Assembly (NCBI RefSeq): GCF_039654945.1
Contig: NW_027361727.1
Span: 22,630,001 to 22,694,000 of the forward strand
Length of the DNA: 64,000 bases
Source of the DNA: Dendrobates tinctorius
Taxonomy: Eukaryota
Direction: 5' to 3'
Part shown: piece after piece, positions 1 through 64,000 of the stretch
How the letters are laid out: each line of letters starts with the position of its first letter
Position numbering within the stretch: the stretch's first letter is position 1
Position numbers and translations under genes: made by a program
The notes under the pieces: generated by a model
Seen by the model: the letters and a program-made list of their open reading frames with translations, nothing else
What the model was told of the DNA's origin: nothing
The model's database searches: none

Positions 1-160
1 GAAGCCTCCTACTCTGCGCTCATTACCTGTATTAATTGCACCTGTTTGAACTCGTTACCTGTATAAAAGATACCTGTCCACACTCTCAATCAATCACATT
101 CCAACCTCTTCATCACGGCCAAGACCAAACAGCTGTCTAAGGATACCAGGGACAAAATAT
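1..160 (+). mobile_element. Tc1/mariner-like transposon 5' fragment (subterminal region and decayed transposase start)
   Basis: CACCTGTTTGAACTCGTTACCTGTATAAAAGA...GCCAAGACCAAACAGCTGTCTAAGGATACCAGGGACAAAAT resembles the MAKTKELSKD.R.KI start of vertebrate Tc1 transposases; truncated. Confidence 0.6.
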
Positions 161-367
161 GATTCTATGAAAGATCAGTAATCAGCGACTGTGGTCGTGA
201 TGCCACTGGTGTTCGCTGATTGTTATGTCATGTGAGTGCTACAGCCACTATCATGAGAGCACTGGGAGGGCCTGCACCAACATTGGGGTGAATATAATTT
301 TTTTTTATTTTTCTTCAGGGGCTTCAGCAGTTAAGAAAGGTGTTGTCCAAGTAATGGACAATATCTT

Positions 368-785
368 TGTAACGGGTCTTCCAAGCTGGGGTACCTCTTT
401 CAGTACCACCCCGTGTTTTCTGAGGTCCGCTCTGCGTTGGCTGGAGTCTGAATGAATGACGCTGGCTGGAATTCCTCTGAGTGCATGGACGCATATAAAA
501 GATCACTGCTTCTCCACGTATTTCCAGTCTGACAACACTTTACTCACAGGACACAGAATATATATCACACAGATACAGAGGGCAGGCCAATAGACAAGCG
601 TCAGGCCAGACATGCATTACAAAAGCCGCAGGTGGCCGGAGCCTGCGGATGTTTACTGTGGGAATTACAAAGGTGGGGGGAGGGCGGACACTGCTGATAC
701 ATTAGGGACATGCATCTCACTTTGAACCTATTATATATACATATAACTGCACAACATATTCTGGGTGCTGAGTGGTTCTGTAACA
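368..785 (-). repeat. LTR 1 (outer 3' LTR, 418 bp)
   Basis: TGTAAC...GTAACA; adjacent polypurine tract on the minus strand (GAAAAGGGGGAGCCG, 786-800). Confidence 0.93.
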
Positions 786-861
786 CGGCTCCCCCTTTTC
801 AGCGACGCGATCGGCATACACAGTCTGATCCTCAACGGATCGGTTTGGGGATGACCGAAGT

Positions 862-3800
862 TTATGGGGTTGGTACAAGTTCCGTTTGTCGACTTAGTCC
901 ATCGGCGTTACCGTTTTGTTTGCCGGGTCTGTAGTGGATGGTGAAGTCCAGAGGTTGTAGGGCTAAACTCCACCGCAGCAATCTGGCGTTGTCTCCGGAG
1001 ACCCAATTAAGCCAGACTAGGGGATTATGGTCCGTTAGGAGGGAAAACTGTCGTCCATACAAATATGGTTGCAACTTCTTGAGTGCCCATACTACCGCCA
1101 GGCACTCCTTCTCGATGGCCGCATAGCCTACTTCACGGGGCAGTAGTTTCCGACTCAGGTAAGCTACCGGGTGTTCTTGGCCGTCCGGCCCGACTTGGCT
1201 CAGTACTGCCCCCAATCCAAACATAGAAGCGTCTGTGTGAACAAGGAAACGTTTAGTTGGATCGGGTGCGGCCAATACAGGGGTATTGGTGAGGGCGTCC
1301 TTTAGTTGGCGGAAGGCTTCCTCACACTCTGAGGTCCAGGTTACCTGGCAGGGTTGGTTCTTACGGGTCAGATCAGTGAGGGGCTTGGCTACGCTGCTGT
1401 AATTGGGAACGAATTTCCTGTAATATCCCGCTGTCCCTAGAAACGCCATGACCTGGGTTTTAGTGCGTGGGATGGGCCATTTGGCTATGGCCTCAATCTT
1501 GGCTGGTTCTGGTCGCTGTTTCTCACTTCCCACCCAATGCCCTAAATACTGAACCTCTGCTTTGCCCACGTGACACTTGTTTGGGTTCAGGGTGATTCCG
1601 GCCTGGTGGATCCTGTCCAATACTGTCTCTAGGTGATTTAGATGCTCTTCCTATGTCGCACTGTAGATGGCGATATCGTCCAGGTAGGCACAAGCATAGT
1701 CCTGGAGACCATCCAGAAGCCCGGTCAGCCAGCCTTTGGAAGGTCGCCGGGGCATTCTTCATCCCGAATGGCATAACTCGAAACTGGAATAAGCCGAACG
1801 GGGTGACAAATGCCGACTTGGGAATAGCGTCAGGACCAAGGGGAATCTGCCAGTAGCCTTTGCATAGATCGATGGTGGTCAAATACTTTGCCCCCACCAG
1901 CCGGTCTAACAACTCATCCACACGCTGCATGGGATATGCATCCGTCACTGTTTTCTCATTGAGCTTACGATAGTCTACACAAAACCGTGTAGTCCCATCC
2001 TTCTTGGGCACTAACACTACGGGGAATCCCCAGGGACTATCTGACTCTTCAATGACCCCTAAACGCAGCATCTCTTGAATCTCTTGTCGCATCCCCTCTC
2101 GTACAGACTCAGGGACGCGGAAGGGGTTTTGTCGCAGGGGGGTCTGATCCTGGGTCTCAACCTTGTGTTGTGCCAGGCGAGTGTACCCCGGTCTCTCTGA
2201 AAACATCCTCTGTCGCAGCCTCAACAACGCCTCCGCCTGCTGTCTCTCCCGGGGGCCTAGGTCTTCGCCCAAGTGTACCTGGTCCCATGTTTTAGACTGA
2301 GTCCTTTCCCCTAAGACATCCGGCAAGGGAAGTCCGGCTAAATCCTCTGCTTCAGGTGCACAGATGGCCACTATCTCTTCAGGGAGCTCCCGGTAGGGCT
2401 TCAGCTTATTCACGTGGAACATGCGGATAACCCTGGGGTCATTACAATCGGCGACATTATAGGTTGTGTCGGCTATTTTCCCCACTACCTGGTAGGGCCC
2501 CTGCCATGCAGCTTGAAACTTATTCTGCTTAGTAGGCTCTAACACCAGGACCTTCTGTCCTATTTCCAAAGTGCGCTCTCTGGTCCTCCGATCGTACCAT
2601 AAGCGCTGGCGCCGCTGTGTCGCCTGCAGGTTCTCACGTACAACCTGGGTCAGCTCCTGTAGGCGGTCCCGGAATTCCAGCACATAGGGTACAATAGGTA
2701 CCCCTTCTATGAGGCCCTCCCCTTCCCAGTGTTCCAGCACTAAGTCTAGGGGTCCCCTTACCCGTCTCCCGTATACCAGCTCGAACGGGGAGAACCCCGT
2801 GGATTCTTGGGGCACCTCCCGATAGGCAAACAGGAGGTGTGGCAAGAATTTCTCCCAGTCCCTGTAGGTCCTGGTAAAAGTCCCAATGAGCTGTTTTAAT
2901 GTCCCGTTAAAGCGTTCACACAACCCATTGGTTTGCGGGTGGTATGGGGCGCTTCTAATGGACTTTACGCCGCACAGCTTCCACAGTTGGTGGGTCACCT
3001 CTGCTGTAAACTGGGTACCCTGGTCCGAGATAATCTCCCGGGGAAATCCAACCCGTGAAAAAACCTGGAGCAGGGCGGCCGCCACCGTCTCTTCCAGTAT
3101 GTTAGGTAACGCAACCGCCTCTGGATACCGTGTGGCATAATCTACCACTGTCAGTATCTACTTTTTCCCGGACGGACTGGGTTTGGCTAACGGCCCTATC
3201 AGATCGACCGCTACTCGGCTAAATGGTTCCTCCACAATGGGGAGGGGGCGTAATCTGGCCTTGCATCGATCCCCCCTCTTGCCAATGCGCTGACAACTGT
3301 GACAGGTCTGGCAGCACTGACTAACTTCATATGTTACCCCCGGCCAAAAGAAGTTTTGGGTCAGACGATGCCTGGTGCGACTGACGCCGAAGTGCCCGGC
3401 CAAGGGTATATCATGAGAGATTCGCAGTAACTCCTGCCTATACTTCTTGGGAATTACCAGCTGTTGTTTTATAGTGGGGCTCGTCCCTGTGTGGTGCTGC
3501 TCTGTGATCCGGTAGAGGAGTCCCTGCTTCCATACAAACTGTTCCCCTTCCATTACCCCTCTCCCCTCCTGTGCCTTCCCACGATATCCCTCTAATGAAG
3601 GATCCTCAAGTAACTCCCTCTTAAATTCATCTGGGGTGGCCCAAGAAATGTGTCTGGCTATGGGAATACGTGTAGGGCTGGAATGTCTTACCTGGGCCTC
3701 TGAGTGTGATTCCACCTCCGCAGCTCGAGCTTGTCTCCGGGTGGTCACAGGATATGTCTCAGCCAGAGGGGCCACCGAGAATGCAGACAACATGGGCCCC

Positions 3801-5344
3801 AAGTCATTTCCCAGCAAGACGTCTGCAGGCAAATCCTCCATCAAGCCGACCTCAACAAGGCCATCCCCGACTCCCCAGTTCAGGTGAATCCTGGCAGTGG
3901 GTAGTCGATGTATGGCTCCCCCTGCTACACGGACTGCCACTGTCCGGTCCGTCTTCTCTTGGTCCCGGACGAGATGAGGCTTCACAAGGGTCAAAGTTGC
4001 CCCGGAATCTCTTAGTCCCTGCATACGTTTCCCATTAACCCACACGACTTGTCGATGCTGTTGTCGATTATCTGCCCGGGCTGCCTGCACGGGGTCTACT
4101 TCATGCAGCACTTCCTCCATCTCTTCCACCCCTTGATTAATCGTAGCCACCAATGCCGGGTCAGCTTCACCTTGGTAGCAGTGTACAGCAGCCCGGCTGA
4201 AGGTAGCTGTTCCCGCCTTTGGCCACTGGGTATGCTGAGTCCGGTTGGGGCATTGTCTTTGCAGGTGGCCCAGCTGACGACAGGTGTGGCATCGTGCCCC
4301 AGGGGGACTGTTGTAGGCCGGGTTTCTAGCTGGTCCCCCTACAATCTTCGGTGGTTTGGGGCCCTCCAGGTTCATGGGCGGGCCCCTAGGGACCACCTTT
4401 GATCCGGACAACTGCGGCCTCCTGGCATCATGATGTTCATCGGCCAGACGAGCGGCTTCCTCAAGAGTCGTTGGCCGCCTGTCCCGAAGCCATTCCTGTG
4501 TCTCGGGGTTTAGTCCATTAAAGAATCGTTCTAACAGGAAGAGCTGGAGGACGTCCTCCTTAGTGGTTGCTTGGCTCCCTTGTACCCACTGTAGCAGTGA
4601 CCGCCGTAATTTACAGGCCCGTTCAGCGTGGGTATCGGTTACGCGTTTTATAAGTCCATGGAACTTTTGGCGGTAGGCCTCTGGTGTCAGCGCATATAGG
4701 GCCAAGATCACTTCTTTGATCTGCTCATAGTCCATACAGTCCTCATCAGGTACCATGCGATAGGCGTCCGCTGCCCGGCCTGTCAGCTTGCTGGCCAGAA
4801 TCTGAACCCGTTCCTCCGGCTTTACTTGATGAAGAGCACACTGCCGCTCAAAGTCCTGCAGAAAGCCATCAATGTCTTCCTCTGCCTCCCCCAACTGTCG
4901 GAAGGCATTGTACTGGATCTTTTTGTGGCTTACTGTTGAAGGTACCTGATCGAAGGCCAGAGCTCCCCCTGCTCGCTGACTCTCCTCTCTCCGCTCTGCC
5001 ATCTCCATCTTGGCCAGCTCCACTTTGGTCCGCTCTGCCATCTCCATCTTGGCTAGCTCTATCCTGGTCCGCTCGGCCATCTTTTCCTTCAGATCAGTAC
5101 GCACATCAGCCATTACCTCTCGTATGATCTCCACTGCAGGGTTTGGGCCATGGAACGCCAGTCTGTTCTTTACCTCCCTCTGGAATTCGGTCTCCTCCAC
5201 ATTCACATTGGGGGGCGCTGCATTGTCGTGTTCCATGATGGCTGCTATCAAATCCGCTTTTGTTTTGTTGCTGGCGATCAACCCTCGGGCTTCCACCAGG
5301 TCTTTTAATGTAGTCCTCTTTAACTTCTGGTAATTATTTTCCAT
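862..5344 (-). pseudogene. gag-pol of Gmr1-like copy 1 (SAP-like N-terminus, SCAN-like capsid, CCHC knuckle, protease, integrase, RT, RNase H), disrupted
   Basis: CHTCRQLGHLQRQC; LRDSGA; HDIPLAGH...CQTCHSC; ISDQGTQF and NGLCERFN; YLDD at 1686-1675; TDAS, KECLA and TDH. TAG at 3158-3160, +1 frameshift near 1721, TAG at 1651-1653. Confidence 0.93.
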
Positions 5345-5375
5345 TCATTCCTTTCCTCCTGTAGAAGGGGTATCA

Positions 5376-5395
5376 AATCCCGCTGGCTGCCACCA
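5376..5395 (-). promoter_or_regulatory. Primer-binding site, tRNA-Leu-like (also at 10405-10424 and 15435-15454)
   Basis: Minus strand reads TGGTGGCAGCCAGCGGGATT one base after the LTR. The first 10 nt match the complement of a tRNA-Leu 3' end (TGGTGGCAGCGGTGGGAT); the rest is imperfect. Confidence 0.65.
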
Positions 5396-5396
5396 G

Positions 5397-5815
5397 TGTA
5401 ACGGGGTCTTCCAAGCTGGGGTACCTCTTTCAGTACCACCCCGTGTTTTCTGAGGTCCGCTCTGCGTTGGCTGGAGTCTGAATGAATGACGCTGGCTGGA
5501 ATTCCTCTGAGTGCATGGACGCATATAAAAGATCACTGCTTCTCCACGTATTTCCAGTCTGACAACACTTTACTCACAGGACACAGAATATATATCACAC
5601 AGATACAGAGGGCAGGCCAATAGACAAGCGTCAGGCCAGACATGCATTACAAAAGCCGCAGGTGGCCGGAGCCTGCGGATGTTTACTGTGGGAATTACAA
5701 AGGTGGGGGGAGGGCGGACACTGCTGATACATTAGGGACATGCATCTCACTTTGAACCTATTATATATACATATAACTGCACAACATATTCTGGGTGCTG
5801 AGTGGTTCTGTAACA
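5397..5815 (-). repeat. LTR 2 (shared internal LTR, 419 bp)
   Basis: PBS on one side and PPT on the other; identical to LTR 1 except one extra G near the left end. Confidence 0.93.
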
Positions 5816-5891
5816 CGGCTCCCCCTTTTCAGCGACGCGATCGGCATACACAGTCTGATCCTCAACGGATCGGTTTGGGGATGACCGAAGT

Positions 5892-8800
5892 TTATGGGGT
5901 TGGTACAAGTTCCGTTTGTCGACTTAGTCCATCGGCGTTACCGGTTTGTTTGCCGGGTCTGTAGTGGATGGTGAAGTCCAGAGGTTGTAGGGCTAAACTC
6001 CACCGCAGCAATCTGGCGTTGTCTCCGGAGACCCAATTAAGCCAGACTAGGGGATTATGGTCCGTTAGGAGGGAAAACTGTCGTCCATACAAATATGGTT
6101 GCAACTTCTTGAGTGCCCATACTACCGCCAGGCACTCCTTCTCGATGGCCGCATAGCCTACTTCACGGGGCAGTAGTTTCCGACTCAGGTAAGCTACCGG
6201 GTGTTCTTGGCCGTCCGGCCCGACTTGGCTCAGTACTGTCCCCAATCCAAACATAGAAGCGTCTGTGTGAACAAGGAAACGTTTAGTTGGATCGGGTGCG
6301 GCCAATACAGGGGTATTGGTGAGGGCGTCCTTTAGTTGGCGGAAGGCTTCCTCACACTCTGAGGTCCAGGTTACCTGGCAGGGTTGGTTCTTACGGGTCA
6401 GATCAGTGAGGGGCTTGGCTACGCTGCTGTAATTGGGAACGAATTTCCTGTAATATCCCGCTGTCCCTAGAAACGCCATGACCTGGGTTTTAGTGCGTGG
6501 TATGGGCCATTTGGCTATGGCCTCAATCTTGGCTGGTTCTGGTCGCTGTTTCTCACTTCCCACCCAATGCCCTAAATACTGAACCTCTGCTTTGCCCACG
6601 TGACACTTGTTTGGGTTCAGGGTGATTCCGGCCTGGTGGATCCTGTCCAATACTGTCTCTAGGTGATTTAGATGCTCTTCCTATGTCGCACTGTAGATGG
6701 CGATATCGTCCAGGTAGGCACAAGCATAGTCCTGGAGACCATCCAGAAGCCTGGTCAGCCAGCCTTTGGAAGGTCGCCGGGGCATTCTTCATCCCGAATG
6801 GCATAACTCGAAACTGGAATAAGCCGAACGGGGTGACAAATGCCGACTTGGGAATAGCGTCAGGACCAAGGGGAATCTGCCAGTAGCCTTTGCATAGATC
6901 GATGGTGGTCAAATACTTTGCCCCCACCAGCCGGTCTAACAACTCATCCACACGCTGCATGGGATATGCATCCGTCACTGTTTTCTCATTGAGCTTACGA
7001 TAGTCTACACAAAACCGTGTAGTCCCATCCTTCTTGGGCACTAACACTACGGGGAATCCCCAGGGACTATCTGACTCTTCAATGACCCCTAAACGCAGCA
7101 TCTCTTGAATCTCTTGTCGCATCCCCTCTCGTACAGACTCAGGGACGCGGAAGGGGTTTTGTCGCAGGGGGGTCTGATCCTGGGTCTCAACCTTGTGTTG
7201 TGCCAGGCGAGTGTACCCCGGTCTCTCTGAAAACATCCTCTGTCGCAGCCTCAACAACGCCTCCGCCTGCTGTCTCTCCCGGGGGCCTAGGTCTTCGCCC
7301 AAGTGTACCTGGTCCCATGTTTTAGACTGAGTCCTTTCCCCTAAGACATCCGGCAAGGGAAGTCCGGCTAAATCCTCTGCTTCAGGTGCACAGATGGCCA
7401 CTATCTCTTCAGGGAGCTCCCGGTAGGGCTTCAGCTTATTCACGTGGAACATGCGGATAACCCTGGGGTCATTACAATCGGCGACATTATAGGTTGTGTC
7501 GGCTATTTTCCCCACTACCTGGTAGGGCCCCTGCCATGCAGCTTGAAACTTATTCTGCTTAGTAGGCGCTAACACCAGGACCTTCTGTCCTATTTCCAAA
7601 GTGCGCTCTCTGGTCCTCCGATCGTACCATAAGCGCTGGCGCCGCTGTGTCGCCTGCAGGTTCTCACGTACAACCTGGGTCAGCTCCTGTAGGCGGTCCC
7701 GGAATTCCAGCACATAGGGTACAATAGGTACCCCTTCTATGAGGCCCTCCCCTTCCCAGTGTTCCAGCACTAAGTCTAGGGGTCCCCTTACCCGTCTCCC
7801 GTATACCAGCTCGAACGGGGAGAACCCCGTGGATTCTTGGGGCACCTCCCGATAGGCAAACAGGAGGTGTGGCAAGAATTTCTCCCAGTCCCTGTAGGTC
7901 CTGGTAAAAGTCCCAATGAGCTGTTTTAATGTCCCGTTAAAGCGTTCACACAACCCATTGGTTTGCGGGTGGTATGGGGCGCTTCTAATGGACTTTACGC
8001 CGCACAGCTTCCACAGTTGGTGGGTCACCTCTGCTGTAAACTGGGTACCCTGGTCCGAGATAATCTCCCGGGGAAATCCAACCCGTGAAAAAACCTGGAG
8101 CAGGGCGGCCGCCACCGTCTCTTCCAGTATGTTAGGTAACGCAACCGCCTCTGGATACCGTGTGGCATAATCTACCACTGTCAGTATCTACTTTTTCCCG
8201 GACGGACTGGGTTTGGCTAACGGCCCTATCAGATCGACCGCTACTCGGCTAAATGGTTCCTCCACAATGGGGAGGGGCGTAATCTGGCCTTGCATCGATC
8301 CCCCCTCTTGCCAATGCGCTGACAACTGTGACAGGTCTGGCAGCACTGACTAACTTCATATGTTACCCCCGGCCAAAAGAAGTTTTGGGTCAGACGATGC
8401 CTGGTGCGACTGACGCCGAAGTGCCCGGCCAAGGGTATATCATGAGAGATTCGCAGTAACTCCTGCCTATACTTCTTGGGAATTACCAGCTGTTGTTTTA
8501 TAGTGGGGCTCGTCCCTGTGTGGTGCTGCTCTGTGATCCGGTAGAGGAGTCCCTGCTTCCATACAAACTGTTCCCCTTCCATTACCCCTCTCCCCTCCTG
8601 TGCCTTCCCACGATATCCCTCTAATGAAGGATCCTCAAGTAACTCCCTCTTAAATTCATCTGGGGTGGCCCAAGAAATGTGTCTGGCTATGGGAATACGT
8701 GTAGGGCTGGAATGTCTTACCTGGGCCTCTGAGTGTGATTCCACCTCCGCAGCTCGAGCTTGTCTCCGGGTGGTCACAGGATATGTCTCAGCCAGAGGGG

Positions 8801-10373
8801 CCACCGAGAATGCAGACAACATGGGCCCCAAGTCATTTCCCAGCAAGACGTCTGCAGGCAAATCCTCCATCAAGCCGACCTCAACAAGGCCATCCCCGAC
8901 TCCCCAGTTCAGGTGAATCCTGGCAGTGGGTAGTCGATGTATGGCTCCCCCTGCTACACGGACTGCCACTGTCCGGTCCGTCTTCTCTTGGTCCCGGACG
9001 AGATGAGGCTTCACAAGGGTCAAAGTTGCCCCGGAATCTCTTAGTCCCTGCATACGTTTCCCATTAACCCACACGACTTGTCGATGCTGTTGTCGATTAT
9101 CTGCCCGGGCTGCCTGCACGGGGTCTACTTCATGCAGCACTTCCTCCATCTCTTCCACCCCTTGATTAATCGTAGCCACCAATGCCGGGTCAGCTTCACC
9201 TTGGTAGCAGTGTACAGCAGCCCGGCTGAAGGTAGCTGTTCCCGCCTTTGGCCACTGGGTATGCTGAGTCCGGTTGGGGCATTGTCTTTGCAGGTGGCCC
9301 AGCTGACGACAGGTGTGGCATCGTGCCCCAGGGGGACTGTTGTAGGCCGGGTTTCTAGCTGGTCCCCCTACAATCTTCGGTGGTTTGGGGCCCTCCAGGT
9401 TCATGGGCGGGCCCCTAGGGACCACCTTTGATCCGGACAACTGCGGCCTCCTGGCATCATGATGTTCATCGGCCAGACGAGCGGCTTCCTCAAGAGTCGT
9501 TGGCCGCCTGTCCCGAAGCCATTCCTGTGTCTCGGGGTTTAGTCCATTAAAGAATCGTTCTAACAGGAAGAGCTGGAGGACGTCCTCCTTAGTGGTTGCT
9601 TGGCTCCCTTGTACCCACTGTAGCAGTGACCGCCGTAATTTACAGGCCCGTTCAGCGTGGGTATCGGTTACGCGTTTTATAAGTCCATGGAACTTTTGGC
9701 GGTAGGCCTCTGGTGTCAGCGCATATAGGGCCAAGATCACTTCTTTGATCTGCTCATAGTCCATACAGTCCTCATCAGGTACCATGCGATAGGCGTCCGC
9801 TGCCCGGCCTGTCAGCTTGCTGGCCAGAATCTGAACCCGTTCCTCCGGCTTTACTTGATGAAGAGCACACTGCCGCTCAAAGTCCTGCAGAAAGCCATCA
9901 ATGTCTTCCTCTGCCTCCCCCAACTGTCGGAAGGCATTGTACTGGATCTTTTTGTGGCTTACTGTTGAAGGTACCTGATCGAAGGCCAGAGCTCCCCCTG
10001 CTCGCTGACTCTCCTCTCTCCGCTCTGCCATCTCCATCTTGGCCAGCTCCACTTTGGTCCGCTCTGCCATCTCCATCTTGGCTAGCTCTATCCTGGTCCG
10101 CTCGGCCATCTTTTCCTTCAGATCAGTACGCACATCAGCCATTACCTCTCGTATGATCTCCACTGCAGGGTTTGGGCCATGGAACGCCAGTCTGTTCTTT
10201 ACCTCCCTCTGGAATTCGGTCTCCTCCACATTCACATTGGGGGGCGCTGCATTGTCGTGTTCCATGATGGCTGCTATCAAATCCGCTTTTGTTTTGTTGC
10301 TGGCGATCAACCCTCGGGCTTCCACCAGGTCTTTTAATGTAGTCCTCTTTAACTTCTGGTAATTATTTTCCAT
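5892..10373 (-). pseudogene. gag-pol of Gmr1-like copy 2, disrupted
   Basis: Same three lesions as copy 1 (TAG 8188-8190, frameshift near 6751, TAG 6681-6683), plus a 1-bp loss in a G run near 8274. Confidence 0.93.
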
Positions 10374-10425
10374 TCATTCCTTTCCTCCTGTAGAAGGGGT
10401 ATCAAATCCCGCTGGCTGCCACCAG

Positions 10426-10844
10426 TGTAACGGGGTCTTCCAAGCTGGGGTACCTCTTTCAGTACCACCCCGTGTTTTCTGAGGTCCGCTCTGCGTTGGC
10501 TGGAGTCTGAATGAATGACGCTGGCTGGAATTCCTCTGAGTGCATGGACGCATATAAAAGATCACTGCTTCTCCACGTATTTCCAGTCTGACAACACTTT
10601 ACTCACAGGACACAGAATATATATCACACAGATACAGAGGGCAGGCCAATAGACAAGCGTCAGGCCAGACATGCATTACAAAAGCCGCAGGTGGCCGGAG
10701 CCTGCGGATGTTTACTGTGGGAATTACAAAGGTGGGGGGAGGGCGGACACTGCTGATACATTAGGGACATGCATCTCACTTTGAACCTATTATATATACA
10801 TATAACTGCACAACATATTCTGGGTGCTGAGTGGTTCTGTAACA
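10426..10844 (-). repeat. LTR 3 (shared internal LTR, 419 bp)
   Basis: No difference from LTR 2 found by eye. Confidence 0.93.
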
Positions 10845-10920
10845 CGGCTCCCCCTTTTCAGCGACGCGATCGGCATACACAGTCTGATCCTCAACGGATC
10901 GGTTTGGGGATGACCGAAGT

Positions 10921-13900
10921 TTATGGGGTTGGTACAAGTTCCGTTTGTCGACTTAGTCCATCGGCGTTACCGGTTTGTTTGCCGGGTCTGTAGTGGATGG
11001 TGAAGTCCAGAGGTTGTAGGGCTAAACTCCACCGCAGCAATCTGGCGTTGTCTCCGGAGACCCAATTAAGCCAGACTAGGGGATTATGGTCCGTTAGGAG
11101 GGAAAACTGTCGTCCATACAAATATGGTTGCAACTTCTTGAGTGCCCATACTACCGCCAGGCACTCCTTCTCGATGGCCGCATAGCCTACTTCACGGGGC
11201 AGTAGTTTCCGACTCAGGTAAGCTACCGGGTGTTCTTGGCCGTCCGGCCCGACTTGGCTCAGTACTGCCCCCAATCCAAACATAGAAGCGTCTGTGTGAA
11301 CAAGGAAACGTTTAGTTGGATCGGGTGCGGCCAATACAGGGGTATTGGTGAGGGCGTCCTTTAGTTGGCGGAAGGCTTCCTCACACTCTGAGGTCCAGGT
11401 TACCTGGCAGGGTTGGTTCTTACGGGTCAGATCAGTGAGGGGCTTGGCTACGCTGCTGTAATTGGGAACGAATTTCCTGTAATATCCCGCTGTCCCTAGA
11501 AACGCCATGACCTGGGTTTTAGTGCGTGGTATGGGCCATTTGGCTATGGCCTCAATCTTGGCTGGTTCTGGTCGCTGTTTCTCACTTCCCACCCAATGCC
11601 CTAAATACTGAACCTCTGCTTTGCCCACGTGACACTTGTTTGGGTTCAGGGTGATTCCGGCCTGGTGGATCCTGTCCAATACTGTCTCTAGGTGATTTAG
11701 ATGCTCTTCCTATGTCGCACTGTAGATGGCGATATCGTCCAGGTAGGCACAAGCATAGTCCTGGAGACCATCCAGAAGCCTGGTCAGCCAGCCTTTGGAA
11801 GGTCGCCGGGGCATTCTTCATCCCGAATGGCATAACTCGAAACTGGAATAAGCCGAACGGGGTGACAAATGCCGACTTGGGAATAGCGTCAGGACCAAGG
11901 GGAATCTGCCAGTAGCCTTTGCATAGATCGATGGTGGTCAAATACTTTGCCCCCACCAGCCGGTCTAACAACTCATCCACACGCTGCATGGGATATGCAT
12001 CCGTCACTGTTTTCTCATTGAGCTTACGATAGTCTACACAAAACCGTGTAGTCCCATCCTTCTTGGGCACTAACACTACGGGGAATCCCCAGGGACTATC
12101 TGACTCTTCAATGACCCCTAAACGCAGCATCTCTTGAATCTCTTGTCGCATCCCCTCTCGTACAGACTCAGGGACGCGGAAGGGGTTTTGTCGCAGGGGG
12201 GTCTGATCCTGGGTCTCAACCTTGTGTTGTGCCAGGCGAGTGTACCCCGGTCTCTCTGAAAACATCCTCTGTCGCAGCCTCAACAACGCCTCCGCCTGCT
12301 GTCTCTCCCGGGGGCCTAGGTCTTCGCCCAAGTGTACCTGGTCCCATGTTTTAGACTGAGTCCTTTCCCCTAAGACATCCGGCAAGGGAAGTCCGGCTAA
12401 ATCCTCTGCTTCAGGTGCACAGATGGCCACTATCTCTTCAGGGAGCTCCCGGTAGGGCTTCAGCTTATTCACGTGGAACATGCGGATAACCCTGGGGTCA
12501 TTACAATCGGCGACATTATAGGTTGTGTCGGCTATTTTCCCCACTACCTGGTAGGGCCCCTGCCATGCAGCTTGAAACTTATTCTGCTTAGTAGGCGCTA
12601 ACACCAGGACCTTCTGTCCTATTTCCAAAGTGCGCTCTCTGGTCCTCCGATCGTACCATAAGCGCTGGCGCCGCTGTGTCGCCTGCAGGTTCTCACGTAC
12701 AACCTGGGTCAGCTCCTGTAGGCGGTCCCGGAATTCCAGCACATAGGGTACAATAGGTACCCCTTCTATGAGGCCCTCCCCTTCCCAGTGTTCCAGCACT
12801 AAGTCTAGGGGTCCCCTTACCCGTCTCCCGTATACCAGCTCGAACGGGGAGAACCCCGTGGATTCTTGGGGCACCTCCCGATAGGCAAACAGGAGGTGTG
12901 GCAAGAATTTCTCCCAGTCCCTGTAGGTCCTGGTAAAAGTCCCAATGAGCTGTTTTAATGTCCCGTTAAAGCGTTCACACAACCCATTGGTTTGCGGGTG
13001 GTATGGGGCGCTTCTAATGGACTTTACGCCGCACAGCTTCCACAGTTGGTGGGTCACCTCTGCTGTAAACTGGGTACCCTGGTCCGAGATAATCTCCCGG
13101 GGAAATCCAACCCGTGAAAAAACCTGGAGCAGGGCGGCCGCCACCGTCTCTTCCAGTATGTTAGGTAACGCAACCGCCTCTGGATACCGTGTGGCATAAT
13201 CTACCACTGTCAGTATCTACTTTTTCCCGGACGGACTGGGTTTGGCTAACGGCCCTATCAGATCGACCGCTACTCGGCTAAATGGTTCCTCCACAATGGG
13301 GAGGGGGCGTAATCTGGCCTTGCATCGATCCCCCCTCTTGCCAATGCGCTGACAACTGTGACAGGTCTGGCAGCACTGACTAACTTCATATGTTACCCCC
13401 GGCCAAAAGAAGTTTTGGGTCAGACGATGCCTGGTGCGACTGACGCCGAAGTGCCCGGCCAAGGGTATATCATGAGAGATTCGCAGTAACTCCTGCCTAT
13501 ACTTCTTGGGAATTACCAGCTGTTGTTTTATAGTGGGGCTCGTCCCTGTGTGGTGCTGCTCTGTGATCCGGTAGAGGAGTCCCTGCTTCCATACAAACTG
13601 TTCCCCTTCCATTACCCCTCTCCCCTCCTGTGCCTTCCCACGATATCCCTCTAATGAAGGATCCTCAAGTAACTCCCTCTTAAATTCATCTGGGGTGGCC
13701 CAAGAAATGTGTCTGGCTATGGGAATACGTGTAGGGCTGGAATGTCTTACCTGGGCCTCTGAGTGTGATTCCACCTCCGCAGCTCGAGCTTGTCTCCGGG
13801 TGGTCACAGGATATGTCTCAGCCAGAGGGGCCACCGAGAATGCAGACAACATGGGCCCCAAGTCATTTCCCAGCAAGACGTCTGCAGGCAAATCCTCCAT

Positions 13901-15403
13901 CAAGCCGACCTCAACAAGGCCATCCCCGACTCCCCAGTTCAGGTGAATCCTGGCAGTGGGTAGTCGATGTATGGCTCCCCCTGCTACACGGACTGCCACT
14001 GTCCGGTCCGTCTTCTCTTGGTCCCGGACGAGATGAGGCTTCACAAGGGTCAAAGTTGCCCCGGAATCTCTTAGTCCCTGCATACGTTTCCCATTAACCC
14101 ACACGACTTGTCGATGCTGTTGTCGATTATCTGCCCGGGCTGCCTGCACGGGGTCTACTTCATGCAGCACTTCCTCCATCTCTTCCACCCCTTGATTAAT
14201 CGTAGCCACCAATGCCGGGTCAGCTTCACCTTGGTAGCAGTGTACAGCAGCCCGGCTGAAGGTAGCTGTTCCCGCCTTTGGCCACTGGGTATGCTGAGTC
14301 CGGTTGGGGCATTGTCTTTGCAGGTGGCCCAGCTGACGACAGGTGTGGCATCGTGCCCCAGGGGGACTGTTGTAGGCCGGGTTTCTAGCTGGTCCCCCTA
14401 CAATCTTCGGTGGTTTGGGGCCCTCCAGGTTCATGGGCGGGCCCCTAGGGACCACCTTTGATCCGGACAACTGCGGCCTCCTGGCATCATGATGTTCATC
14501 GGCCAGACGAGCGGCTTCCTCAAGAGTCGTTGGCCGCCTGTCCCGAAGCCATTCCTGTGTCTCGGGGTTTAGTCCATTAAAGAATCGTTCTAACAGGAAG
14601 AGCTGGAGGACGTCCTCCTTAGTGGTTGCTTGGCTCCCTTGTACCCACTGTAGCAGTGACCGCCGTAATTTACAGGCCCGTTCAGCGTGGGTATCGGTTA
14701 CGCGTTTTATAAGTCCATGGAACTTTTGGCGGTAGGCCTCTGGTGTCAGCGCATATAGGGCCAAGATCACTTCTTTGATCTGCTCATAGTCCATACAGTC
14801 CTCATCAGGTACCATGCGATAGGCGTCCGCTGCCCGGCCTGTCAGCTTGCTGGCCAGAATCTGAACCCGTTCCTCCGGCTTTACTTGATGAAGAGCACAC
14901 TGCCGCTCAAAGTCCTGCAGAAAGCCATCAATGTCTTCCTCTGCCTCCCCCAACTGTCGGAAGGCATTGTACTGGATCTTTTTGTGGCTTACTGTTGAAG
15001 GTACCTGATCGAAGGCCAGAGCTCCCCCTGCTCGCTGACTCTCCTCTCTCCGCTCTGCCATCTCCATCTTGGCCAGCTCCACTTTGGTCCGCTCTGCCAT
15101 CTCCATCTTGGCTAGCTCTATCCTGGTCCGCTCGGCCATCTTTTCCTTCAGATCAGTACGCACATCAGCCATTACCTCTCGTATGATCTCCACTGCAGGG
15201 TTTGGGCCATGGAACGCCAGTCTGTTCTTTACCTCCCTCTGGAATTCGGTCTCCTCCACATTCACATTGGGGGGCGCTGCATTGTCGTGTTCCATGATGG
15301 CTGCTATCAAATCCGCTTTTGTTTTGTTGCTGGCGATCAACCCTCGGGCTTCCACCAGGTCTTTTAATGTAGTCCTCTTTAACTTCTGGTAATTATTTTC
15401 CAT
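10921..15403 (-). pseudogene. gag-pol of Gmr1-like copy 3, disrupted
   Basis: Same lesions (TAG 13217-13219, frameshift near 11780, TAG 11710-11712). Confidence 0.93.
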
Positions 15404-15455
15404 TCATTCCTTTCCTCCTGTAGAAGGGGTATCAAATCCCGCTGGCTGCCACCAG

Positions 15456-15874
15456 TGTAACGGGGTCTTCCAAGCTGGGGTACCTCTTTCAGTACCATCC
15501 CGTGTTTTCGGAGGTCCGCTCTGCGTTGGCTGGAGTCTGAATGAATGACGCTGGCTGGAATTCCTCTGAGTGCATGGGCACATTTAAAAGATCACTGCTT
15601 CTCCACATATTTCCAGTCTGACAACACTTTACTCAGAGGACACAGAATATATATCACACAGATACAGAGGGCCGGCCAATAGACAAGCGTCAGGCCAGAC
15701 ATGCATTACAAAAGCAGCAGGTGGCCGGAGCCTGCGTATGTTTACTGTGGGAATTACAAAGGTAGGGGGAGGGTGGACACTGCTGATACATTAGGGACAT
15801 GCATCTCACATGGAACCTATTATATATACATATAACTGCACAACATATTCTGGGTGCTGAGTGGTTCGGTAACA
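15456..15874 (-). repeat. LTR 4 (outer 5' LTR, 419 bp)
   Basis: About 15 substitutions relative to LTRs 1-3; followed by the TSD ATCTT. Confidence 0.93.
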
Positions 15875-16528
15875 ATCTTTAAACGAACATACATGATTAA
15901 TGAATAAAAGATGACTTTTTGCATCCCGGGGGGGTCTAGAACAGTGGAGGGGTTAATATCTGTATCCCTTCTTCTAAAGGGTTAGTCTACAAATAAAGAA
16001 CATAGTTGCTTTTTAAAGAGTTAATCTGCAAGAGAAGGAAAACAGTTGCCACCATAATGAAGAGAAGACTTACAGGTTTAACCTCTGCAGTGGCACCTGC
16101 TGTTTCAAAATACACAGGAACCCTTCTTTCTTCGTACATAGCTACATCCAGCATGAAGTAAGACTGTAGCATAGACCATCCACAAGGTCCGACGCAACGT
16201 ACTCTTTTATTCCTTCTGAAATATTTCCCATTTCAAGAGCAGGAAGGCTCCCACATCTTTCAAAATTGTGAGACAGTGGAGAGCCCCAACTTTCGTCTTT
16301 TTTTGTCTCCCTTTCTGATATATATATAATTGAGAGGTTTTATATATTGGTTTCTTTATATTTCATGGAGGCAAGAGGTCCTCTTTAGGATAGCTCAGGG
16401 AGACCGTGAAACTTGTAAGAAATAGTGGTGGAAGCAAATAACCCACGATCTATCCTCCAGTTAGTAAAGTTTAGCACAAGTAACCTTCTTACTGCCTAAT
16501 TTGAAGCAATGACACTTCTGTCCTTCAG

Positions 16529-16716
16529 ATACGTGGTGATATCTCGAGAAGAACGGGAGCAAAACCTCATGGCATTTCAGCACAGCGAGAAGATTTATTT
16601 CCGTGCGTGTCGTGACATTCATCCCGGAGAGAAGCTGCGGGTTTGGTACAGCGACGATTACATGAAAAGGCTGCATAGCATGTCTCAGGAGACAATCATT
16701 CGCAACCTCAGCAGAG
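16529..16716 (+). CDS. PRDM11: PRDM11 internal exon, C-terminal part of the PR/SET domain
   Basis: ttcag| acceptor and |gtaaga donor; [56 protein letters not shown] matches PRDM11 as I remember it; phase-1 end joins 20092 in frame. Confidence 0.92.
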
Positions 16717-19187
16717 GTAAGAGACGTGACTCATTACCTTTTTTCACTTGTGCTGTCTCTTGAGTTCCCTTCTTTGTGAATATTTATACTTTACTGCATA
16801 CATTAAAGGGAATCTAATATAGTCTTGTGAAATGTAATTATGACACTTTGATTGGCGACAAACAGTGATTTCTACCCAAACCTTAAAAGTAACCAAGTTT
16901 TAGTAAACCAGAGGCTTGAGCAGGTGCAAAAATTTAGTTTTAAATCCAGAAATAATTGGCATTTGTTTTCTCCAGTTTTAGGCGGCCATTTGGGCTAATT
17001 GCGAAAACCGGAAGTATAGCCCTAATATTTTTCTTTAAAACCGTCACTTATTATTAATACAGTGACAAGTTCCAATCCGAGAAGCTGGTGCAAAAGTGAC
17101 AACTAATTTTGCGGCACTTCCTGTCACCGCTTTTTCAAAATGGTTCGCACAACAAAACTGAAAAGTACCGATATGTCTGTGACCAAAAGGAATGTTGTCC
17201 TCAATATCTCTAACTTCTGCTTTGCTAATAAATGGTTAATTTAACATTTTGAGTCAAAATCCACTTTAAAGTGATTTCAAAATCTAGACTGACTGTCCCA
17301 CACCCATCCTTACTTATCCCGTCCTTTCTATTTGCATCAGTTTACTCCCACCCTCTAACAGTATGCTGATAGTGTACTTCGGAGTTGTACTGTCCCAAAA
17401 GAGGAAAGGAGCAACAGCGGTGCCCATGAGCCCCCGAAATGTTTCTTGTGCAATTTAAAGGGACATGCACCAGCACCATAACTGGACGGTGACCCCCCCA
17501 ATCACATCTACTGTGTGAATTAGCTCACAATGTAAAGGGTGGTAATATTATGCATGGTTGGTTCCCTTTAACTATGATGATTTTACAGTTATGCACCATG
17601 TGTACCTGGTTTTCTCATTTATTTTATTCTGTGTTGGAAAAAAATAGTATAAAATATGAAAACATATGTTCATATAATTAGTTTTCAAAGCCTCTTACCG
17701 GCTGCCTGAAAGTGTTTACTGCACCTGTTAATAACCTGTCTGACTTATGTACACTTTTATTACAGTCAAGTGTTTTTTTTTTTTCTTTTTGCTCCCTGTT
17801 ATCAGTCATATCAGGGAGGGAACAGTGTGACTGTAGCGATTTACAGTGGAATGATTATCAATAGAAAAAAATCTCCAAAAATACCCCCCAATAAGAAGCA
17901 CCTAACCTGTTATATTTTAAAGTGAGAAATATCCTAGATCATTTACATGTGATTGATTCGCCCTTATATTGCATAAACACCTTATTACGGACAGAGCTGG
18001 CTCCTCAGGGGCGGTGTCTAACACAAATTCCAAGAAAAGTATCTGTGTCATGCTCCACCCCCTCAGTCTCTACACTAGATCTAATACAGAAGTATTTGTT
18101 TTATCTGTGATGTTTTGTTAAAACCCTTAGTACATAACCTGTTTTGGCCTTCAGGACAAAGTGATTTATTTTTTTTATTTAATTTTTCAGTTTCTTACAT
18201 CACTTTTTTTCTTTTTTCCTCGTCAATTTAGGCATATTTATTTCATCTTGTATTTGCCAATCTGGTTATATTCTCAGTGGCTTTTTTTTTGGTTACTTTG
18301 GTTTCTTATGTCATTCATTGTGCAGTATAAATAATTATATCATGATGAATGTGGCGATGTACTATTTTGTTTTTATTTCACTATGACTGCCCTCTCTCAT
18401 GGGCAATACCGGTCAATTCTGACAGCGTGTGCACTGATTCAGAAGTATGCAGTCACATAGAGGGACTGCAGAGTTTTATCAGAAAACCGGGCAACCACTT
18501 TAAGATATAAAGCAAAAACTTGTTTTCCTGATCTCCGTACCTCCTGTTCCACCTAGACGGACTTGCCACTTTATGATTAGTGTTGGTTGACCGAATTTTA
18601 ACAACCCTACCTATCCTGAAATGAACGTGCCTCAGCATTTCTAAGGCTTCCCTCCACAGCAGCGCTCCCTCCAACATAATGAAAACTGAATAAAGTTGAC
18701 CCCTTCGCCTAATCGGTTCAGTGCTGCAGTTCCATGGCTGGGAGAGCTGCTAAGGAGGGAAGAAAACGGACTGGATCATAAAGTGATGATGATATATCTG
18801 AAATTTATATGGCTTTTTCTAGTTAGGTGAATTGGGGCTGTGTTGTACCTCTCTGCAGGAAGCAAAAAAAGACAAAACAGGCAAGCACATATAAAATAGA
18901 CTGAAAAAAAGGCGCAAATTAAAAGAACAATTAGATTCAAAGGCAAAAAATGGTGAAAAGCACCAATACTAGAAAGAAAAAGAAATCACATATGTGGTTA
19001 TAAATTGGGCCTTATTACTTTCGGAAGAAGAGGAGGAAAAAAATAAAAATAAAAATTGGCCATGACGGGAAGGTGTTAATGTCAAAGCACCAATAGTAGT
19101 AGTTGTTATTAGATGTTAGTACCAGTTGTCTACAATGTACAGTTCTGTGGTTCTCAAGCATCTCAGGCTTTTTGGTCATGACTCCAT

Positions 19188-19965
19188 TTCTAGTTGGGAG
19201 ATCCAAAGCATTGATCCAAATGTAGGCCTAGACCTATTGAGCGGGGTTATCAGAACCCTAGACCTATTGAGCGGGGTTATCAGAACTTAGGTAACCAATG
19301 TTCTAGTTGGGAGGTCCTAAGCATTGATCCAAATGTAGGCCTAGACCTATTGAGCGGGGTTATCAGAACCTAGGTAACCAATGTTCTAGTTGGAAGTTCC
19401 AAAGCATTGATCCAAATGTAGGCCTAGACCTCTTGAGCGGGGTTATCAGAACTTAGGTAACCAATGTTCTAGTTGGGAGTTCCAAAGCATTGATCCAAAT
19501 GTAGGCCTAGACCTATTGAGCGGGGTTATCAGAACCTAGGTAACCAATGTTCTAGTTGGGAGTTCCAAAGCATTGATCCAAATGTAGGCCTAGACCTCTT
19601 GAGCGGGGTTATCAGAACTTAGGTAACCAATGTTCTAGTTGGGAGTTCCAAAGCATTGATCCAAATGTAGGCCTAGACCTATTGAGCGGGGTTATCAGAA
19701 CCTAGGTAACCAATGTTCTAGTTGGGAGTTCCAAAGCATTGATCCAAATGTAGGCCTAGACCTCTTGAGCGGGGTTATCAGAACTTAGGTAACGAATGTT
19801 CTAGTTGGAAGGTCCTAAGCATTGATCCAAATGTAGGCCTAGACCTATTGAGCTGGGTTATCAGAACTTAGGTAACCAATGTTCTAGTTGGGAGGTCGTA
19901 ACCATTGATCCAAATGTAGGCCTAGACCTAATCCAGAGGGGTTATCCTAATTTAGATAACCAATG
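19188..19965. repeat. 83-bp minisatellite, about 9 units
   Basis: TTCTAGTTGGGAG...GGTAACCAATG starts at 19188, 19301, 19384, 19467, 19550, 19633, 19716, 19799 and about 19881. Confidence 0.92.
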
Positions 19966-20091
19966 TAATATGACACAATGGGTATTACCAAAGAATAATG
20001 GCCATCTTCTACTGAGGAAAGCTTAAAAAATGTAAGGCTTTAATAAGGGAACATGTGGCTATATGATAACACACCTAATTTTCCTTTCCAG

Positions 20092-20727
20092 GAGAAAGAG
20101 GTTTGTTAAGGGAAAACAATGACAGAATCTTGGAAAACCAAGAAGATGTGAAAGGCCCATTTCCACAAACTGCCCTTAAGCAAGGGAAGAGCCTCTACAA
20201 GCGAAGCTGTGAGGAGGGCGAGCTACACCCTCATACCAAGAAGAAAAAAATTGACTTAATCTTCAAAGATGTCTTGGAGGCTTCTCTAGAGTCTGCTAAA
20301 ATGGAAGACCATCCCCTGGTGACAAGTAGTCCTATACTCGGGAAGAAGGTTACTAAGTATCAGTATGAGAACCACGGAGATAGATGTAAAACAAGCCAAA
20401 AGTTTTCTGCCCCAAACCAAACCAGAATCTCAATGGAGTGGAAGGTCCCTCATGCTTCAGTTCAAGGTCTAGACAGGGATACCAACCTACCAGAAGATGA
20501 TCTAGAAGACCGCTCATCTATCAAAGTAGAAAGTCCTGATGAGTTCGCTGCCCTTGATGATACTGATGAAATCCCCACCACTTCTTTCTGCCCAAACTGT
20601 ATCAGGTTAAAGAAGAAAATCCGTGAGCTTCAGGCCGAGGTGGAAAGGCTAAGATCTGGAAAAGTCCCTGAAGTTCCTCAGTTGTTTCCTCAGAAAATTG
20701 AGGTTCCAGAGTTTTCCGATATCTCAG
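20092..20727 (+). CDS. PRDM11: PRDM11 penultimate coding exon, copy 1
   Basis: tttccag|GAGAAAG and CAG|gtatgg; KKKKIDLIFKDVLEASLESAK and PTTSFCPNCIRLKKK motifs. Read-through of the donor gives a short form stopping at 20789. Confidence 0.92.
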
Positions 20728-21027
20728 GTATGGAATTGGCACTTGCCGACAGTTTATGTTTAGTATTGTCTGTTCTCATGGTAGATTAGTTAGCTATCCT
20801 TGACACAACCAATTTACAGAACAAAAACTAGCTAGTCTTGGTATGTATTTTTTTAAATTTATGGGGTTCTTGGAGCCAATTTTTTTTTATAAAACAAAAG
20901 TTTTTAGTCTTACAGGGTCACATGGTGCATAATAATCTCTTTACTACCCATCTAATTTATTTCTTTTTAATGTCCAAGTGATTTTTTTCTTTTTTTTTGT
21001 TTTGATCTGTTGACTTTTGTCTCCCAG

Positions 21028-23184
21028 CTCCAGAAAACATGTCCATCGCACCCACAATAATGGAAGACGACGATCAGGAAGTAGACTCTGCAGACGAGTT
21101 GGTCTCCAATGAGATACTGGCATCTACCGACGAGCCTTCTAAGATGTCTGCATCTACCGGTAGACGGATCCGTCGCTTCAAGCAAGAATGGTTAAAAAAG
21201 TTCTGGTTCTTGAGATACTCGTCTACGTTGAATGAGATGTGGTGTCACGTTTGTAGGCAGTACACAGTGCAGTCCTCAAGGACTTCAGCTTTCATCATCG
21301 GTTCCAAACAGTTTAAGATTCACACTATAAAGCTCCACAGCCAAAGTAACCTCCACAAAAAATGTTTGCAGCTCTACATGCTCAGGATGCACCCCGAAAA
21401 GACAGAGGAAATGTGCAGGAACATGACTCTCCTTTTCAACACCGCATACCACTTGGCTATGGAAGGTAGGCCTTATTATGACTTCCGACCTCTAGCAGAA
21501 CTACTGAGAAAGTGTGAACTCCGCGTAGTTGACCAGTACATGAACGAAGGCGATTGTCAGATTTTGATTCATCACATCGCCAGAGCACTTAGAGAAGACT
21601 TAGTAGAGCGCATTCGACAATCTCCATTCCTAAGCATTATCTTAGATGGGCAAAGTGAAGAGCTTCTTGTCGATACGGTGGCAGTCTACGTCCAGTACAC
21701 CAGTAACGATGGCCCACCTGCCACAGAGTTTCTCTCTTTTCAAGAGCTGGGTTTGCCAACCACTGAGAGTTATCTCCAAGGCATTGACAGGGCTTTCTCA
21801 GCTCTTGGTATCCGACTGCAGGATGAGAGGCCAACCGTAGGGTTAGGAGTTGATGGAGCCAACATAACGGCTGGATTACGAGCAAATATGTATACGACAA
21901 TCAGGAAAACCTTGCCTTGGCTACTGTGTTTACCATTTATGGTACACAGGCCCCACTTAGAAATTTTGGATGCAATTAGTGGAAAAGAACTCCCTTGTTT
22001 AGAAGAATTAGAAAATAACCTGAAGCAGCTACTTAGTTTCTACCGGTACTCTCCCCGTCTGATGTGTGAACTTCGACTTACTGCTACAACCCTTTGCGAG
22101 GAAACAGAATTCCTAGGTGATATACGGGCAGTGAAATGGATAATAGGGGAGCAGAACGTGCTGAATGCTCTGATTAAGGACTACCTGGAAGTGGTGGCCC
22201 ATTTGAAAGACGTCAGCGTTCAAACACAACGAGCCGGCGCCTCCGCCATTGCATTAGCCCTCCTTCAGTTTCTCATGGATTATCAGTCAATTAAGCTTAT
22301 ATATTTCCTTTTGGATGTAATCGCGGTATTGTCCCGCTTGGCCTACGTCTTCCAGGGCGAGTACCTCTTGGTGTCCCAGGTGGATGAGAAAATAGAAGAA
22401 GCCATTCAAGAAGTCAGCCGCTTGACAGATTCTCCTGGGGAATATCTTCAGGAGTTCGAAGAAAACTTCAGGGAAAGTTTCAATGGGATCTCGTTGAAGA
22501 ATTTACGTGTGGCCGAAGCAAAGTTTCAGTCCATCCGTGAGAAGATTTGTCAGAAAACCCAACTCACCCTGGCCCAACGGTTTGATTCCCGAAGCCGAAT
22601 ATTTGTAAAAGCTTGCCAAGTTTTCGATTTGTCTATGTGGCCCCAGAGGACAGAGGAACTCATAGGCTATGGAGAGGAGGAAATGCTGCAAATATACGAA
22701 CACCTGAGTGGCATTCAGTCATTTCTTTCGGACTGCAGGGATGGTGCTGACACTAGAAGCGGCCTATTGATGGAATGGCGAGAGCTAAAGGCTGACTACT
22801 GTACCAAAAACGGTTTCAATTTAATAGACCATATCTGTAAGTACAAACAGAGATTCCTGCTCTTAAACAAGATAGTACAGATCCTAAAAGTCCTTCCCAC
22901 GTCTACGGCCTGCTGCGAAAAAGGGCGCAACGCTCTCCAAAGGCTGCGCAAAAACAACCGCTCAAGGCTGACTTTAGACCAGTTGAGCGACCTCTTGACC
23001 ATAGCCGTGAATGGACCGTCCATCTCTAATTTCGATGCCAAGAGACCTCTGGACGGTTGGTTTGAAGAAAAGTCAGGGAATAGCTACTCCTTGTCTGCCG
23101 AGATGCTCAGCAAGGTGTCTTCTCTGGACCAGAAACCCATGCTCCACTCTATGGAGCTAGGCTCTGAGTACTACCAAGACGTTT

Positions 23185-23186
<2 letters not shown>
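21028..23186 (+). CDS. PRDM11: PRDM11 terminal coding exon, copy 1 (ZNF862-like, hAT-transposase-derived: zinc-finger-like start, RNase-H-like core, hAT dimerisation-like end)
   Basis: ctcccag|CTCCAGAAAACATG in frame with the previous exon; RRFKQEWLKKFWFL..MWCHVC, SIILDG, GVDGAN, LPTSTACCEKG..RSRL; TAA at 23184-23186. Confidence 0.92.
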
Positions 23187-23220
<34 letters not shown>

Positions 23221-24041
23221 GGTCCTGAAGCTATTGGATATGTTTTTTTTCTATCTATACTCTTAAGTTTTTGGTATATTATAAAAAAAAAAATGTAAAA
23301 AATTAAATATATATAAATATATATTATATATATATATATTAATAGAAAAAAAAAATCCCACTAAATATTTACAAAAAGACTGAGCCTTTTCTTAGGAAAC
23401 CTTACAAATGGTATCACATTTTTCACCTATGGCAGCTGGAATGGTTTCCTTACGGCCAGAACAGGACAGAGAAACCACAAACCCTTTTCCCAAAGCATGT
23501 ACAATCCCGACCAGGTACCTTTTTTTTATATATACCCCTCTGTTTTGTTCATAGGCCAGAACAAACATTTGTATGTCAGGACCCCGGAAGTCCAAATCCA
23601 CAGAAATCGCTATAATTTTTTTTTTATATATATAATTTAATATATTTTTTATCCTAATTTGTATTCTCCTTTTATGTATTATGTTAAAAAAACAAACAAA
23701 GAAATATGTATCTTGTATCTAAAAATCACCAAATGGGCAAACTTTTATTTTCACTGCCCTATTGTCCCCAGGGTACAATGGCGGGGGTGCATTTGGGTCC
23801 AAAGCTGGCTAACCGCACCTCGGGGACTCTTCTTTCTAAGGACAAGCAATGTAGCAGTCACCCCAATGTTTATTATACCTGAATCACTTTCCTTTTACAA
23901 CACTTACAAAAGTTTTGTAATCACACACAATGTATACTTCTTGTATTGTTTGGGGATTTTATGGCAGAGCTTATGGTTAAAAAATATCTTTTAAATATAT
24001 ATATATTTTTTTTTCAATACTGTAATGTTTTAGCTTGTACG

Positions 24042-24179
24042 GATGTAGCAGAGCTGAGTTTGTAATTTGGCACAGTTTATTGGGATATCACATTGATAGC
24101 TAAATCTGTACTTTGCTTGGATTGACGGAGTGCCTAAAAAAAAAAAAATGTTAAATTGCAAACTCGGCTCTGCTACATC
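24042..24179. repeat. Short inverted-repeat (MITE-like) element downstream of the stop; paralogous copy at 30301-30440
   Basis: GATGTAGCAGAGCTGAGTTTGTAATTT ... AAATTGCAAACTCGGCTCTGCTACATC, arms about 27 bp. Confidence 0.6.
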
Positions 24180-26389
24180 TCTATATTTTGTGAAATAAAA
24201 GAATAAGATAAGGTTTTCCAGTCCATAGTGGGTAAATGATACAGTTTTTAAGGGAAACTGGGATCCGGTTTGTAAGAAAGGAAAATTAATAAAGGGGTAT
24301 TCCTATCCACTTATCCCGTCCTTTCTATTTGCATCAGTTTACTCCCACCCTCTAACAGTATGCTGATAGTGTACTTCAGAGTTGTACTGTCCCAACAGAG
24401 GAAAGGAGCCACAGCGGTGCCCATGAGCCCCAGAAATGTTTCTTGTGCAATTTAAAGGGACATGCACCAGCACCATAACTGGACGGTGACCCCCCCCCCC
24501 CCCCAATCACATCTACTGTGTGAGTTAGCTCACAATGTAAAGGGTGGTAATATTATGCATGGTTGGTTCCCTTTAATTATGATTTTTTAGTTATGCACCA
24601 TGTGTACCTGGTTTTGTCATTTATTTTATTCTGTAAATGTTGCAAAAAATAGTATAAAATATGAAAACATATGTTCATATAATTAGTTTTCAAAGCCTCT
24701 TACTGGCTGCCATAAAGTGTTTGCTGCACCTGTGAATAACCTATCTGGCCTATGTGCACTTTTATTACAGTCAAGTGTTTTTTTTTTCTTTTTGCTCCCT
24801 GTTATCAGTCATATCAGGGAGGGAACAGTGTGACTGTAGCGATTTACAGTGGAATGATTATCAATAAAAAAAAATCTCCAAAAATCCCCCCCCAATAACA
24901 AGCACCTAACCTGTTATATTTTAAAGTGAGAAATATCCTAGATCATTTACACGTGATTGATTCACCCTTATATTGCATAAACACCTTATTATGGACAGAG
25001 CTGGCTCCTCGGGGGCGGTGTCTAACACAGATTCCAAGAAAAGTATCTGCGTCATGCTCCACCCCCTCTGTCTGTTCACTAGACCTAATACAGAAGTGTC
25101 AATTTTATCTGAAATGTTTTGTTAAAACCCTTAGTACGTAATTTGTTTTGGCCTTCAGGACACAGTGATTTTTGTATTTTAATTTTTCAGTTTCTTACAT
25201 CACTTTTTTCTTTTTTCCTCTTCAATTTAGGCATATTTATTTCATCTTGTATTTGCCAATCTGGTTATATTCTCAGTGGCTTTTTTTTTGGTTACTTTGG
25301 TTTCTTATGTCATTCATTGTGCAGTATAAATAATTATATCATGATGAATGTGGCGATGTACTATTTTGTTTTTATTTCACTATGACTGCCCTCTCTCACG
25401 GGCAATACCGGTCAATTCTGACAGCGTGTGCACTGATTCAGAAGTATGCAGTCACATAGAGGGACTGCAGAGTTTTATCAGAAAACCGAGCAACCTCTTT
25501 AAGATATAAAGCCAAAACTGGTTTTCCTGATCTCCGTACCTCCTGTTCCACCTAGACGGACTTTCCACTTTATGATTAGTGTTGGTCGGCCGAATTTTAG
25601 CAACCCTACCTATCCTGAGAATGAACGTGCCTCAGCATTTCTAAGGCTTCCCTCCACAGCAGCGCTCCCTCCAACATAATAAAAACCGAATAAAGTTGAC
25701 CCCTTTGATTAAACGGTTCAGTGCTGCAGTTCCATGGCTGGGAGAGCTGCTAAGGAGGGAAGAAAACGGACTGGATCATAAAGTGATGATGATATATCTG
25801 AAATTTATATGTCTTTTTCTAGTTAGGTGAATTGGGGCTGTGTTGTACCTCTCTGCAGGAAGCAAAAAAAAACAAAACAGGCAAGCACATATAAAATAGA
25901 CTTAAAAAAGGCGCAAATTAAAAGAAAAATTAAATTCAAAGGCAAAAAATGGTGAACAGAACCAATACTAGAAAGAAAAAGAAAGCACATATGCGGTTAT
26001 AAATTGGGCCTTATTACTTTCGGAAGAAGAGGAGGAAAAAAATAAAAATTGGAGACGACTGGAAGGTGTTAAGGTCAAACCACCAATAGTAATAGTTATT
26101 ATTAGATGTTATTACCAGTTGTCTACAATGTACAGTTCTGTGGTTCTCTAGCATCGCAGACGTTTTTGGTCATGACTCATTTCTAGTTGGGAGGTCCAAA
26201 GCATTGATCCAAATGTAGGCCTAGACCTATTGAGCGGGGTTATCAGAACTTAGGTAACCAATGTAATATGACACAATGGGTATTACCAAAGAATAATGGC
26301 CATCTTCTACTGAGGAAAGCTTAAAAAATGTAAGGCTTTAATAAGGGAACATGTGGCTATATGATAACACACCTAATTTTCCTTTCCAG

Positions 26390-27025
26390 GAGAAAGAGGT
26401 TTGTTAATGGAAAACAATGACAGAATCTTTGAAAACCATGAAGATGTGAAAGGCCCATTTCCACAAACTGCCCTTAAGCAAGGGAAGAGCCTCTACAAGC
26501 GAAGCTGTGAGGAGGGCGAGCTACACCCTCATACCAAGAAGAAAAATATTGATTTAATCTTCAAAGATGTCTTGGAGGCTTCTCTAGAGTCTGCTAAAAT
26601 GGAAGACCATCCCCTGGTGACAAGTAGTCCTATACTCGGGAAGAAGGTTCCTAAGTATCAGTATGAGAACCACAGAGATAGATGTAAAACAAGCCAAAAG
26701 ATTTCTGCCCCAAACCAAACAAGAATCTCAATGGAGTGGAAGGTCCCTAATGCTTCCGTTCAAGGTCTAGACAGGGATACCAACCTACCAGAAGATGATC
26801 TAGAAGACCGCTCATCTTTCAAAGTAGAAAGTCCTGATGAGTTCGCTGCCCTTTTTGATACTGTTGAAATCCCCACCACTTCTTTCTGCCCAAACTGTAT
26901 GAGGTTAAAGAAGAAAATCCGTGAGCTTCAGGCCGAGGTGGAAAGGCTAAGATCTGGAAAAGTCCCTGAAGTTCCTCAGTTGTTTCCTAATAAAACTGAG
27001 GTTCCAGAGTTTTCCGATATCTCAG
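26390..27025 (+). CDS. PRDM11: PRDM11 penultimate coding exon, duplicate copy 2
   Basis: 636 bp as in copy 1; splice sites intact; open frame. Expression unknown. Confidence 0.75.
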
Positions 27026-27323
27026 GTATGGAATTGGCACTTGCCGACAGTTTACGTTTAGTATTGTCTGTTCTCATGGTAGATTAGTTAGCTATCCTTG
27101 ACACAACCAATCTACAGAACAAAAACTAGCTAGTCTTGGTATGTATTTTTTTAATTTATGGGGTTCTTGGAGGCAAAATTTTAATAAAACAAAAGCTTTT
27201 AGTCTTACAGGGTCACATGGTGCATAATAATCTCTTTACTACCCATCTATTTTTTTTCTTTTCAATGTCCAAGTGAAATTTTTTATTTTTTTTGATCTGT
27301 TGACTTTTGTCTCCCTGCTCCAG

Positions 27324-29479
27324 AAAACATGTCCATCGCACCCACAATAATGGAAGACGACGATCAGGAAGTAGACTCTGCAGACGAGTCGGTCTCCATT
27401 GAGATACTGGCATCTACCGACGAGCCTTCTAAGATATCTTCATCTACCGGTAGACGGATCCGTCGCTTCAAGCAAGAATGGTTAAAAAAGTTCTGGTTCT
27501 TGAGATACTCGTCTACGTTGAATGAGATGTGGTGTCACGTTTGTAGACAGTACACAGTGCAGTCCTCAAGGACTTCAGCTTTCATCATCGGTTCCAAACA
27601 GTTTAAGATTCACACTATAAAGCTCCACAGCCAAAGTAACCTCCACAAAAAATGTTTGCAGCTCTACATGCTCAGGATGCACCCCGAAAAGACAGAGGAA
27701 ATGTGCAGGAACATGACTCTCCTTTTCAACACCGCATACCACTTGGCTATGGAAGGTAGGCCTTATTATGACTTCCGACCTCTAGCAGAACTACTGAGAA
27801 AGTGTGAACTCCGCGTAGTTGACCAGTACATGAACGAAGGCGATTGTCAGATTTTGATTCATCACATCGCCAGAGCACTTAGAGAAGACTTAGTAGAGCG
27901 CATTCGACAATCTCCATTCCTAAGCATTATCTTAGATGGGCAAAGTGAAGAGCTTCTTGTCGATACGGTGGCAGTCTACGTCCAGTACACCAGTAACGAT
28001 GGCCCACCTGCCACAGAGTTTCTCTCTTTTCAAGAGCTGGGTTTGCCAACCACTGAGAGTTATCTCCAAGGCATTGACAGGGCTTTCTCAGCTCTTGGTA
28101 TCCGACTGCAGGATGAGAGGCCAACCGTAGGGTTAGGAGTTGATGGAGCCAACATATCGGCTGGATTACGAGCAAATATGTATATGACAATCAGGAAAAC
28201 CTTGCCTTGGCTACTGTGTTTACCATTTATGGTACACAGGCCCCACTTAGAAATTTTGGATGCAATTAGTGGAAAAGAACTTCCTTGTTTAGAAGAATTA
28301 GAAAATAACCTGAAGCAGCTACTTAGTTTCTACCGGTACTCTCCCCGTCTGATGTGTGAACTTCGACTTACTGCTGCAACCCTTTGCGAGGAAACAGAAT
28401 TCCTAGGTGATATACGGGCAGTGAAATGGATAATAGGGGAGCAGAATGTGCTGAATGCTCTGATTAAGGACTACCTGGAAGTGGTGGCCCATTTGAAAGA
28501 CGTCAGCGGTCAAACACAACGAGCCGGCGCCTCCGCCATTGCATTAGCCCTCCTTCAGTTTCTCATGGATTATCAGTCAATTAAGCTTATATACTTCCTT
28601 TTGGATGTAATCGCGGTATTGTCCCGCCTGGCCTACGTCTTCCAGGGCGAGTATCTCTTGGTGTCCCAAGTGGATGAGAAAATAGAAGAAGCCATTCAAG
28701 AAGTCAGCCGCTTGACAGATTCTCCTGGGGAATATCTTCAGGAGTTCGAAGAAAACTTCAGGGAAAGTTTCAATGGGATCTCCTTGAAGAATTTACGTGT
28801 GGCCGAAGCAAAGTTTCAGTCCATCCGTGAGAAGATTTGTCAGAAAACCCAACTCACCCTGGCCCAACGGTTTGATTCCCGAAGCCGAATATTTGTAAAA
28901 GCTTGCCAAGTTTTCGATTTGTCTATGTGGCCCCAGAGGACAGAGGAACTCATAGGCTATGGAGAGGAGGAAATGCTGCAAATATACGAACACCTGAGTG
29001 GCATTCAGTCATTTCTTTCCGACTGCAGGGATGATGCTGACACCAGAAGCGGCCTATTAATGGAATGGCGAGAGCTAAAGGCTGACTACTGTACCGAAAA
29101 CGGTTTTAAAGATTTAATAGGCCATATCTGTAAGTACAAACAGAGATTCCTGCTCTTAAACAAGATAGTACAGATCCTAAAAGTCCTTCCCACGTCTACG
29201 GCCTGCTGCGAAAAAGGGCGCAACGCTCTCCAAAGGCTGCGCAAAAACAACCGCTCAAGGCTGACTTTAGACCAGTTGAGCGACCTCTTGACCATAGCCG
29301 TGAATGGACCGTCCATCTCTAATTTCGATGCCAAGAGACCTCTGGACGGTTGGTTTGAGGAAAAGTCAGGGAATAGCTACTCCTTGTCTGCCGAGATGCT
29401 CAGCAAGATGTCTTCTCTGGACCAGAAACCCATGCTCCACTCTATGGAGCTAGGCTCCGAGTACTACCAAGACGTTTAA
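27324..29479 (+). CDS. PRDM11: PRDM11 terminal ZNF862-like exon, duplicate copy 2
   Basis: 716-aa open frame. The original acceptor is mutated (ctccctg, 27316) but the next AG (27322-27323) is in frame. Expression unknown. Confidence 0.72.
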
Positions 29480-32039
29480 ACTTTTTTTTTTTTTTTTGCA
29501 GCCCTGAAGCTATTGGATGTTTTTTTTCTATCTATACTCTAGTTTTTGGTATATTATAAAAAAATGTAAAAAATTAAATATATATATTATATATATTAAT
29601 AGAAAAAAAAAAATCCCACTAAATATTTACCAAAAGACTGAGCCTTTTCTTAGGAAACTTTACAAATGGTATCACATTTTTCACCTATGGCAGCTGGAAT
29701 GGTTTCGTTATGGCCAGAATAGGACAGAGAAACCACAAACCCTTTTCCCAAAGCATGTACAATCCCGAGCAGGTACCTTTTTTTATACATACCCCTCTGT
29801 TTTGTTCATAGGCCAGAACAAACATTTGTATGTCAGGACCCCGGAAGTCCAAATCCACATAAATCACTATAATATATATATATATTATAATTTAATCTAT
29901 GTTTTATCCTAATTTGTATTCTCCTTTTATGTATTATGTTAAAAAAAAAACAAAACAAATATGTATCTTGTATCTAAAAATCACCAAATGGGCAAACTTT
30001 TATTTTCACTGCCTCTCTGTCCCCAGGGTACAATGGCGGGGGTGCATTTGGGTCCAAAGCTGGCTAACCGCACCTCGGGGAGACTCTTCATTCTAACGAC
30101 AAGCACTGTAGCAGTCACCCCAATGTTTATTATACCTGAATCACTTTCCTTTTACGACACTTACAAAAGTTTTGTAATCACACACAATGTATACTTCTTG
30201 TATTGTTTGGGGAATTTATGGCAGAGTTTATGTTTAAAAAATATTTTTTAAATATATATATATATTTTTTTCTTAATACTGTAATGTTTTAGCTTGTACA
30301 GATGTAGCAGAGCTGATTTTGTAATTTGGCACAGTTTATTGGGCTATCACATTGATAGCTGAATCTGCACTTTCCTTGGATTGACGGAGTGCCTAAAGAA
30401 AAAAAAAAAAGTTAAATTGCAAACTCGGCTCTGCTACATCTCTATATTGCTGCGGAGAGAATTCATTTTGTGAAGTAAAAGAATAAGCTAAGGTTTTCCA
30501 GTCCATAGTGGGTACATGATACAGTTTTTAAGGAAAACTGAGATCCGGTTTGTAAGAAAGGAAAATTAATAAAGGGGTATTCCTATCCACTTACCACCGA
30601 TGTGGCAATGCGACGGGGAGCCTAGGTGGTCTTCACTAATGGTTCCATTTCTCCACGCCATATTAGAAGACGACAGTGTTACGATGAGAGACTCCATTCT
30701 CAGAACCCTGGTCCACCGGCCCGACGGGAGCCCTTAGCTACGTCCTCCTATATTGCCGTCATCCTCAGTGTCTCTTCTGATTAGCGGGCCCAGTGCAACA
30801 TCATGAGTGTGTCACTATGCAGAAGAGGCGCTGGGGATGCCAACAGGTAGGAGTCAGTTTGTCGGACTCCCATCGGATCGCCATGGACTACTAATGTGGC
30901 CGCCGGATCAGGGAACAACAAATCAATTCGCTCATCTATAGCGGGGATCTCTGTTACCGATTTACAGTTCAAAGAGTTGTGCAGCACTGCTATTATTGGG
31001 ATAGGTCATCAGTATCAGATCAGTGGTGATCCGACACCGATCACCGTTAGAAAGGTACAGATCCAGAACAGCTCAGCTACTGTGGAAGTGAATGTGATCT
31101 GAGCTGCAGTACCCGAGAATGGCCACTACACAGTGTACGGCGCTGTGCTGGTTCTGTACACTGTGAATCTACGTTGGCGGCAGGACCAACTGATCAGCAA
31201 AGATTCCAACTGTCAGACCGCCACCAATCTGATCCCCAAATCTTAGTGTTGGTCAAAAAGTTAGAAAATGGGAGTCTGACTTTTGGGACCTTCAACAAGG
31301 GGCACCTAAAAAAAGGGGGATATTGTACAGAGCCCCTGCTCCAAAAAATTCTCTCTATGGGAGATATGGAAAAGGACCACTGTTCTCATAACCTAGCACA
31401 TCTAAGTTGGGGCTGGTGACTCCAGTTCTTTTGATTAAAGTAGGCCTCTGGGAATAGGTGATTCTTATTTTAAGCTGGAATACCTCTTTAAGGGGATTTT
31501 CTCAATAGAACTGGTGGCTGTTCCGTGTGATTGTCTCCCCATTTAGAGGTGATAGTCCATATGCCCTAATAGGACGTGCAGCGAGGAGTTGTCTTCTTGA
31601 GTCAATCCCCTTAAGTTTTCCTTTCTTCTAGATCCAGTCCCAGTTTTTGCAAAAAAAAAACAACTGCAACTGAACTGCGTGGTGTGTGAACTCAACTGTC
31701 ACATAATCCTTATTCAAAGCAGCTACTTCCTGTCCTGTAATGTAAGAATGTGAGGCCCGACTCTGCCACCATGGTTACTAGCATGCTGCAATATGCAGGC
31801 ATCCTTTATAAAAATCGAAAAAATATATCAATAAAATGAGATAAAATGCCTGCAGTAAGCCAGTTCTTTGTGTGTACGCCTTGTATGTTCCATATCATAT
31901 TGTCTAATATAATTCTGTGTGTAGGTTACGTCAGTGACTGAAAGCCATGCGTCTGGCATCCAACAAGGCAATATAATAATGTACCAGTTTAAATGCCAGC
32001 CTGATCTCTATGAGGCAGTGCTACATAAATAGTGGAGGC

Positions 32040-32610
32040 ATTACTGATCCTGAGTTACATCCTGTATTATACTCCAGAGCTGCACTCACTATTCTGCTGG
32101 TGCAGTCACTGTGTACACACATTACATTACTGATCCTGAGTTACATCCTGTATTATACTCCAGAGCTGCACTCACTATTCTGCTGGTGCACTCACTGTGT
32201 ACATACATTACATTACTGATCCTGAGTTACCTCCTGTATTATACCCCAGAGCTGCACTCACTATTCTGCTGGTGCAGTCACTGTGTACATACATTACATT
32301 ACTGATCCTGAGTTCCATCCTGTATTATACCCCAGAGCTGCGCTCACTATTCTGCTGGTGCAGTCACTGTGTACATACATTACATTACTGATCCTGAGTT
32401 ACATCCTGTATTATACTCCAGAGCTGCACTCACTATTCTGCTGGTGCAGTCACTGTGTACATACATTACATTACTGATCCTGAGTTACATCCTGTATTAT
32501 ACTCCAGAGCTGCACTCACTATTCTGCTGGTGCAATCACTGTGTACATACATTACATTACTGATCCTGAGTTACATCCTGTATTATACTCCAGAGCTGCA
32601 CTCACTATTC
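32040..32610 (+). repeat. 86-bp minisatellite, about 6.5 units
   Basis: Unit ATTACTGATCCTGAGTTACATCCTGTATTATACTCCAGAGCTGCACTCACTATTCTGCTGGTGCAGTCACTGTGTACATACATTAC. Confidence 0.93.
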
Positions 32611-33245
32611 TATATACTGCTGAGCATTGTGAAAATCTGGGCATGACCAAGTGACCTGGAACTGGTTACTAGGGATATGCTGCCTAACAATGCAGTATAA
32701 TCTATAGTGTTCCTTTAGCATGCAGATTAACTCAGATGTCTCTGCTTTTTGTCTCTATGTCAGATGCCTGAGCTTTGCTCCTTACCTGCAGCCTGTTTTC
32801 TCTGCCCTCCCTGAGACTGTACACACATTCTCTGTTCCCCATACTGTGGAAATCTGCTGTTCCTGCCGCTAAGAAGAGTGAGGGGAGAGCAGAGAGAGAT
32901 TTCGGGAATTCTTGATGGAATTGTAACATTTTTGTAGATCATTTACATAAAAGGCTTAGATATGTTATTGTGCATCAGCAAAATGGTAGAAAATTTCTAA
33001 TGAAGACTAAAAATGTGCTTGATTTTGTATTTTAGGATTTAAATGAGCCATCTTAAAAATTAAGTGTAAAGGTTGGCTCTAGATATAGTTTACTAAAAAT
33101 GTAGCTTTTTACAATTACCTTTAAAATTTCATTTTTGATGAATGGCAATTCTCGGGTTTACCGCAACAGAGAGGAGCCAGAAGACCATAGAATCAGATTT
33201 CTTCTCCTGCACTGATTAGAAGCACTTCACCTTCATATTAAACGG

Positions 33246-33822
33246 TGTAAATTTCGTTTGGCGGTACCGGGGTTAATCTGCTCAGTTGGGAGCTCCTGGA
33301 GCTAAGGCTCTCATCTGTGCACTGTTGGCCACTCCCAACCCCTATATAATCTGGATCCTGGCTGGCAGTCATTGTCAGAGTTAACTTATGCTGCATGGCT
33401 GGAGGTTGTTGGTTGTTATTATTAGGGAAAGCGTTTGGTGGATTTATCTGTGACTATTGCTAGGTTTTGAGTGTGCAATAATTCCCTCTCTTCTACTTTG
33501 GTTTAACCCCATCCTCCACTCCCTGGTGTTTTCCCGGTGTTGTTTGTGTGTATATTTGTATGATTGGTATTTTCCTTTATCCCTGTTCGTATTACCTTGT
33601 TAGTCTGGTTGTTGTATTATGGTACACTAATAATTCGCTCTTCCCTGAGTGGGGGAATGGTACAGACTGAGGACGGATTCAGAAGCTAAGTCAAGGTACG
33701 TGGCCCCGGCATCATCACCATCAGCAGTAATCTGGGGAGCAGGGAGAGCTAGGGCGCTCCCTAGCATTAGGGACAGGAAAGGAGCCTATGGTCCCTGGAC
33801 ACCCAACAACAGAGTCATTACA
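33246..33822 (+). mobile_element. Probable solo LTR
   Basis: TGTAA...TTACA termini, TATATAA near 33344, T-rich 3' part; no clear TSD. Confidence 0.5.
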
Positions 33823-34837
33823 GGTGGCATATACCATTCTCTTTATCTATAATGAGACCTTAGATGGGATGGATAATCATCCCTTATGTATATTCTTTGT
33901 CTATGATTAACGTTCCGAGCCTTGTGGAAATGGAGGCAATAACTAGGAATGACTATGACTATACCTATACCTTTAATTAAATGCGCTGCCTAAATGTCCA
34001 TTGATGGTTTTCTGACCCCTACTTATCTTCAACAATGCTGGTATTCATTCCTGTCTGTCCCCTGATTTGATCCTACCGTTTATCTGGAGATCACCACTTT
34101 CTCCATGCAATGTATATGGTATGCACCATTGATACCAATGGGGAATCAGCAATATGGGTTGTAGTTTTTTTTTTTTTTCTATCCCTACGAGGTAGGATGA
34201 ATGTGTTACATCTGTGGGATTACTAACACTATTTAAGATCTATGCCATGAAGGGGAACATTGGATATATACCGAGCATTAATTGGTTAAAAGATCTCCTT
34301 TATGCATGAGATTAACTATTCAATCACAGACAGGAATTTCTTATCTGTACTGAGCATGTAGATTGCATTATACATAGTCTCTTATATTTTTCTTTGATCA
34401 TACATGCCCCCCCTTCTTTTGCCCCATGCGCTGTGTACTGTGAGCTCACTATATGACTGGAAGTGGGCTGTGGTTATATTTACATGATCATATTAGATCC
34501 GCCCCATAGGGTGACAAACAGTGGTACAGGGCTTAATTCAAAGTGACTTATCGCTAGATTTGGCCTGATCTACCCCACTGGACGGAGGGAGAGGAAAAGG
34601 AAAAAAAAAAAGGGAAAAGAAGGCATATGACCTAATTGTAAGCTATATATCTTTAATCGCGGCACTACTGTGGCGTCCTAAATATGCTTGGTTTGCCTCA
34701 CAGGGCGGTCACAACGGAGATGCCTAATTTACCCGGAGATGAGATATCGCTGTATTTTGCAATCACCCTCTAGCTGGAGATCTCACTGTGTGAACTTGCC
34801 GCGATTGTAGCGGCGTTCACCTCCGAACATACAGAGT

Positions 34838-36055
34838 AACATAGTAACATAGTTTTGAAGGCTGAAGGAAGACCTTACGTCCATCTAGTTCAGCCTATTT
34901 TTAGTGCAGCTGTTCTGCATTGTTGATCCTGGGGAAGGCAAAAAAACCCACAGAGTAGAAGACAATTTTCTCCATAGGGAAAAAAATTCCTTCCCCTATG
35001 CTGGGTCAACCATCTACCTATAATATTCTGTTATTCGTAACCTTCTATACTGTTACTCACAAGAAAAGCATCCATTCCTTTCTTAAATTCATTCAGTGAG
35101 TTGGCCATCACCACTTCCTCAGGAAGAGAATTCCAGAGCCTCACTGCTCTTACCGTGAAGAACCCTCTTCTATGCTGGTGCAAAAATTGTCTTTCCTCCA
35201 AATGAAGAGAATGCCCCCTTGTTCTTGTCAGAGTCCTTGGTACAAACCAATCATTGGAGAGATCTCTGTATTGCCCTCTGATATACTTGTACATATATAT
35301 TAAGTCTCCCCTAAGTCTTCTCTTTTCTAGAGTAAATAGACCTAATTTTGATAACCTTTCTATGTATTGTAGTGAACCAACTCCATTTATCATTTTAGTA
35401 GCCCGCCTTTGAACCCTTTCAAGTTCAGTAATGTCTCTTTCTTGAGCACCGGCGTCCAAAATTGCACACAATCCTCCAAGTGTGGTCCGACGAGTGATTT
35501 GTACAGAGGGAGAATTTTGTTTTCATCTCGTGTCCCCAGACCTCTTCCAATGCATCCCATGACCCTTTTTGCTTTGGTGGCAGCTGCCTGACACTGGGCA
35601 CTCCAATTTAGCTTCTTATTGACTAAGATGCCTAAGTCTTTTTCCATGTCTGGTTTCCCCAGCAGTTTCCCATTTAGTAAGTAATTGTAGCATCTGTTTC
35701 TCCTTCCCATGTGCATAACCTTACACTTATCTGTGTTAAACAAGCCATTTTTCAGCCCAATTCTCCAATTTACTCAAATCTGTCTGTAGTTGCAAACTGT
35801 CCTCCTTTGTGTTAACTACCTTACATAGTTTTGTATCATCTGCAAATACTAATATTTTACGGTGTAAGCCATCCACTAGATCATTAATATATTAAATAGT
35901 AGAGGGCCCAATACAGACCCCTGTGGTCCCCCACTAGTAACCCTGGCCCAATCTGAGGATGCCCCATTAATAACCACTCTTTGCTTTCTATCACTAAGCC
36001 AGCTACCACCCATCTACACACATTTTCCCCTAGCCCAAGCTTTCTCATCTTACCA
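34838..36055 (-). mobile_element. CR1-clade LINE 3' fragment (decayed ORF2 C-terminus, 3' UTR and tail)
   Basis: FNTDKCKVMHMG, LYKSLVGPHLE, LERVQRRATKMI, GLFTLEKRRLRGDLI and VRLWNSLP; (CTATGTTA)n tail near 34838-34852; frameshifted. Confidence 0.88.
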
Positions 36056-36763
36056 ATCTTTTAAGTAAGGGTGACACTTTGCGGTATCAGCGCTTGTCCT
36101 CCGTTTGGAGTCCTCACCATGTGAGCTTGGTGTGACCACTGCTGAGTGACCTTACTAAGCGGGTTTACCGCGACTGTAGCGGCGCTTACTCCATAGAGAT
36201 GATATATCGCGGTATCCATGATCACCTTCACCCTGGAAATCTTACTGTGTGAATTTACTGTGATGCAAGCGGCGTCTATGCCCCAGGGGATTAATCTGAC
36301 ACAAATACCCCATTGTGAGGGACATCATATCTGTATATTAGGATTAATTTATAACTTTGGCCTTATACAATGGTGCCCTATTCTGACAAATATATCGAGG
36401 CATGATCATTTATGTTTTGAATTGAAAAGTTGATTGCTGTGTTGGTCAATTTTTGAGCTTGGGCAGATTCTTAGTAAATATAAGGGAGCATAGGGTCGGG
36501 TTCACTGACCTCTCACTATTATACCAATCAATGGGCTTCTTGCATATACTTTCCCTACTGGCCATTGATCTGACTACCTCAGGTGAGGCTAAACGCCAGG
36601 GGTGGAACTTGTGTGTAGGATGGTCTATTTAAGGAAACCACACCATCTATCCATGGGACTTACTTTTTGGCAGTGATATGGACAGTCACAATGCTAGTTG
36701 AGGCACCTTCTCTTTTTCTTTATGGACAAATATAGTTAAACCCCCTTTAATCTTTTTGTATAA

Positions 36764-36808
36764 CTCCCCTGATGAATCCCCGTTATTGGGGAGGAAACGC
36801 GTAGGGAG
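36764..36808 (+). ncRNA. Minimal type I hammerhead ribozyme motif of the Penelope-like-element kind
   Basis: CTCCC-CTGATGA-A-TCCCC-gttatt-GGGGA-G-GAAA-CGCG-TA-GGGAG: stem I, core, stem II, palindromic stem III and a GUA site. Confidence 0.72.
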
Positions 36809-37172
36809 CAAATACCCCTTCTGACGACCGGGGGTGACACTATAGGGTCCATTTGGGGCCTGTCCTTGTAAGGGCAGGAGGAATACCTGGGCACGACAGG
36901 GAGGATAGGGAAAACTGCACATCTGTAACCCTTTAACCTCCTTTTCCACACGCTGTCTTGTGCTGCTATATGGACCCAAATACCCGGCAGGGGACCTCTG
37001 AAAAATAGGCCGGGGCGTCTATGTCCATGAGTAATGGTGAAACCGAACCATTTTTTAAATGAGCACTGATACGCACAAGCACTATTATGTCTGTTTATGT
37101 GATGTCTCAGGTTTTAATGAATTATTAAAGCTTGTGTTTTATTTTGAATGGGAATCCTCCAAGCTACTGACA

Positions 37173-37527
37173 TCTATAATAATAAATGCCCTAAGCAGCT
37201 TCCGGTTGTAACAACTTCCGTCCAGTTGTAACCGGTGATGTCACCGCACACCTCTTTCCATGTTAACCCGCCGCAAGAACATGTTGCCGGCGTGGACAAC
37301 GTCTGGATCCAGGATGGCGCCGGCGGAAGAAGATGTCGGGGATCGTGGAGCAGCGGCGATGACGGCGTGAGTATGAGAGACGGAGTCAGAGAAGGGGTCG
37401 TATGTGGAGTGAAAGAGTGAGTGGAGATGGTGAAAGGTGAGAGGAGTGTGTGTGTTGAGGGTTAACATGGCAAGAGGTGTGATGCTATCGCATCCTCCCG
37501 ATGCGACAGCATCGGGCCATAATCTAG
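37173..37527 (+). mobile_element. Non-autonomous Helitron-like element (355 bp)
   Basis: A|TC start, CTAG|T end, subterminal hairpin CCCGATGC-gaca-GCATCGGG (37497-37516), no TSD. Confidence 0.8.
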
Positions 37528-38711
37528 TATACCATAAGAGGCGTTCCTTACCTCTTCCATCTACCGCTGCGCCTCTGCCGTCTCTTCGGTGTTTTCTTTA
37601 CCGGCTGCAGTGCTGACATCACGTCTACACACGTGACTCTGTCAGCCAATCAGTGAGCTCAGTGCTCTTGTGATCTGTTATCACTTATACAAACTTTTTA
37701 CAATCCCCATTAATCTTGATATACTGAAAAGTTTTACTGCTTCCTAATAGAGTACGTTTTTCAGTTTTTTCAATATCCCTGCTTGCGATCAGTGAGTGCC
37801 AACATTCTTGCAGTTACTTTAAGCAACCCTTAAATTTCATATGTACTTACACCATCAGTTACATTGTCTTTCTGTAGGACCTAGAGAACTAGTCTTAGTT
37901 ACTGGTGGGCCTGTGCCAATCCAGTCCGACACTGCCCGTATATACATATCGCGCTTCATCAGGAGGCGCTGACTTCCATTTATTACATTTATAAACACCT
38001 ACCCTGGTCGTCTACATATATTTTTTTTGTATACCATCCGTCAATATATTCTTAAGAATTAAAGCATTCTGTGCAGCTGTATTTCACTGTTGGGTTTCCA
38101 GTGTAATGCATTGGTATGTCCAACAGGTGGCGATGTTGATGGCTGCAAAATGCTTAGTCCATGAAAATCTCTTGGTATTTTAAAATGAAAATTTTTATTT
38201 TACTTTTTTTTACCCCAGGACATAGGGGATGTTTTTTTTAATGCTTGACATGAGTGATTTTTTTGAATGGAAGGGATGATTATCTGTGATTGGGCTAGAG
38301 TTTACTATTCTTTGCAAATTCACTGACAATTATCATTTTAAGCTTGTATGGGTGACCTAGGCCTGATTTGTTGTAATTCTAAAACTACGCTGATCAACAT
38401 TCAATGTGCAACCCCAAGAAAGAAATGTGGAATTACAGAAACCACAGATGAGAGACGTGTTACTGATCTGCAAATTATGGAAGAATGGAAGCATAAGGTT
38501 CAAAACATATGGATTTATTCCATCTGGAGTATGAGCTGAAGGCAGAAATCTCGGCACTTAACCTCAGTTATAGCGGCCGAGGTTTTATTAGTGGTTGTCT
38601 GAGGTAAGTTCTGCCGCCCAGAATGAACATGGAATAATCATCAAGATCCCCTGCAGGCAGCAACTTTTGCAGATGCCCTCGATGGAGACGAGTCTGGAGA
38701 CGCTGCAGCCA

Positions 38712-40845
38712 TGAATCATAGAATCACAGAATCCTAGAATGTTAGATTTGGAAGCAGGGCTGAACTGGCCTGGCAATTTTGGCAAATGCCAGAAGGGCCT
38801 GTCTGGTCATGGGCTGCCTTGTCTGATACGTTGTTAACAGAATCATTGTTCTCAAGATACCCATATTGTTGAAAGTTGTGATGGAGCACAAAGTCACTGA
38901 CTCCGTCACTTACCCTAGCAGGCCACGGGTATCATTAGAAATATTGGTCTTGTAGAAAATATTCCTTACCTCCATCCAGGATAATATATCCCATCTGGTT
39001 CATCGGGACAGGGACAACATGGGCTTGTGTGATTTCAAATGCCAGGACTGAATTTCAGCCCCAGTCCCCCCCGTACCTGGTGGAAAATTATTGTCCTTGG
39101 TTAGATTTGAGCCAGTAACCCAAGCAACGGAAACCTACAATGCTAACCTGTCCAAATAATGGTTATCATTGCATATATTGTAACTACTATGTGCTACTGT
39201 TTATTGGTGCATGAGTCTCTGTCTCCAACAATAGTGTTATATTGTCAACTGTCAATAAAACATTGTCTAAAAAAAAAGAAGAGTACCAGGACGTTCTCGC
39301 TCCCTGTTCACACTGTGTGTAGCTGGAGCACATTCTGCTTTCACTTTACAAGCTGGCAGACGAGATACTAAGATCCCGAGCTGTAAGAAATACCAGTTGT
39401 AAGCTGTGTTATCTTTGCACATGAATAAATATATCTTCACTGTTGAACAGCTGGACTGTACACAGATGAATCCACTGCCAACATAACCACCCAGCCACCG
39501 TGCTGTCCAAGAGCTGTTTACTGGCTAAGTCATGAAAATGACTTCCAACACCTATGAGAAGGGTGTGAAAAGAGAAACTAGTTCCCATTGCAGCCACTCA
39601 CTTCAATTTTTAAAGTGTGCCTGAGAGGTGGAATCTCAGCGTCCTCTGTCCAAGTTCAACCCATGAGTTCAACAACATTACTAACCACTGAGCCACCATG
39701 CTGCCCAGGAGATTATTTTTAGGTAGGTTATCAATATGACTACCAGCAGCAATGGCAAGATCATGAAAGAGAAAGCTAAATTCCCAAGGCATAAAATCAG
39801 TTAATTGATTATAATTTCTGAAGTGTACCTATCACAGACGTGGTTTGTGGAACCACTGTGCCACGGACCGTGGAGAGCCGGGGGGGGAGGGGCGTGACTA
39901 AGCAAGCACCAGACTGTTCACTAGAGCCTCTGATGGTGAGGTTAGTCTTGGCTCCCGATAAACGCCAGGTGCCACCCAGGGACAGACCAACGGTCGCGCA
40001 GCAGCTGGACACAGGACAGACTTGATGGAGCAGTAGGCTGAGTTTGTATCAGATTGCAGAGTTGAACTAAGGACCAAAGTGTAGGATGGTAATGGAGGTA
40101 ACCACTGAGCCGCTGTGCTGCCTGAGAGTTTATTTCTGGCCAGATCATCAATAGGACTCTCAGCATTTATGGGAAGGTCAGAAAAAACTAGAGCAGGTCC
40201 CATTACAATCACTGACTACAAGTTCTAAAATACACCTGAGAGGAGGAATCTCATCACCCTCAGTCAGAGTTGAACCCAGGGCATCAGCATTGGACAGCAG
40301 CAGTGCTGACCACTGAGCCGTCATGCTGCCTGAGTGCTAACCTCTGGGTAAGTCATCAATATGACTCCCAGAACCTATGGGAAGGTCAGAAAAAAATAGA
40401 CAAAGCTGCCCAACACATCTAACCAATCTGTTCATTGATTTTCAATTTCTAAAGTGAGGTAATTTGGAAGGGACCTCCAGGGTCATAGTGTCCAAACCCC
40501 TGCTCGATGCAGGAGTCACTAAATCATCCTAGATAGATGTCGGTCAGCCTCTGTTGGAAGAATTCCATTGAAGGAGAACTCACCACCTCTCGTGGCAGCC
40601 TGTTCCACTCATTGATACTCTCACTGTCAAAACGTTTTTTTCTAATATCTATTGTGTGTCTCCTCCCTTTCAGTTTCATCCCATAGCTTCTCGTGTTTTT
40701 CCTTGTGCAAATGAGACTAACGATGATCCCTCTACACTGTGACATCTCTTCAGATATTTGTAGACAGCTATTAAGTCTCCTCTCGGTCTTCTTTTTTGCA
40801 AGGTAAACATTCCCAGATCCTGTAACCGTTCCTGGTATGACATGA
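38712..40845 (-). mobile_element. CR1-clade LINE 3' fragment split by a 1.7-kb insertion (tail 38712-38754; body 40463-40845)
   Basis: [31 protein letters not shown] and INEWNRLPREVV; tail repeats (CATAGAAT-like on +) continue into TTTGGAAG GGACCTCCAGGGTCAT after the insertion. Confidence 0.75.
38755..39079. mobile_element. hAT-like MITE remnant
   Basis: CAGGGCTGAACTGG start, degenerate CCAGTCC...CCTG end, subterminal AAATGCCAG repeats. Confidence 0.5.
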
Positions 40846-40869
40846 GATCTTGCTGAGGCCTGGCAGACT

Positions 40870-41170
40870 GCTGCCAAGACACTTAGGAGAGAAGGCAGCA
40901 CCTTTGGTTCCACCACCAAATGAACGCAACGCTGACCTGTTAGTGACCTGGAATGAAGACTAGAGGGGTCCGGCCACGGCCCTATAGGCCACCCCACACC
41001 ATAATACCAGGAGTGGGATTGGAGTGACGTTCCCTTGTGAAGGCCACTTTATGACGTTGTCCACGCGGTCTACAGACCAATCTCCGGCTATCATTGTGTT
41101 CAAGACAAAAACGGACTCATAGCTAAAGATGACAGACCTCCATTCCAGCCTCCATTGCTCCATTTCAACT
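40870..41170 (-). mobile_element. Tc1-like transposase fragment
   Basis: WRLEWRSVIFSYES resembles the first DDE aspartate motif W..V.FSDES; heavily decayed. Confidence 0.55.
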
Positions 41171-42979
41171 TCTGGTCTCCATTAGGAAATGTACCGTAAT
41201 CACTGACCAGAGCACATTCTTGTGGGGTAAATTATGATGACTTTGTTGGGCAGCACTTCATGTCCTTTCTCACTAAGTTCCACTCACTTTTTCAAAAAAT
41301 CTGGCCATAAAAATGCCAAAAGTTGTTGCATAAAAATATTATTTAATTTAAAAACTATAACACCAGTTTTCTGGTACAAACTAAGGAATCGGCTCCTGTC
41401 TCCAATGCTTACAACTGGCAATCAAAACTCGCCAAGGATACTTTTAGTTCCATTTAGTCTTAAAAAAACATCTAGGATCGCCTTTCTAAAAATCAAAGGT
41501 CCAATCTGGCTGGGCGTAAAAGGAAATAAGGGCGAGAAGAGGAAATTCACAGGTCCGTGGACCAGCAGCCATGAAGTACAAAAGTAGATCAGGGTCCAGT
41601 GAATCTTGTCCTCAGCTCCTGTGCGACTCCACTTAGTAACACTGGCTACAAATCATATATTAGTTGTGTAATCCAGAAAGTCCTATTTTCTAATCATTTT
41701 CCTGTAATGGAAGAAAAAAAAAACCCTCTTAATAAATACAGAAAGTCCTGTGGTGTCTGTGGGAACACATGGTGGAGAACACAAGGGGGCGAGCGGAGGG
41801 TGGTGGGCGGCAGGACTTTTACAGCATGTGCAATGAATTCTCAGTAAAGATGGGAGACAGATGGAAGTTTTTTTTTTTTTAAAAATTGAATTGTACAAGT
41901 GTTTTTGTAGCAAAGAATTTGTGTATTTTTTCTCAATTAGGGAAACTATAACTTGCACATTTTACATGTGTGTGTATATATTTATATATACATGTGTGTA
42001 TATATATACTGTGCATAGCTCCCAACCGTCCCGGATTCAGCAGAACTGTCCTGATTTGAGGCCTCAGTACTGCATTCCATCGCATCAGAGCTTTTTTTCC
42101 CTGGCTTCTATACTTGCCTCTCTTCTGTCTGACATCTTCAGGGAGTGGTGCCACATCTCTCTGCTCAGTGCATAAATTATAACAAACATTCACTGCTTCC
42201 CCCTCCTGTGTTTCGATCACCTCAGACCCAAACGCACATCTTCATGTTTGCAAGCTATTGCTTTACACAGGAGTCACAGCCCACAATGCTGTAGAGAGGA
42301 GAATTTGGTAATCTTAACTTCTATTGCAGGCAGTGAACCCAGAAGCAGATTATAATTATACATATCCATAGAGATACAGTGTGTATAACAATGTATTTTT
42401 ATGGTCCCTGCATTTTTTTATTTGCTCCTATAAGGCCCTGTTCACGTTCAGTATTTGGTGAGTTTTTTACCTCAGTATTTGTAATCCAAAATCAGGAGTG
42501 GAAAAGTTTAATAGAAACACATCACCGCTTCTGCATTTTTCACCCACTCTTTTTTTTCTTCTATGAACCTCCCCAATATTTGAACCCACAACCTTATAGA
42601 CAGGAGCTTAAACTACTGAGCCACAAACTCTGCTGATGTAATGGAGAGAATTTTGTGTACTTGTTCTGTGCTGCCGGCTACGACTCCACAGGCAGATTAT
42701 ATAAAGATACATTGTACTCAGCTCACCTGCATTGCATTCTAGGTTACAAGTACCGTGGATGTGATTTATATAAATCCCATGTCCACTGTGCTTCCACTTG
42801 ATGCTCCGTAAACTCACCAGTGGTGCGGGTTTACTAGCCGTGGCATGTCAATTATCAGAAGTGGAGATTCTAGTTTCCACTGCGTAATCTCACACATATC
42901 CACTCATTAGATGCAGTAAATCTGGATGGTTCACTGAACACATGCAGCTTTACCTGCGTGATTAGAACGCAACATAAAA

Positions 42980-44985
42980 CAGGATGTAACTCAGAATCAG
43001 TACTGGATCAGTAATGTAATGTATGTACACAGTGAGTGCACCAGCAGAATAGTGAGTGCAGCTCTGGAGTATAATACAGGATGTAAATCAGGATCAGTAA
43101 TGTAATGTATGTACACAGTGACTGCACCAGCAGAATAGTGAGTGCAGCTCTGGAGTATAATACAGGATGTAAATCAGGATCAGTAATGTAATGTATGTAC
43201 ACAGTGACTGCACCAGCAGAATAGTGAGTGCAGCTCTGGGGTATAATACAGGATGTAACTCAGGATCAGTAATGTAATGTGTGTACACAGTGACTGCACC
43301 AGCAGAATAGTGAGTGCAGCTCTGGAGTATAATACAGGATATAACTCAGAATCAGTAATGTATGTACACAGTGACTCCACCAGCAGAATAGTGAGTGCAG
43401 CTCTGGGGTATAATACAGGATGTAAATCAGTATCAGTAATGTAATGTATGTACACAGTGACTGCACCAGCAGAATAGTGAGTGCTGCGTTGGGGTATAAT
43501 ACAGGATGTAACTCAGGATCAGTAATGTAATGTATGTACACAGTGACTGCACCAGCAGAATAGTGAGTGCAGCTCTGGAGTATAATACAGGATGTAACTC
43601 ATGATCAGTAATGTATGTACACAGTGACTGCACCAGCAGAATAGTGAGTGTAGCTCTGGGGTATAATACAGGATGTAACTCAGGATCAGTAATGTAATGT
43701 ATGTACACAGTGACTGCACCAGCAGAATAGTGAGTGCAGCTCTGGAGTATAATACAGGATATAACTCAGAATCAGTAATGTATGTACACAGTGACTGCAC
43801 CAGCAGAATAGTGAGTGCAGCTCTGGGGTATAATACAGGATGTAACTCAGGATCAGTAATGTAATGTATGTACACAGTGACTGCACCAGCAGAATAGTGA
43901 GTGCAGCTCTGGAGTATAATACAGGATATAACTCAGAATCAGTAATGTAATGTATGTACACAGTGACTGCACCAGCAGAATAGTGAGTGCAGCTCTGGAG
44001 TATAATACAGGATGTAACTCAGAATCAGTAATGTAATGTATGTACACAGTGACTGCACCAGCAGAATAGTGAGTGCAGCTCTGGAGTAAAATACAGGATA
44101 TACAGTAACTCAGAATCAGTAATGTAATGTATGTACACAGTGACTGCACCAGCAGAATAGTGAGTGCAGCTCTGGAGTATAATACAGGATATAACTCAGA
44201 ATTAGTAATGTATGTACACAGTGACTGCACCAGCAGAATAGTGAGTGCAGCTCTGGGGTATAATACAGGATGTAACTCAGGATCAGTAATGTAATGTATG
44301 TACACAGTGACTGCACCAGCAGAATAGTGAGTGCAGCTCTGGAGTATAATACAGGATATAACTCAGAATCAGTAATGTAATGTATGTACACAGTGACTGC
44401 ACCAGCAGAATAGTGAGTGCAGCTCTGGAGTATAATACAGGATGTAACTCAGAATCAGTAATGTAATGTATGTACACAGTGACTGCACCAGCAGAATAGT
44501 GAGTGCAGCTCTGGAGTAAAATACAGGATATACAGTAACTCAGAATCAGTAATGTAATGTATGTACACAGTGACTGCACCAGCAGAATAGTGAGTGCAGC
44601 TCTGGAGTATAATACAGGATATAACTCAGAATCAGTAATGTAATGTATGTACACAGTGACTGCACCAGCAGAATAGTGAGTGCAGCTCTGGGGTATAATA
44701 CAGGATGTAACTCAGAATCAGTAATGTAATGTATGTACACAGTGACTGCACCAGCAGAATAGTGAGTGCAGCTCTGGAGTATAATACAGGATGTAACTCA
44801 GGATCAGTAATGTAATGTATGTACACAGTGACTGCACCAGCAGAATAGTGAGTGCAGCTCTGGGGTATAATACAGGATGTAACTCAGGGTCAGTAATATA
44901 ATGTATGTACACAGTGACTGCACCGGCAGAATAGTGAGTGCAGCTCTGGGATATAATAGTGTGTGTAGCTCAGAATCAGTAATAA
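42980..44985 (-). repeat. 86-bp minisatellite, about 23 units, reverse complement of the 32040 array
   Basis: Same unit on the opposite strand, with 81-bp and 91-bp variants. Confidence 0.93.
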
Positions 44986-45909
44986 TGTATTTGTGCTCTG
45001 TATGTATATAGTGTTTGGTGAGCTTAGGCTTTGACAGAGTAGCGATGTTGATGTGTTATGTTCCCAGTGATTTCTCCCCTCTTGCGGGTTGTGTGTTCCT
45101 CTAGTCTAGGACCTGTACAGCATTTGTAGTGACTCTGAGTTCCATTATAAATCTGAGCTTCTCTGACCCAGTTTTGACTATTGAATATTAACATTCATAT
45201 CATCGCGTTGCTGTTCCTGGCAGAAATCATGACTTCAGATAAATGATAGATTGGGCTGTAATGAGAGCGCTCGCTTCGTGCACACATTCAGGGCGCAGTC
45301 ATGTTCATGTGTTGTGCCTGGTTTTCTAATGAGTGGCGCTTGCATCATTGTTTCCATGGCAACGCTTTTGTTCTTTTTTTTTTAAAGCAAGTAATCCATT
45401 TTTCATTTCCTCCACAATGTATGTTCCTTTGGGAATTAATGTATCCGTCTTCTATTATGCTCCGCCTCATCTAATGACATAAAAAAACGCTGGTAAGTTT
45501 TGATATCCCAAATTGTAGGGCCTGAGGGGCATGAGCCATTATTCCTACGGGATGCTCCATGTCTTAGGCCCTGGCTACATCTGTTCTACAAACTATCAGT
45601 CATATCTGGATTTTTCTTTAAAAGGAACTATTTTCAATCCATACTTACATATTCTTTAGACCCAGTAAATCAGGATTTTTTTTTATTATCAAGTGGATAC
45701 AATCAGCAAGGAAAATCCTCCTTGCTGATGGAATCCTCTCATTGAAGAAAATGTTGAATTCCTGCCATTTTGGGAGGCGGAAGAAGTGAACATCGACAGA
45801 TCTCTAGTGACCCACTGCACGAGTGCAGAAACCTCAAGATTACAAAGATTGGAGCTGATAACATATAAAATGTATTTGTAGCAGGCTATCATAGCTTGCT
45901 TTTATTTCT

Positions 45910-48040
45910 AGAGCGACAAAGACCCACTTCCAATTAGTGTAGACGAAGATCCACTCCCACTTCCTGCAGAGAGACAACGACCCACTCCCACTTCCTGCAG
46001 AGAGACAAAGACCCGCCCCCACTTCCTGCAGAGAGACAAAGACCCACCCCACTTCCTGCAGAGAGACAAAGACCCACCCCAACTTCCTGTAGAGAGACAA
46101 AGACCCACCCCAACTTCCTGCAGAGAGACAAAGACCCACCCCAACTTCCTGTAGAGAGACAAAGACCCGCCCCCACTTCCTGCAGAGAGACAAAGACCCG
46201 CCCAAACTTCCTGCAGAGAGACAAAGACCCGCCCCAACTTCTTCCAGAGAGACAAAGACCCGCCCCAACTTCCTGCAGAGAGACAAAGACCCGCCCCAAC
46301 TTCCTGTAGAGAGACAAAGACCCACCCCCACTTCCTGCAGAGACAATGACCCACACCCACTTCCTGCAGAGAGACAGAGGCCCACTCCCACTTCCTGTAG
46401 AGAGACAAAGACCCACCCCAACTTCCTGCAGAGAGACAAAGACCCACCCCAACTTCCTGCAGAGAGACAAAGACCCACCCCAACTTCCTGTAGAGAGACA
46501 AAGACCCGCCCCCACTTCCTGCAGAGAGACAAAGACCCGCCCAAACTTCCTGCAGAGAGACAAAGACCCGCCCCAACTTCTTCCAGAGAGACAAAGACCC
46601 GCCCCAACTTCCTGCAGAGAGACAAAGACCCGCCCCAACTTCCTGCAGAGAGACAAAGACCCACCCCCACTTCCTGCAGAGAGACAAAGACCCGCCCCCA
46701 CTTCCTGCAGAGAGACAAAGACCCGCCCCCACTTCCTGCAGAGAGACAAAGACCTGCCCCAACTTCCTGCAGAGAGACAACGACCCACTCCCACTTCCTG
46801 CAGAGAGACAAAGACCCGCCCCCACTTCCTGCAGAGAGACAATAACCCACCCCACTTCCTGCAGAGAGACAAAGACCCACCCCACTTCCTGCAGAGAGAC
46901 AAAGACCCACCCCCACTTCCTGCAGAGAGACAAAGACCCGCCCCCACTTCCTGCAGAGAGACAAAGACCCACCCCAACTTCCTGCAGAGAGACAAAGACC
47001 CACCCCAACTTCCTGCAGAGAGACAAAGACCCACCCCAACTTCCTGCAGAGAGACAAAGACCCACCCCCACTTCCTGTAGAGAGACAAAGACCCGCCCCC
47101 ACTTCCTGCAGAGAGACAAAGACCCGCCCAAACTTTCTGCAGAGAGACAAAGACCCGCCCCAACTTCTTCCAGAGAGACAAAGACCCGCCCCAACTTCCT
47201 ACAGAGAGACAAAGACCCGCCCCAACTTCCTGCAGAGAGACAAAGACCCACCCCCACTTCCTGCAGAGAGACAAAGACCCGCCCCCACTTCCTGCAGAGA
47301 GACAAAGACCTGCCCCAACTTCCTGCAGAGACAAAGACCCACTCCCACTTCCTGTAGAGAGACAGACTCGCCCCCACTTCCTGTAGAGACAAAGACCCAC
47401 CAGCACTTCCTGTAAACAGACAAAGTACCGCCCCCACTTAGTGTAGAGAGACAGAGACCAACCCTCACTTCATGTAGAGAGCTAAAGATCCACCTCCTCT
47501 TCCTGTAGAGACAGAGACCCTCCCCCACTTACTGTAGAGAGACAAGTACACACCCCCACTTAGTGTAGAGACAGAGACCCAACCCCACTTCCTGCAGAGA
47601 GCTAAAGATCCACTACCACTTAGTGTAGAGGTACAGAGATCCATGCACACTTCATGTTGTGGGACAAAGACCCAGTTCCACTTAGTGTTGAGACATTGAC
47701 CCACCCCCACTTATTGCAGAGAAACAAAGACCCACCCCCTCTTACTGTAGTTGCAAAAAGTCTGCATAGCCTTCAATTTTTTAAAGACCATATACCCACT
47801 TCCTGTACAGAGTTAGACCCACCCCCACTTCCTGTAGAGACAAAGACCACCGCCACTTTCTTAGACAAACACCCGCTCACATGTCCTGTAGAGAGACCCC
47901 CACCCACTTCCTTTAGTTGCAAATGTCTATATAACTTTCAATTAACTTTGTTTTTTAAAGTCCAAAGACATGCCCCCATTGCTTGTAGAGAAACAATGAC
48001 CCACCACCACTTTCTATAGAGAGGCAAAGACCCACCTCCA
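45910..48040. repeat. 31-bp minisatellite (homogeneous to about 47400, degenerate to about 48040)
   Basis: Unit ACTTCCTGCAGAGAGACAAAGACCC(G/A)CCCC(A/C). Confidence 0.93.
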
Positions 48041-49592
48041 TATCCTGTGGTTGCAAAAGTCTACATACCCTTCAATTTTTCATCTTCCATGTATATCCCT
48101 AGATTCATACTAATCATGGCTGGAGCTCCTCCATTCATCATCCATTCACCGTGGGTTGATATTGAATGTTTGACAATACAATACAGTATAACAAAAGCTT
48201 GACATGTTTTATTTTTGACCATGCAGTAGTTATCACATGAACGTAGTGCAGCATGTTTATACACTGCCAAAGAGAAAAATTACAGATGTGACACATACTT
48301 CACAAGATGTGTCCTGTCCTCCACCTTTGGCTTTAAATTCTAGAATACTTGGAACCCCTAAAACAACATGAAAGATGGGGAATTAACATCCACATAGAAG
48401 GGCTGTGAGGTGTGATTCACCCTAAAAACACCAGGGAGTCAAATGTCCGGAACCTGTCAAGAAGCTTAAAGGAACGGCCCACTTTTTGGCACCGTGACAT
48501 TTTTAATATATTCACAGTACAGTATGTGTGATTAATTCTTCCTTACACCTTTTAATCATCAGAGCTTTTTTTTTACCCCAGATGCTATGCCCTAAACAAC
48601 AATCCTACTGCCAACAACAACCACAGGGTGGGACTTACTGTATCCAGTGTATAAATGTATGCAGTAAGCTCCTCAGCTCCCTCTACTGGTGGCTAAGTAT
48701 CCTGCAGTACTGAGCAGAGTATCTCTGAATCCAGCACTGAGTTGAGATAAACAATACAAAGCAGCAGGGGGTGTTTGTCTGTGCTTCTTTCCTACCTCCT
48801 CCTCCTTAATCCTCCCTTCTCCATAGATTTCTATAGGCAGCTGCAATGTGATCCCTCTGGCAGTTTATGTTGTATTGAGGAAGACAGATATTGGCTGTTT
48901 TTTTTATAGTGAGTGATGAGTTCAGTAGGTGAAGGGGAAGTGGCTTATAAGTGGAGAAAGATGCAAACTTCTCTGATAAGATATAATATAAAGTTCCTCA
49001 TCAGTCATCAGCTCTCTTCCAATCAATGATGCTAGTTGAACTACTCAGCATTTACTGATTGGAGAAGAGCTGTTGACAATCTTTTGACTCCCCTTGTTTT
49101 TTTGTTTTGCCCTTTGTGTGAAGAAAAGTGTAAATGACGGCAAATGGGGTGAGATTGTGCTTGTATTCCTATCTCATACAATATGTAACACAGATACACA
49201 CGCTACATCTATTTACATTTTCTTCCTAATAACACATCATTTACCAAATAGAAACGCTGTCCTGAAAATATTTAAAAAAAAAATTCCAAGACTTCTCTTG
49301 TGCTGCACCTATTTTTTGGAATGTTCTAACTCATTCTTTAAAGTGTTTTTTACTTCATGAATTTATCCAAAATGTCTATAAATTAATTTGTCTCTCTGCT
49401 TTCAAAGCTTTAACTTACCTTTTGTTAAAAAATATGTATAAATATATTCTCCTTCCAAAACATGTAAGGATTTATATACCGCAATATGTAATATAATCTC
49501 TGAGAGGTCTTGAAGAGTTTTTTTTATTATAACATATAGATATATCTATATATACTGTATATATATGTACTTTTTTATTTCATTATATTACA

Positions 49593-49633
<41 letters not shown>

Positions 49634-49780
49634 ATTATATTGATCATTTAACATTATTATAAAATTATATAGAAATGTATATACGCTCACAGTGATTATA
49701 TATTACATTATGTGATGGAGGTCCAAAAATAGCCTAAAATATGTACGTATATATATATATATATATATATATACTATATG

Positions 49781-50723
49781 TGTTAGGAGTCAAGTTTCCC
49801 CCACTGCACAGGGGGAATCTCAAGCCATGTCCTCTGCGGTCTCCTATTCTTCCGCGGCCGCAGAGGTTCCTGCTCAGCAGAGACGTTGGTCCCAGCGTCT
49901 TCCTCAGGCTACTGCTATGCGTCTGGTTGCTCCTCCATGCTTGAGTCAGCGGCGAGCAGACGCTCCTGGGACTAAGTCCTGCTGTTTTCCATCTGAGCAT
50001 GCCCGTGAGACGACCGCTCATTGGAGGTTGGAGGTCACATGCTCCAGGTCCTCAAGCAGCTCATATTGGGCCATCAGGAAGGTTCTGGAAGACTGCGCCT
50101 ATAAAAGGATCGCACGGCCGTGTGCTAGTATAGACTGCATTGTCAGACTATGTGGAGTGAGAGTTGTATGCACATATGTATGTCTCAGGTGAATGACTCA
50201 TTATGAAGCCCCTACCCTTGGTACGCATGTGTTGTGTAGCCTTGCCTGTTAAGCGCCCAGGCTGAGGTGTAGGTAGGAGGCAGAGTCAGAGACTGGCATC
50301 AGCGCCAACTGGTGGCTTTGTCTGTACGCCACGGTGCACGTGGTCGGCACTCCATGGTTGCCAGCGTCCATTAGTGGCGTCCACAGGTGTGACGTGCACG
50401 CTTAGTAGGTCTAGAGGGACTCTGACCCCGTGTCCTTGGAGCTGGGTTCTGTGACCGTCTACTGAGTGCGTCCTTTGCCGAGCTCTGTGAGCTGTAACAG
50501 GCTCCGGCATTTATGTCCCGCGGTAGTGCGGCTCTGTGAAGCAACAGAGCCCGCCCCTGTACACACCGGGTGACGTTAACCCGTGTGTGTCCTTCTTTCA
50601 TACCGCCATATAACGTCCGCCATTACCGAGCAGCAGTTTACCATGTCTGCACGGTGGACCCCGGGCTGCGAACGCACTTTATTACCATCTTTTATTATTT
50701 GGTGCGTTCCGCCAGCCCTAACA
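49781..50723 (+). mobile_element. Solo LTR (943 bp)
   Basis: TGTTAGG...CCTAACA inverted termini; TSD TATG at 49777-49780 and 50724-50727; TATAAAA at 50100. Confidence 0.85.
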
Positions 50724-50742
50724 TATGTATATAACATATATA

Positions 50743-51854
50743 CAGGTGCATATCACAAAATAAGGATATCATCAAACAAAAAGTTAATTTATTTCAGTTC
50801 TTCAATACAAAAAGTGACTCTCCTCTATTCTATAGAGTCATTACACACAGAGTGATCTATTCCACGTGTTTATTTCTGTTAATGTTAATGATTATGGCTT
50901 ACAGCCAATGAAAATCACAAAGTCATTATCTCAGTAAATTACAGTAGATTACTTTATAACACCAGCTTGAAAAATGATTTTAAAACCCAAAATGTTGTCC
51001 TCCTGAAATGTATGATCAGTAAATGCACTCAATACTCGGTCGGTGCTCTGTTTGCATCAATTACTGCATCAATGCGGCGTGGCATGGAGGCGATCAGCCT
51101 GTGGCACTGCTGAGGGGTTATGGAAGCCCAGGTTGCTTTGATAGCAGCCTTCAGCTCGTCTGCATTGTTGGGTCTGGTGTCTCTCATCTTCCTCTTGACA
51201 ATGCTCCATAGATTCTCTATCGGGTTAAGGTCAGGCGAGTTTGCAGCCAATCAAGCACAGTGATACTGTTGTGTGTACACCAGATATTGGTACTTTTGTC
51301 AGTGTGGACAGGGGCCAAGTCCTGCTGGAGAATGACATTTCCATCTCCAAAAAGCTTGTCGGCAGAGGGAAGCATGAAGTGCTCTAAAATGTCCTGGTAG
51401 ACAGCTGCGCTGACTTTTGTCTTGATAGAGCACAGTGGACCAACACCAGCAGATGACATGGCTCCCAAACCATCACTGGTTGTGGAGACTTCACACTAGA
51501 CCTCCAGCAGCTTGGATTGTGGCCTCTCCACTCTTCCTCCAGACTCTGGGATCCCTAGTGTGAAGTCTCCACAGTCGGTGATGGTTTGGGGAGCCATGTC
51601 ATCTGCTGGTGTAGGTCCACTGTGTTCTATCAAGACCAAAGTCAGCGCAGCCGTCTGCCGACAAGCCAAGTCCTGCTAGAGAATGACATTTCCATCTCCA
51701 AAAAGCTTGTTAGCAGAGGGAAGCATGAAGTACACTTGGAATAGATCACTCTGTGTGTAATGACTCTATAGAATAGAGGAGAGTCACTTTTTGTATTGAA
51801 GAACTGAAATAAATGCACTTTTTGATGATATCCTAATTTTGTGAGAAGCAGCTG
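50743..51854 (-). mobile_element. Internally deleted and rearranged Tc1-like transposon
   Basis: About 120-bp inverted repeats (TA|CAGGTGC... / ...GCAGCTG); transposase fragments QQDLAPVH, NSPDLNPIENLW and LIASMPRRIDAVI. Confidence 0.88.
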
Positions 51855-52772
51855 AATATATTATATTTAATATGTATATATATATATTTTAAATGATAAT
51901 TACATACATAAATCAAATGTATATCTCTATGTAGCTCTATATAAATAATGATGTAAGTATTTGGCTATTTTGGGATCCCCATCACATATTAAAGGATAAA
52001 AGAGCATCTCTCGGGAGGAACCTAGCGTGTAAATGCATTACACAGACATCCCGCTGCTTTTAATGCACATTATACATTGCTTACTTTCCCTAGTGGTAGC
52101 GCTGCAGGGGAATTAAATACTTGCTGCTCCACTGCAGATTACTACCGATTGCTGGAGATCCTAGCAGCAAGACAGCTCATAATTGAGGGATTCATCTAAA
52201 TGGGCCTATGACATTTATGGACATTCCGTTTTAAATATAAACTTTAGATGGCCTTACTTGTATTGCACATAGCCATTATTCATGATTAAAAGAATCTTCC
52301 AAATAATAAGGCTTCATATCAGTGGTTACTTTGGGGAATGCAGTGAGGCATACGTAATTGACCTGGAAACTTGTGAGAAAGCCTACAGAAGATACTTATG
52401 TGGTCTTATGGCCCCTCCTAAGAGGAACAGCTGGGAGTGTTAACATTACAATTAGGGGCAAGGTCAGCACCAAGCAGAACTGGACGAGTGACCGAGCCTA
52501 TTAGGCTTGGCTGAGCTTTAATAATGTGGGTAAAGCCTCTTCCTCTGCTGTCCCTATGTACCTGGAGCCAGTCCTGACAAAAGTGATACATTGTTACATG
52601 GGAACACTTTTTTTGACTTTGTTGCCTCTTTCTTAACTCCCACTTATATCAGATCTTTGCTTTTCTCCTTTATTGTTTTCGGTGATGAGACAGTGGGTCA
52701 ATAAATATAAAGTCATGGCAAGCCTGACACGACATCATGGCATGAACAGGTAAATCTGATGCTGGGCGACTT

Positions 52773-53080
52773 TCATGGGAGCAAACGGTGCCACATTGCT
52801 ATTTGCCTCCTGGGATTACTTATCATCTCTTGCCAATGACTCTTTCCTGATCCAGTTCGATCTGACCCCAAATAACATGACCCAAGAGCTTGACTTGGTC
52901 CCCCGGAAGGCTCCTGACTGAGCATCCCCACCTCCACGCTGACTTCTCCCAGGAGTTCTGGTGGCACCTCGAACATGATCATCTCATTCCAGACCGGGTT
53001 GATTTTGTGCTTTGCCCTTTTGCTTTGTTTCCTCTTGAGCCTTTGTGTCTGATGCCACAGAGTGACCTTGACGAGCAGAT
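52773..53080 (-). CDS. SYT13: Synaptotagmin-13 last coding exon (end of the C2B domain)
   Basis: ttgatag|ATCTGCTC acceptor; KRAKHKINPVWNEMIMFE...HWQEMISNPRRQIAMWH matches SYT13; convergent with PRDM11, as in mammals. Confidence 0.92.
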
Positions 53081-53282
53081 CTATCAAGAGAGAAAAAAAG
53101 GTCACGATCGGGATCCTATGCACACACATTAGTTCCTAGGCAGGAAACCCCTCAAATTTACCATATGGATGGTGGAAAGTTCCTGTACAGAGGTTCTCCA
53201 GGAAAAAAAGAAAACTGATATATGAAAAAATACAATGATAAATTATTTTATTTATTGATGCTCATCTTGTCTGGGGAGCAAT

Positions 53283-53455
53283 CAGGGTTGGACTGGCCCA
53301 CCAGAGAACTGGAGAATTCTCCGGTGGGCCCTACTCCTTCAGGAGAGTTCATAGTGCAAATCTTGCAGCTGCTATGGGGCTCTTGTGTGGGGGACAAAGG
53401 TGGGCCCTCAGAATCATGTCCTCTGGTGGGCCCAATGGTCTTCAGTCTGACACTG
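53283..53455. mobile_element. hAT-type MITE (173 bp)
   Basis: 8-bp TSD GGAGCAAT (53275-53282 and 53456-53463); imperfect TIRs CAGGGTTGGACTG / CAGTCTGACACTG. Confidence 0.85.
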
Positions 53456-53807
53456 GGAGCAATTATAAGGTTTTTCACAATATCTACCTTCTCGTTACTG
53501 GATACAAAACCCTAAGCACACGACTGTTGCGTGAGTAGAGAAAACTTTCCTGCCTATATAATTTATAACCAGAGCTTTCCTATACAGACAAATAATTATA
53601 GCAATCAACATAGGGGCTAAAAATGGAACGGGAGCGAGTCTGGACCATCCTGAGTTTTGCTTTGGGGCCTCCGATTTCTGTGTTTGCAGTTCACTTGGGG
53701 CTTTATTACATTTGGCACTTTAGTTTGTTTGGTGTTTGCTTTGTGACTTGTAGAACTGTATAACGAAGGTACACACAGAAGAAATGTGCCAAGTCCATCA
53801 CACCAGT

Positions 53808-54461
53808 TGTCAGGAACCCCGCACTACACTTGCTCACTGAGCCAGTGCATGTGTCCTGAGTACAAAAACGATGCTCAAAGATACCTGTGGAGCGGGGCAG
53901 CAGCGGTGAAGATGCGTGCTTCAGACTAACAGGGCCTGAAGCACGTGACTGCTGGGGGCGTGGCCTAAGCTCCATAGAGCTAGGAGCTGAAGGAAAACTC
54001 CTAGAAAGCTAACTGCGGGACAAGTTACCAAGGGGCATGGGCAGAGACGTAAACCAGATTAAGCCGGGGTCAAAGCACGAGATAGCAGGACAGTACCAAA
54101 GGGTTAGACAGAATGGATAGTCAGGACGTAGCAATAGATCAGAAAACCAGAACGGGCAATAGACGGTACAATAGGGACAAACTGTAACGGAATAACGATA
54201 GCCAAGCCAGGAGGTCAGAACCGGAGAAGACAATAGTACCAAAACGTGAGACGGAGGGGACAGACCGGGTCATACACGGGAATCAAACAAGCAATGCAGT
54301 ATACAAGCACACCAGGGGTCAGACACACAGCCAGAATAACAGTATAGCTGACAGGGAATCCTAGTCTGGAGTGAGTATAAATACCCCTCCCAGATCCAAA
54401 GAGAGGCCGGCAAAAGTTAACCCTGTGAGAACAGGACATTAACCATTTCCTAACCATGACA
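53808..54461 (-). mobile_element. Solo LTR (654 bp)
   Basis: TGTCA...TGACA termini; 5-bp TSD CCAGT at 53803-53807 and 54462-54466; TATTTATA on the minus strand near 54380. Confidence 0.8.
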
Positions 54462-56264
54462 CCAGTTACTTGTAGAAATGAGATACAACTTCCAGTGGAT
54501 GAAGAGCATATCACCGTATCCCCAAAATTTAGTAAAACTCTGTCGTCAAACACAGGACTGATTATATTTACATTAATTAGCTAAGAACCCGTGTGTCCAT
54601 CAGACGACCCGGACACATTTGTATCCTCTGGAAGGAGACAATAAAAGTTCTTATTGGGTGATGGCAATCAAAGATCTACAAAACAAACAGAAATTGATGC
54701 AGCAAGAACATTGAAAAACTGTAACTTTTAGTATCCAAAAACTTAGATTCGATTTATATTCGCTGAAACATGGCAACTCAAAACCCATTCAAACAATAAA
54801 ATATACACCACACAGTTGATTGGCAGAAATGGCCGTGACATTTATTTGGGGTTAAATAATTTAATCTATAAAACCATAAATACGTTAGCTCATAGAATTT
54901 TACCAGTACTCCAAGTGATAACCAATCCACCCAAGATCCTGGGCGATTTACCCAAAAGTCGGGACTCGCAGAGTCATGGCCCCCCCCACAAAAACACAGC
55001 CATTTTTCCACAATCGACTGAAGGTCTAAGTTAATATATATCCAGGCCTATATCTGATAAATGGATAAGGTCGTTCCTGTACAGATCGGGCAAAAAACCC
55101 TTCATGACGAAAGGAAAAACCACCCAAAAGTGGGAAAAATTTACCCATACTCCTATTTACCCTCTTTCGAATCTTTTCAAAAAAATAAATTATTGCACCT
55201 TAACCAGACCAGTCTGGGAATCATCTCAGAAAATGCAAAACAGGTATTTGGAAAAGATTGTTTGAGACCTGTAAGATCGGATCTTAAGATGGCTAAAAAA
55301 AATCCAACGTCTTGAACTTTCCGATATCATTCCCAGCCAAATGCAAAATAACTAGATCTGGATAAGGGAAACAAACAACACATTTAATATATTCTCTTAC
55401 AAAGTTCACCCATCTCATCCCCCTAACGCTATGCCAATAGATTTGTATGACATCCGGATTAAAAGAAATGTTTTCAGTATAGGATCGTTGCCTAGCTCTC
55501 TTCTGAGCCCAATGCACAAACGAATGGCCAATGATCCATATCATTTAAGGACCTGAAAACAAATAAACAATTAATATTCATATAAATCATGTCTGACATA
55601 TAACCAAAACCTCCCAGACTCCCACCTTCCTAATTGCATAATGTCAGAGCTACAAAGACCAGACCTGGCTGCCTCTGTGGCAGCACCAATCCTAAAAGAG
55701 TGCGATGTTATTTTAAGGTGTTCTTTGCCCAAAAAGGAAAGGCGATTTTTTTTTTTAGAATACAATTGTACTGAGAAATCGTAGCAGGAGAGCTCTCTTT
55801 GTGAATAAACAAAGGGCCTGAGACATTGGGTCTTTTAACGAGACGTTTTTTGATGTTAGCCACTGGACAGATCACAGGGTCAGGTAAGGATTCTAGTTTC
55901 AGTCTATAACCTCTACCTAGTTGGTCGGTTTTTGAACGTCTTCTAAATAAGAAAAGACAGGAATCCTGTAACGAAATATCTGAAATCATCAACCCAGAAG
56001 GATCCGATTTTTTTAGACGAGACTAGTTCACCTATACGAAGAGCCCCAAAAAACGCTGAAGAAAACAAGGACGCCTCATCCAAGTTCCAGCAAATTTTAT
56101 TTAGGGATAAACAAAAATCCTTCAAGAGGGAAAGAGATATTGGTCTTCTAGAATCGGGTTTAAACTTATCCTTTCTAAACCCTTTCAAAAACTGTTTAAT
56201 TGGAAAAAGCCCTGTCAAAGGGGGTTTACCAAATAATTTTAGAAAGAAGGATACCCCAGAAAAA

Positions 56265-56319
56265 TCTAATATATAAAGCTCAAAGTATGTGTGTATGTAT
56301 GTATGTGTGTATTTATGTA

Positions 56320-56368
<49 letters not shown>

Positions 56369-57686
56369 CCGGGATAGGCATCCGCACCGTCGCAGCTACA
56401 GCCACAAAATTTGGCACAGTCACACGTCTGGACCCCGAGAGCGTCCTAAGCTATGTTGTGAGGCGAAATTTTAACCCCGCACATTCCAATTCACCAAACA
56501 ATTTTGCCCCTATCTACATACTGGGGGAAAAAGTGTGTGCACGTCAAGCCCCGCCCCTCATTATGATGTCATAATGTCCCTATTTGCATACTGGGGAAGC
56601 AGTGTGTGCGTATCAAGCCCCGCCCCTCATTATGATGTAACAATGGTTGCCATGGCGAAGCTGATGTCATCATAGGTTGCAAGCCCTGCCGCCGCTCATT
56701 ATGATGTCATAATGGTTGACTATGGAATAGAGGATGTGTGATGGGTATATGGGCACTCAACTATGGGATGGAGGATATGTATGATGGGTATATGGGCACC
56801 AGACTATGGGATAGAGGATATGTATGATGGGTATATGGGAACGGGACTATGGGATGGAGGATGTGTGATGGGTATATGGGCACAGGACTATGGGATGGAG
56901 GATGTGTGATGGGTATATGGGCACAGGACTATGGGATGGAGGATATGTATAATGGGTATATGGGCACGGGACTATGGGATGGAGGATGTGTGATGGGTAT
57001 ATGGGCACGGGACTATGAGATAGCGGATATGTATGATGGGTATATGGGCACGGGACTATGGGATGGAGGATATGTATGATGGGTATATGGGCACGGGACT
57101 ATGAGATGAAGGATGTGTGATGGGTATATGGGCACTCGACTATGGGATGGAGGATATGTATGATGGGTATATGGGCACAGGACTATGAGATGAAGGATGT
57201 GTGATGGGTATATGGGCACTCGACTATGGGATGGTGAATATGTATGATGGGTATATGGGCACGGGACTATGGGATGGAGAATATGTATGATGGGTATATG
57301 GGCATGGGACTATGGGATGGAGAATATGTATGATGGGTATATGGGCACTTGACTATGGGATGGAGGATGTATGATGGGTATATGGGCACGGGACTATGGG
57401 ATGGAGGATATGTATGATGGGTATATGGGCATGGGACTATGAGATGGAGAATATGTATGATGGGTATATGGACATGGGACTATGGGATGGAGGATGTGTG
57501 ATGGGTATATGGGCACTCGACTATGGGATGGAGGATATGTATGATGGGTATATGGGCACGGGCCTATGGGATCGTGGATATGTATGATGGGTATATGGGT
57601 ACGGGACTATGGGATGGAGGATAATTATAATTTTCTATAACCACAGTTAGTTACTATGCCCGGGCAGCGCCGGGCTCTTCAGCTAG
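56265..57686 (+). mobile_element. Non-autonomous Helitron-like element inserted in the YR gene
   Basis: A|TC start, CTAG|T end, hairpin CCCGG..CCGGG near 57659-57674; removing it restores the YR frame (SKY|FSGVSFF). Confidence 0.85.
56718..57622. repeat. 41/43-bp minisatellite inside the Helitron, about 21 units; (TG)n tract near 56290-56365
   Basis: Unit GGACTATGGGATGGAGGAT(AT)GT(A/G)TGATGGGTATATGGGCAC(G/A). Confidence 0.9.
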
Positions 57687-59138
57687 TACTTAGATAAAAC
57701 TGAATAAGAAAGACCCTTATTGACTAGATGTTCTGCAAATTTCAAACCCGAAACTGGACTACAGTCAAAACTGAACATGTTACAAAAATTAGACCAATAG
57801 TGCCATGCAGCCCATGTTCTATTTGATAAGGAATGTTCAATAAAATGAGGTATTAAATCGACAGTACATCCCAAATCGAGGGAGGGCAGGGTGTTGCGTC
57901 CATGTCCGCGTCGGGAACCTGTTGGCGAAAAATTGCCCACTGACGAAGGCAAAGGGAATTAGAAATCATGGCCTTGTCGCTTGTAGCTAAATAAGCCTTA
58001 AGCCAAATGTTAAATTTCAATCAGAGTAATACCAGCTGTCTCAAGATTTTAGCGGCCCACACGTTTTTTTTGAAGAGAGTGTATTAATAGAGAAAATAAC
58101 ACATTTATCAGCTGAAAGGATAATTATTCTGGAGTTCATCATTAGGAAACCCCATAAAGAAATGCCCAAGAAAATAGAAAAAAGCTCCAAGACCATCGGG
58201 TTCTTGGTTACCTCTTGCTTAAAACCCAGTTTAAAGGCTACCTTTGAACAGTCCAATGTGAGGAAAACAAAATTCCACAACCATAAGAGCTGTCAAAGGA
58301 AACAGAGAACGGAAAAAAATCAGCAAGACACAAACTGGGATTGCCAATAAGATCTGCCATTGAACTCAAAAAGGAAAGAAAGCCAAATTTTAGCATCTTC
58401 CTTCAAATCCGAGAAGATTCTAATGTGAGAGGTGTCATGATCTCAGTGCGGGTTTGACTCGCACACGTGGGGTTAATGTCTGGAACCAGTGCTGATGACT
58501 GGCATTTCTGGGGTTAAAGGTTGTGATCCCGGTGCAGGCTTACCTGCACACCTGGGGCTTATGATTGTGGCCTCTCCCTGGTTCTGGGAAAGGCTTCTTA
58601 TAGCCTCTGGACGCTCCCATCCCCGTCAGTTATACTTTCGCCCTTGGCATTGTGTGGTGACCCCTGAGTGTGTTTGTGCTGTGTTCTTGTTTATCTGATA
58701 CTCTGTGTATGACTCGGCCTGTTCTCTGGATACTGCTTGTTGGATTCTGCTTGGTACCTTCTATGTCTGTTTGGTTTTGATCTCTGCTTGGCCCCGAATC
58801 TCCGTTCTGCCTCATCCCTGGTACTTACTGTTATCTCTGTGTATGACCCGGTTTGTCTGACTTTGAGAATTCCTGTATTAGTGTTCTGCCTATCTCTGAC
58901 AGCAGGATGCTAAGCCCCACCCCTTGTGGTCATATGACCATAGGTCCTTCACTGCTCACTGTCTTTAGCTTCTCCAGGTCCTGTTTGCTTGAACTATCCG
59001 GCCGTGTCTGACCCCGGGCCCCTCTGCAGTGTGGGTGAGTCCTTGCTCAGTGATGGCTGCACGCCGACCTTAACAGGACCGTGACATTATAACTGACCGT
59101 TAAGTTTTTTGGGGTTTTTTTTCTCTCTGCTGAGAAAT

Positions 59139-62100
59139 ATGGATCCCATACAGTCTCTGGCTGACCAGATGAAAAGTCTGAGTCAGATATTTCAGGGTTT
59201 ATCTCTGGAGCAGCAAGCTCTGGCTCGTTCTCAGCAGCAGGTTTCTGAGACAGTGCGGGGAGCTCTAGCTGCTGGGTCTCTGGGGGCTGGTGCGAGTGAT
59301 GTTGTTTTGGTGTCCCCAGAACCACCTGTTAAACTGCCTGATTTCTTTTCTGGGAACAAAAAGGAGTTCAGGGTCTTCATGGAGGGGTTGCAAACTCTTC
59401 TTTGGTTTGAGGCCACGTTCCTCTGGGGACGAAAGTCAGAAGGTTGGGGTCATTATGTCTTTATTAAGAGGGTCTCCACCAGCTTGGGCTTTCTCCCTTC
59501 CTCCCACTGCCCCTGAGAGACTGTCTGTGAATGCGTTTTTTGAGGCCCTCGGGCACATATATGATGAGCCGCACCGAGTGTGATTGGCAGAGGACATGGT
59601 GAGTGAGTGTCTGTCAGGGGAAACTCTCGGCTGAGTGGTTTTGTACTGAATTCCGCCGCTGGGCCACAGAGGTCTCTTGGGACGACGACGCACTTCGAGG
59701 ACTCTTTCGCAGAGGCTTGTCCGAGCGGTTACAGGATGCCTTGGCGTTACATCCCCCACCTAACTCACTCGATGACGCCATGACCCAGGCCATCCTGATG
59801 GACCGCAGGCTGCGGGCTAGGGGGGGTGATGCAGGCGGAGACTCCATTGTTCCCTAGTGGAAAAGAGACTCTTTCTGTGCCCATGGACATAGGGGCTCTC
59901 TCCCTGAAGGAAAAGGAGAGACAACGCCGGAGAGAAAAGCAGTTATGCTTCTACTGTGGTAAAACAGGACATTGGAAAAGGGAGTGTCCTGATTGTCCAT
60001 CCTCAACCCGGTCGACGGGAAACGACTAGGTCTGGGTAGTCAGCGGGGAGACTACTCAGACCCTCAGGTACCCTTTTCCTCATTTTCTAAGGTGTTGCTT
60101 CATGTGGAACTGTTAGTGGACGGTTGTTTTTTTCCCTCTACAGCTTTCGTGGACTGCGGATCATCCATCAATCTTATTGACTCTCAATTGGTCACACGCT
60201 GTAAGATAGGGACAGTTAGACTTAAGGTTCCGATCAAAGTGGTGGCCATTGACTCCTCCCCCCTCACTAAAGAGGGAATTCTCTTTATGTCTGACTTGTT
60301 TTCGCTCAAAGTGGACGCTACCCATGTGGAAAACTTAAGTTGTTTGGTTCTGGACAATCTACCTGCAGGATTGGTGTTGGGCATGCCCTGGTTACAACGC
60401 CATAACCCAGTCATTAACTGGAAAACGGGGGAGATTGTTCAGTGGGGGTTTAATGATTCGATGTTATGTGATAAGTCTGCACTATTGGTTGAACCTGTTA
60501 AATCTATATCTGTGTCATCTATTGAGCTGGAAGAATTCGAAGATGTATTCTCTGACAGAGAGGCTGAGACGTTGCTGCCACATAGACCCTTTGACTACGC
60601 TATCGAGTTAGTCCCGAGGGCTAAATTGCCTAAAGCCCGTCTGTTTAATTTGTCTGGCCCTGAGCACTTGGCCATGAAAGATTACATTGCTGAGACTCTT
60701 CGCAAAGGACATATACTTCCCTCAGTCTCACCTGTGGTGGCAGGGTTTTTTTTTGTAAAGAAAAAAGATGGCGGTTTACGTCCCTGCCTCGATTTTCGTG
60801 AGCTCAACAAGATTACTGTATGAAATACGTACCCCCTTCCGTTGATTTCCGATTTGTGTAACCAACTTTCAGGGGCAAAATGGTTCTCCAAAATGGATCT
60901 TCGGCGGGCATATAATTTGATAAGGGTCCGGGAGGGGGATGAATGGAAAACCGCGTTCCTCACGATCGAGGGACTGTTTGAAAATTTAGTCATGCCGTTT
61001 GGTCTTACCAATGCCCCAGCCATATTTCAGAATTTTATCAACGTGGTATTCTCGGATCTCATTGGTCGTTTTGTTGTCATTTACTTAGACGATATTCTGA
61101 TATACTCTCCCGACAGTCAATCTCATCTGAATCATGTACGAACCGTTCTCTAAAGACTGAGGGAAAATCATCTGTATGCCAAATTGGAGAAATGTGTGTT
61201 TTTTGTTCAAGAATTGTCTTTTTAGGGATTAATTGTGTCCTGTGAGGGTTTTCGCATGGACCCCAAGAAGGTGCAGGCCATTGCGGATTGGGTGCAACCC
61301 CGAGACCTTAAGGGTCTTCAGCGCTTCTTGGGGTTCGCCAATTATTACCGCAAATTTATTCGGGGGTTTTCACAGGTGGTCAAACCACTCACAGATCTTA
61401 GGGTGGTTTCACATTAGCGCTTTTTAAGCGCACGCACGGCCGGGGGTAGTTCCGCCCCTGAGCCGGCTCTCTGCCCGGCGTGCCCGCCCCTTGCTTGTAG
61501 CGCCGCCTCCTAGCGCACAGCGGCGCCTGCGATTGGTGCACCCAATCTTTAGCATAGGGTGCGCAGATCGTGCGCAGGCCGTGCGCTAGTTGCGCTTTAA
61601 CCTGCGCTGCGCACTTTTGACGGTGCGCCGTGCGCGCCAAAATCAAACTTTTCGGATTTTGGCGCGCACGGCGCACCGTCAAAAGTGCGCAGCACAGGTC
61701 AAAGCGCAACTAGCGCACGGCCTGCGCACGATCTGCGCACCCTATGCTAAAGATAGGGTGCGCTGATCGCAGGCGCCGCTGTGCACTAGGAGGAGGCGCT
61801 ACAAGCAAGGGGCGGGCACGCCGGGCAGAGAGCCGGCTCGGGGGCGGAGCTACCCCCGGCCGTGCGTGCGCTTAAAAAGCGCTAATGTGAAACCACCCTT
61901 ACATGTAAAGGTGCGGATGTGAGAAACTGGTCCTCGCTCGCAAAAGAGGCCTTTGCGACCCTGAAAAGAAGCTTTATGTCTGCTCCCGTGTTAGTACAGC
62001 CAGATCCGTCCAAACCATTCGTCGTGGAAGTGGACGCCTCTGAGGTGGGGGTGGGGGTGGTGTTGTCCCAAGGGCCTGCCACTCTAACCAACCTCAGGCC

Positions 62101-63790
62101 ATGTGCTTTCTTTTCCAAGAAGTTCTCTGCTGCAGAAAGAAATTACGACGTAGGCAATAGAGAGCTTCTTGCGGTCAAATTGGCGTTTGAAGAATGGAGG
62201 CACTTTTTGGAGGGGGCCAGTCACCCGGTTACGGTGATCACGGATCACAAAAATTTGTTATACATTGAGTCTGCTAAAAGACTAACGCCCAGACAGGCCT
62301 GTTGGTCCCTTTTTTTTTCCCGTTTTCAGTTTACGATTACATTTCGTCCAGGGTCTAAGAATGTCAAGGCTGATGCCTTATCGTGCAGTTTTCAGCCGGT
62401 GTCTCCCCCTGAGCCACCGTCCTCCATTCTTCACCCTGGGGTTGTGATAGCAGAGGTCTCGTCTGAATTGGAACGGGAGATTCAGGGAGCCCAGTTGCGG
62501 GCCACGGCGGCCAAGCCGTAGGGCAAGTTGTTTGTCCTAGAGCAACTTCGCCTGAAACTCTTGCAGGAGTTCCATGAATCCAAGCTGAGTGCTCACCCTG
62601 GTATTTCAGCCACGCGTCTGGCAGTGGCTAGGATCTTTTGGTGGCCTACCCTTGGTTCGGACATAAAAAAAAATTCATTGCTGGTTGTGGGGTCTGCGCT
62701 CGTTCTAAAAGCTCTCATAGCCGGCCAGCAGGGGAGCTGATGCCCTTGGCAGTGCCCGAAAGACCATGGCCTCACTTATCCATGCATTTTGTTACCAATC
62801 TCCCTCCATCTAAGGGTAATACAGTGGTATGGGTAGTGGTGGACAGGTTTTCTAAGCAGGCTCATTTTGTACCCCTGTCCACACTACCGTCAGCTGAGAC
62901 GTTGTCCAGGTTGTTTGTGCAGCATGTGACCCAGTTGCATGAGGTACCCCTGAATGTGGTGTCTGATCGTGGTGTGCAGTTTGTGGCTAAGTTTTGGCGT
63001 GCTTTCTGCAAAAAATTAGGGATGTCTCTGTCCTTTTCGTCTGCATACCATCCTGAGAGCAATGGTCAGACGGAGCGCACTAACCAGTCCCTGGAACAGA
63101 TCCTCAGGTGTCTAACCTCTGCTAGACAGAATGACTGGTGCGATGCACTGCCGTTGGCTGAATTTGCCTTCAATAGTCGGGTGAGTCAATCCACGGGTAT
63201 GACTCCTTTTTTGATTAATTATGGGTTCAGTCCTCATTTTGGTGAGTTTTCTCGTCTGGACTCGGGGTGTCCCGTGGCTGAGGGCTCTGTTCAGTGATTA
63301 CAGAATATGTGGGCAGAAGTTCAGTGGAGTATATCTAGGTCTCAGGGCAGGTATAAGTTTTTCGCGGACAGGAAACGAACACCAGGGCCCACGTTTCAGG
63401 TTGGAGACAAGGTTTGGCTCTCCACGCAAAACATTAAGTTGAAGGTTCCTTCAGCCAAGTTGGGACCCAAATTCATTGGCCCACACAAGATTGTGGAAAA
63501 AATCAATCCAGTGGCGTATAGGCTGTGCCTTCCACCCTCTTTCAAGATCCCTAACGTCTTCCACAAGGCTCTACTGAAACCTTTTGAAGCAGTCCGGGGA
63601 GTCTGCTGCTCCTCCTGTTTTGGTCAAGGGGCAGGTGGAGTACGAGGTTGGTCATATCGTAGATTCCAGGTTGGTACGGCGGTCGGTACAGAAGACAGGT
63701 CCTGGGTACCGGCCCGGTTGATGCATGCTGATCGCCTGGTGCGGGCTTTCCATGCTAAGTGCCCTGGCAAGCCTGGGGGTCCAGAAGCCC
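59139..63790 (+). pseudogene. gag (PEG10/RTL1-like, CCHC) and pol (PR, RT, RH, IN, partial chromodomain), with several stops and frameshifts
   Basis: CFYCGKTGHWKREC; FVDCGS; YLDD near 61082; VDAS, RELLA and TDHKNL; VSDRGVQF and NGQTERTN; GP(H)KI; EYEV and SWVP. Stops at 60821, 61151, 62519 and 63295, among others. Confidence 0.9.
61401..61898. mobile_element. Palindromic PIF/Harbinger-like MITE (498 bp)
   Basis: 3-bp TSD TTA (61398-61400 and 61899-61901); TIR GGGTGGTTTCACATTAGCGC...; removing it restores pol frame [13 protein letters not shown]. Confidence 0.88.
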
Positions 63791-64000
63791 CCCGTTGGGA
63801 GGGGGGTACTTTCATGATCTCAGTGCGGGTTTGACTCGCACACATGGGGTTAATGTCTGGAACCAGTCCTGATGACTGGCATTTCTGGGGTTAAAGGTTG
63901 TGATCCCAGTGCAGGCTTACCTGCACACTTGGGGCTTATGATTGTGGCCTCTCCCTGATTCTGGGAAAGGGTTCTTATAGCCTCAGGACGCTCCCATCCC

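Follow-up and report, generated by a model that had tools for sequence, protein, structure and literature searches.

A 64,000-nt stretch of DNA from the poison frog Dendrobates tinctorius, the whole of which is referred to here as the window, carries, as assembled, between positions 368 and 15,874 three head-to-tail copies of one dead LTR retrotransposon, and it is highly probable that an old single insertion was tripled in place by unequal homologous exchange between its LTRs. The original prediction had been that such an insertion was multiplied late, by recombination at the DNA level and with no new retrotransposition. This reading has held up, and it is supported by a single target site duplication (TSD), mosaic inner LTRs, coding lesions common to all units and a total of six differences among the internal regions.

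Results

A repeat search of the window found a period of 5029/5030 bp at the array, in which three internal regions alternate with four LTRs in a single orientation, following the pattern of n internal regions and n+1 LTRs. The element lies on the minus strand, which the earlier description of the locus did not include. Read along the forward strand, the left copy of the TSD (ATCTT, 363..367, from direct reading of the sequence) is followed by LTR1 (368..785, 418 bp, with the ends TGTAAC...GTAACA), which in element orientation is the 3' LTR and is of A type. The internal region of unit 1 (786..5396), LTR2 (5397..5815, 419 bp), the internal region of unit 2 (5816..10425), LTR3 (10426..10844, 419 bp) and the internal region of unit 3 (10845..15455) come next, and the array ends with LTR4 (15456..15874, 419 bp), the 5' LTR in element orientation and of B type, and the right copy of ATCTT (15875..15879). 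All of the LTRs and internal regions are on the minus strand. The 5-bp duplication at 363-367 and 15875-15879 is the sole TSD, and the inner junctions are without one. A polypurine tract, GAAAAGGGGGAG on the minus strand, is located just upstream of the 3' LTR (789..800) and also adjoins LTR2 and LTR3, while a primer-binding-site-like stretch, TGGTGGCAGCCAGCGGG on the minus strand, is found 1 base past the 5' LTR (15438..15454) and is repeated at 5379-5395 and 10408-10424. LTR2 and LTR3 are each shared between neighbouring units and abut the primer-binding site (PBS) and the polypurine tract (PPT) directly, with no extra duplicated or leftover target bases. The element thus has LTR ends of the TG..CA type, a PBS, a PPT and a 5-bp TSD, and the predicted three internal regions, four LTRs and single ATCTT duplication could be given exact boundaries, base for base.

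The window contains no runs of N, and a BLAST comparison of one unit against the window found no further copies of the element. The number of three units is the number present in the assembly; among the Logan contigs of the four runs compared none bridges an LTR, and the sole unique contig consists of the left flank and 30 bases of LTR1. The array forms a 15.5-kb GC-rich block. About 650 bp from it, on the plus strand, is a host exon that codes for the last part of a PR/SET domain (16529..16716; PF21549 PRDM2_PR, E = 1.6e-19), bordered by splice-site-like cag and gtaag. This PRDM exon shows that the array lies within an intron, in antisense orientation relative to the host gene.

The Pfam domains on the minus strand occur in the order SCAN/capsid, zf-CCHC, Asp protease, Integrase_H2C2, rve, SH3_Tf2-1, RVT_1 and RT_RNaseH. 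In unit 1 the coding region is divided over three ORF pieces (5344-3158, 3148-1523 and 1620-862), and it reads gag (SCAN/Ty3-capsid-like, with CCHC), protease (PR), integrase (IN), reverse transcriptase (RT) and RNase H (RH). Integrase is therefore upstream of RT (PR-IN-RT-RH), another addition to the earlier description and the normal order for the family; in a protein search the relatives matched IN-RT as one continuous stretch. Judged by its gypsy-type Pfam domains, its domain order and matches named "Gypsy retrotransposon integrase-like", the element is a Gmr1-like Ty3/gypsy element, and it is env-less. In a word-based protein search with the IN-RT piece, no match exceeded 87% identity and the out-of-frame tail was covered by none, and the protein collection therefore is without close copies of this element family.

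In the genome of this poison frog the family is very abundant. Its comparison was based on Logan contigs from four runs (X1, X13 and X15 among them), with 40 of the 199 variant places listed in the contig variant table. In run X1 the summed word depth, which does not equal copy number, was about 35,000 for the element vs 7.4 for the unique flank contig. The family is present also in runs guessed to be RNA.

The same three lesions had been predicted in every copy, and they were found in all three units at matching positions on the minus strand. The first is an in-frame stop between the zinc-binding domain and the core of the integrase (3158-3160, 8188-8190 and 13217-13219 in units 1, 2 and 3), the second a one-base frame change in RT in the interval from FQRLAD to LLDGLQ..YLDD (1720-1723, 6750-6753 and 11779-11782), and the third an in-frame stop 7 codons past YLDD (1651-1653, 6681-6683 and 11710-11712). 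The reading frame is open at the place of the integrase stop in the relative P0003, and the relative P0001 is open across both the RT frame change and the stop after YLDD. Relatives thus keep an open frame at each of the three places, which shows the lesions to be real breaks. A programmed frameshift or readthrough was considered as their explanation and is rejected on the same ground. The array encodes nothing functional. At the place of the RT frame change, many family contigs show a one-base length difference, and the state seen in the window makes up about half of the family word depth in run X1, which suggests that this lesion was possibly inherited from the source copy. Some of the lesions may thus have been inherited in this way and others may have arisen in place.

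Alignment of the two outer LTRs gave 15 substitutions and one 1-base indel in a G-run (K2P 0.0368), so that the predicted difference of about 15 in 419 positions is correct for substitutions, with the indel in addition. Transversions account for 9 of the 15, a share not typical of plain drift. Between LTR2 and LTR3 there are zero differences. At all 15 substitution sites (alignment columns 43-413) the inner LTRs are of LTR1 type, and LTR4 thus differs from LTR1-3 at every one of them. Only at the indel in column 7, near one end, are they of LTR4 type (GGG in LTR1, GGGG in LTR2-4). The inner LTRs are in this respect chimeric, with the polarity expected when a far-end LTR crosses into the next near-end LTR, the LTR4-like part being one difference in G-run length. 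This would place the exchange at 5404-5438 in LTR2 and 10433-10467 in LTR3. The G-run difference could also have arisen by later mutation or through an error in the consensus, and the exchange interval would then be columns 1-42 and not 8-42.

The internal regions differ at exactly 6 of 4611 columns, 5 by substitution and 1 by a single-base indel, in agreement with the predicted figure of about six. Four of the differences are private to unit 1 (914, 1471, 1722 and 2538). Unit 2 has, besides the three common lesions, two private changes, a substitution at 6239 and a one-base deletion at 8273 that causes an extra frame change in the integrase, while unit 3 has the common lesions and no private differences. 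The substitutions accordingly separate into four of unit 1 and one private to unit 2. At one of these places a CpG is kept in unit 1 (1722) and a TpG is common to units 2 and 3 (6752 and 11781), and this favours (unit 1, (unit 2, unit 3)) as the order. All four private differences of unit 1 fall within the first 1753 of the 4611 columns (chance about 0.02), a clustering that is outside the prediction of a simple exchange model. Two of the copy-specific differences are changes in homopolymer length.

The divergence between units is 0.04-0.13%, vs 3.68% between the outer LTRs. Since the units have diverged less from one another than the outer LTRs have, the amplification is younger than the insertion. 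Compared with the majority of family contigs, the copy differs at 72 of 3993 bases (1.8%) in run X15 and at 64 of 4195 bases (1.5%) in run X13. This divergence of 1.5-1.8%, common to all units, is about half of the K2P distance of 3.68% between the LTRs, as expected if decay preceded the amplification. The amplification therefore postdates nearly all the decay, its age being roughly 2-3% that of the insertion. The departures from the family are mainly A for G and T for C, the pattern characteristic of CpG decay. The original prediction that the insertion decayed first is therefore quantitatively plausible, but it may not extend to the frame change, given its frequency in run X1.

Discussion

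LTR-LTR exchange is the standard published mechanism for tandems with shared LTRs (PMC5932611 Fig. 1A; PMC11899658, discussion), and the events at the present locus can be envisaged as follows. A Gmr1-like Ty3/gypsy element would have integrated a single time into an intron of the PRDM gene, in the minus orientation, and duplicated ATCTT. The single copy would then have aged until its LTRs were 3.7% apart and its coding region contained two stops and one frame change. Much later, the LTR at one element end may have paired with the opposite-end LTR of a misaligned copy, presumably in an unequal homologous exchange between sister chromatids or homologues or in an equivalent homology-directed repair, with an exchange point no further than about 35-42 bp from an LTR end. 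This would first give two units in tandem that share a mosaic LTR, and we infer that a second, out-of-register exchange between two-unit arrays gave three units with identical inner LTRs. If four equal LTRs had drifted independently, the probability of all 15 changes being on one of them would be 0.25^15, or about 1e-9.

It is improbable that the array is an assembly artefact, in which the locus would in reality have one unit, or some other number, and the assembler would have looped through the cycle of LTR, internal region and LTR. The abundance of the family is extreme, as seen from the word depths in run X1 (about 35,000 vs 7.4), and could confuse an assembler; the two differences in homopolymer length are typical of consensus error, and a spanning read is not among the contig data. 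However, a single element with LTRs 3.7% apart gives no exact cycle, and a one-unit locus cannot yield the junction between an internal end and an LTR of LTR1 type. The five substitution differences moreover form a coherent pattern (four in unit 1 and one in unit 2), and the window is without an N gap.

Equally improbable is an old tandem that dates from the insertion or near to it, perhaps formed from a tandem cDNA or transcript of the sort discussed for plants, in which unequal exchange or gene conversion later homogenised everything except the outermost LTR. Such a history would have to homogenise three times 5 kb down to 6 differences and yet stop abruptly within a 42-bp part of one LTR. 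Repeats at the edge of an array do typically escape homogenisation, and LTR4 is here the only divergent one. The clustered private differences of unit 1 could mark the edge of a conversion tract, and a "complex insertion" is left open as an origin of tandems in PMC11899658. On the other hand, the recombination process invoked is the same as in LTR-LTR exchange and more events are required, and a contraction to a single unit with later re-expansion would be indistinguishable from the tripling of a single insertion.

Slightly more doubtful still is an RNA-mediated route independent of integrase, in which proteins of the active family would have acted in trans to reverse-transcribe RNA from the dead locus, and the cDNA, for instance a one-LTR circle, would have entered the parent copy by homologous recombination. 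This route is cited for yeast in PMC11899658, and the family is both abundant and seen in runs guessed to be RNA. The regenerated LTR would combine U3 of the 3' LTR with R-U5 of the 5' LTR, which is the same polarity as in the mosaic, but the switch would then have to fall at the U3/R border and R and U5 together could not exceed 42 nt. The two TATA-like motifs of the LTR (element positions 222 and 288 of 419) point, as a weak argument, to an R-U5 of about 100 nt or more, a stretch that would take in columns 43 and 55, where the mosaic is of 3'-LTR type. If true, this route would make the locus the vertebrate equivalent of the integrase-independent tandems of yeast Ty1, and would mean that reverse transcription of dead copies in trans still goes on.

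Separate insertions of two or three members of the family, at the same site or nested in each other's LTRs, have a negligible probability and are ruled out by the junction sequences, in spite of double insertion being the principal way in which tandem dimers of many Drosophila transposons arise (PMC5932611), since an internal TSD or leftover target sequence is absent, the LTRs are shared and not abutting, and all units have the same lesions and the same approximately 75 departures from the family majority.

With unequal exchange between the LTRs of one old insertion as the preferred origin, the locus provides a clean worked example. Amplification took place in an element that was already old, and its diverged LTRs therefore serve as markers both of the place of exchange and of an amplification after decay. 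In giant, repeat-filled frog genomes, DNA can in this manner be gained from dead elements without retrotransposition; each unequal exchange would here add 5 kb, and the reverse process removes DNA as solo LTRs. The array is most likely a neutral block of intronic DNA that is unstable in copy number. The "macrosatellite" behaviour of the 5-kb unit is a prediction, and the number of units may vary between individuals, which would make the array a possible structural marker.

The element itself can be compared to the Gmr1-like clade of Ty3/gypsy as defined in PMC8220671. The gypsy-type set of RT, RNase H and integrase, with integrase upstream of RT, is found here too, and no differences in architecture were seen in this comparison of domains. 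For Gmr1-like elements about 200 copies have been reported in Silurana (PMC4131045), and the family in Dendrobates tinctorius is far more abundant.

The kind of locus is already known from flies, plants and humans, and the biology is not new in kind. The original prediction that such an array is rarely seen this clearly was overstated, as shared-LTR tandems are reported to be frequent in Drosophila (PMC5932611) and in plants (PMC11899658) and one is found at human HERV-K108 (PMC4149278). In Drosophila most LTR families form shared-LTR tandems, with head-to-tail units and one shared LTR attributed to ectopic or unequal LTR exchange, much as in the frog (PMC5932611). The Drosophila tandems were identified from short-read junctions on a population scale, whereas the frog array is a single locus whose three units are fully resolved in the assembly. 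It lies in an old and defective copy, and its LTR markers locate the exchange point. Morales-Diaz et al. 2025 (PMC11899658) described tandem arrays of LTR retrotransposons in rice and further plants, with alternating LTRs and internal regions and one TSD, with Gypsy elements favoured and the number of units polymorphic. The plant survey could not decide between complex insertion and later recombination, whereas at the frog locus, in a vertebrate host, later recombination is favoured by the divergence of the outer LTRs, by the mosaic make-up of the inner ones and by the common decay. The human HERV-K(HML-2) provirus K108 at 7p22.1 is, according to a table note in PMC4149278, a tandem provirus of two units with a single shared central LTR, and its segregating alleles (provirus, solo-LTR, tandem and empty) correspond to the reciprocal outcomes of LTR-LTR exchange. 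K108 belongs to the endogenous retroviruses and has two units, while the frog array consists of three units of an env-less Gmr1-like gypsy element.

Organisation of the array and of its element

A direct-repeat search gave a 5029/5030-bp period over 368-15874, and BLAST of one unit against the 64-kb window found three full units there and no further copy outside the array. The window has no N runs. Reading of the junctions places three internal regions (786-5396, 5816-10425 and 10845-15455) between LTR1 (368-785, 418 bp) and three LTRs of 419 bp, LTR2 (5397-5815), LTR3 (10426-10844) and LTR4 (15456-15874), all on the minus strand, with TGTAAC...GTAACA as the ends of all four LTRs. The inner pair, LTR2 and LTR3, directly adjoin the polypurine tract and the primer-binding-site-like stretch, and their junctions are without extra duplicated bases; the tract lies at 789-800 (minus strand), and the TGG-initiated stretch begins one base past each 5'-side LTR. 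ATCTT is present at both array edges (363-367 and 15875-15879), so that the original observation of three internal regions, four LTRs and a single TSD is borne out.

The long reading frames of the array are all on the minus strand, which makes LTR4 the 5' LTR and LTR1 the 3' LTR in element orientation. Along this strand the Pfam domains follow in the order SCAN/Ty3-capsid-like gag with CCHC knuckle, aspartic protease, Integrase_H2C2, rve and Tf2-type SH3, RVT_1, and RT-linked RNase H. The element thus shares its domain order with the Gmr1 clade, of which a gypsy-type element with integrase upstream of RT is the hallmark (PMC8220671), and Gmr1-like elements are known from frogs (PMC4131045). 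In a protein search the integrase-to-RT piece was matched continuously in relatives from frogs, fishes, a turtle and a sea cucumber, the best match being from Dendrobates tinctorius (87% identity); a local rearrangement as source of this order is ruled out, since the relatives match the piece as a single stretch. In contrast, a second, unrelated Ty3/gypsy element at 58000-64000 (plus strand) has the canonical order of PR, RNase H, integrase core and SH3; it is broken into ORFs at 59993-60823, 61919-62521, 62638-63297 and 63307-63834, and runs off the window end. The gag N-terminus of each array unit contains a 39-bp repeat of 2.4 copies (4990-5082, 10019-10111 and 15049-15141), a small coding duplication that encodes a repeated MAERT.(I/V)ELAKMEMAER motif.

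The family is very abundant: in the DNA sequencing run X1 the element reached a summed word depth of about 35,000, whereas the unique contig 129-397 had 7.4, although depth is not copy number. Family LTRs adjoin other flanks, seen as loose contig ends, and a related species carries the family at about 3.4% divergence.

An exon on the plus strand (16529-16716), some 650 bp beyond the right edge of the array, encodes the final part of a PR domain (PF21549, E = 1.6e-19), and the array therefore lies antisense in an intron of a PRDM gene. GC content is 52-55% in the array and 39-43% in its flanks. The left flank opens (1-165) with a repeat of very high copy number (about 24,000 in X1 word depth), which resembles the beginning of a gene for a Tc1-type transposase. 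Elsewhere in the window there are an 83-bp tandem repeat at 19257-19966 (8.5 copies, 94% matches) and three satellite-like arrays, at 44000-44990 (86-bp unit, 11.5 copies), at 45941-47747 (31-bp unit, 59 copies, strongly strand-skewed, with GC skew -0.36 and AT skew +0.37) and at 56718-57623 (43/84/127-bp unit, G-rich).

Mosaic inner LTRs and the origin of the tandem

Between LTR1 and LTR4 there are 15 substitutions and a single difference in G-run length (K2P 0.0368), in line with the 15 or so of 419 positions noted originally. LTR2 and LTR3 are identical; at each of the 15 substituted positions, which span alignment columns 43-413, they agree with LTR1, whereas column 7 is as in LTR4. Such a mosaic is what must result when, by unequal exchange, the LTR ending one unit crosses into the LTR starting the next. 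The exchange point would then fall within columns 8-42, corresponding to 5404-5438 in LTR2, the LTR4-like part being a single GGG/GGGG difference; should this reflect a more recent mutation or an error in the consensus, the interval would extend over columns 1-42, and all else stays the same. Had the four LTRs been equal at insertion and drifted independently, the chance of finding all 15 changes on one LTR would be about 1e-9. Transversions account for 9 of the 15 LTR1-LTR4 differences, and G/T transversions are over-represented both among the LTR1-LTR4 differences (4 of 15; columns 55, 282, 357 and 413) and among the unit-to-unit differences (3 of 5; 914, 1471 and 2538).

Recombination of cDNA or of a one-LTR circle into a resident copy predicts a mosaic of the same polarity, but requires R+U5 to be at most 42 nt; the TATA-like motifs of the 419-bp LTR, at 222 and 288 in element orientation, point to a length of some 100 nt or above, which is a weak argument against this route. 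An assembly artefact is unlikely, since a single-unit locus whose LTRs are 3.7% apart gives no cycle to loop through and cannot yield a junction between an internal end and an LTR1-type LTR. An old array held uniform by concerted evolution is hard to square with an exchange boundary inside 42 bp, and would be the same process as LTR-LTR exchange with more events. Independent or nested insertions are contradicted by the junction sequences.

Shared lesions and timing of the amplification

The same three lesions had been noted in all copies, and each was found in all three units on the minus strand: an in-frame stop lying between the zinc-binding domain of integrase and its core domain (3158-3160, 8188-8190 and 13217-13219), a one-base frame change after FQRLAD and before LLDGLQ..YLDD (1720-1723, 6750-6753 and 11779-11782), and an in-frame stop seven codons past YLDD (1651-1653, 6681-6683 and 11710-11712). 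Relatives are open at all three places, so these are real breaks, and programmed recoding is ruled out on the same ground.

Compared with the majority-variant contigs of the family, the copy has 72 differences over 3993 bases in run X15 (1.8%) and 64 over 4195 in run X13 (1.5%); they are mainly A-for-G and T-for-C changes, the pattern typical of CpG decay. These values are close to half the distance between the LTRs, as would be the case had most of the divergence accrued in a single copy after insertion. Since this divergence is common to all three units, the amplification postdates almost all of the decay. About 80 substitutions in 4.6 kb would be likely to yield a few stops, which makes decay in place plausible.

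For one lesion the X1 data are less simple. At the frame-change site the family word depth totals 22,401 units, of which 10,394 are different in length by one base and the remainder has the window's state (the family variant table gives 40 of 199 variant places), while in three smaller runs the lone contig over the site differs from that state. The X1 depth hints that a large subfamily carries the frame change, which would then have been inherited from the source copy. The claim that the insertion "decayed first" is plausible for the divergence of about 1.5-1.8% shared by the units, but perhaps not for the frame change; amplification in place is unaffected.

The internal regions differ at six columns only, in agreement with the roughly 6 positions noted originally. 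Unit 1 is set apart at 914, 1471, 1722 and 2538, unit 2 has private differences at 6239 and 8273, the latter a one-base deletion giving an extra frame change, and unit 3 has none. At 1722 the CpG is kept in unit 1 and units 2 and 3 have TpG in common, which argues for the branching (unit 1, (unit 2, unit 3)) and hence for two successive events. Units 1 and 3 are 4/4611 apart, about 2.4% of the LTR distance, and units 2 and 3 about 0.5-1% of it. With an assumed rate of 1-3e-9 substitutions per site per year, and with very wide counting errors, the insertion would date to about 6-18 million years ago, the first duplication to about 0.15-0.45 million years ago and the second to roughly the last 0.1 million years. 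All four differences that set unit 1 apart fall within internal columns 1-1753 of 4611 (38%; chance about 0.02), possibly by a conversion tract, by exchange between slightly different alleles, or by chance. Overall, the mosaic inner LTRs, the shared lesions and the shared divergence support the late DNA-level multiplication of an old insertion.

Comparison with known shared-LTR tandems

Shared-LTR tandems formed by LTR-LTR exchange are textbook material for satellite origins. They are reported to be frequent in Drosophila (PMC5932611), and common and polymorphic in rice, Arabidopsis, almond and cotton in a study that further cites kangaroo centromeres, TRIM arrays and yeast (PMC11899658), while at human HERV-K108 alleles with a provirus, a solo LTR, a tandem or an empty site segregate (PMC4149278). 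The frog locus is an amphibian case of this already known class. Its sole merit beyond the ordinary is that the age of the element at amplification separates later recombination from complex insertion: the plant study left the choice between the two open (PMC11899658), whereas the frog sequence decides for later recombination, because the element was already old when it was amplified.

What the first reader, a model, noticed from the sequence alone, without database searches (positions are those of the whole stretch)
17312..30593. Intragenic tandem duplication gives PRDM11 two alternative, open transposase-derived 3' ends
Seen: a 6.3-7.0 kb unit holding the 636-bp exon, the ~2.15-kb ZNF862-like terminal exon and 3' flank is duplicated head to tail, with a 5-bp ACTTA microhomology junction. 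The PR/SET exon is not duplicated. Both copies keep full reading frames despite many indels in the flanking non-coding DNA, and the only coding indel is one codon. Established: the long PRDM11 form ends in a hAT-transposase-like region. Inference: one PR/SET head could be spliced to either tail (16716 to 20092 or 26390; 20727 to 21028, 26390 or 27324, all phase 1), giving alternative last-exon isoforms with diverging tails. I do not know of a description of this arrangement. It is the strongest candidate for new biology in the window.
Basis: partly seen in the sequence, partly recalled or inferred. Interest (0 to 1): 0.85.

Follow-up and report, generated by a model that had tools for sequence, protein, structure and literature searches.

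The report
Duplicated 3' end of frog PRDM11
In a poison-frog-like genome the last two coding exons of PRDM11, including its domesticated hAT-transposase tail, were copied head to tail a few million years ago; both copies are still open, but whether the second is ever used is unproven, so this is a real, young and fairly ordinary kind of gene-structure change.

Summary
Copy 1 (17312-24308) and copy 2 (24309-30593) are head-to-tail repeats with a clean ACTTA junction and no assembly gap. Each carries the 636-bp cassette exon, the about 2.16-kb terminal exon and 1.1 kb of 3' flank. The gene is PRDM11 of a dendrobatid-like frog. The tail has a hAT transposase fold (best PDB matches: Hermes). Nanorana, Eleutherodactylus and Engystomops have one copy, so the duplication is lineage-specific.

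Non-coding divergence between copies is 4.3-5.1%, against 3.0% in the cassette exon and 1.2% in the terminal exon. There is one in-frame coding indel.

- **Copy 1:** cassette exon stays at background constraint.
- **Copy 2:** cassette exon has 13 derived non-synonymous and 0 synonymous changes, and the conserved acceptor of its terminal exon is lost (CAG to CTG). An in-frame AG lies 6 nt downstream.
- **Both terminal exons:** omega is 0.25 and 0.51, against a background of 0.035.

My reading is a genuine microhomology-mediated tandem duplication. The proximal unit is the main 3' end. The distal tail was kept under weaker selection, probably as a minor alternative last exon. No transcript evidence could be obtained. 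Tandem-duplicated 3' exons are a known class, so interest is moderate to low.

The parts
16529..16716 (+). PRDM11 exon coding the end of the PR/SET domain (aa about 184-249 of frog PRDM11). It is single copy. The donor GT is at 16717 and leaves phase 1.
   Evidence: tblastn with Bufo bufo PRDM11 gives 94% identity. The acceptor and donor were read directly.
17312..24308 (+). Duplication unit, copy 1 (proximal), 6997 bp. It holds part of the intron, the cassette exon, a short intron, the terminal exon and 1.1 kb of 3' flank.
19257..19966 (+). 83-bp minisatellite in the copy-1 intron, 8.5 units. About one unit remains in copy 2, which accounts for the 695-bp difference in unit length.
20092..20727 (+). 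636-bp cassette exon, copy 1. Splice sites are intact and constraint is at background level (omega 0.18; 2 non-synonymous and 3 synonymous derived changes).
21028..23186 (+). Terminal coding exon, copy 1: hAT-transposase-derived tail with the conserved CAG acceptor. It has 7 derived amino-acid changes plus one codon deletion. Omega is 0.25.
23187..24308 (+). 3' flank (probable 3' UTR) of copy 1. Poly(A) hexamers lie at 23302 (ATTAAA), 24194 and 24288 (AATAAA). The last one is 21 nt before the junction.
24309..24313 (+). ACTTA junction microhomology. The same pentamer is at 17312-17316 and 30589-30593.
24309..30593 (+). Duplication unit, copy 2 (distal), 6285 bp.
26390..27025 (+). 636-bp cassette exon, copy 2. 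Splice sites are intact and the frame is open, but it carries 13 derived non-synonymous and 0 synonymous changes, at the neutral rate.
27324..29479 (+). Terminal coding exon, copy 2. The ancestral acceptor AG (27316-27317) is now TG. The next AG gives an in-frame start at 27324, which drops 2 aa. It has 6 derived amino-acid changes, no indel, and omega 0.51.
29480..30593 (+). 3' flank of copy 2, with ATTAAA at 29573 and AATAAA at 30568. The latter block is conserved as ATTAAA in E. coqui. Conservation with E. coqui stops about 10 nt before the breakpoint.

Best explanation
This is a genuine, lineage-specific tandem duplication inside PRDM11 of a dendrobatid-like frog. A 6.3-7 kb segment was copied head to tail by a replication or repair event that joined on 5 bp of microhomology. 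The segment runs from 595 bp inside the intron after the last PR/SET exon to about 20 nt past a conserved poly(A) hexamer.

From synonymous divergence, and an assumed age of about 65 My for the hyloid radiation, the event is roughly 5-8 My old (inference).

The gene now has one PR/SET head followed by two modules, each made of a cassette exon, a hAT-derived terminal exon, a 3' UTR and poly(A) signals.

The proximal module is transcribed first and keeps the conserved acceptor and a constrained cassette exon. It is the principal 3' end.

The distal terminal exon can be reached only when the proximal acceptor and poly(A) sites are skipped. The join would come from the donor at 16716 or 20727 to the shifted acceptor at 27324, or pass through the distal cassette exon. 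This distal exon has been kept open and under weakened purifying selection, so it most likely serves as a minor alternative last exon. It encodes a tail that differs at 14 positions.

The distal cassette exon appears dispensable. Redundancy between the two tails would explain why both terminal exons evolve 7-15 times faster at the protein level than the frog background.

Shown here: the structure, the junction, absence of the duplication in three other frogs, the hAT fold, and the substitution patterns. Inferred: the mechanism of duplication, the date, and any use of the distal tail.
For: **Structure and junction:**. There is no gap in the window.

**Single copy elsewhere:** Nanorana, E. coqui (two assemblies) and Engystomops each have one copy, with 10 kb of downstream flank searched.

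**Placement:** c1 and c2 group together (97% support) inside Dendrobatidae.

**Divergence between copies:**
- Introns 4.6-5.1%.
- 3' flank 4.3%.
- Cassette exon 3.0%.
- Terminal CDS 1.2%.
- The drop in divergence coincides with the CDS boundaries.

**Synonymous yardstick:** in codons 280-718 the c1-c2 dS is 0.046, the same as the introns, while dN is 0.009.

**Distal terminal exon:** it has 11 derived substitutions, against 36-50 expected at the non-coding rate (P about 1e-6 or less), and no indel.

**Indels:** there are 30 non-coding indel events against 1 in-frame coding indel. Even counting only the roughly 7 non-repeat-context indels as the neutral rate, P is about 0.02.

**Branch codon model (my own GY94 implementation), terminal exon:**
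- Background omega 0.035.
- c1 omega 0.25, above background (P=9e-4) and below 1 (P=0.019).
- c2 omega 0.51, above background (P=3e-4).
- Both copies being neutral is rejected (P=0.013).

**Same model, cassette exon:** c1 omega 0.18 equals background. c2 has 13 non-synonymous and 0 synonymous changes.

**Splicing and 3' end:** all joins are phase 1 and in frame. Both copies carry the same poly(A) hexamers.
Against: - No RNA evidence of any kind. Neither tail sequence nor a close relative of the copy-2 cassette exon is in the protein or contig collections.
- Copy 2 lost the acceptor that is conserved in c1 and in three outgroup frogs.
- Its cassette exon evolves at the neutral rate.
- The codon model cannot reject omega=1 for the copy-2 terminal exon (P=0.47).
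- A 609-bp stretch with no difference (21258-21866, P=0.003) suggests at least one gene-conversion tract. Conversion contributes to the low divergence and could mimic constraint.
- Both tips and the pre-duplication stem (6 unique changes), and also Ranitomeya (22 changes), are fast. Part of the relaxation may therefore predate the duplication.
- A proximal strong acceptor plus poly(A) signals would normally capture most transcripts.
Confidence: 0.55

Rival explanations
1. The duplication is real, but the distal module is a dead relic. Transcripts end at the proximal poly(A) sites and copy 2 is never translated. On this view its open frame and low divergence reflect youth plus gene conversion from copy 1.
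For: - The canonical acceptor of the copy-2 terminal exon is destroyed.
- The copy-2 cassette exon has 13 derived non-synonymous changes at the neutral rate.
- Omega of the copy-2 terminal exon is not distinguishable from 1 (P=0.47).
- A 609-bp identical tract is compatible with conversion.
- The proximal unit has every signal needed to terminate the mRNA.
Against: - Low divergence is confined to the CDS and returns to 4-5% within a few hundred bases on either side.
- Outside the identical tract, dS equals the intron divergence, so conversion has not reset that part. Yet copy 2 has only 3 derived amino-acid changes there, against 13-23 expected under neutrality.
- Copy 2 has no indel in 2.8 kb of coding sequence.
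- Copy 1 itself shows relaxed constraint: 7 changes and a codon loss at sites invariant in 13 frogs. That is unexpected if copy 1 alone carried the function.
Confidence: 0.3
2. Assembly artefact: two haplotypes, or a mis-joined repeat, of a single-copy region were placed in tandem (false duplication).
For: - This cannot be excluded without reads.
- Large frog genomes are repeat-rich, and the same locus holds other tandem arrays.
- A true haplotig of this gene exists in the Hyla sarda annotation.
Against: - There is no gap or N anywhere in the window.
- The breakpoints are sharp, with 5-bp microhomology, inside unique intron and 3'-flank sequence.
- Non-coding divergence is 4.6%, with 31 indels and a 695-bp minisatellite difference.
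- There are 29 amino-acid differences, many at sites invariant across frogs, distributed asymmetrically between the copies. That is not expected of alleles.
- The Hyla haplotig, by contrast, is 100% identical at the protein level.
Confidence: 0.05
3. The distal module is an independent transcription unit. It would produce a stand-alone hAT-derived protein from the ATG at 27329, with or without the cassette exon, rather than a PRDM11 isoform.
For: - The terminal exon carries its own in-frame ATG 5 nt into the exon (ORF 27329-29479).
- Annotated PRDM11 products without a PR domain exist in other species (P0088).
- This would explain why the tail is constrained while the acceptor and cassette exon are not.
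Against: - There is no CpG island or other promoter-like composition between the copies.
- The sequence upstream of copy 2 is ordinary duplicated intron.
- No supporting transcript or protein was found.
Confidence: 0.07

Closest known systems
Tandem duplicated exon substitution events that swap homologous C-termini (tandem-duplicated 3' exons, for example tropomyosin genes; Martinez-Gomez et al. 2022, PMC9741552; Ivanov and Pervouchine 2022, PMC9013439)
   Same: Homologous exons lie in tandem in one gene, in the same orientation and with compatible phase, and each terminal copy has its own stop and poly(A) signals. According to PMC9741552, C-terminal swaps are the enriched class (77 of 236 human events).
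   Different: Most described events are ancient (many over 500 My), well expressed and strongly conserved. This one is a few My old and restricted to one frog lineage. It duplicates two exons (2.8 kb of CDS) including a whole folded domain, shows relaxed constraint in both copies, and has no expression evidence.
Canonical vertebrate PRDM11 (long form of about 1178 aa, and a 966-aa form lacking the 636-bp cassette exon)
   Same: Exon A, the cassette exon and the tail are 94-98% identical to dendrobatoid and other hyloid PRDM11. The 212-aa cassette-exon isoform difference is the same as in other frogs.
   Different: Nanorana, E. coqui and Engystomops have one cassette exon and one terminal exon. 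Here both are doubled.
Host-transposase fusion genes such as SETMAR (a SET domain fused to a mariner transposase). This comparison comes from my own knowledge, not from a tool result.
   Same: A histone-methyltransferase-type head is joined by splicing to a domesticated DNA-transposase body. The tail here has the Hermes (hAT) fold and keeps the aligned D, D, E and W positions.
   Different: The transposase superfamily differs (hAT, not mariner). The fusion is old and shared across tetrapods. The novelty here is only the later duplication of the transposase-derived module.
False haplotypic duplications in long-read assemblies (from my own knowledge of the assembly literature)
   Same: Two similar copies of a gene segment lie next to each other in an assembly.
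   Different: The usual hallmarks were tested and are absent: near identity, adjacency to gaps or contig ends, and large block size.

Membership tests
PRDM11 orthologue | C-terminal part of the PR/SET domain is encoded upstream in the same orientation | tested here: met
   Exon 16529-16716 is 94-98% identical to aa 184-246 of frog PRDM11. The more N-terminal exons lie outside the window.
PRDM11 orthologue | A 636-bp cassette exon and a long terminal exon that are orthologous to those of other frogs | tested here: met
   The cassette exon is 85-93% identical and the tail 94-97.6% identical to hyloid PRDM11. The tree places c1 and c2 inside Dendrobatidae.
hAT transposase-derived domain | RNase-H-like catalytic core with an inserted helical domain, as in Hermes | tested here: met
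   The AlphaFold2 model has mean pLDDT 83.4. The top 12 Foldseek PDB hits are all Hermes transposase, with E from 3.5e-8 to 5e-6, TM (target) 0.50-0.63, and about 530 aligned columns or more.
hAT transposase-derived domain | C-terminal hAT dimerisation domain (Pfam PF05699) | tested here: inconclusive
   In the PRDM11 tail itself the match is below threshold (E=0.027, 14.7 bits against a cut-off of 21.4; residues 591-654). However, 31 of the 43 alignment members match it, which in practice means 31 of the 42 remote homologues.
hAT transposase-derived domain | N-terminal zinc finger and the D, D, E catalytic positions | tested here: met
   zf-C17orf113 passes Pfam's cut-off. D203, D272, E627 and W367 align with near-invariant columns of 42 homologues. 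Other near-invariant residues have been lost: C300F, D207E, R366K, S435A, R628K and F630R. Catalytic activity was not tested.
Tandem-duplicated alternative 3' exons (alternative last exons with homologous C-termini) | Homologous terminal exons in tandem, in the same orientation, with compatible phase, each with a stop codon and a poly(A) hexamer | tested here: met
Tandem-duplicated alternative 3' exons (alternative last exons with homologous C-termini) | Both exons are actually used in mature transcripts, in a mutually exclusive way | not testable with these tools
   No transcript data for this species could be reached. Exact look-ups and homologue searches found nothing from it.
Tandem-duplicated alternative 3' exons (alternative last exons with homologous C-termini) | Purifying selection acts on both copies | tested here: inconclusive
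   For c1, omega is 0.25 and below 1 (P=0.019). For c2, omega is 0.51 and not different from 1 by the codon model, yet c2 has 3-4 times fewer substitutions than its flanks and no indel. The copy-2 cassette exon is not constrained.
Microhomology-mediated tandem duplication | Head-to-tail copies with a few bp of shared sequence at the junction and no longer homology at the breakpoints | tested here: met
   ACTTA is present at 17312, 24309 and 30589. The flanks are unrelated beyond it.
False haplotypic duplication (assembly artefact) | Allelic-level similarity of the copies and adjacency to gaps or contig ends | tested here: not met
   Non-coding divergence is 4.6% with 31 indels, and there are 29 amino-acid differences. 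There is no N in the window.
False haplotypic duplication (assembly artefact) | Half read depth and no reads spanning the junction | not testable with these tools
   No read data are available.
Processed retrocopy | Loss of introns, a poly(A) tail and target-site duplications | tested here: not met
   Both introns are retained in copy 2, and there is no A-tract at the junction.

The most novel reading that the evidence does not exclude
The duplication has split PRDM11's two ancestral isoforms between two tails. The long, cassette-containing form would end in the proximal tail. A cassette-less form would splice from the PR/SET exon (or from the proximal cassette exon) directly to the shifted acceptor of the distal tail.

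On this reading the distal cassette exon is either bypassed or under positive selection (13 non-synonymous against 0 synonymous changes; omega above 1 at P=0.008). It would be a very young case of isoform subfunctionalisation by terminal-exon duplication, caught within a few million years of its birth.

The distal breakpoint lies about 20 nt after the conserved poly(A) hexamer. That may have altered the downstream element of the proximal site and favoured read-through.
Probability: 0.15. Interest if true: 0.6.

Novelty: new member of a known kind. Interest (0 to 1): 0.35.

Why it matters
If the distal tail is used, this locus shows the earliest stage of a process normally seen only after hundreds of millions of years: the birth of homologous alternative C-termini by tandem duplication of 3' exons. 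The duplicated unit is an entire domesticated transposase domain of a chromatin regulator. The locus would allow direct tests of how splice-site and poly(A) competition and relaxed selection shape a newborn alternative last exon. If the distal copy is silent, the finding is an ordinary young partial gene duplication, of interest mainly for annotation, since gene predictors may report spurious isoforms or a partial ZNF862-like gene.

Tried and rejected
**Look-ups and searches that found nothing**
- Exact look-ups of both tail ORFs in the contig and protein collections found nothing. No independent assembly or transcript of this species was available.
- A homologue search with the copy-2 cassette exon, meant to catch spliced or genomic Logan fragments of this or a sister species, gave 84% identity at best.
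- A sequence search of the PDB with the tail gave no hit. Only the fold search worked.
- Literature searches for PRDM11 with transposase or ZNF862 found no description of the tail or of this duplication. One paper suggests a Harbinger Myb-like origin for part of human PRDM11, which is unrelated to the hAT tail tested here.

**Genomic DNA that could not be fetched**
- Bufo bufo and Pseudophryne: the files are too large.
- Dendropsophus isoform X3 and Anomaloglossus: not on record.
- As a result, no dendrobatoid locus could be compared, and the duplication cannot be dated against close relatives.

**Readings considered and rejected**
- Retrocopy origin: rejected because the introns are retained.
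- Non-allelic recombination between repeats: rejected because the only shared sequence at the breakpoints is 5 bp.
- An internal promoter: no CpG island lies between the copies.
- The 83-bp intron minisatellite and the 86-bp downstream satellite are unrelated.

**Technical failures**
- The first codon-model script timed out.
- One run failed on an interpreter-path error.
- One tblastn run returned nothing because my script truncated its own query file.
- All three were repeated correctly.

Full report
**1. The observation**

A direct-repeat scan and a self-BLAST of the window show two head-to-tail units. Segment 17312-19256 pairs with 24309-26249 at 94.1%, and 19882-24313 pairs with 26181-30593 at 95.8%.

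A global alignment gives units of 6997 and 6285 bp with 31 indel events. The largest is a 695-bp difference in an 83-bp minisatellite, which has 8.5 units in copy 1.

The left edge of copy 1, the junction and the right edge of copy 2 all carry ACTTA. Sequence on the outer sides of these points is unrelated. The window contains no N.

Each unit holds a 228-aa ORF and a 715- or 716-aa ORF. The pairs are 213/228 and 702/716 identical, with a single one-codon gap.

**2. What the sequence is**

The long ORF is 95-96% identical to PRDM11 of hyloid frogs and 88% identical to that of birds and turtles. tblastn with Bufo PRDM11 locates the exons:
- One upstream exon, 16529-16716 (end of the PR/SET domain), which is single copy.
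- The 636-bp exon, at 20092-20727 and 26390-27025.
- The terminal exon, at 21028-23186, with its counterpart ending at 29479.

Frog annotations list forms of 1178 aa and 966 aa that differ by exactly 212 aa. The 636-bp exon is therefore a known cassette exon.

The closest proteins are Phyllobates terribilis (97.5%) and Anomaloglossus (97%). Shared derived residues and a maximum-likelihood tree place the window's species inside Dendrobatidae, next to Ranitomeya, with the two copies as sisters at 97% support.

**3. Is the tail transposase-derived?**

Pfam finds only zf-C17orf113 above threshold, plus a sub-threshold hAT dimerisation match.

An exhaustive profile-free search found 2433 relatives at 20-30% identity. 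In a 43-row alignment of the tail with 42 full-length relatives, 31 rows match Dimer_Tnp_hAT, 33 match zf-C17orf113 and 12 match DUF4371. The alignment shows the usual hAT motifs.

The PRDM11 tail keeps the aligned D203, D272, E627 and W367. It has replaced several other near-invariant residues.

An AlphaFold2 model (pLDDT 83.4) has Hermes transposase as its 12 best PDB matches. Catalytic activity remains untested.

**4. Is the duplication ancestral?**

Genomic loci of Nanorana parkeri, Eleutherodactylus coqui (two assemblies) and Engystomops pustulosus each have one cassette exon and one terminal exon. None has a second copy within 10 kb downstream. The duplication is therefore derived in the window's lineage.

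Loci of closer relatives could not be fetched.

At all 14 tail positions where the copies differ, the other dendrobatoids almost always carry the ancestral residue. The two exceptions are D600 in Ranitomeya, which matches copy 1, and S397 in Phyllobates, a third state. This fits a duplication after the split from Phyllobates and Ranitomeya.

**5. Divergence pattern**

| Region | Divergence between copies |
|---|---|
| Upstream intron | 4.6% |
| Short intron | 5.1% |
| 3' flank | 4.3% |
| Cassette exon | 3.0% |
| Terminal CDS | 1.2% |

The changes in divergence fall at the CDS boundaries.

There are 30 indel events in non-coding sequence against one in-frame indel in 2.8 kb of coding sequence. 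Most non-coding indels lie in homopolymer or microsatellite context. A conservative expectation for coding sequence is therefore about 5.7 events, which gives P about 0.02.

Differences were polarised with three outgroup genomes:

| Exon | Copy 1 | Copy 2 |
|---|---|---|
| Cassette exon | 2 non-synonymous, 3 synonymous | 13 non-synonymous, 0 synonymous |
| Terminal exon | 7 non-synonymous, 9 synonymous, plus one codon deletion | 6 non-synonymous, 5 synonymous |

Nearly all the amino-acid changes hit sites that are invariant in 13 other frogs.

A GY94 branch model that I wrote gives the following. For the terminal exon:
- Background omega is 0.035.
- c1 omega is 0.25, above background (P=9e-4) and below 1 (P=0.019).
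- c2 omega is 0.51, above background (P=3e-4) and not different from 1 (P=0.47).

For the cassette exon:
- Background omega is 0.18, and c1 equals it.
- c2 omega is unbounded, and above 1 at P=0.008.

A 609-bp stretch without any difference (21258-21866) is unlikely by chance (P=0.003). That region also has about half the usual synonymous rate among species. The evidence for a conversion tract is therefore moderate.

In the remaining C-terminal 439 codons, dS between the copies is 0.046, the same as in the introns, while dN is 0.009. There the low protein divergence reflects selection, not conversion.

Copy 2's terminal exon has 11 derived substitutions where 36-50 are expected at the flanking rate.

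**6. Splice and 3'-end signals**

Both cassette exons keep identical acceptor and donor contexts.

The terminal-exon acceptor CAG is conserved in copy 1, E. coqui, Engystomops and Nanorana. In copy 2 it is CTG. An AG 6 nt downstream keeps the frame and removes two residues.

Both copies carry ATTAAA about 100 nt after the stop and AATAAA about 1100 nt after it. The latter block is conserved in E. coqui, where it reads ATTAAA. Conservation with E. coqui ends about 10 nt before the breakpoint. The duplicated segment therefore seems to end almost exactly at the probable mRNA 3' end.

In copy 1 the sequence downstream of that hexamer is now intron sequence. No CpG island lies between the copies.

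**7. Interpretation**

The sharp microhomology junction, the absence of gaps, the 4.6% non-coding divergence and the asymmetric, non-allelic pattern of amino-acid change make an assembly artefact unlikely. For contrast, a true haplotig of this gene in Hyla sarda is 100% identical at the protein level.

The proximal module has every conserved signal and a constrained cassette exon, so it is the main 3' end.

The distal terminal exon behaves as a sequence that has been translated. Its frame is open, it has no indel, it shows a substitution deficit confined to the CDS, and there are few amino-acid changes where dS is at the neutral level. It also shows signs of reduced importance: the shifted acceptor and an omega that cannot be separated from 1 by codons alone.

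The distal cassette exon is unconstrained. Both tails are relaxed 7-15 fold relative to background. This fits redundancy after duplication, although the fast stem and the long Ranitomeya branch leave room for an earlier, clade-wide relaxation.

The most economical model has the distal tail as a minor alternative last exon, probably used without its own cassette exon. The main rival is a silent relic partly homogenised by conversion.

From dS (0.03-0.046 between the copies against 0.42 to E. coqui), and an assumed age of about 65 My for the hyloid radiation (my own knowledge), the duplication is roughly 5-8 My old.

**8. Comparison with what is known**

Tandem-duplicated exons that substitute for one another are a described class. 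In the human set, swaps of homologous C-termini are the enriched category, at 77 of 236 events (PMC9741552).

This locus fits that class structurally. It differs in being very young and lineage-specific, in comprising two exons and a whole folded domain, and in lacking expression evidence. I found no paper describing the PRDM11 tail duplication. It is best filed as a new member of a known kind.

**9. Limits**

- No reads, transcripts or close-relative genomes were reachable.
- The codon model is my own implementation, not PAML.
- Counts are small.
- Polarisation of non-coding changes was not possible.

Noticed in passing
window 368-15874 (minus strand): Three tandem copies (period 5029 bp, 99.6-99.8% identical) of a Ty3/gypsy-type LTR retrotransposon share LTRs in the pattern LTR-int-LTR-int-LTR-int-LTR. 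They sit in the PRDM11 intron upstream of the PR/SET exon. The gag carries a SCAN-like capsid, and the domain order is PR-IN-RT-RNaseH, as in Gmr1-like elements (that comparison is from my own knowledge). LTRs 1-3 are identical, whereas LTR4 (15456-15874) differs by about 3.8%. This points to an older insertion followed by very recent tandem amplification, a second local tandem duplication in the same gene.
   Followed up: partly
window 24288-24313 and 30568-30593: The distal breakpoint of the duplication lies 21 nt after an AATAAA that is conserved as ATTAAA in E. coqui. This is also where 3'-flank conservation with E. coqui stops. The duplicated segment therefore ends almost exactly at the probable mRNA 3' end, and copy 1's poly(A) site has acquired a new downstream sequence.
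   Followed up: partly
window 21258-21866: A 609-bp stretch of the terminal exon has no difference between the copies (P=0.003). This may be a gene-conversion tract. The same region has about half the synonymous divergence of the rest of the exon among frog species.
   Followed up: yes
window 32039-32611 (+) and 43005-44990 (-): An 86-bp satellite occurs in two arrays of opposite orientation, with 6.7 and 23 units. The same satellite lies downstream of PRDM11 in E. coqui and Engystomops, so its position is conserved across hyloid frogs.
   Followed up: partly
window 45941-47747: A 31-bp tandem repeat of about 59 units creates long spurious ORFs on both strands (436-509 aa) and a meaningless weak PAXX Pfam hit.
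   Followed up: partly
window 59993-63834 (+) and 61395-61904: A second, degraded Ty3/gypsy element (protease, RNase H, integrase core and SH3 domains in separate ORFs) is interrupted by a 250-bp-arm palindrome. The arms are 95% complementary with a 10-nt spacer.
   Followed up: partly
window 56718-57623: Another tandem array, with a period of about 42 bp and about 89% identity between units, was seen in the self-BLAST.
   Followed up: no
L004 29004-30523 (Engystomops pustulosus, about 8 kb downstream of PRDM11): An ORF 37-42% identical to the PRDM11 tail lies here. It is a separate hAT-like sequence sitting next to the gene in another frog.
   Followed up: no
P0003 (Ranitomeya variabilis PRDM11 isoform X3): The tail has about 22 lineage-specific amino-acid changes, against about 3 in Phyllobates and Anomaloglossus. 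The annotated protein also carries extra N-terminal Pfam domains. Either constraint on the tail is relaxed more widely in this clade, or the annotation or locus there is also unusual.
   Followed up: no
window 21039-23186 (tail ORF residues 203, 272, 627, 367): The domesticated hAT tail of PRDM11 keeps the aligned D, D, E and W positions of active hAT transposases in both copies. It has lost the near-invariant C of the CxxH motif (C300F) and several other conserved residues.
   Followed up: partly
P0129 and P0130 (Hyla sarda): Two annotated loci, one on a chromosome and one on a 77-kb unplaced scaffold, encode 100% identical PRDM11 C-terminal sequence. This is probably an uncollapsed haplotig, and it is named 'zinc finger protein 862-like' in that annotation.
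   Followed up: partly
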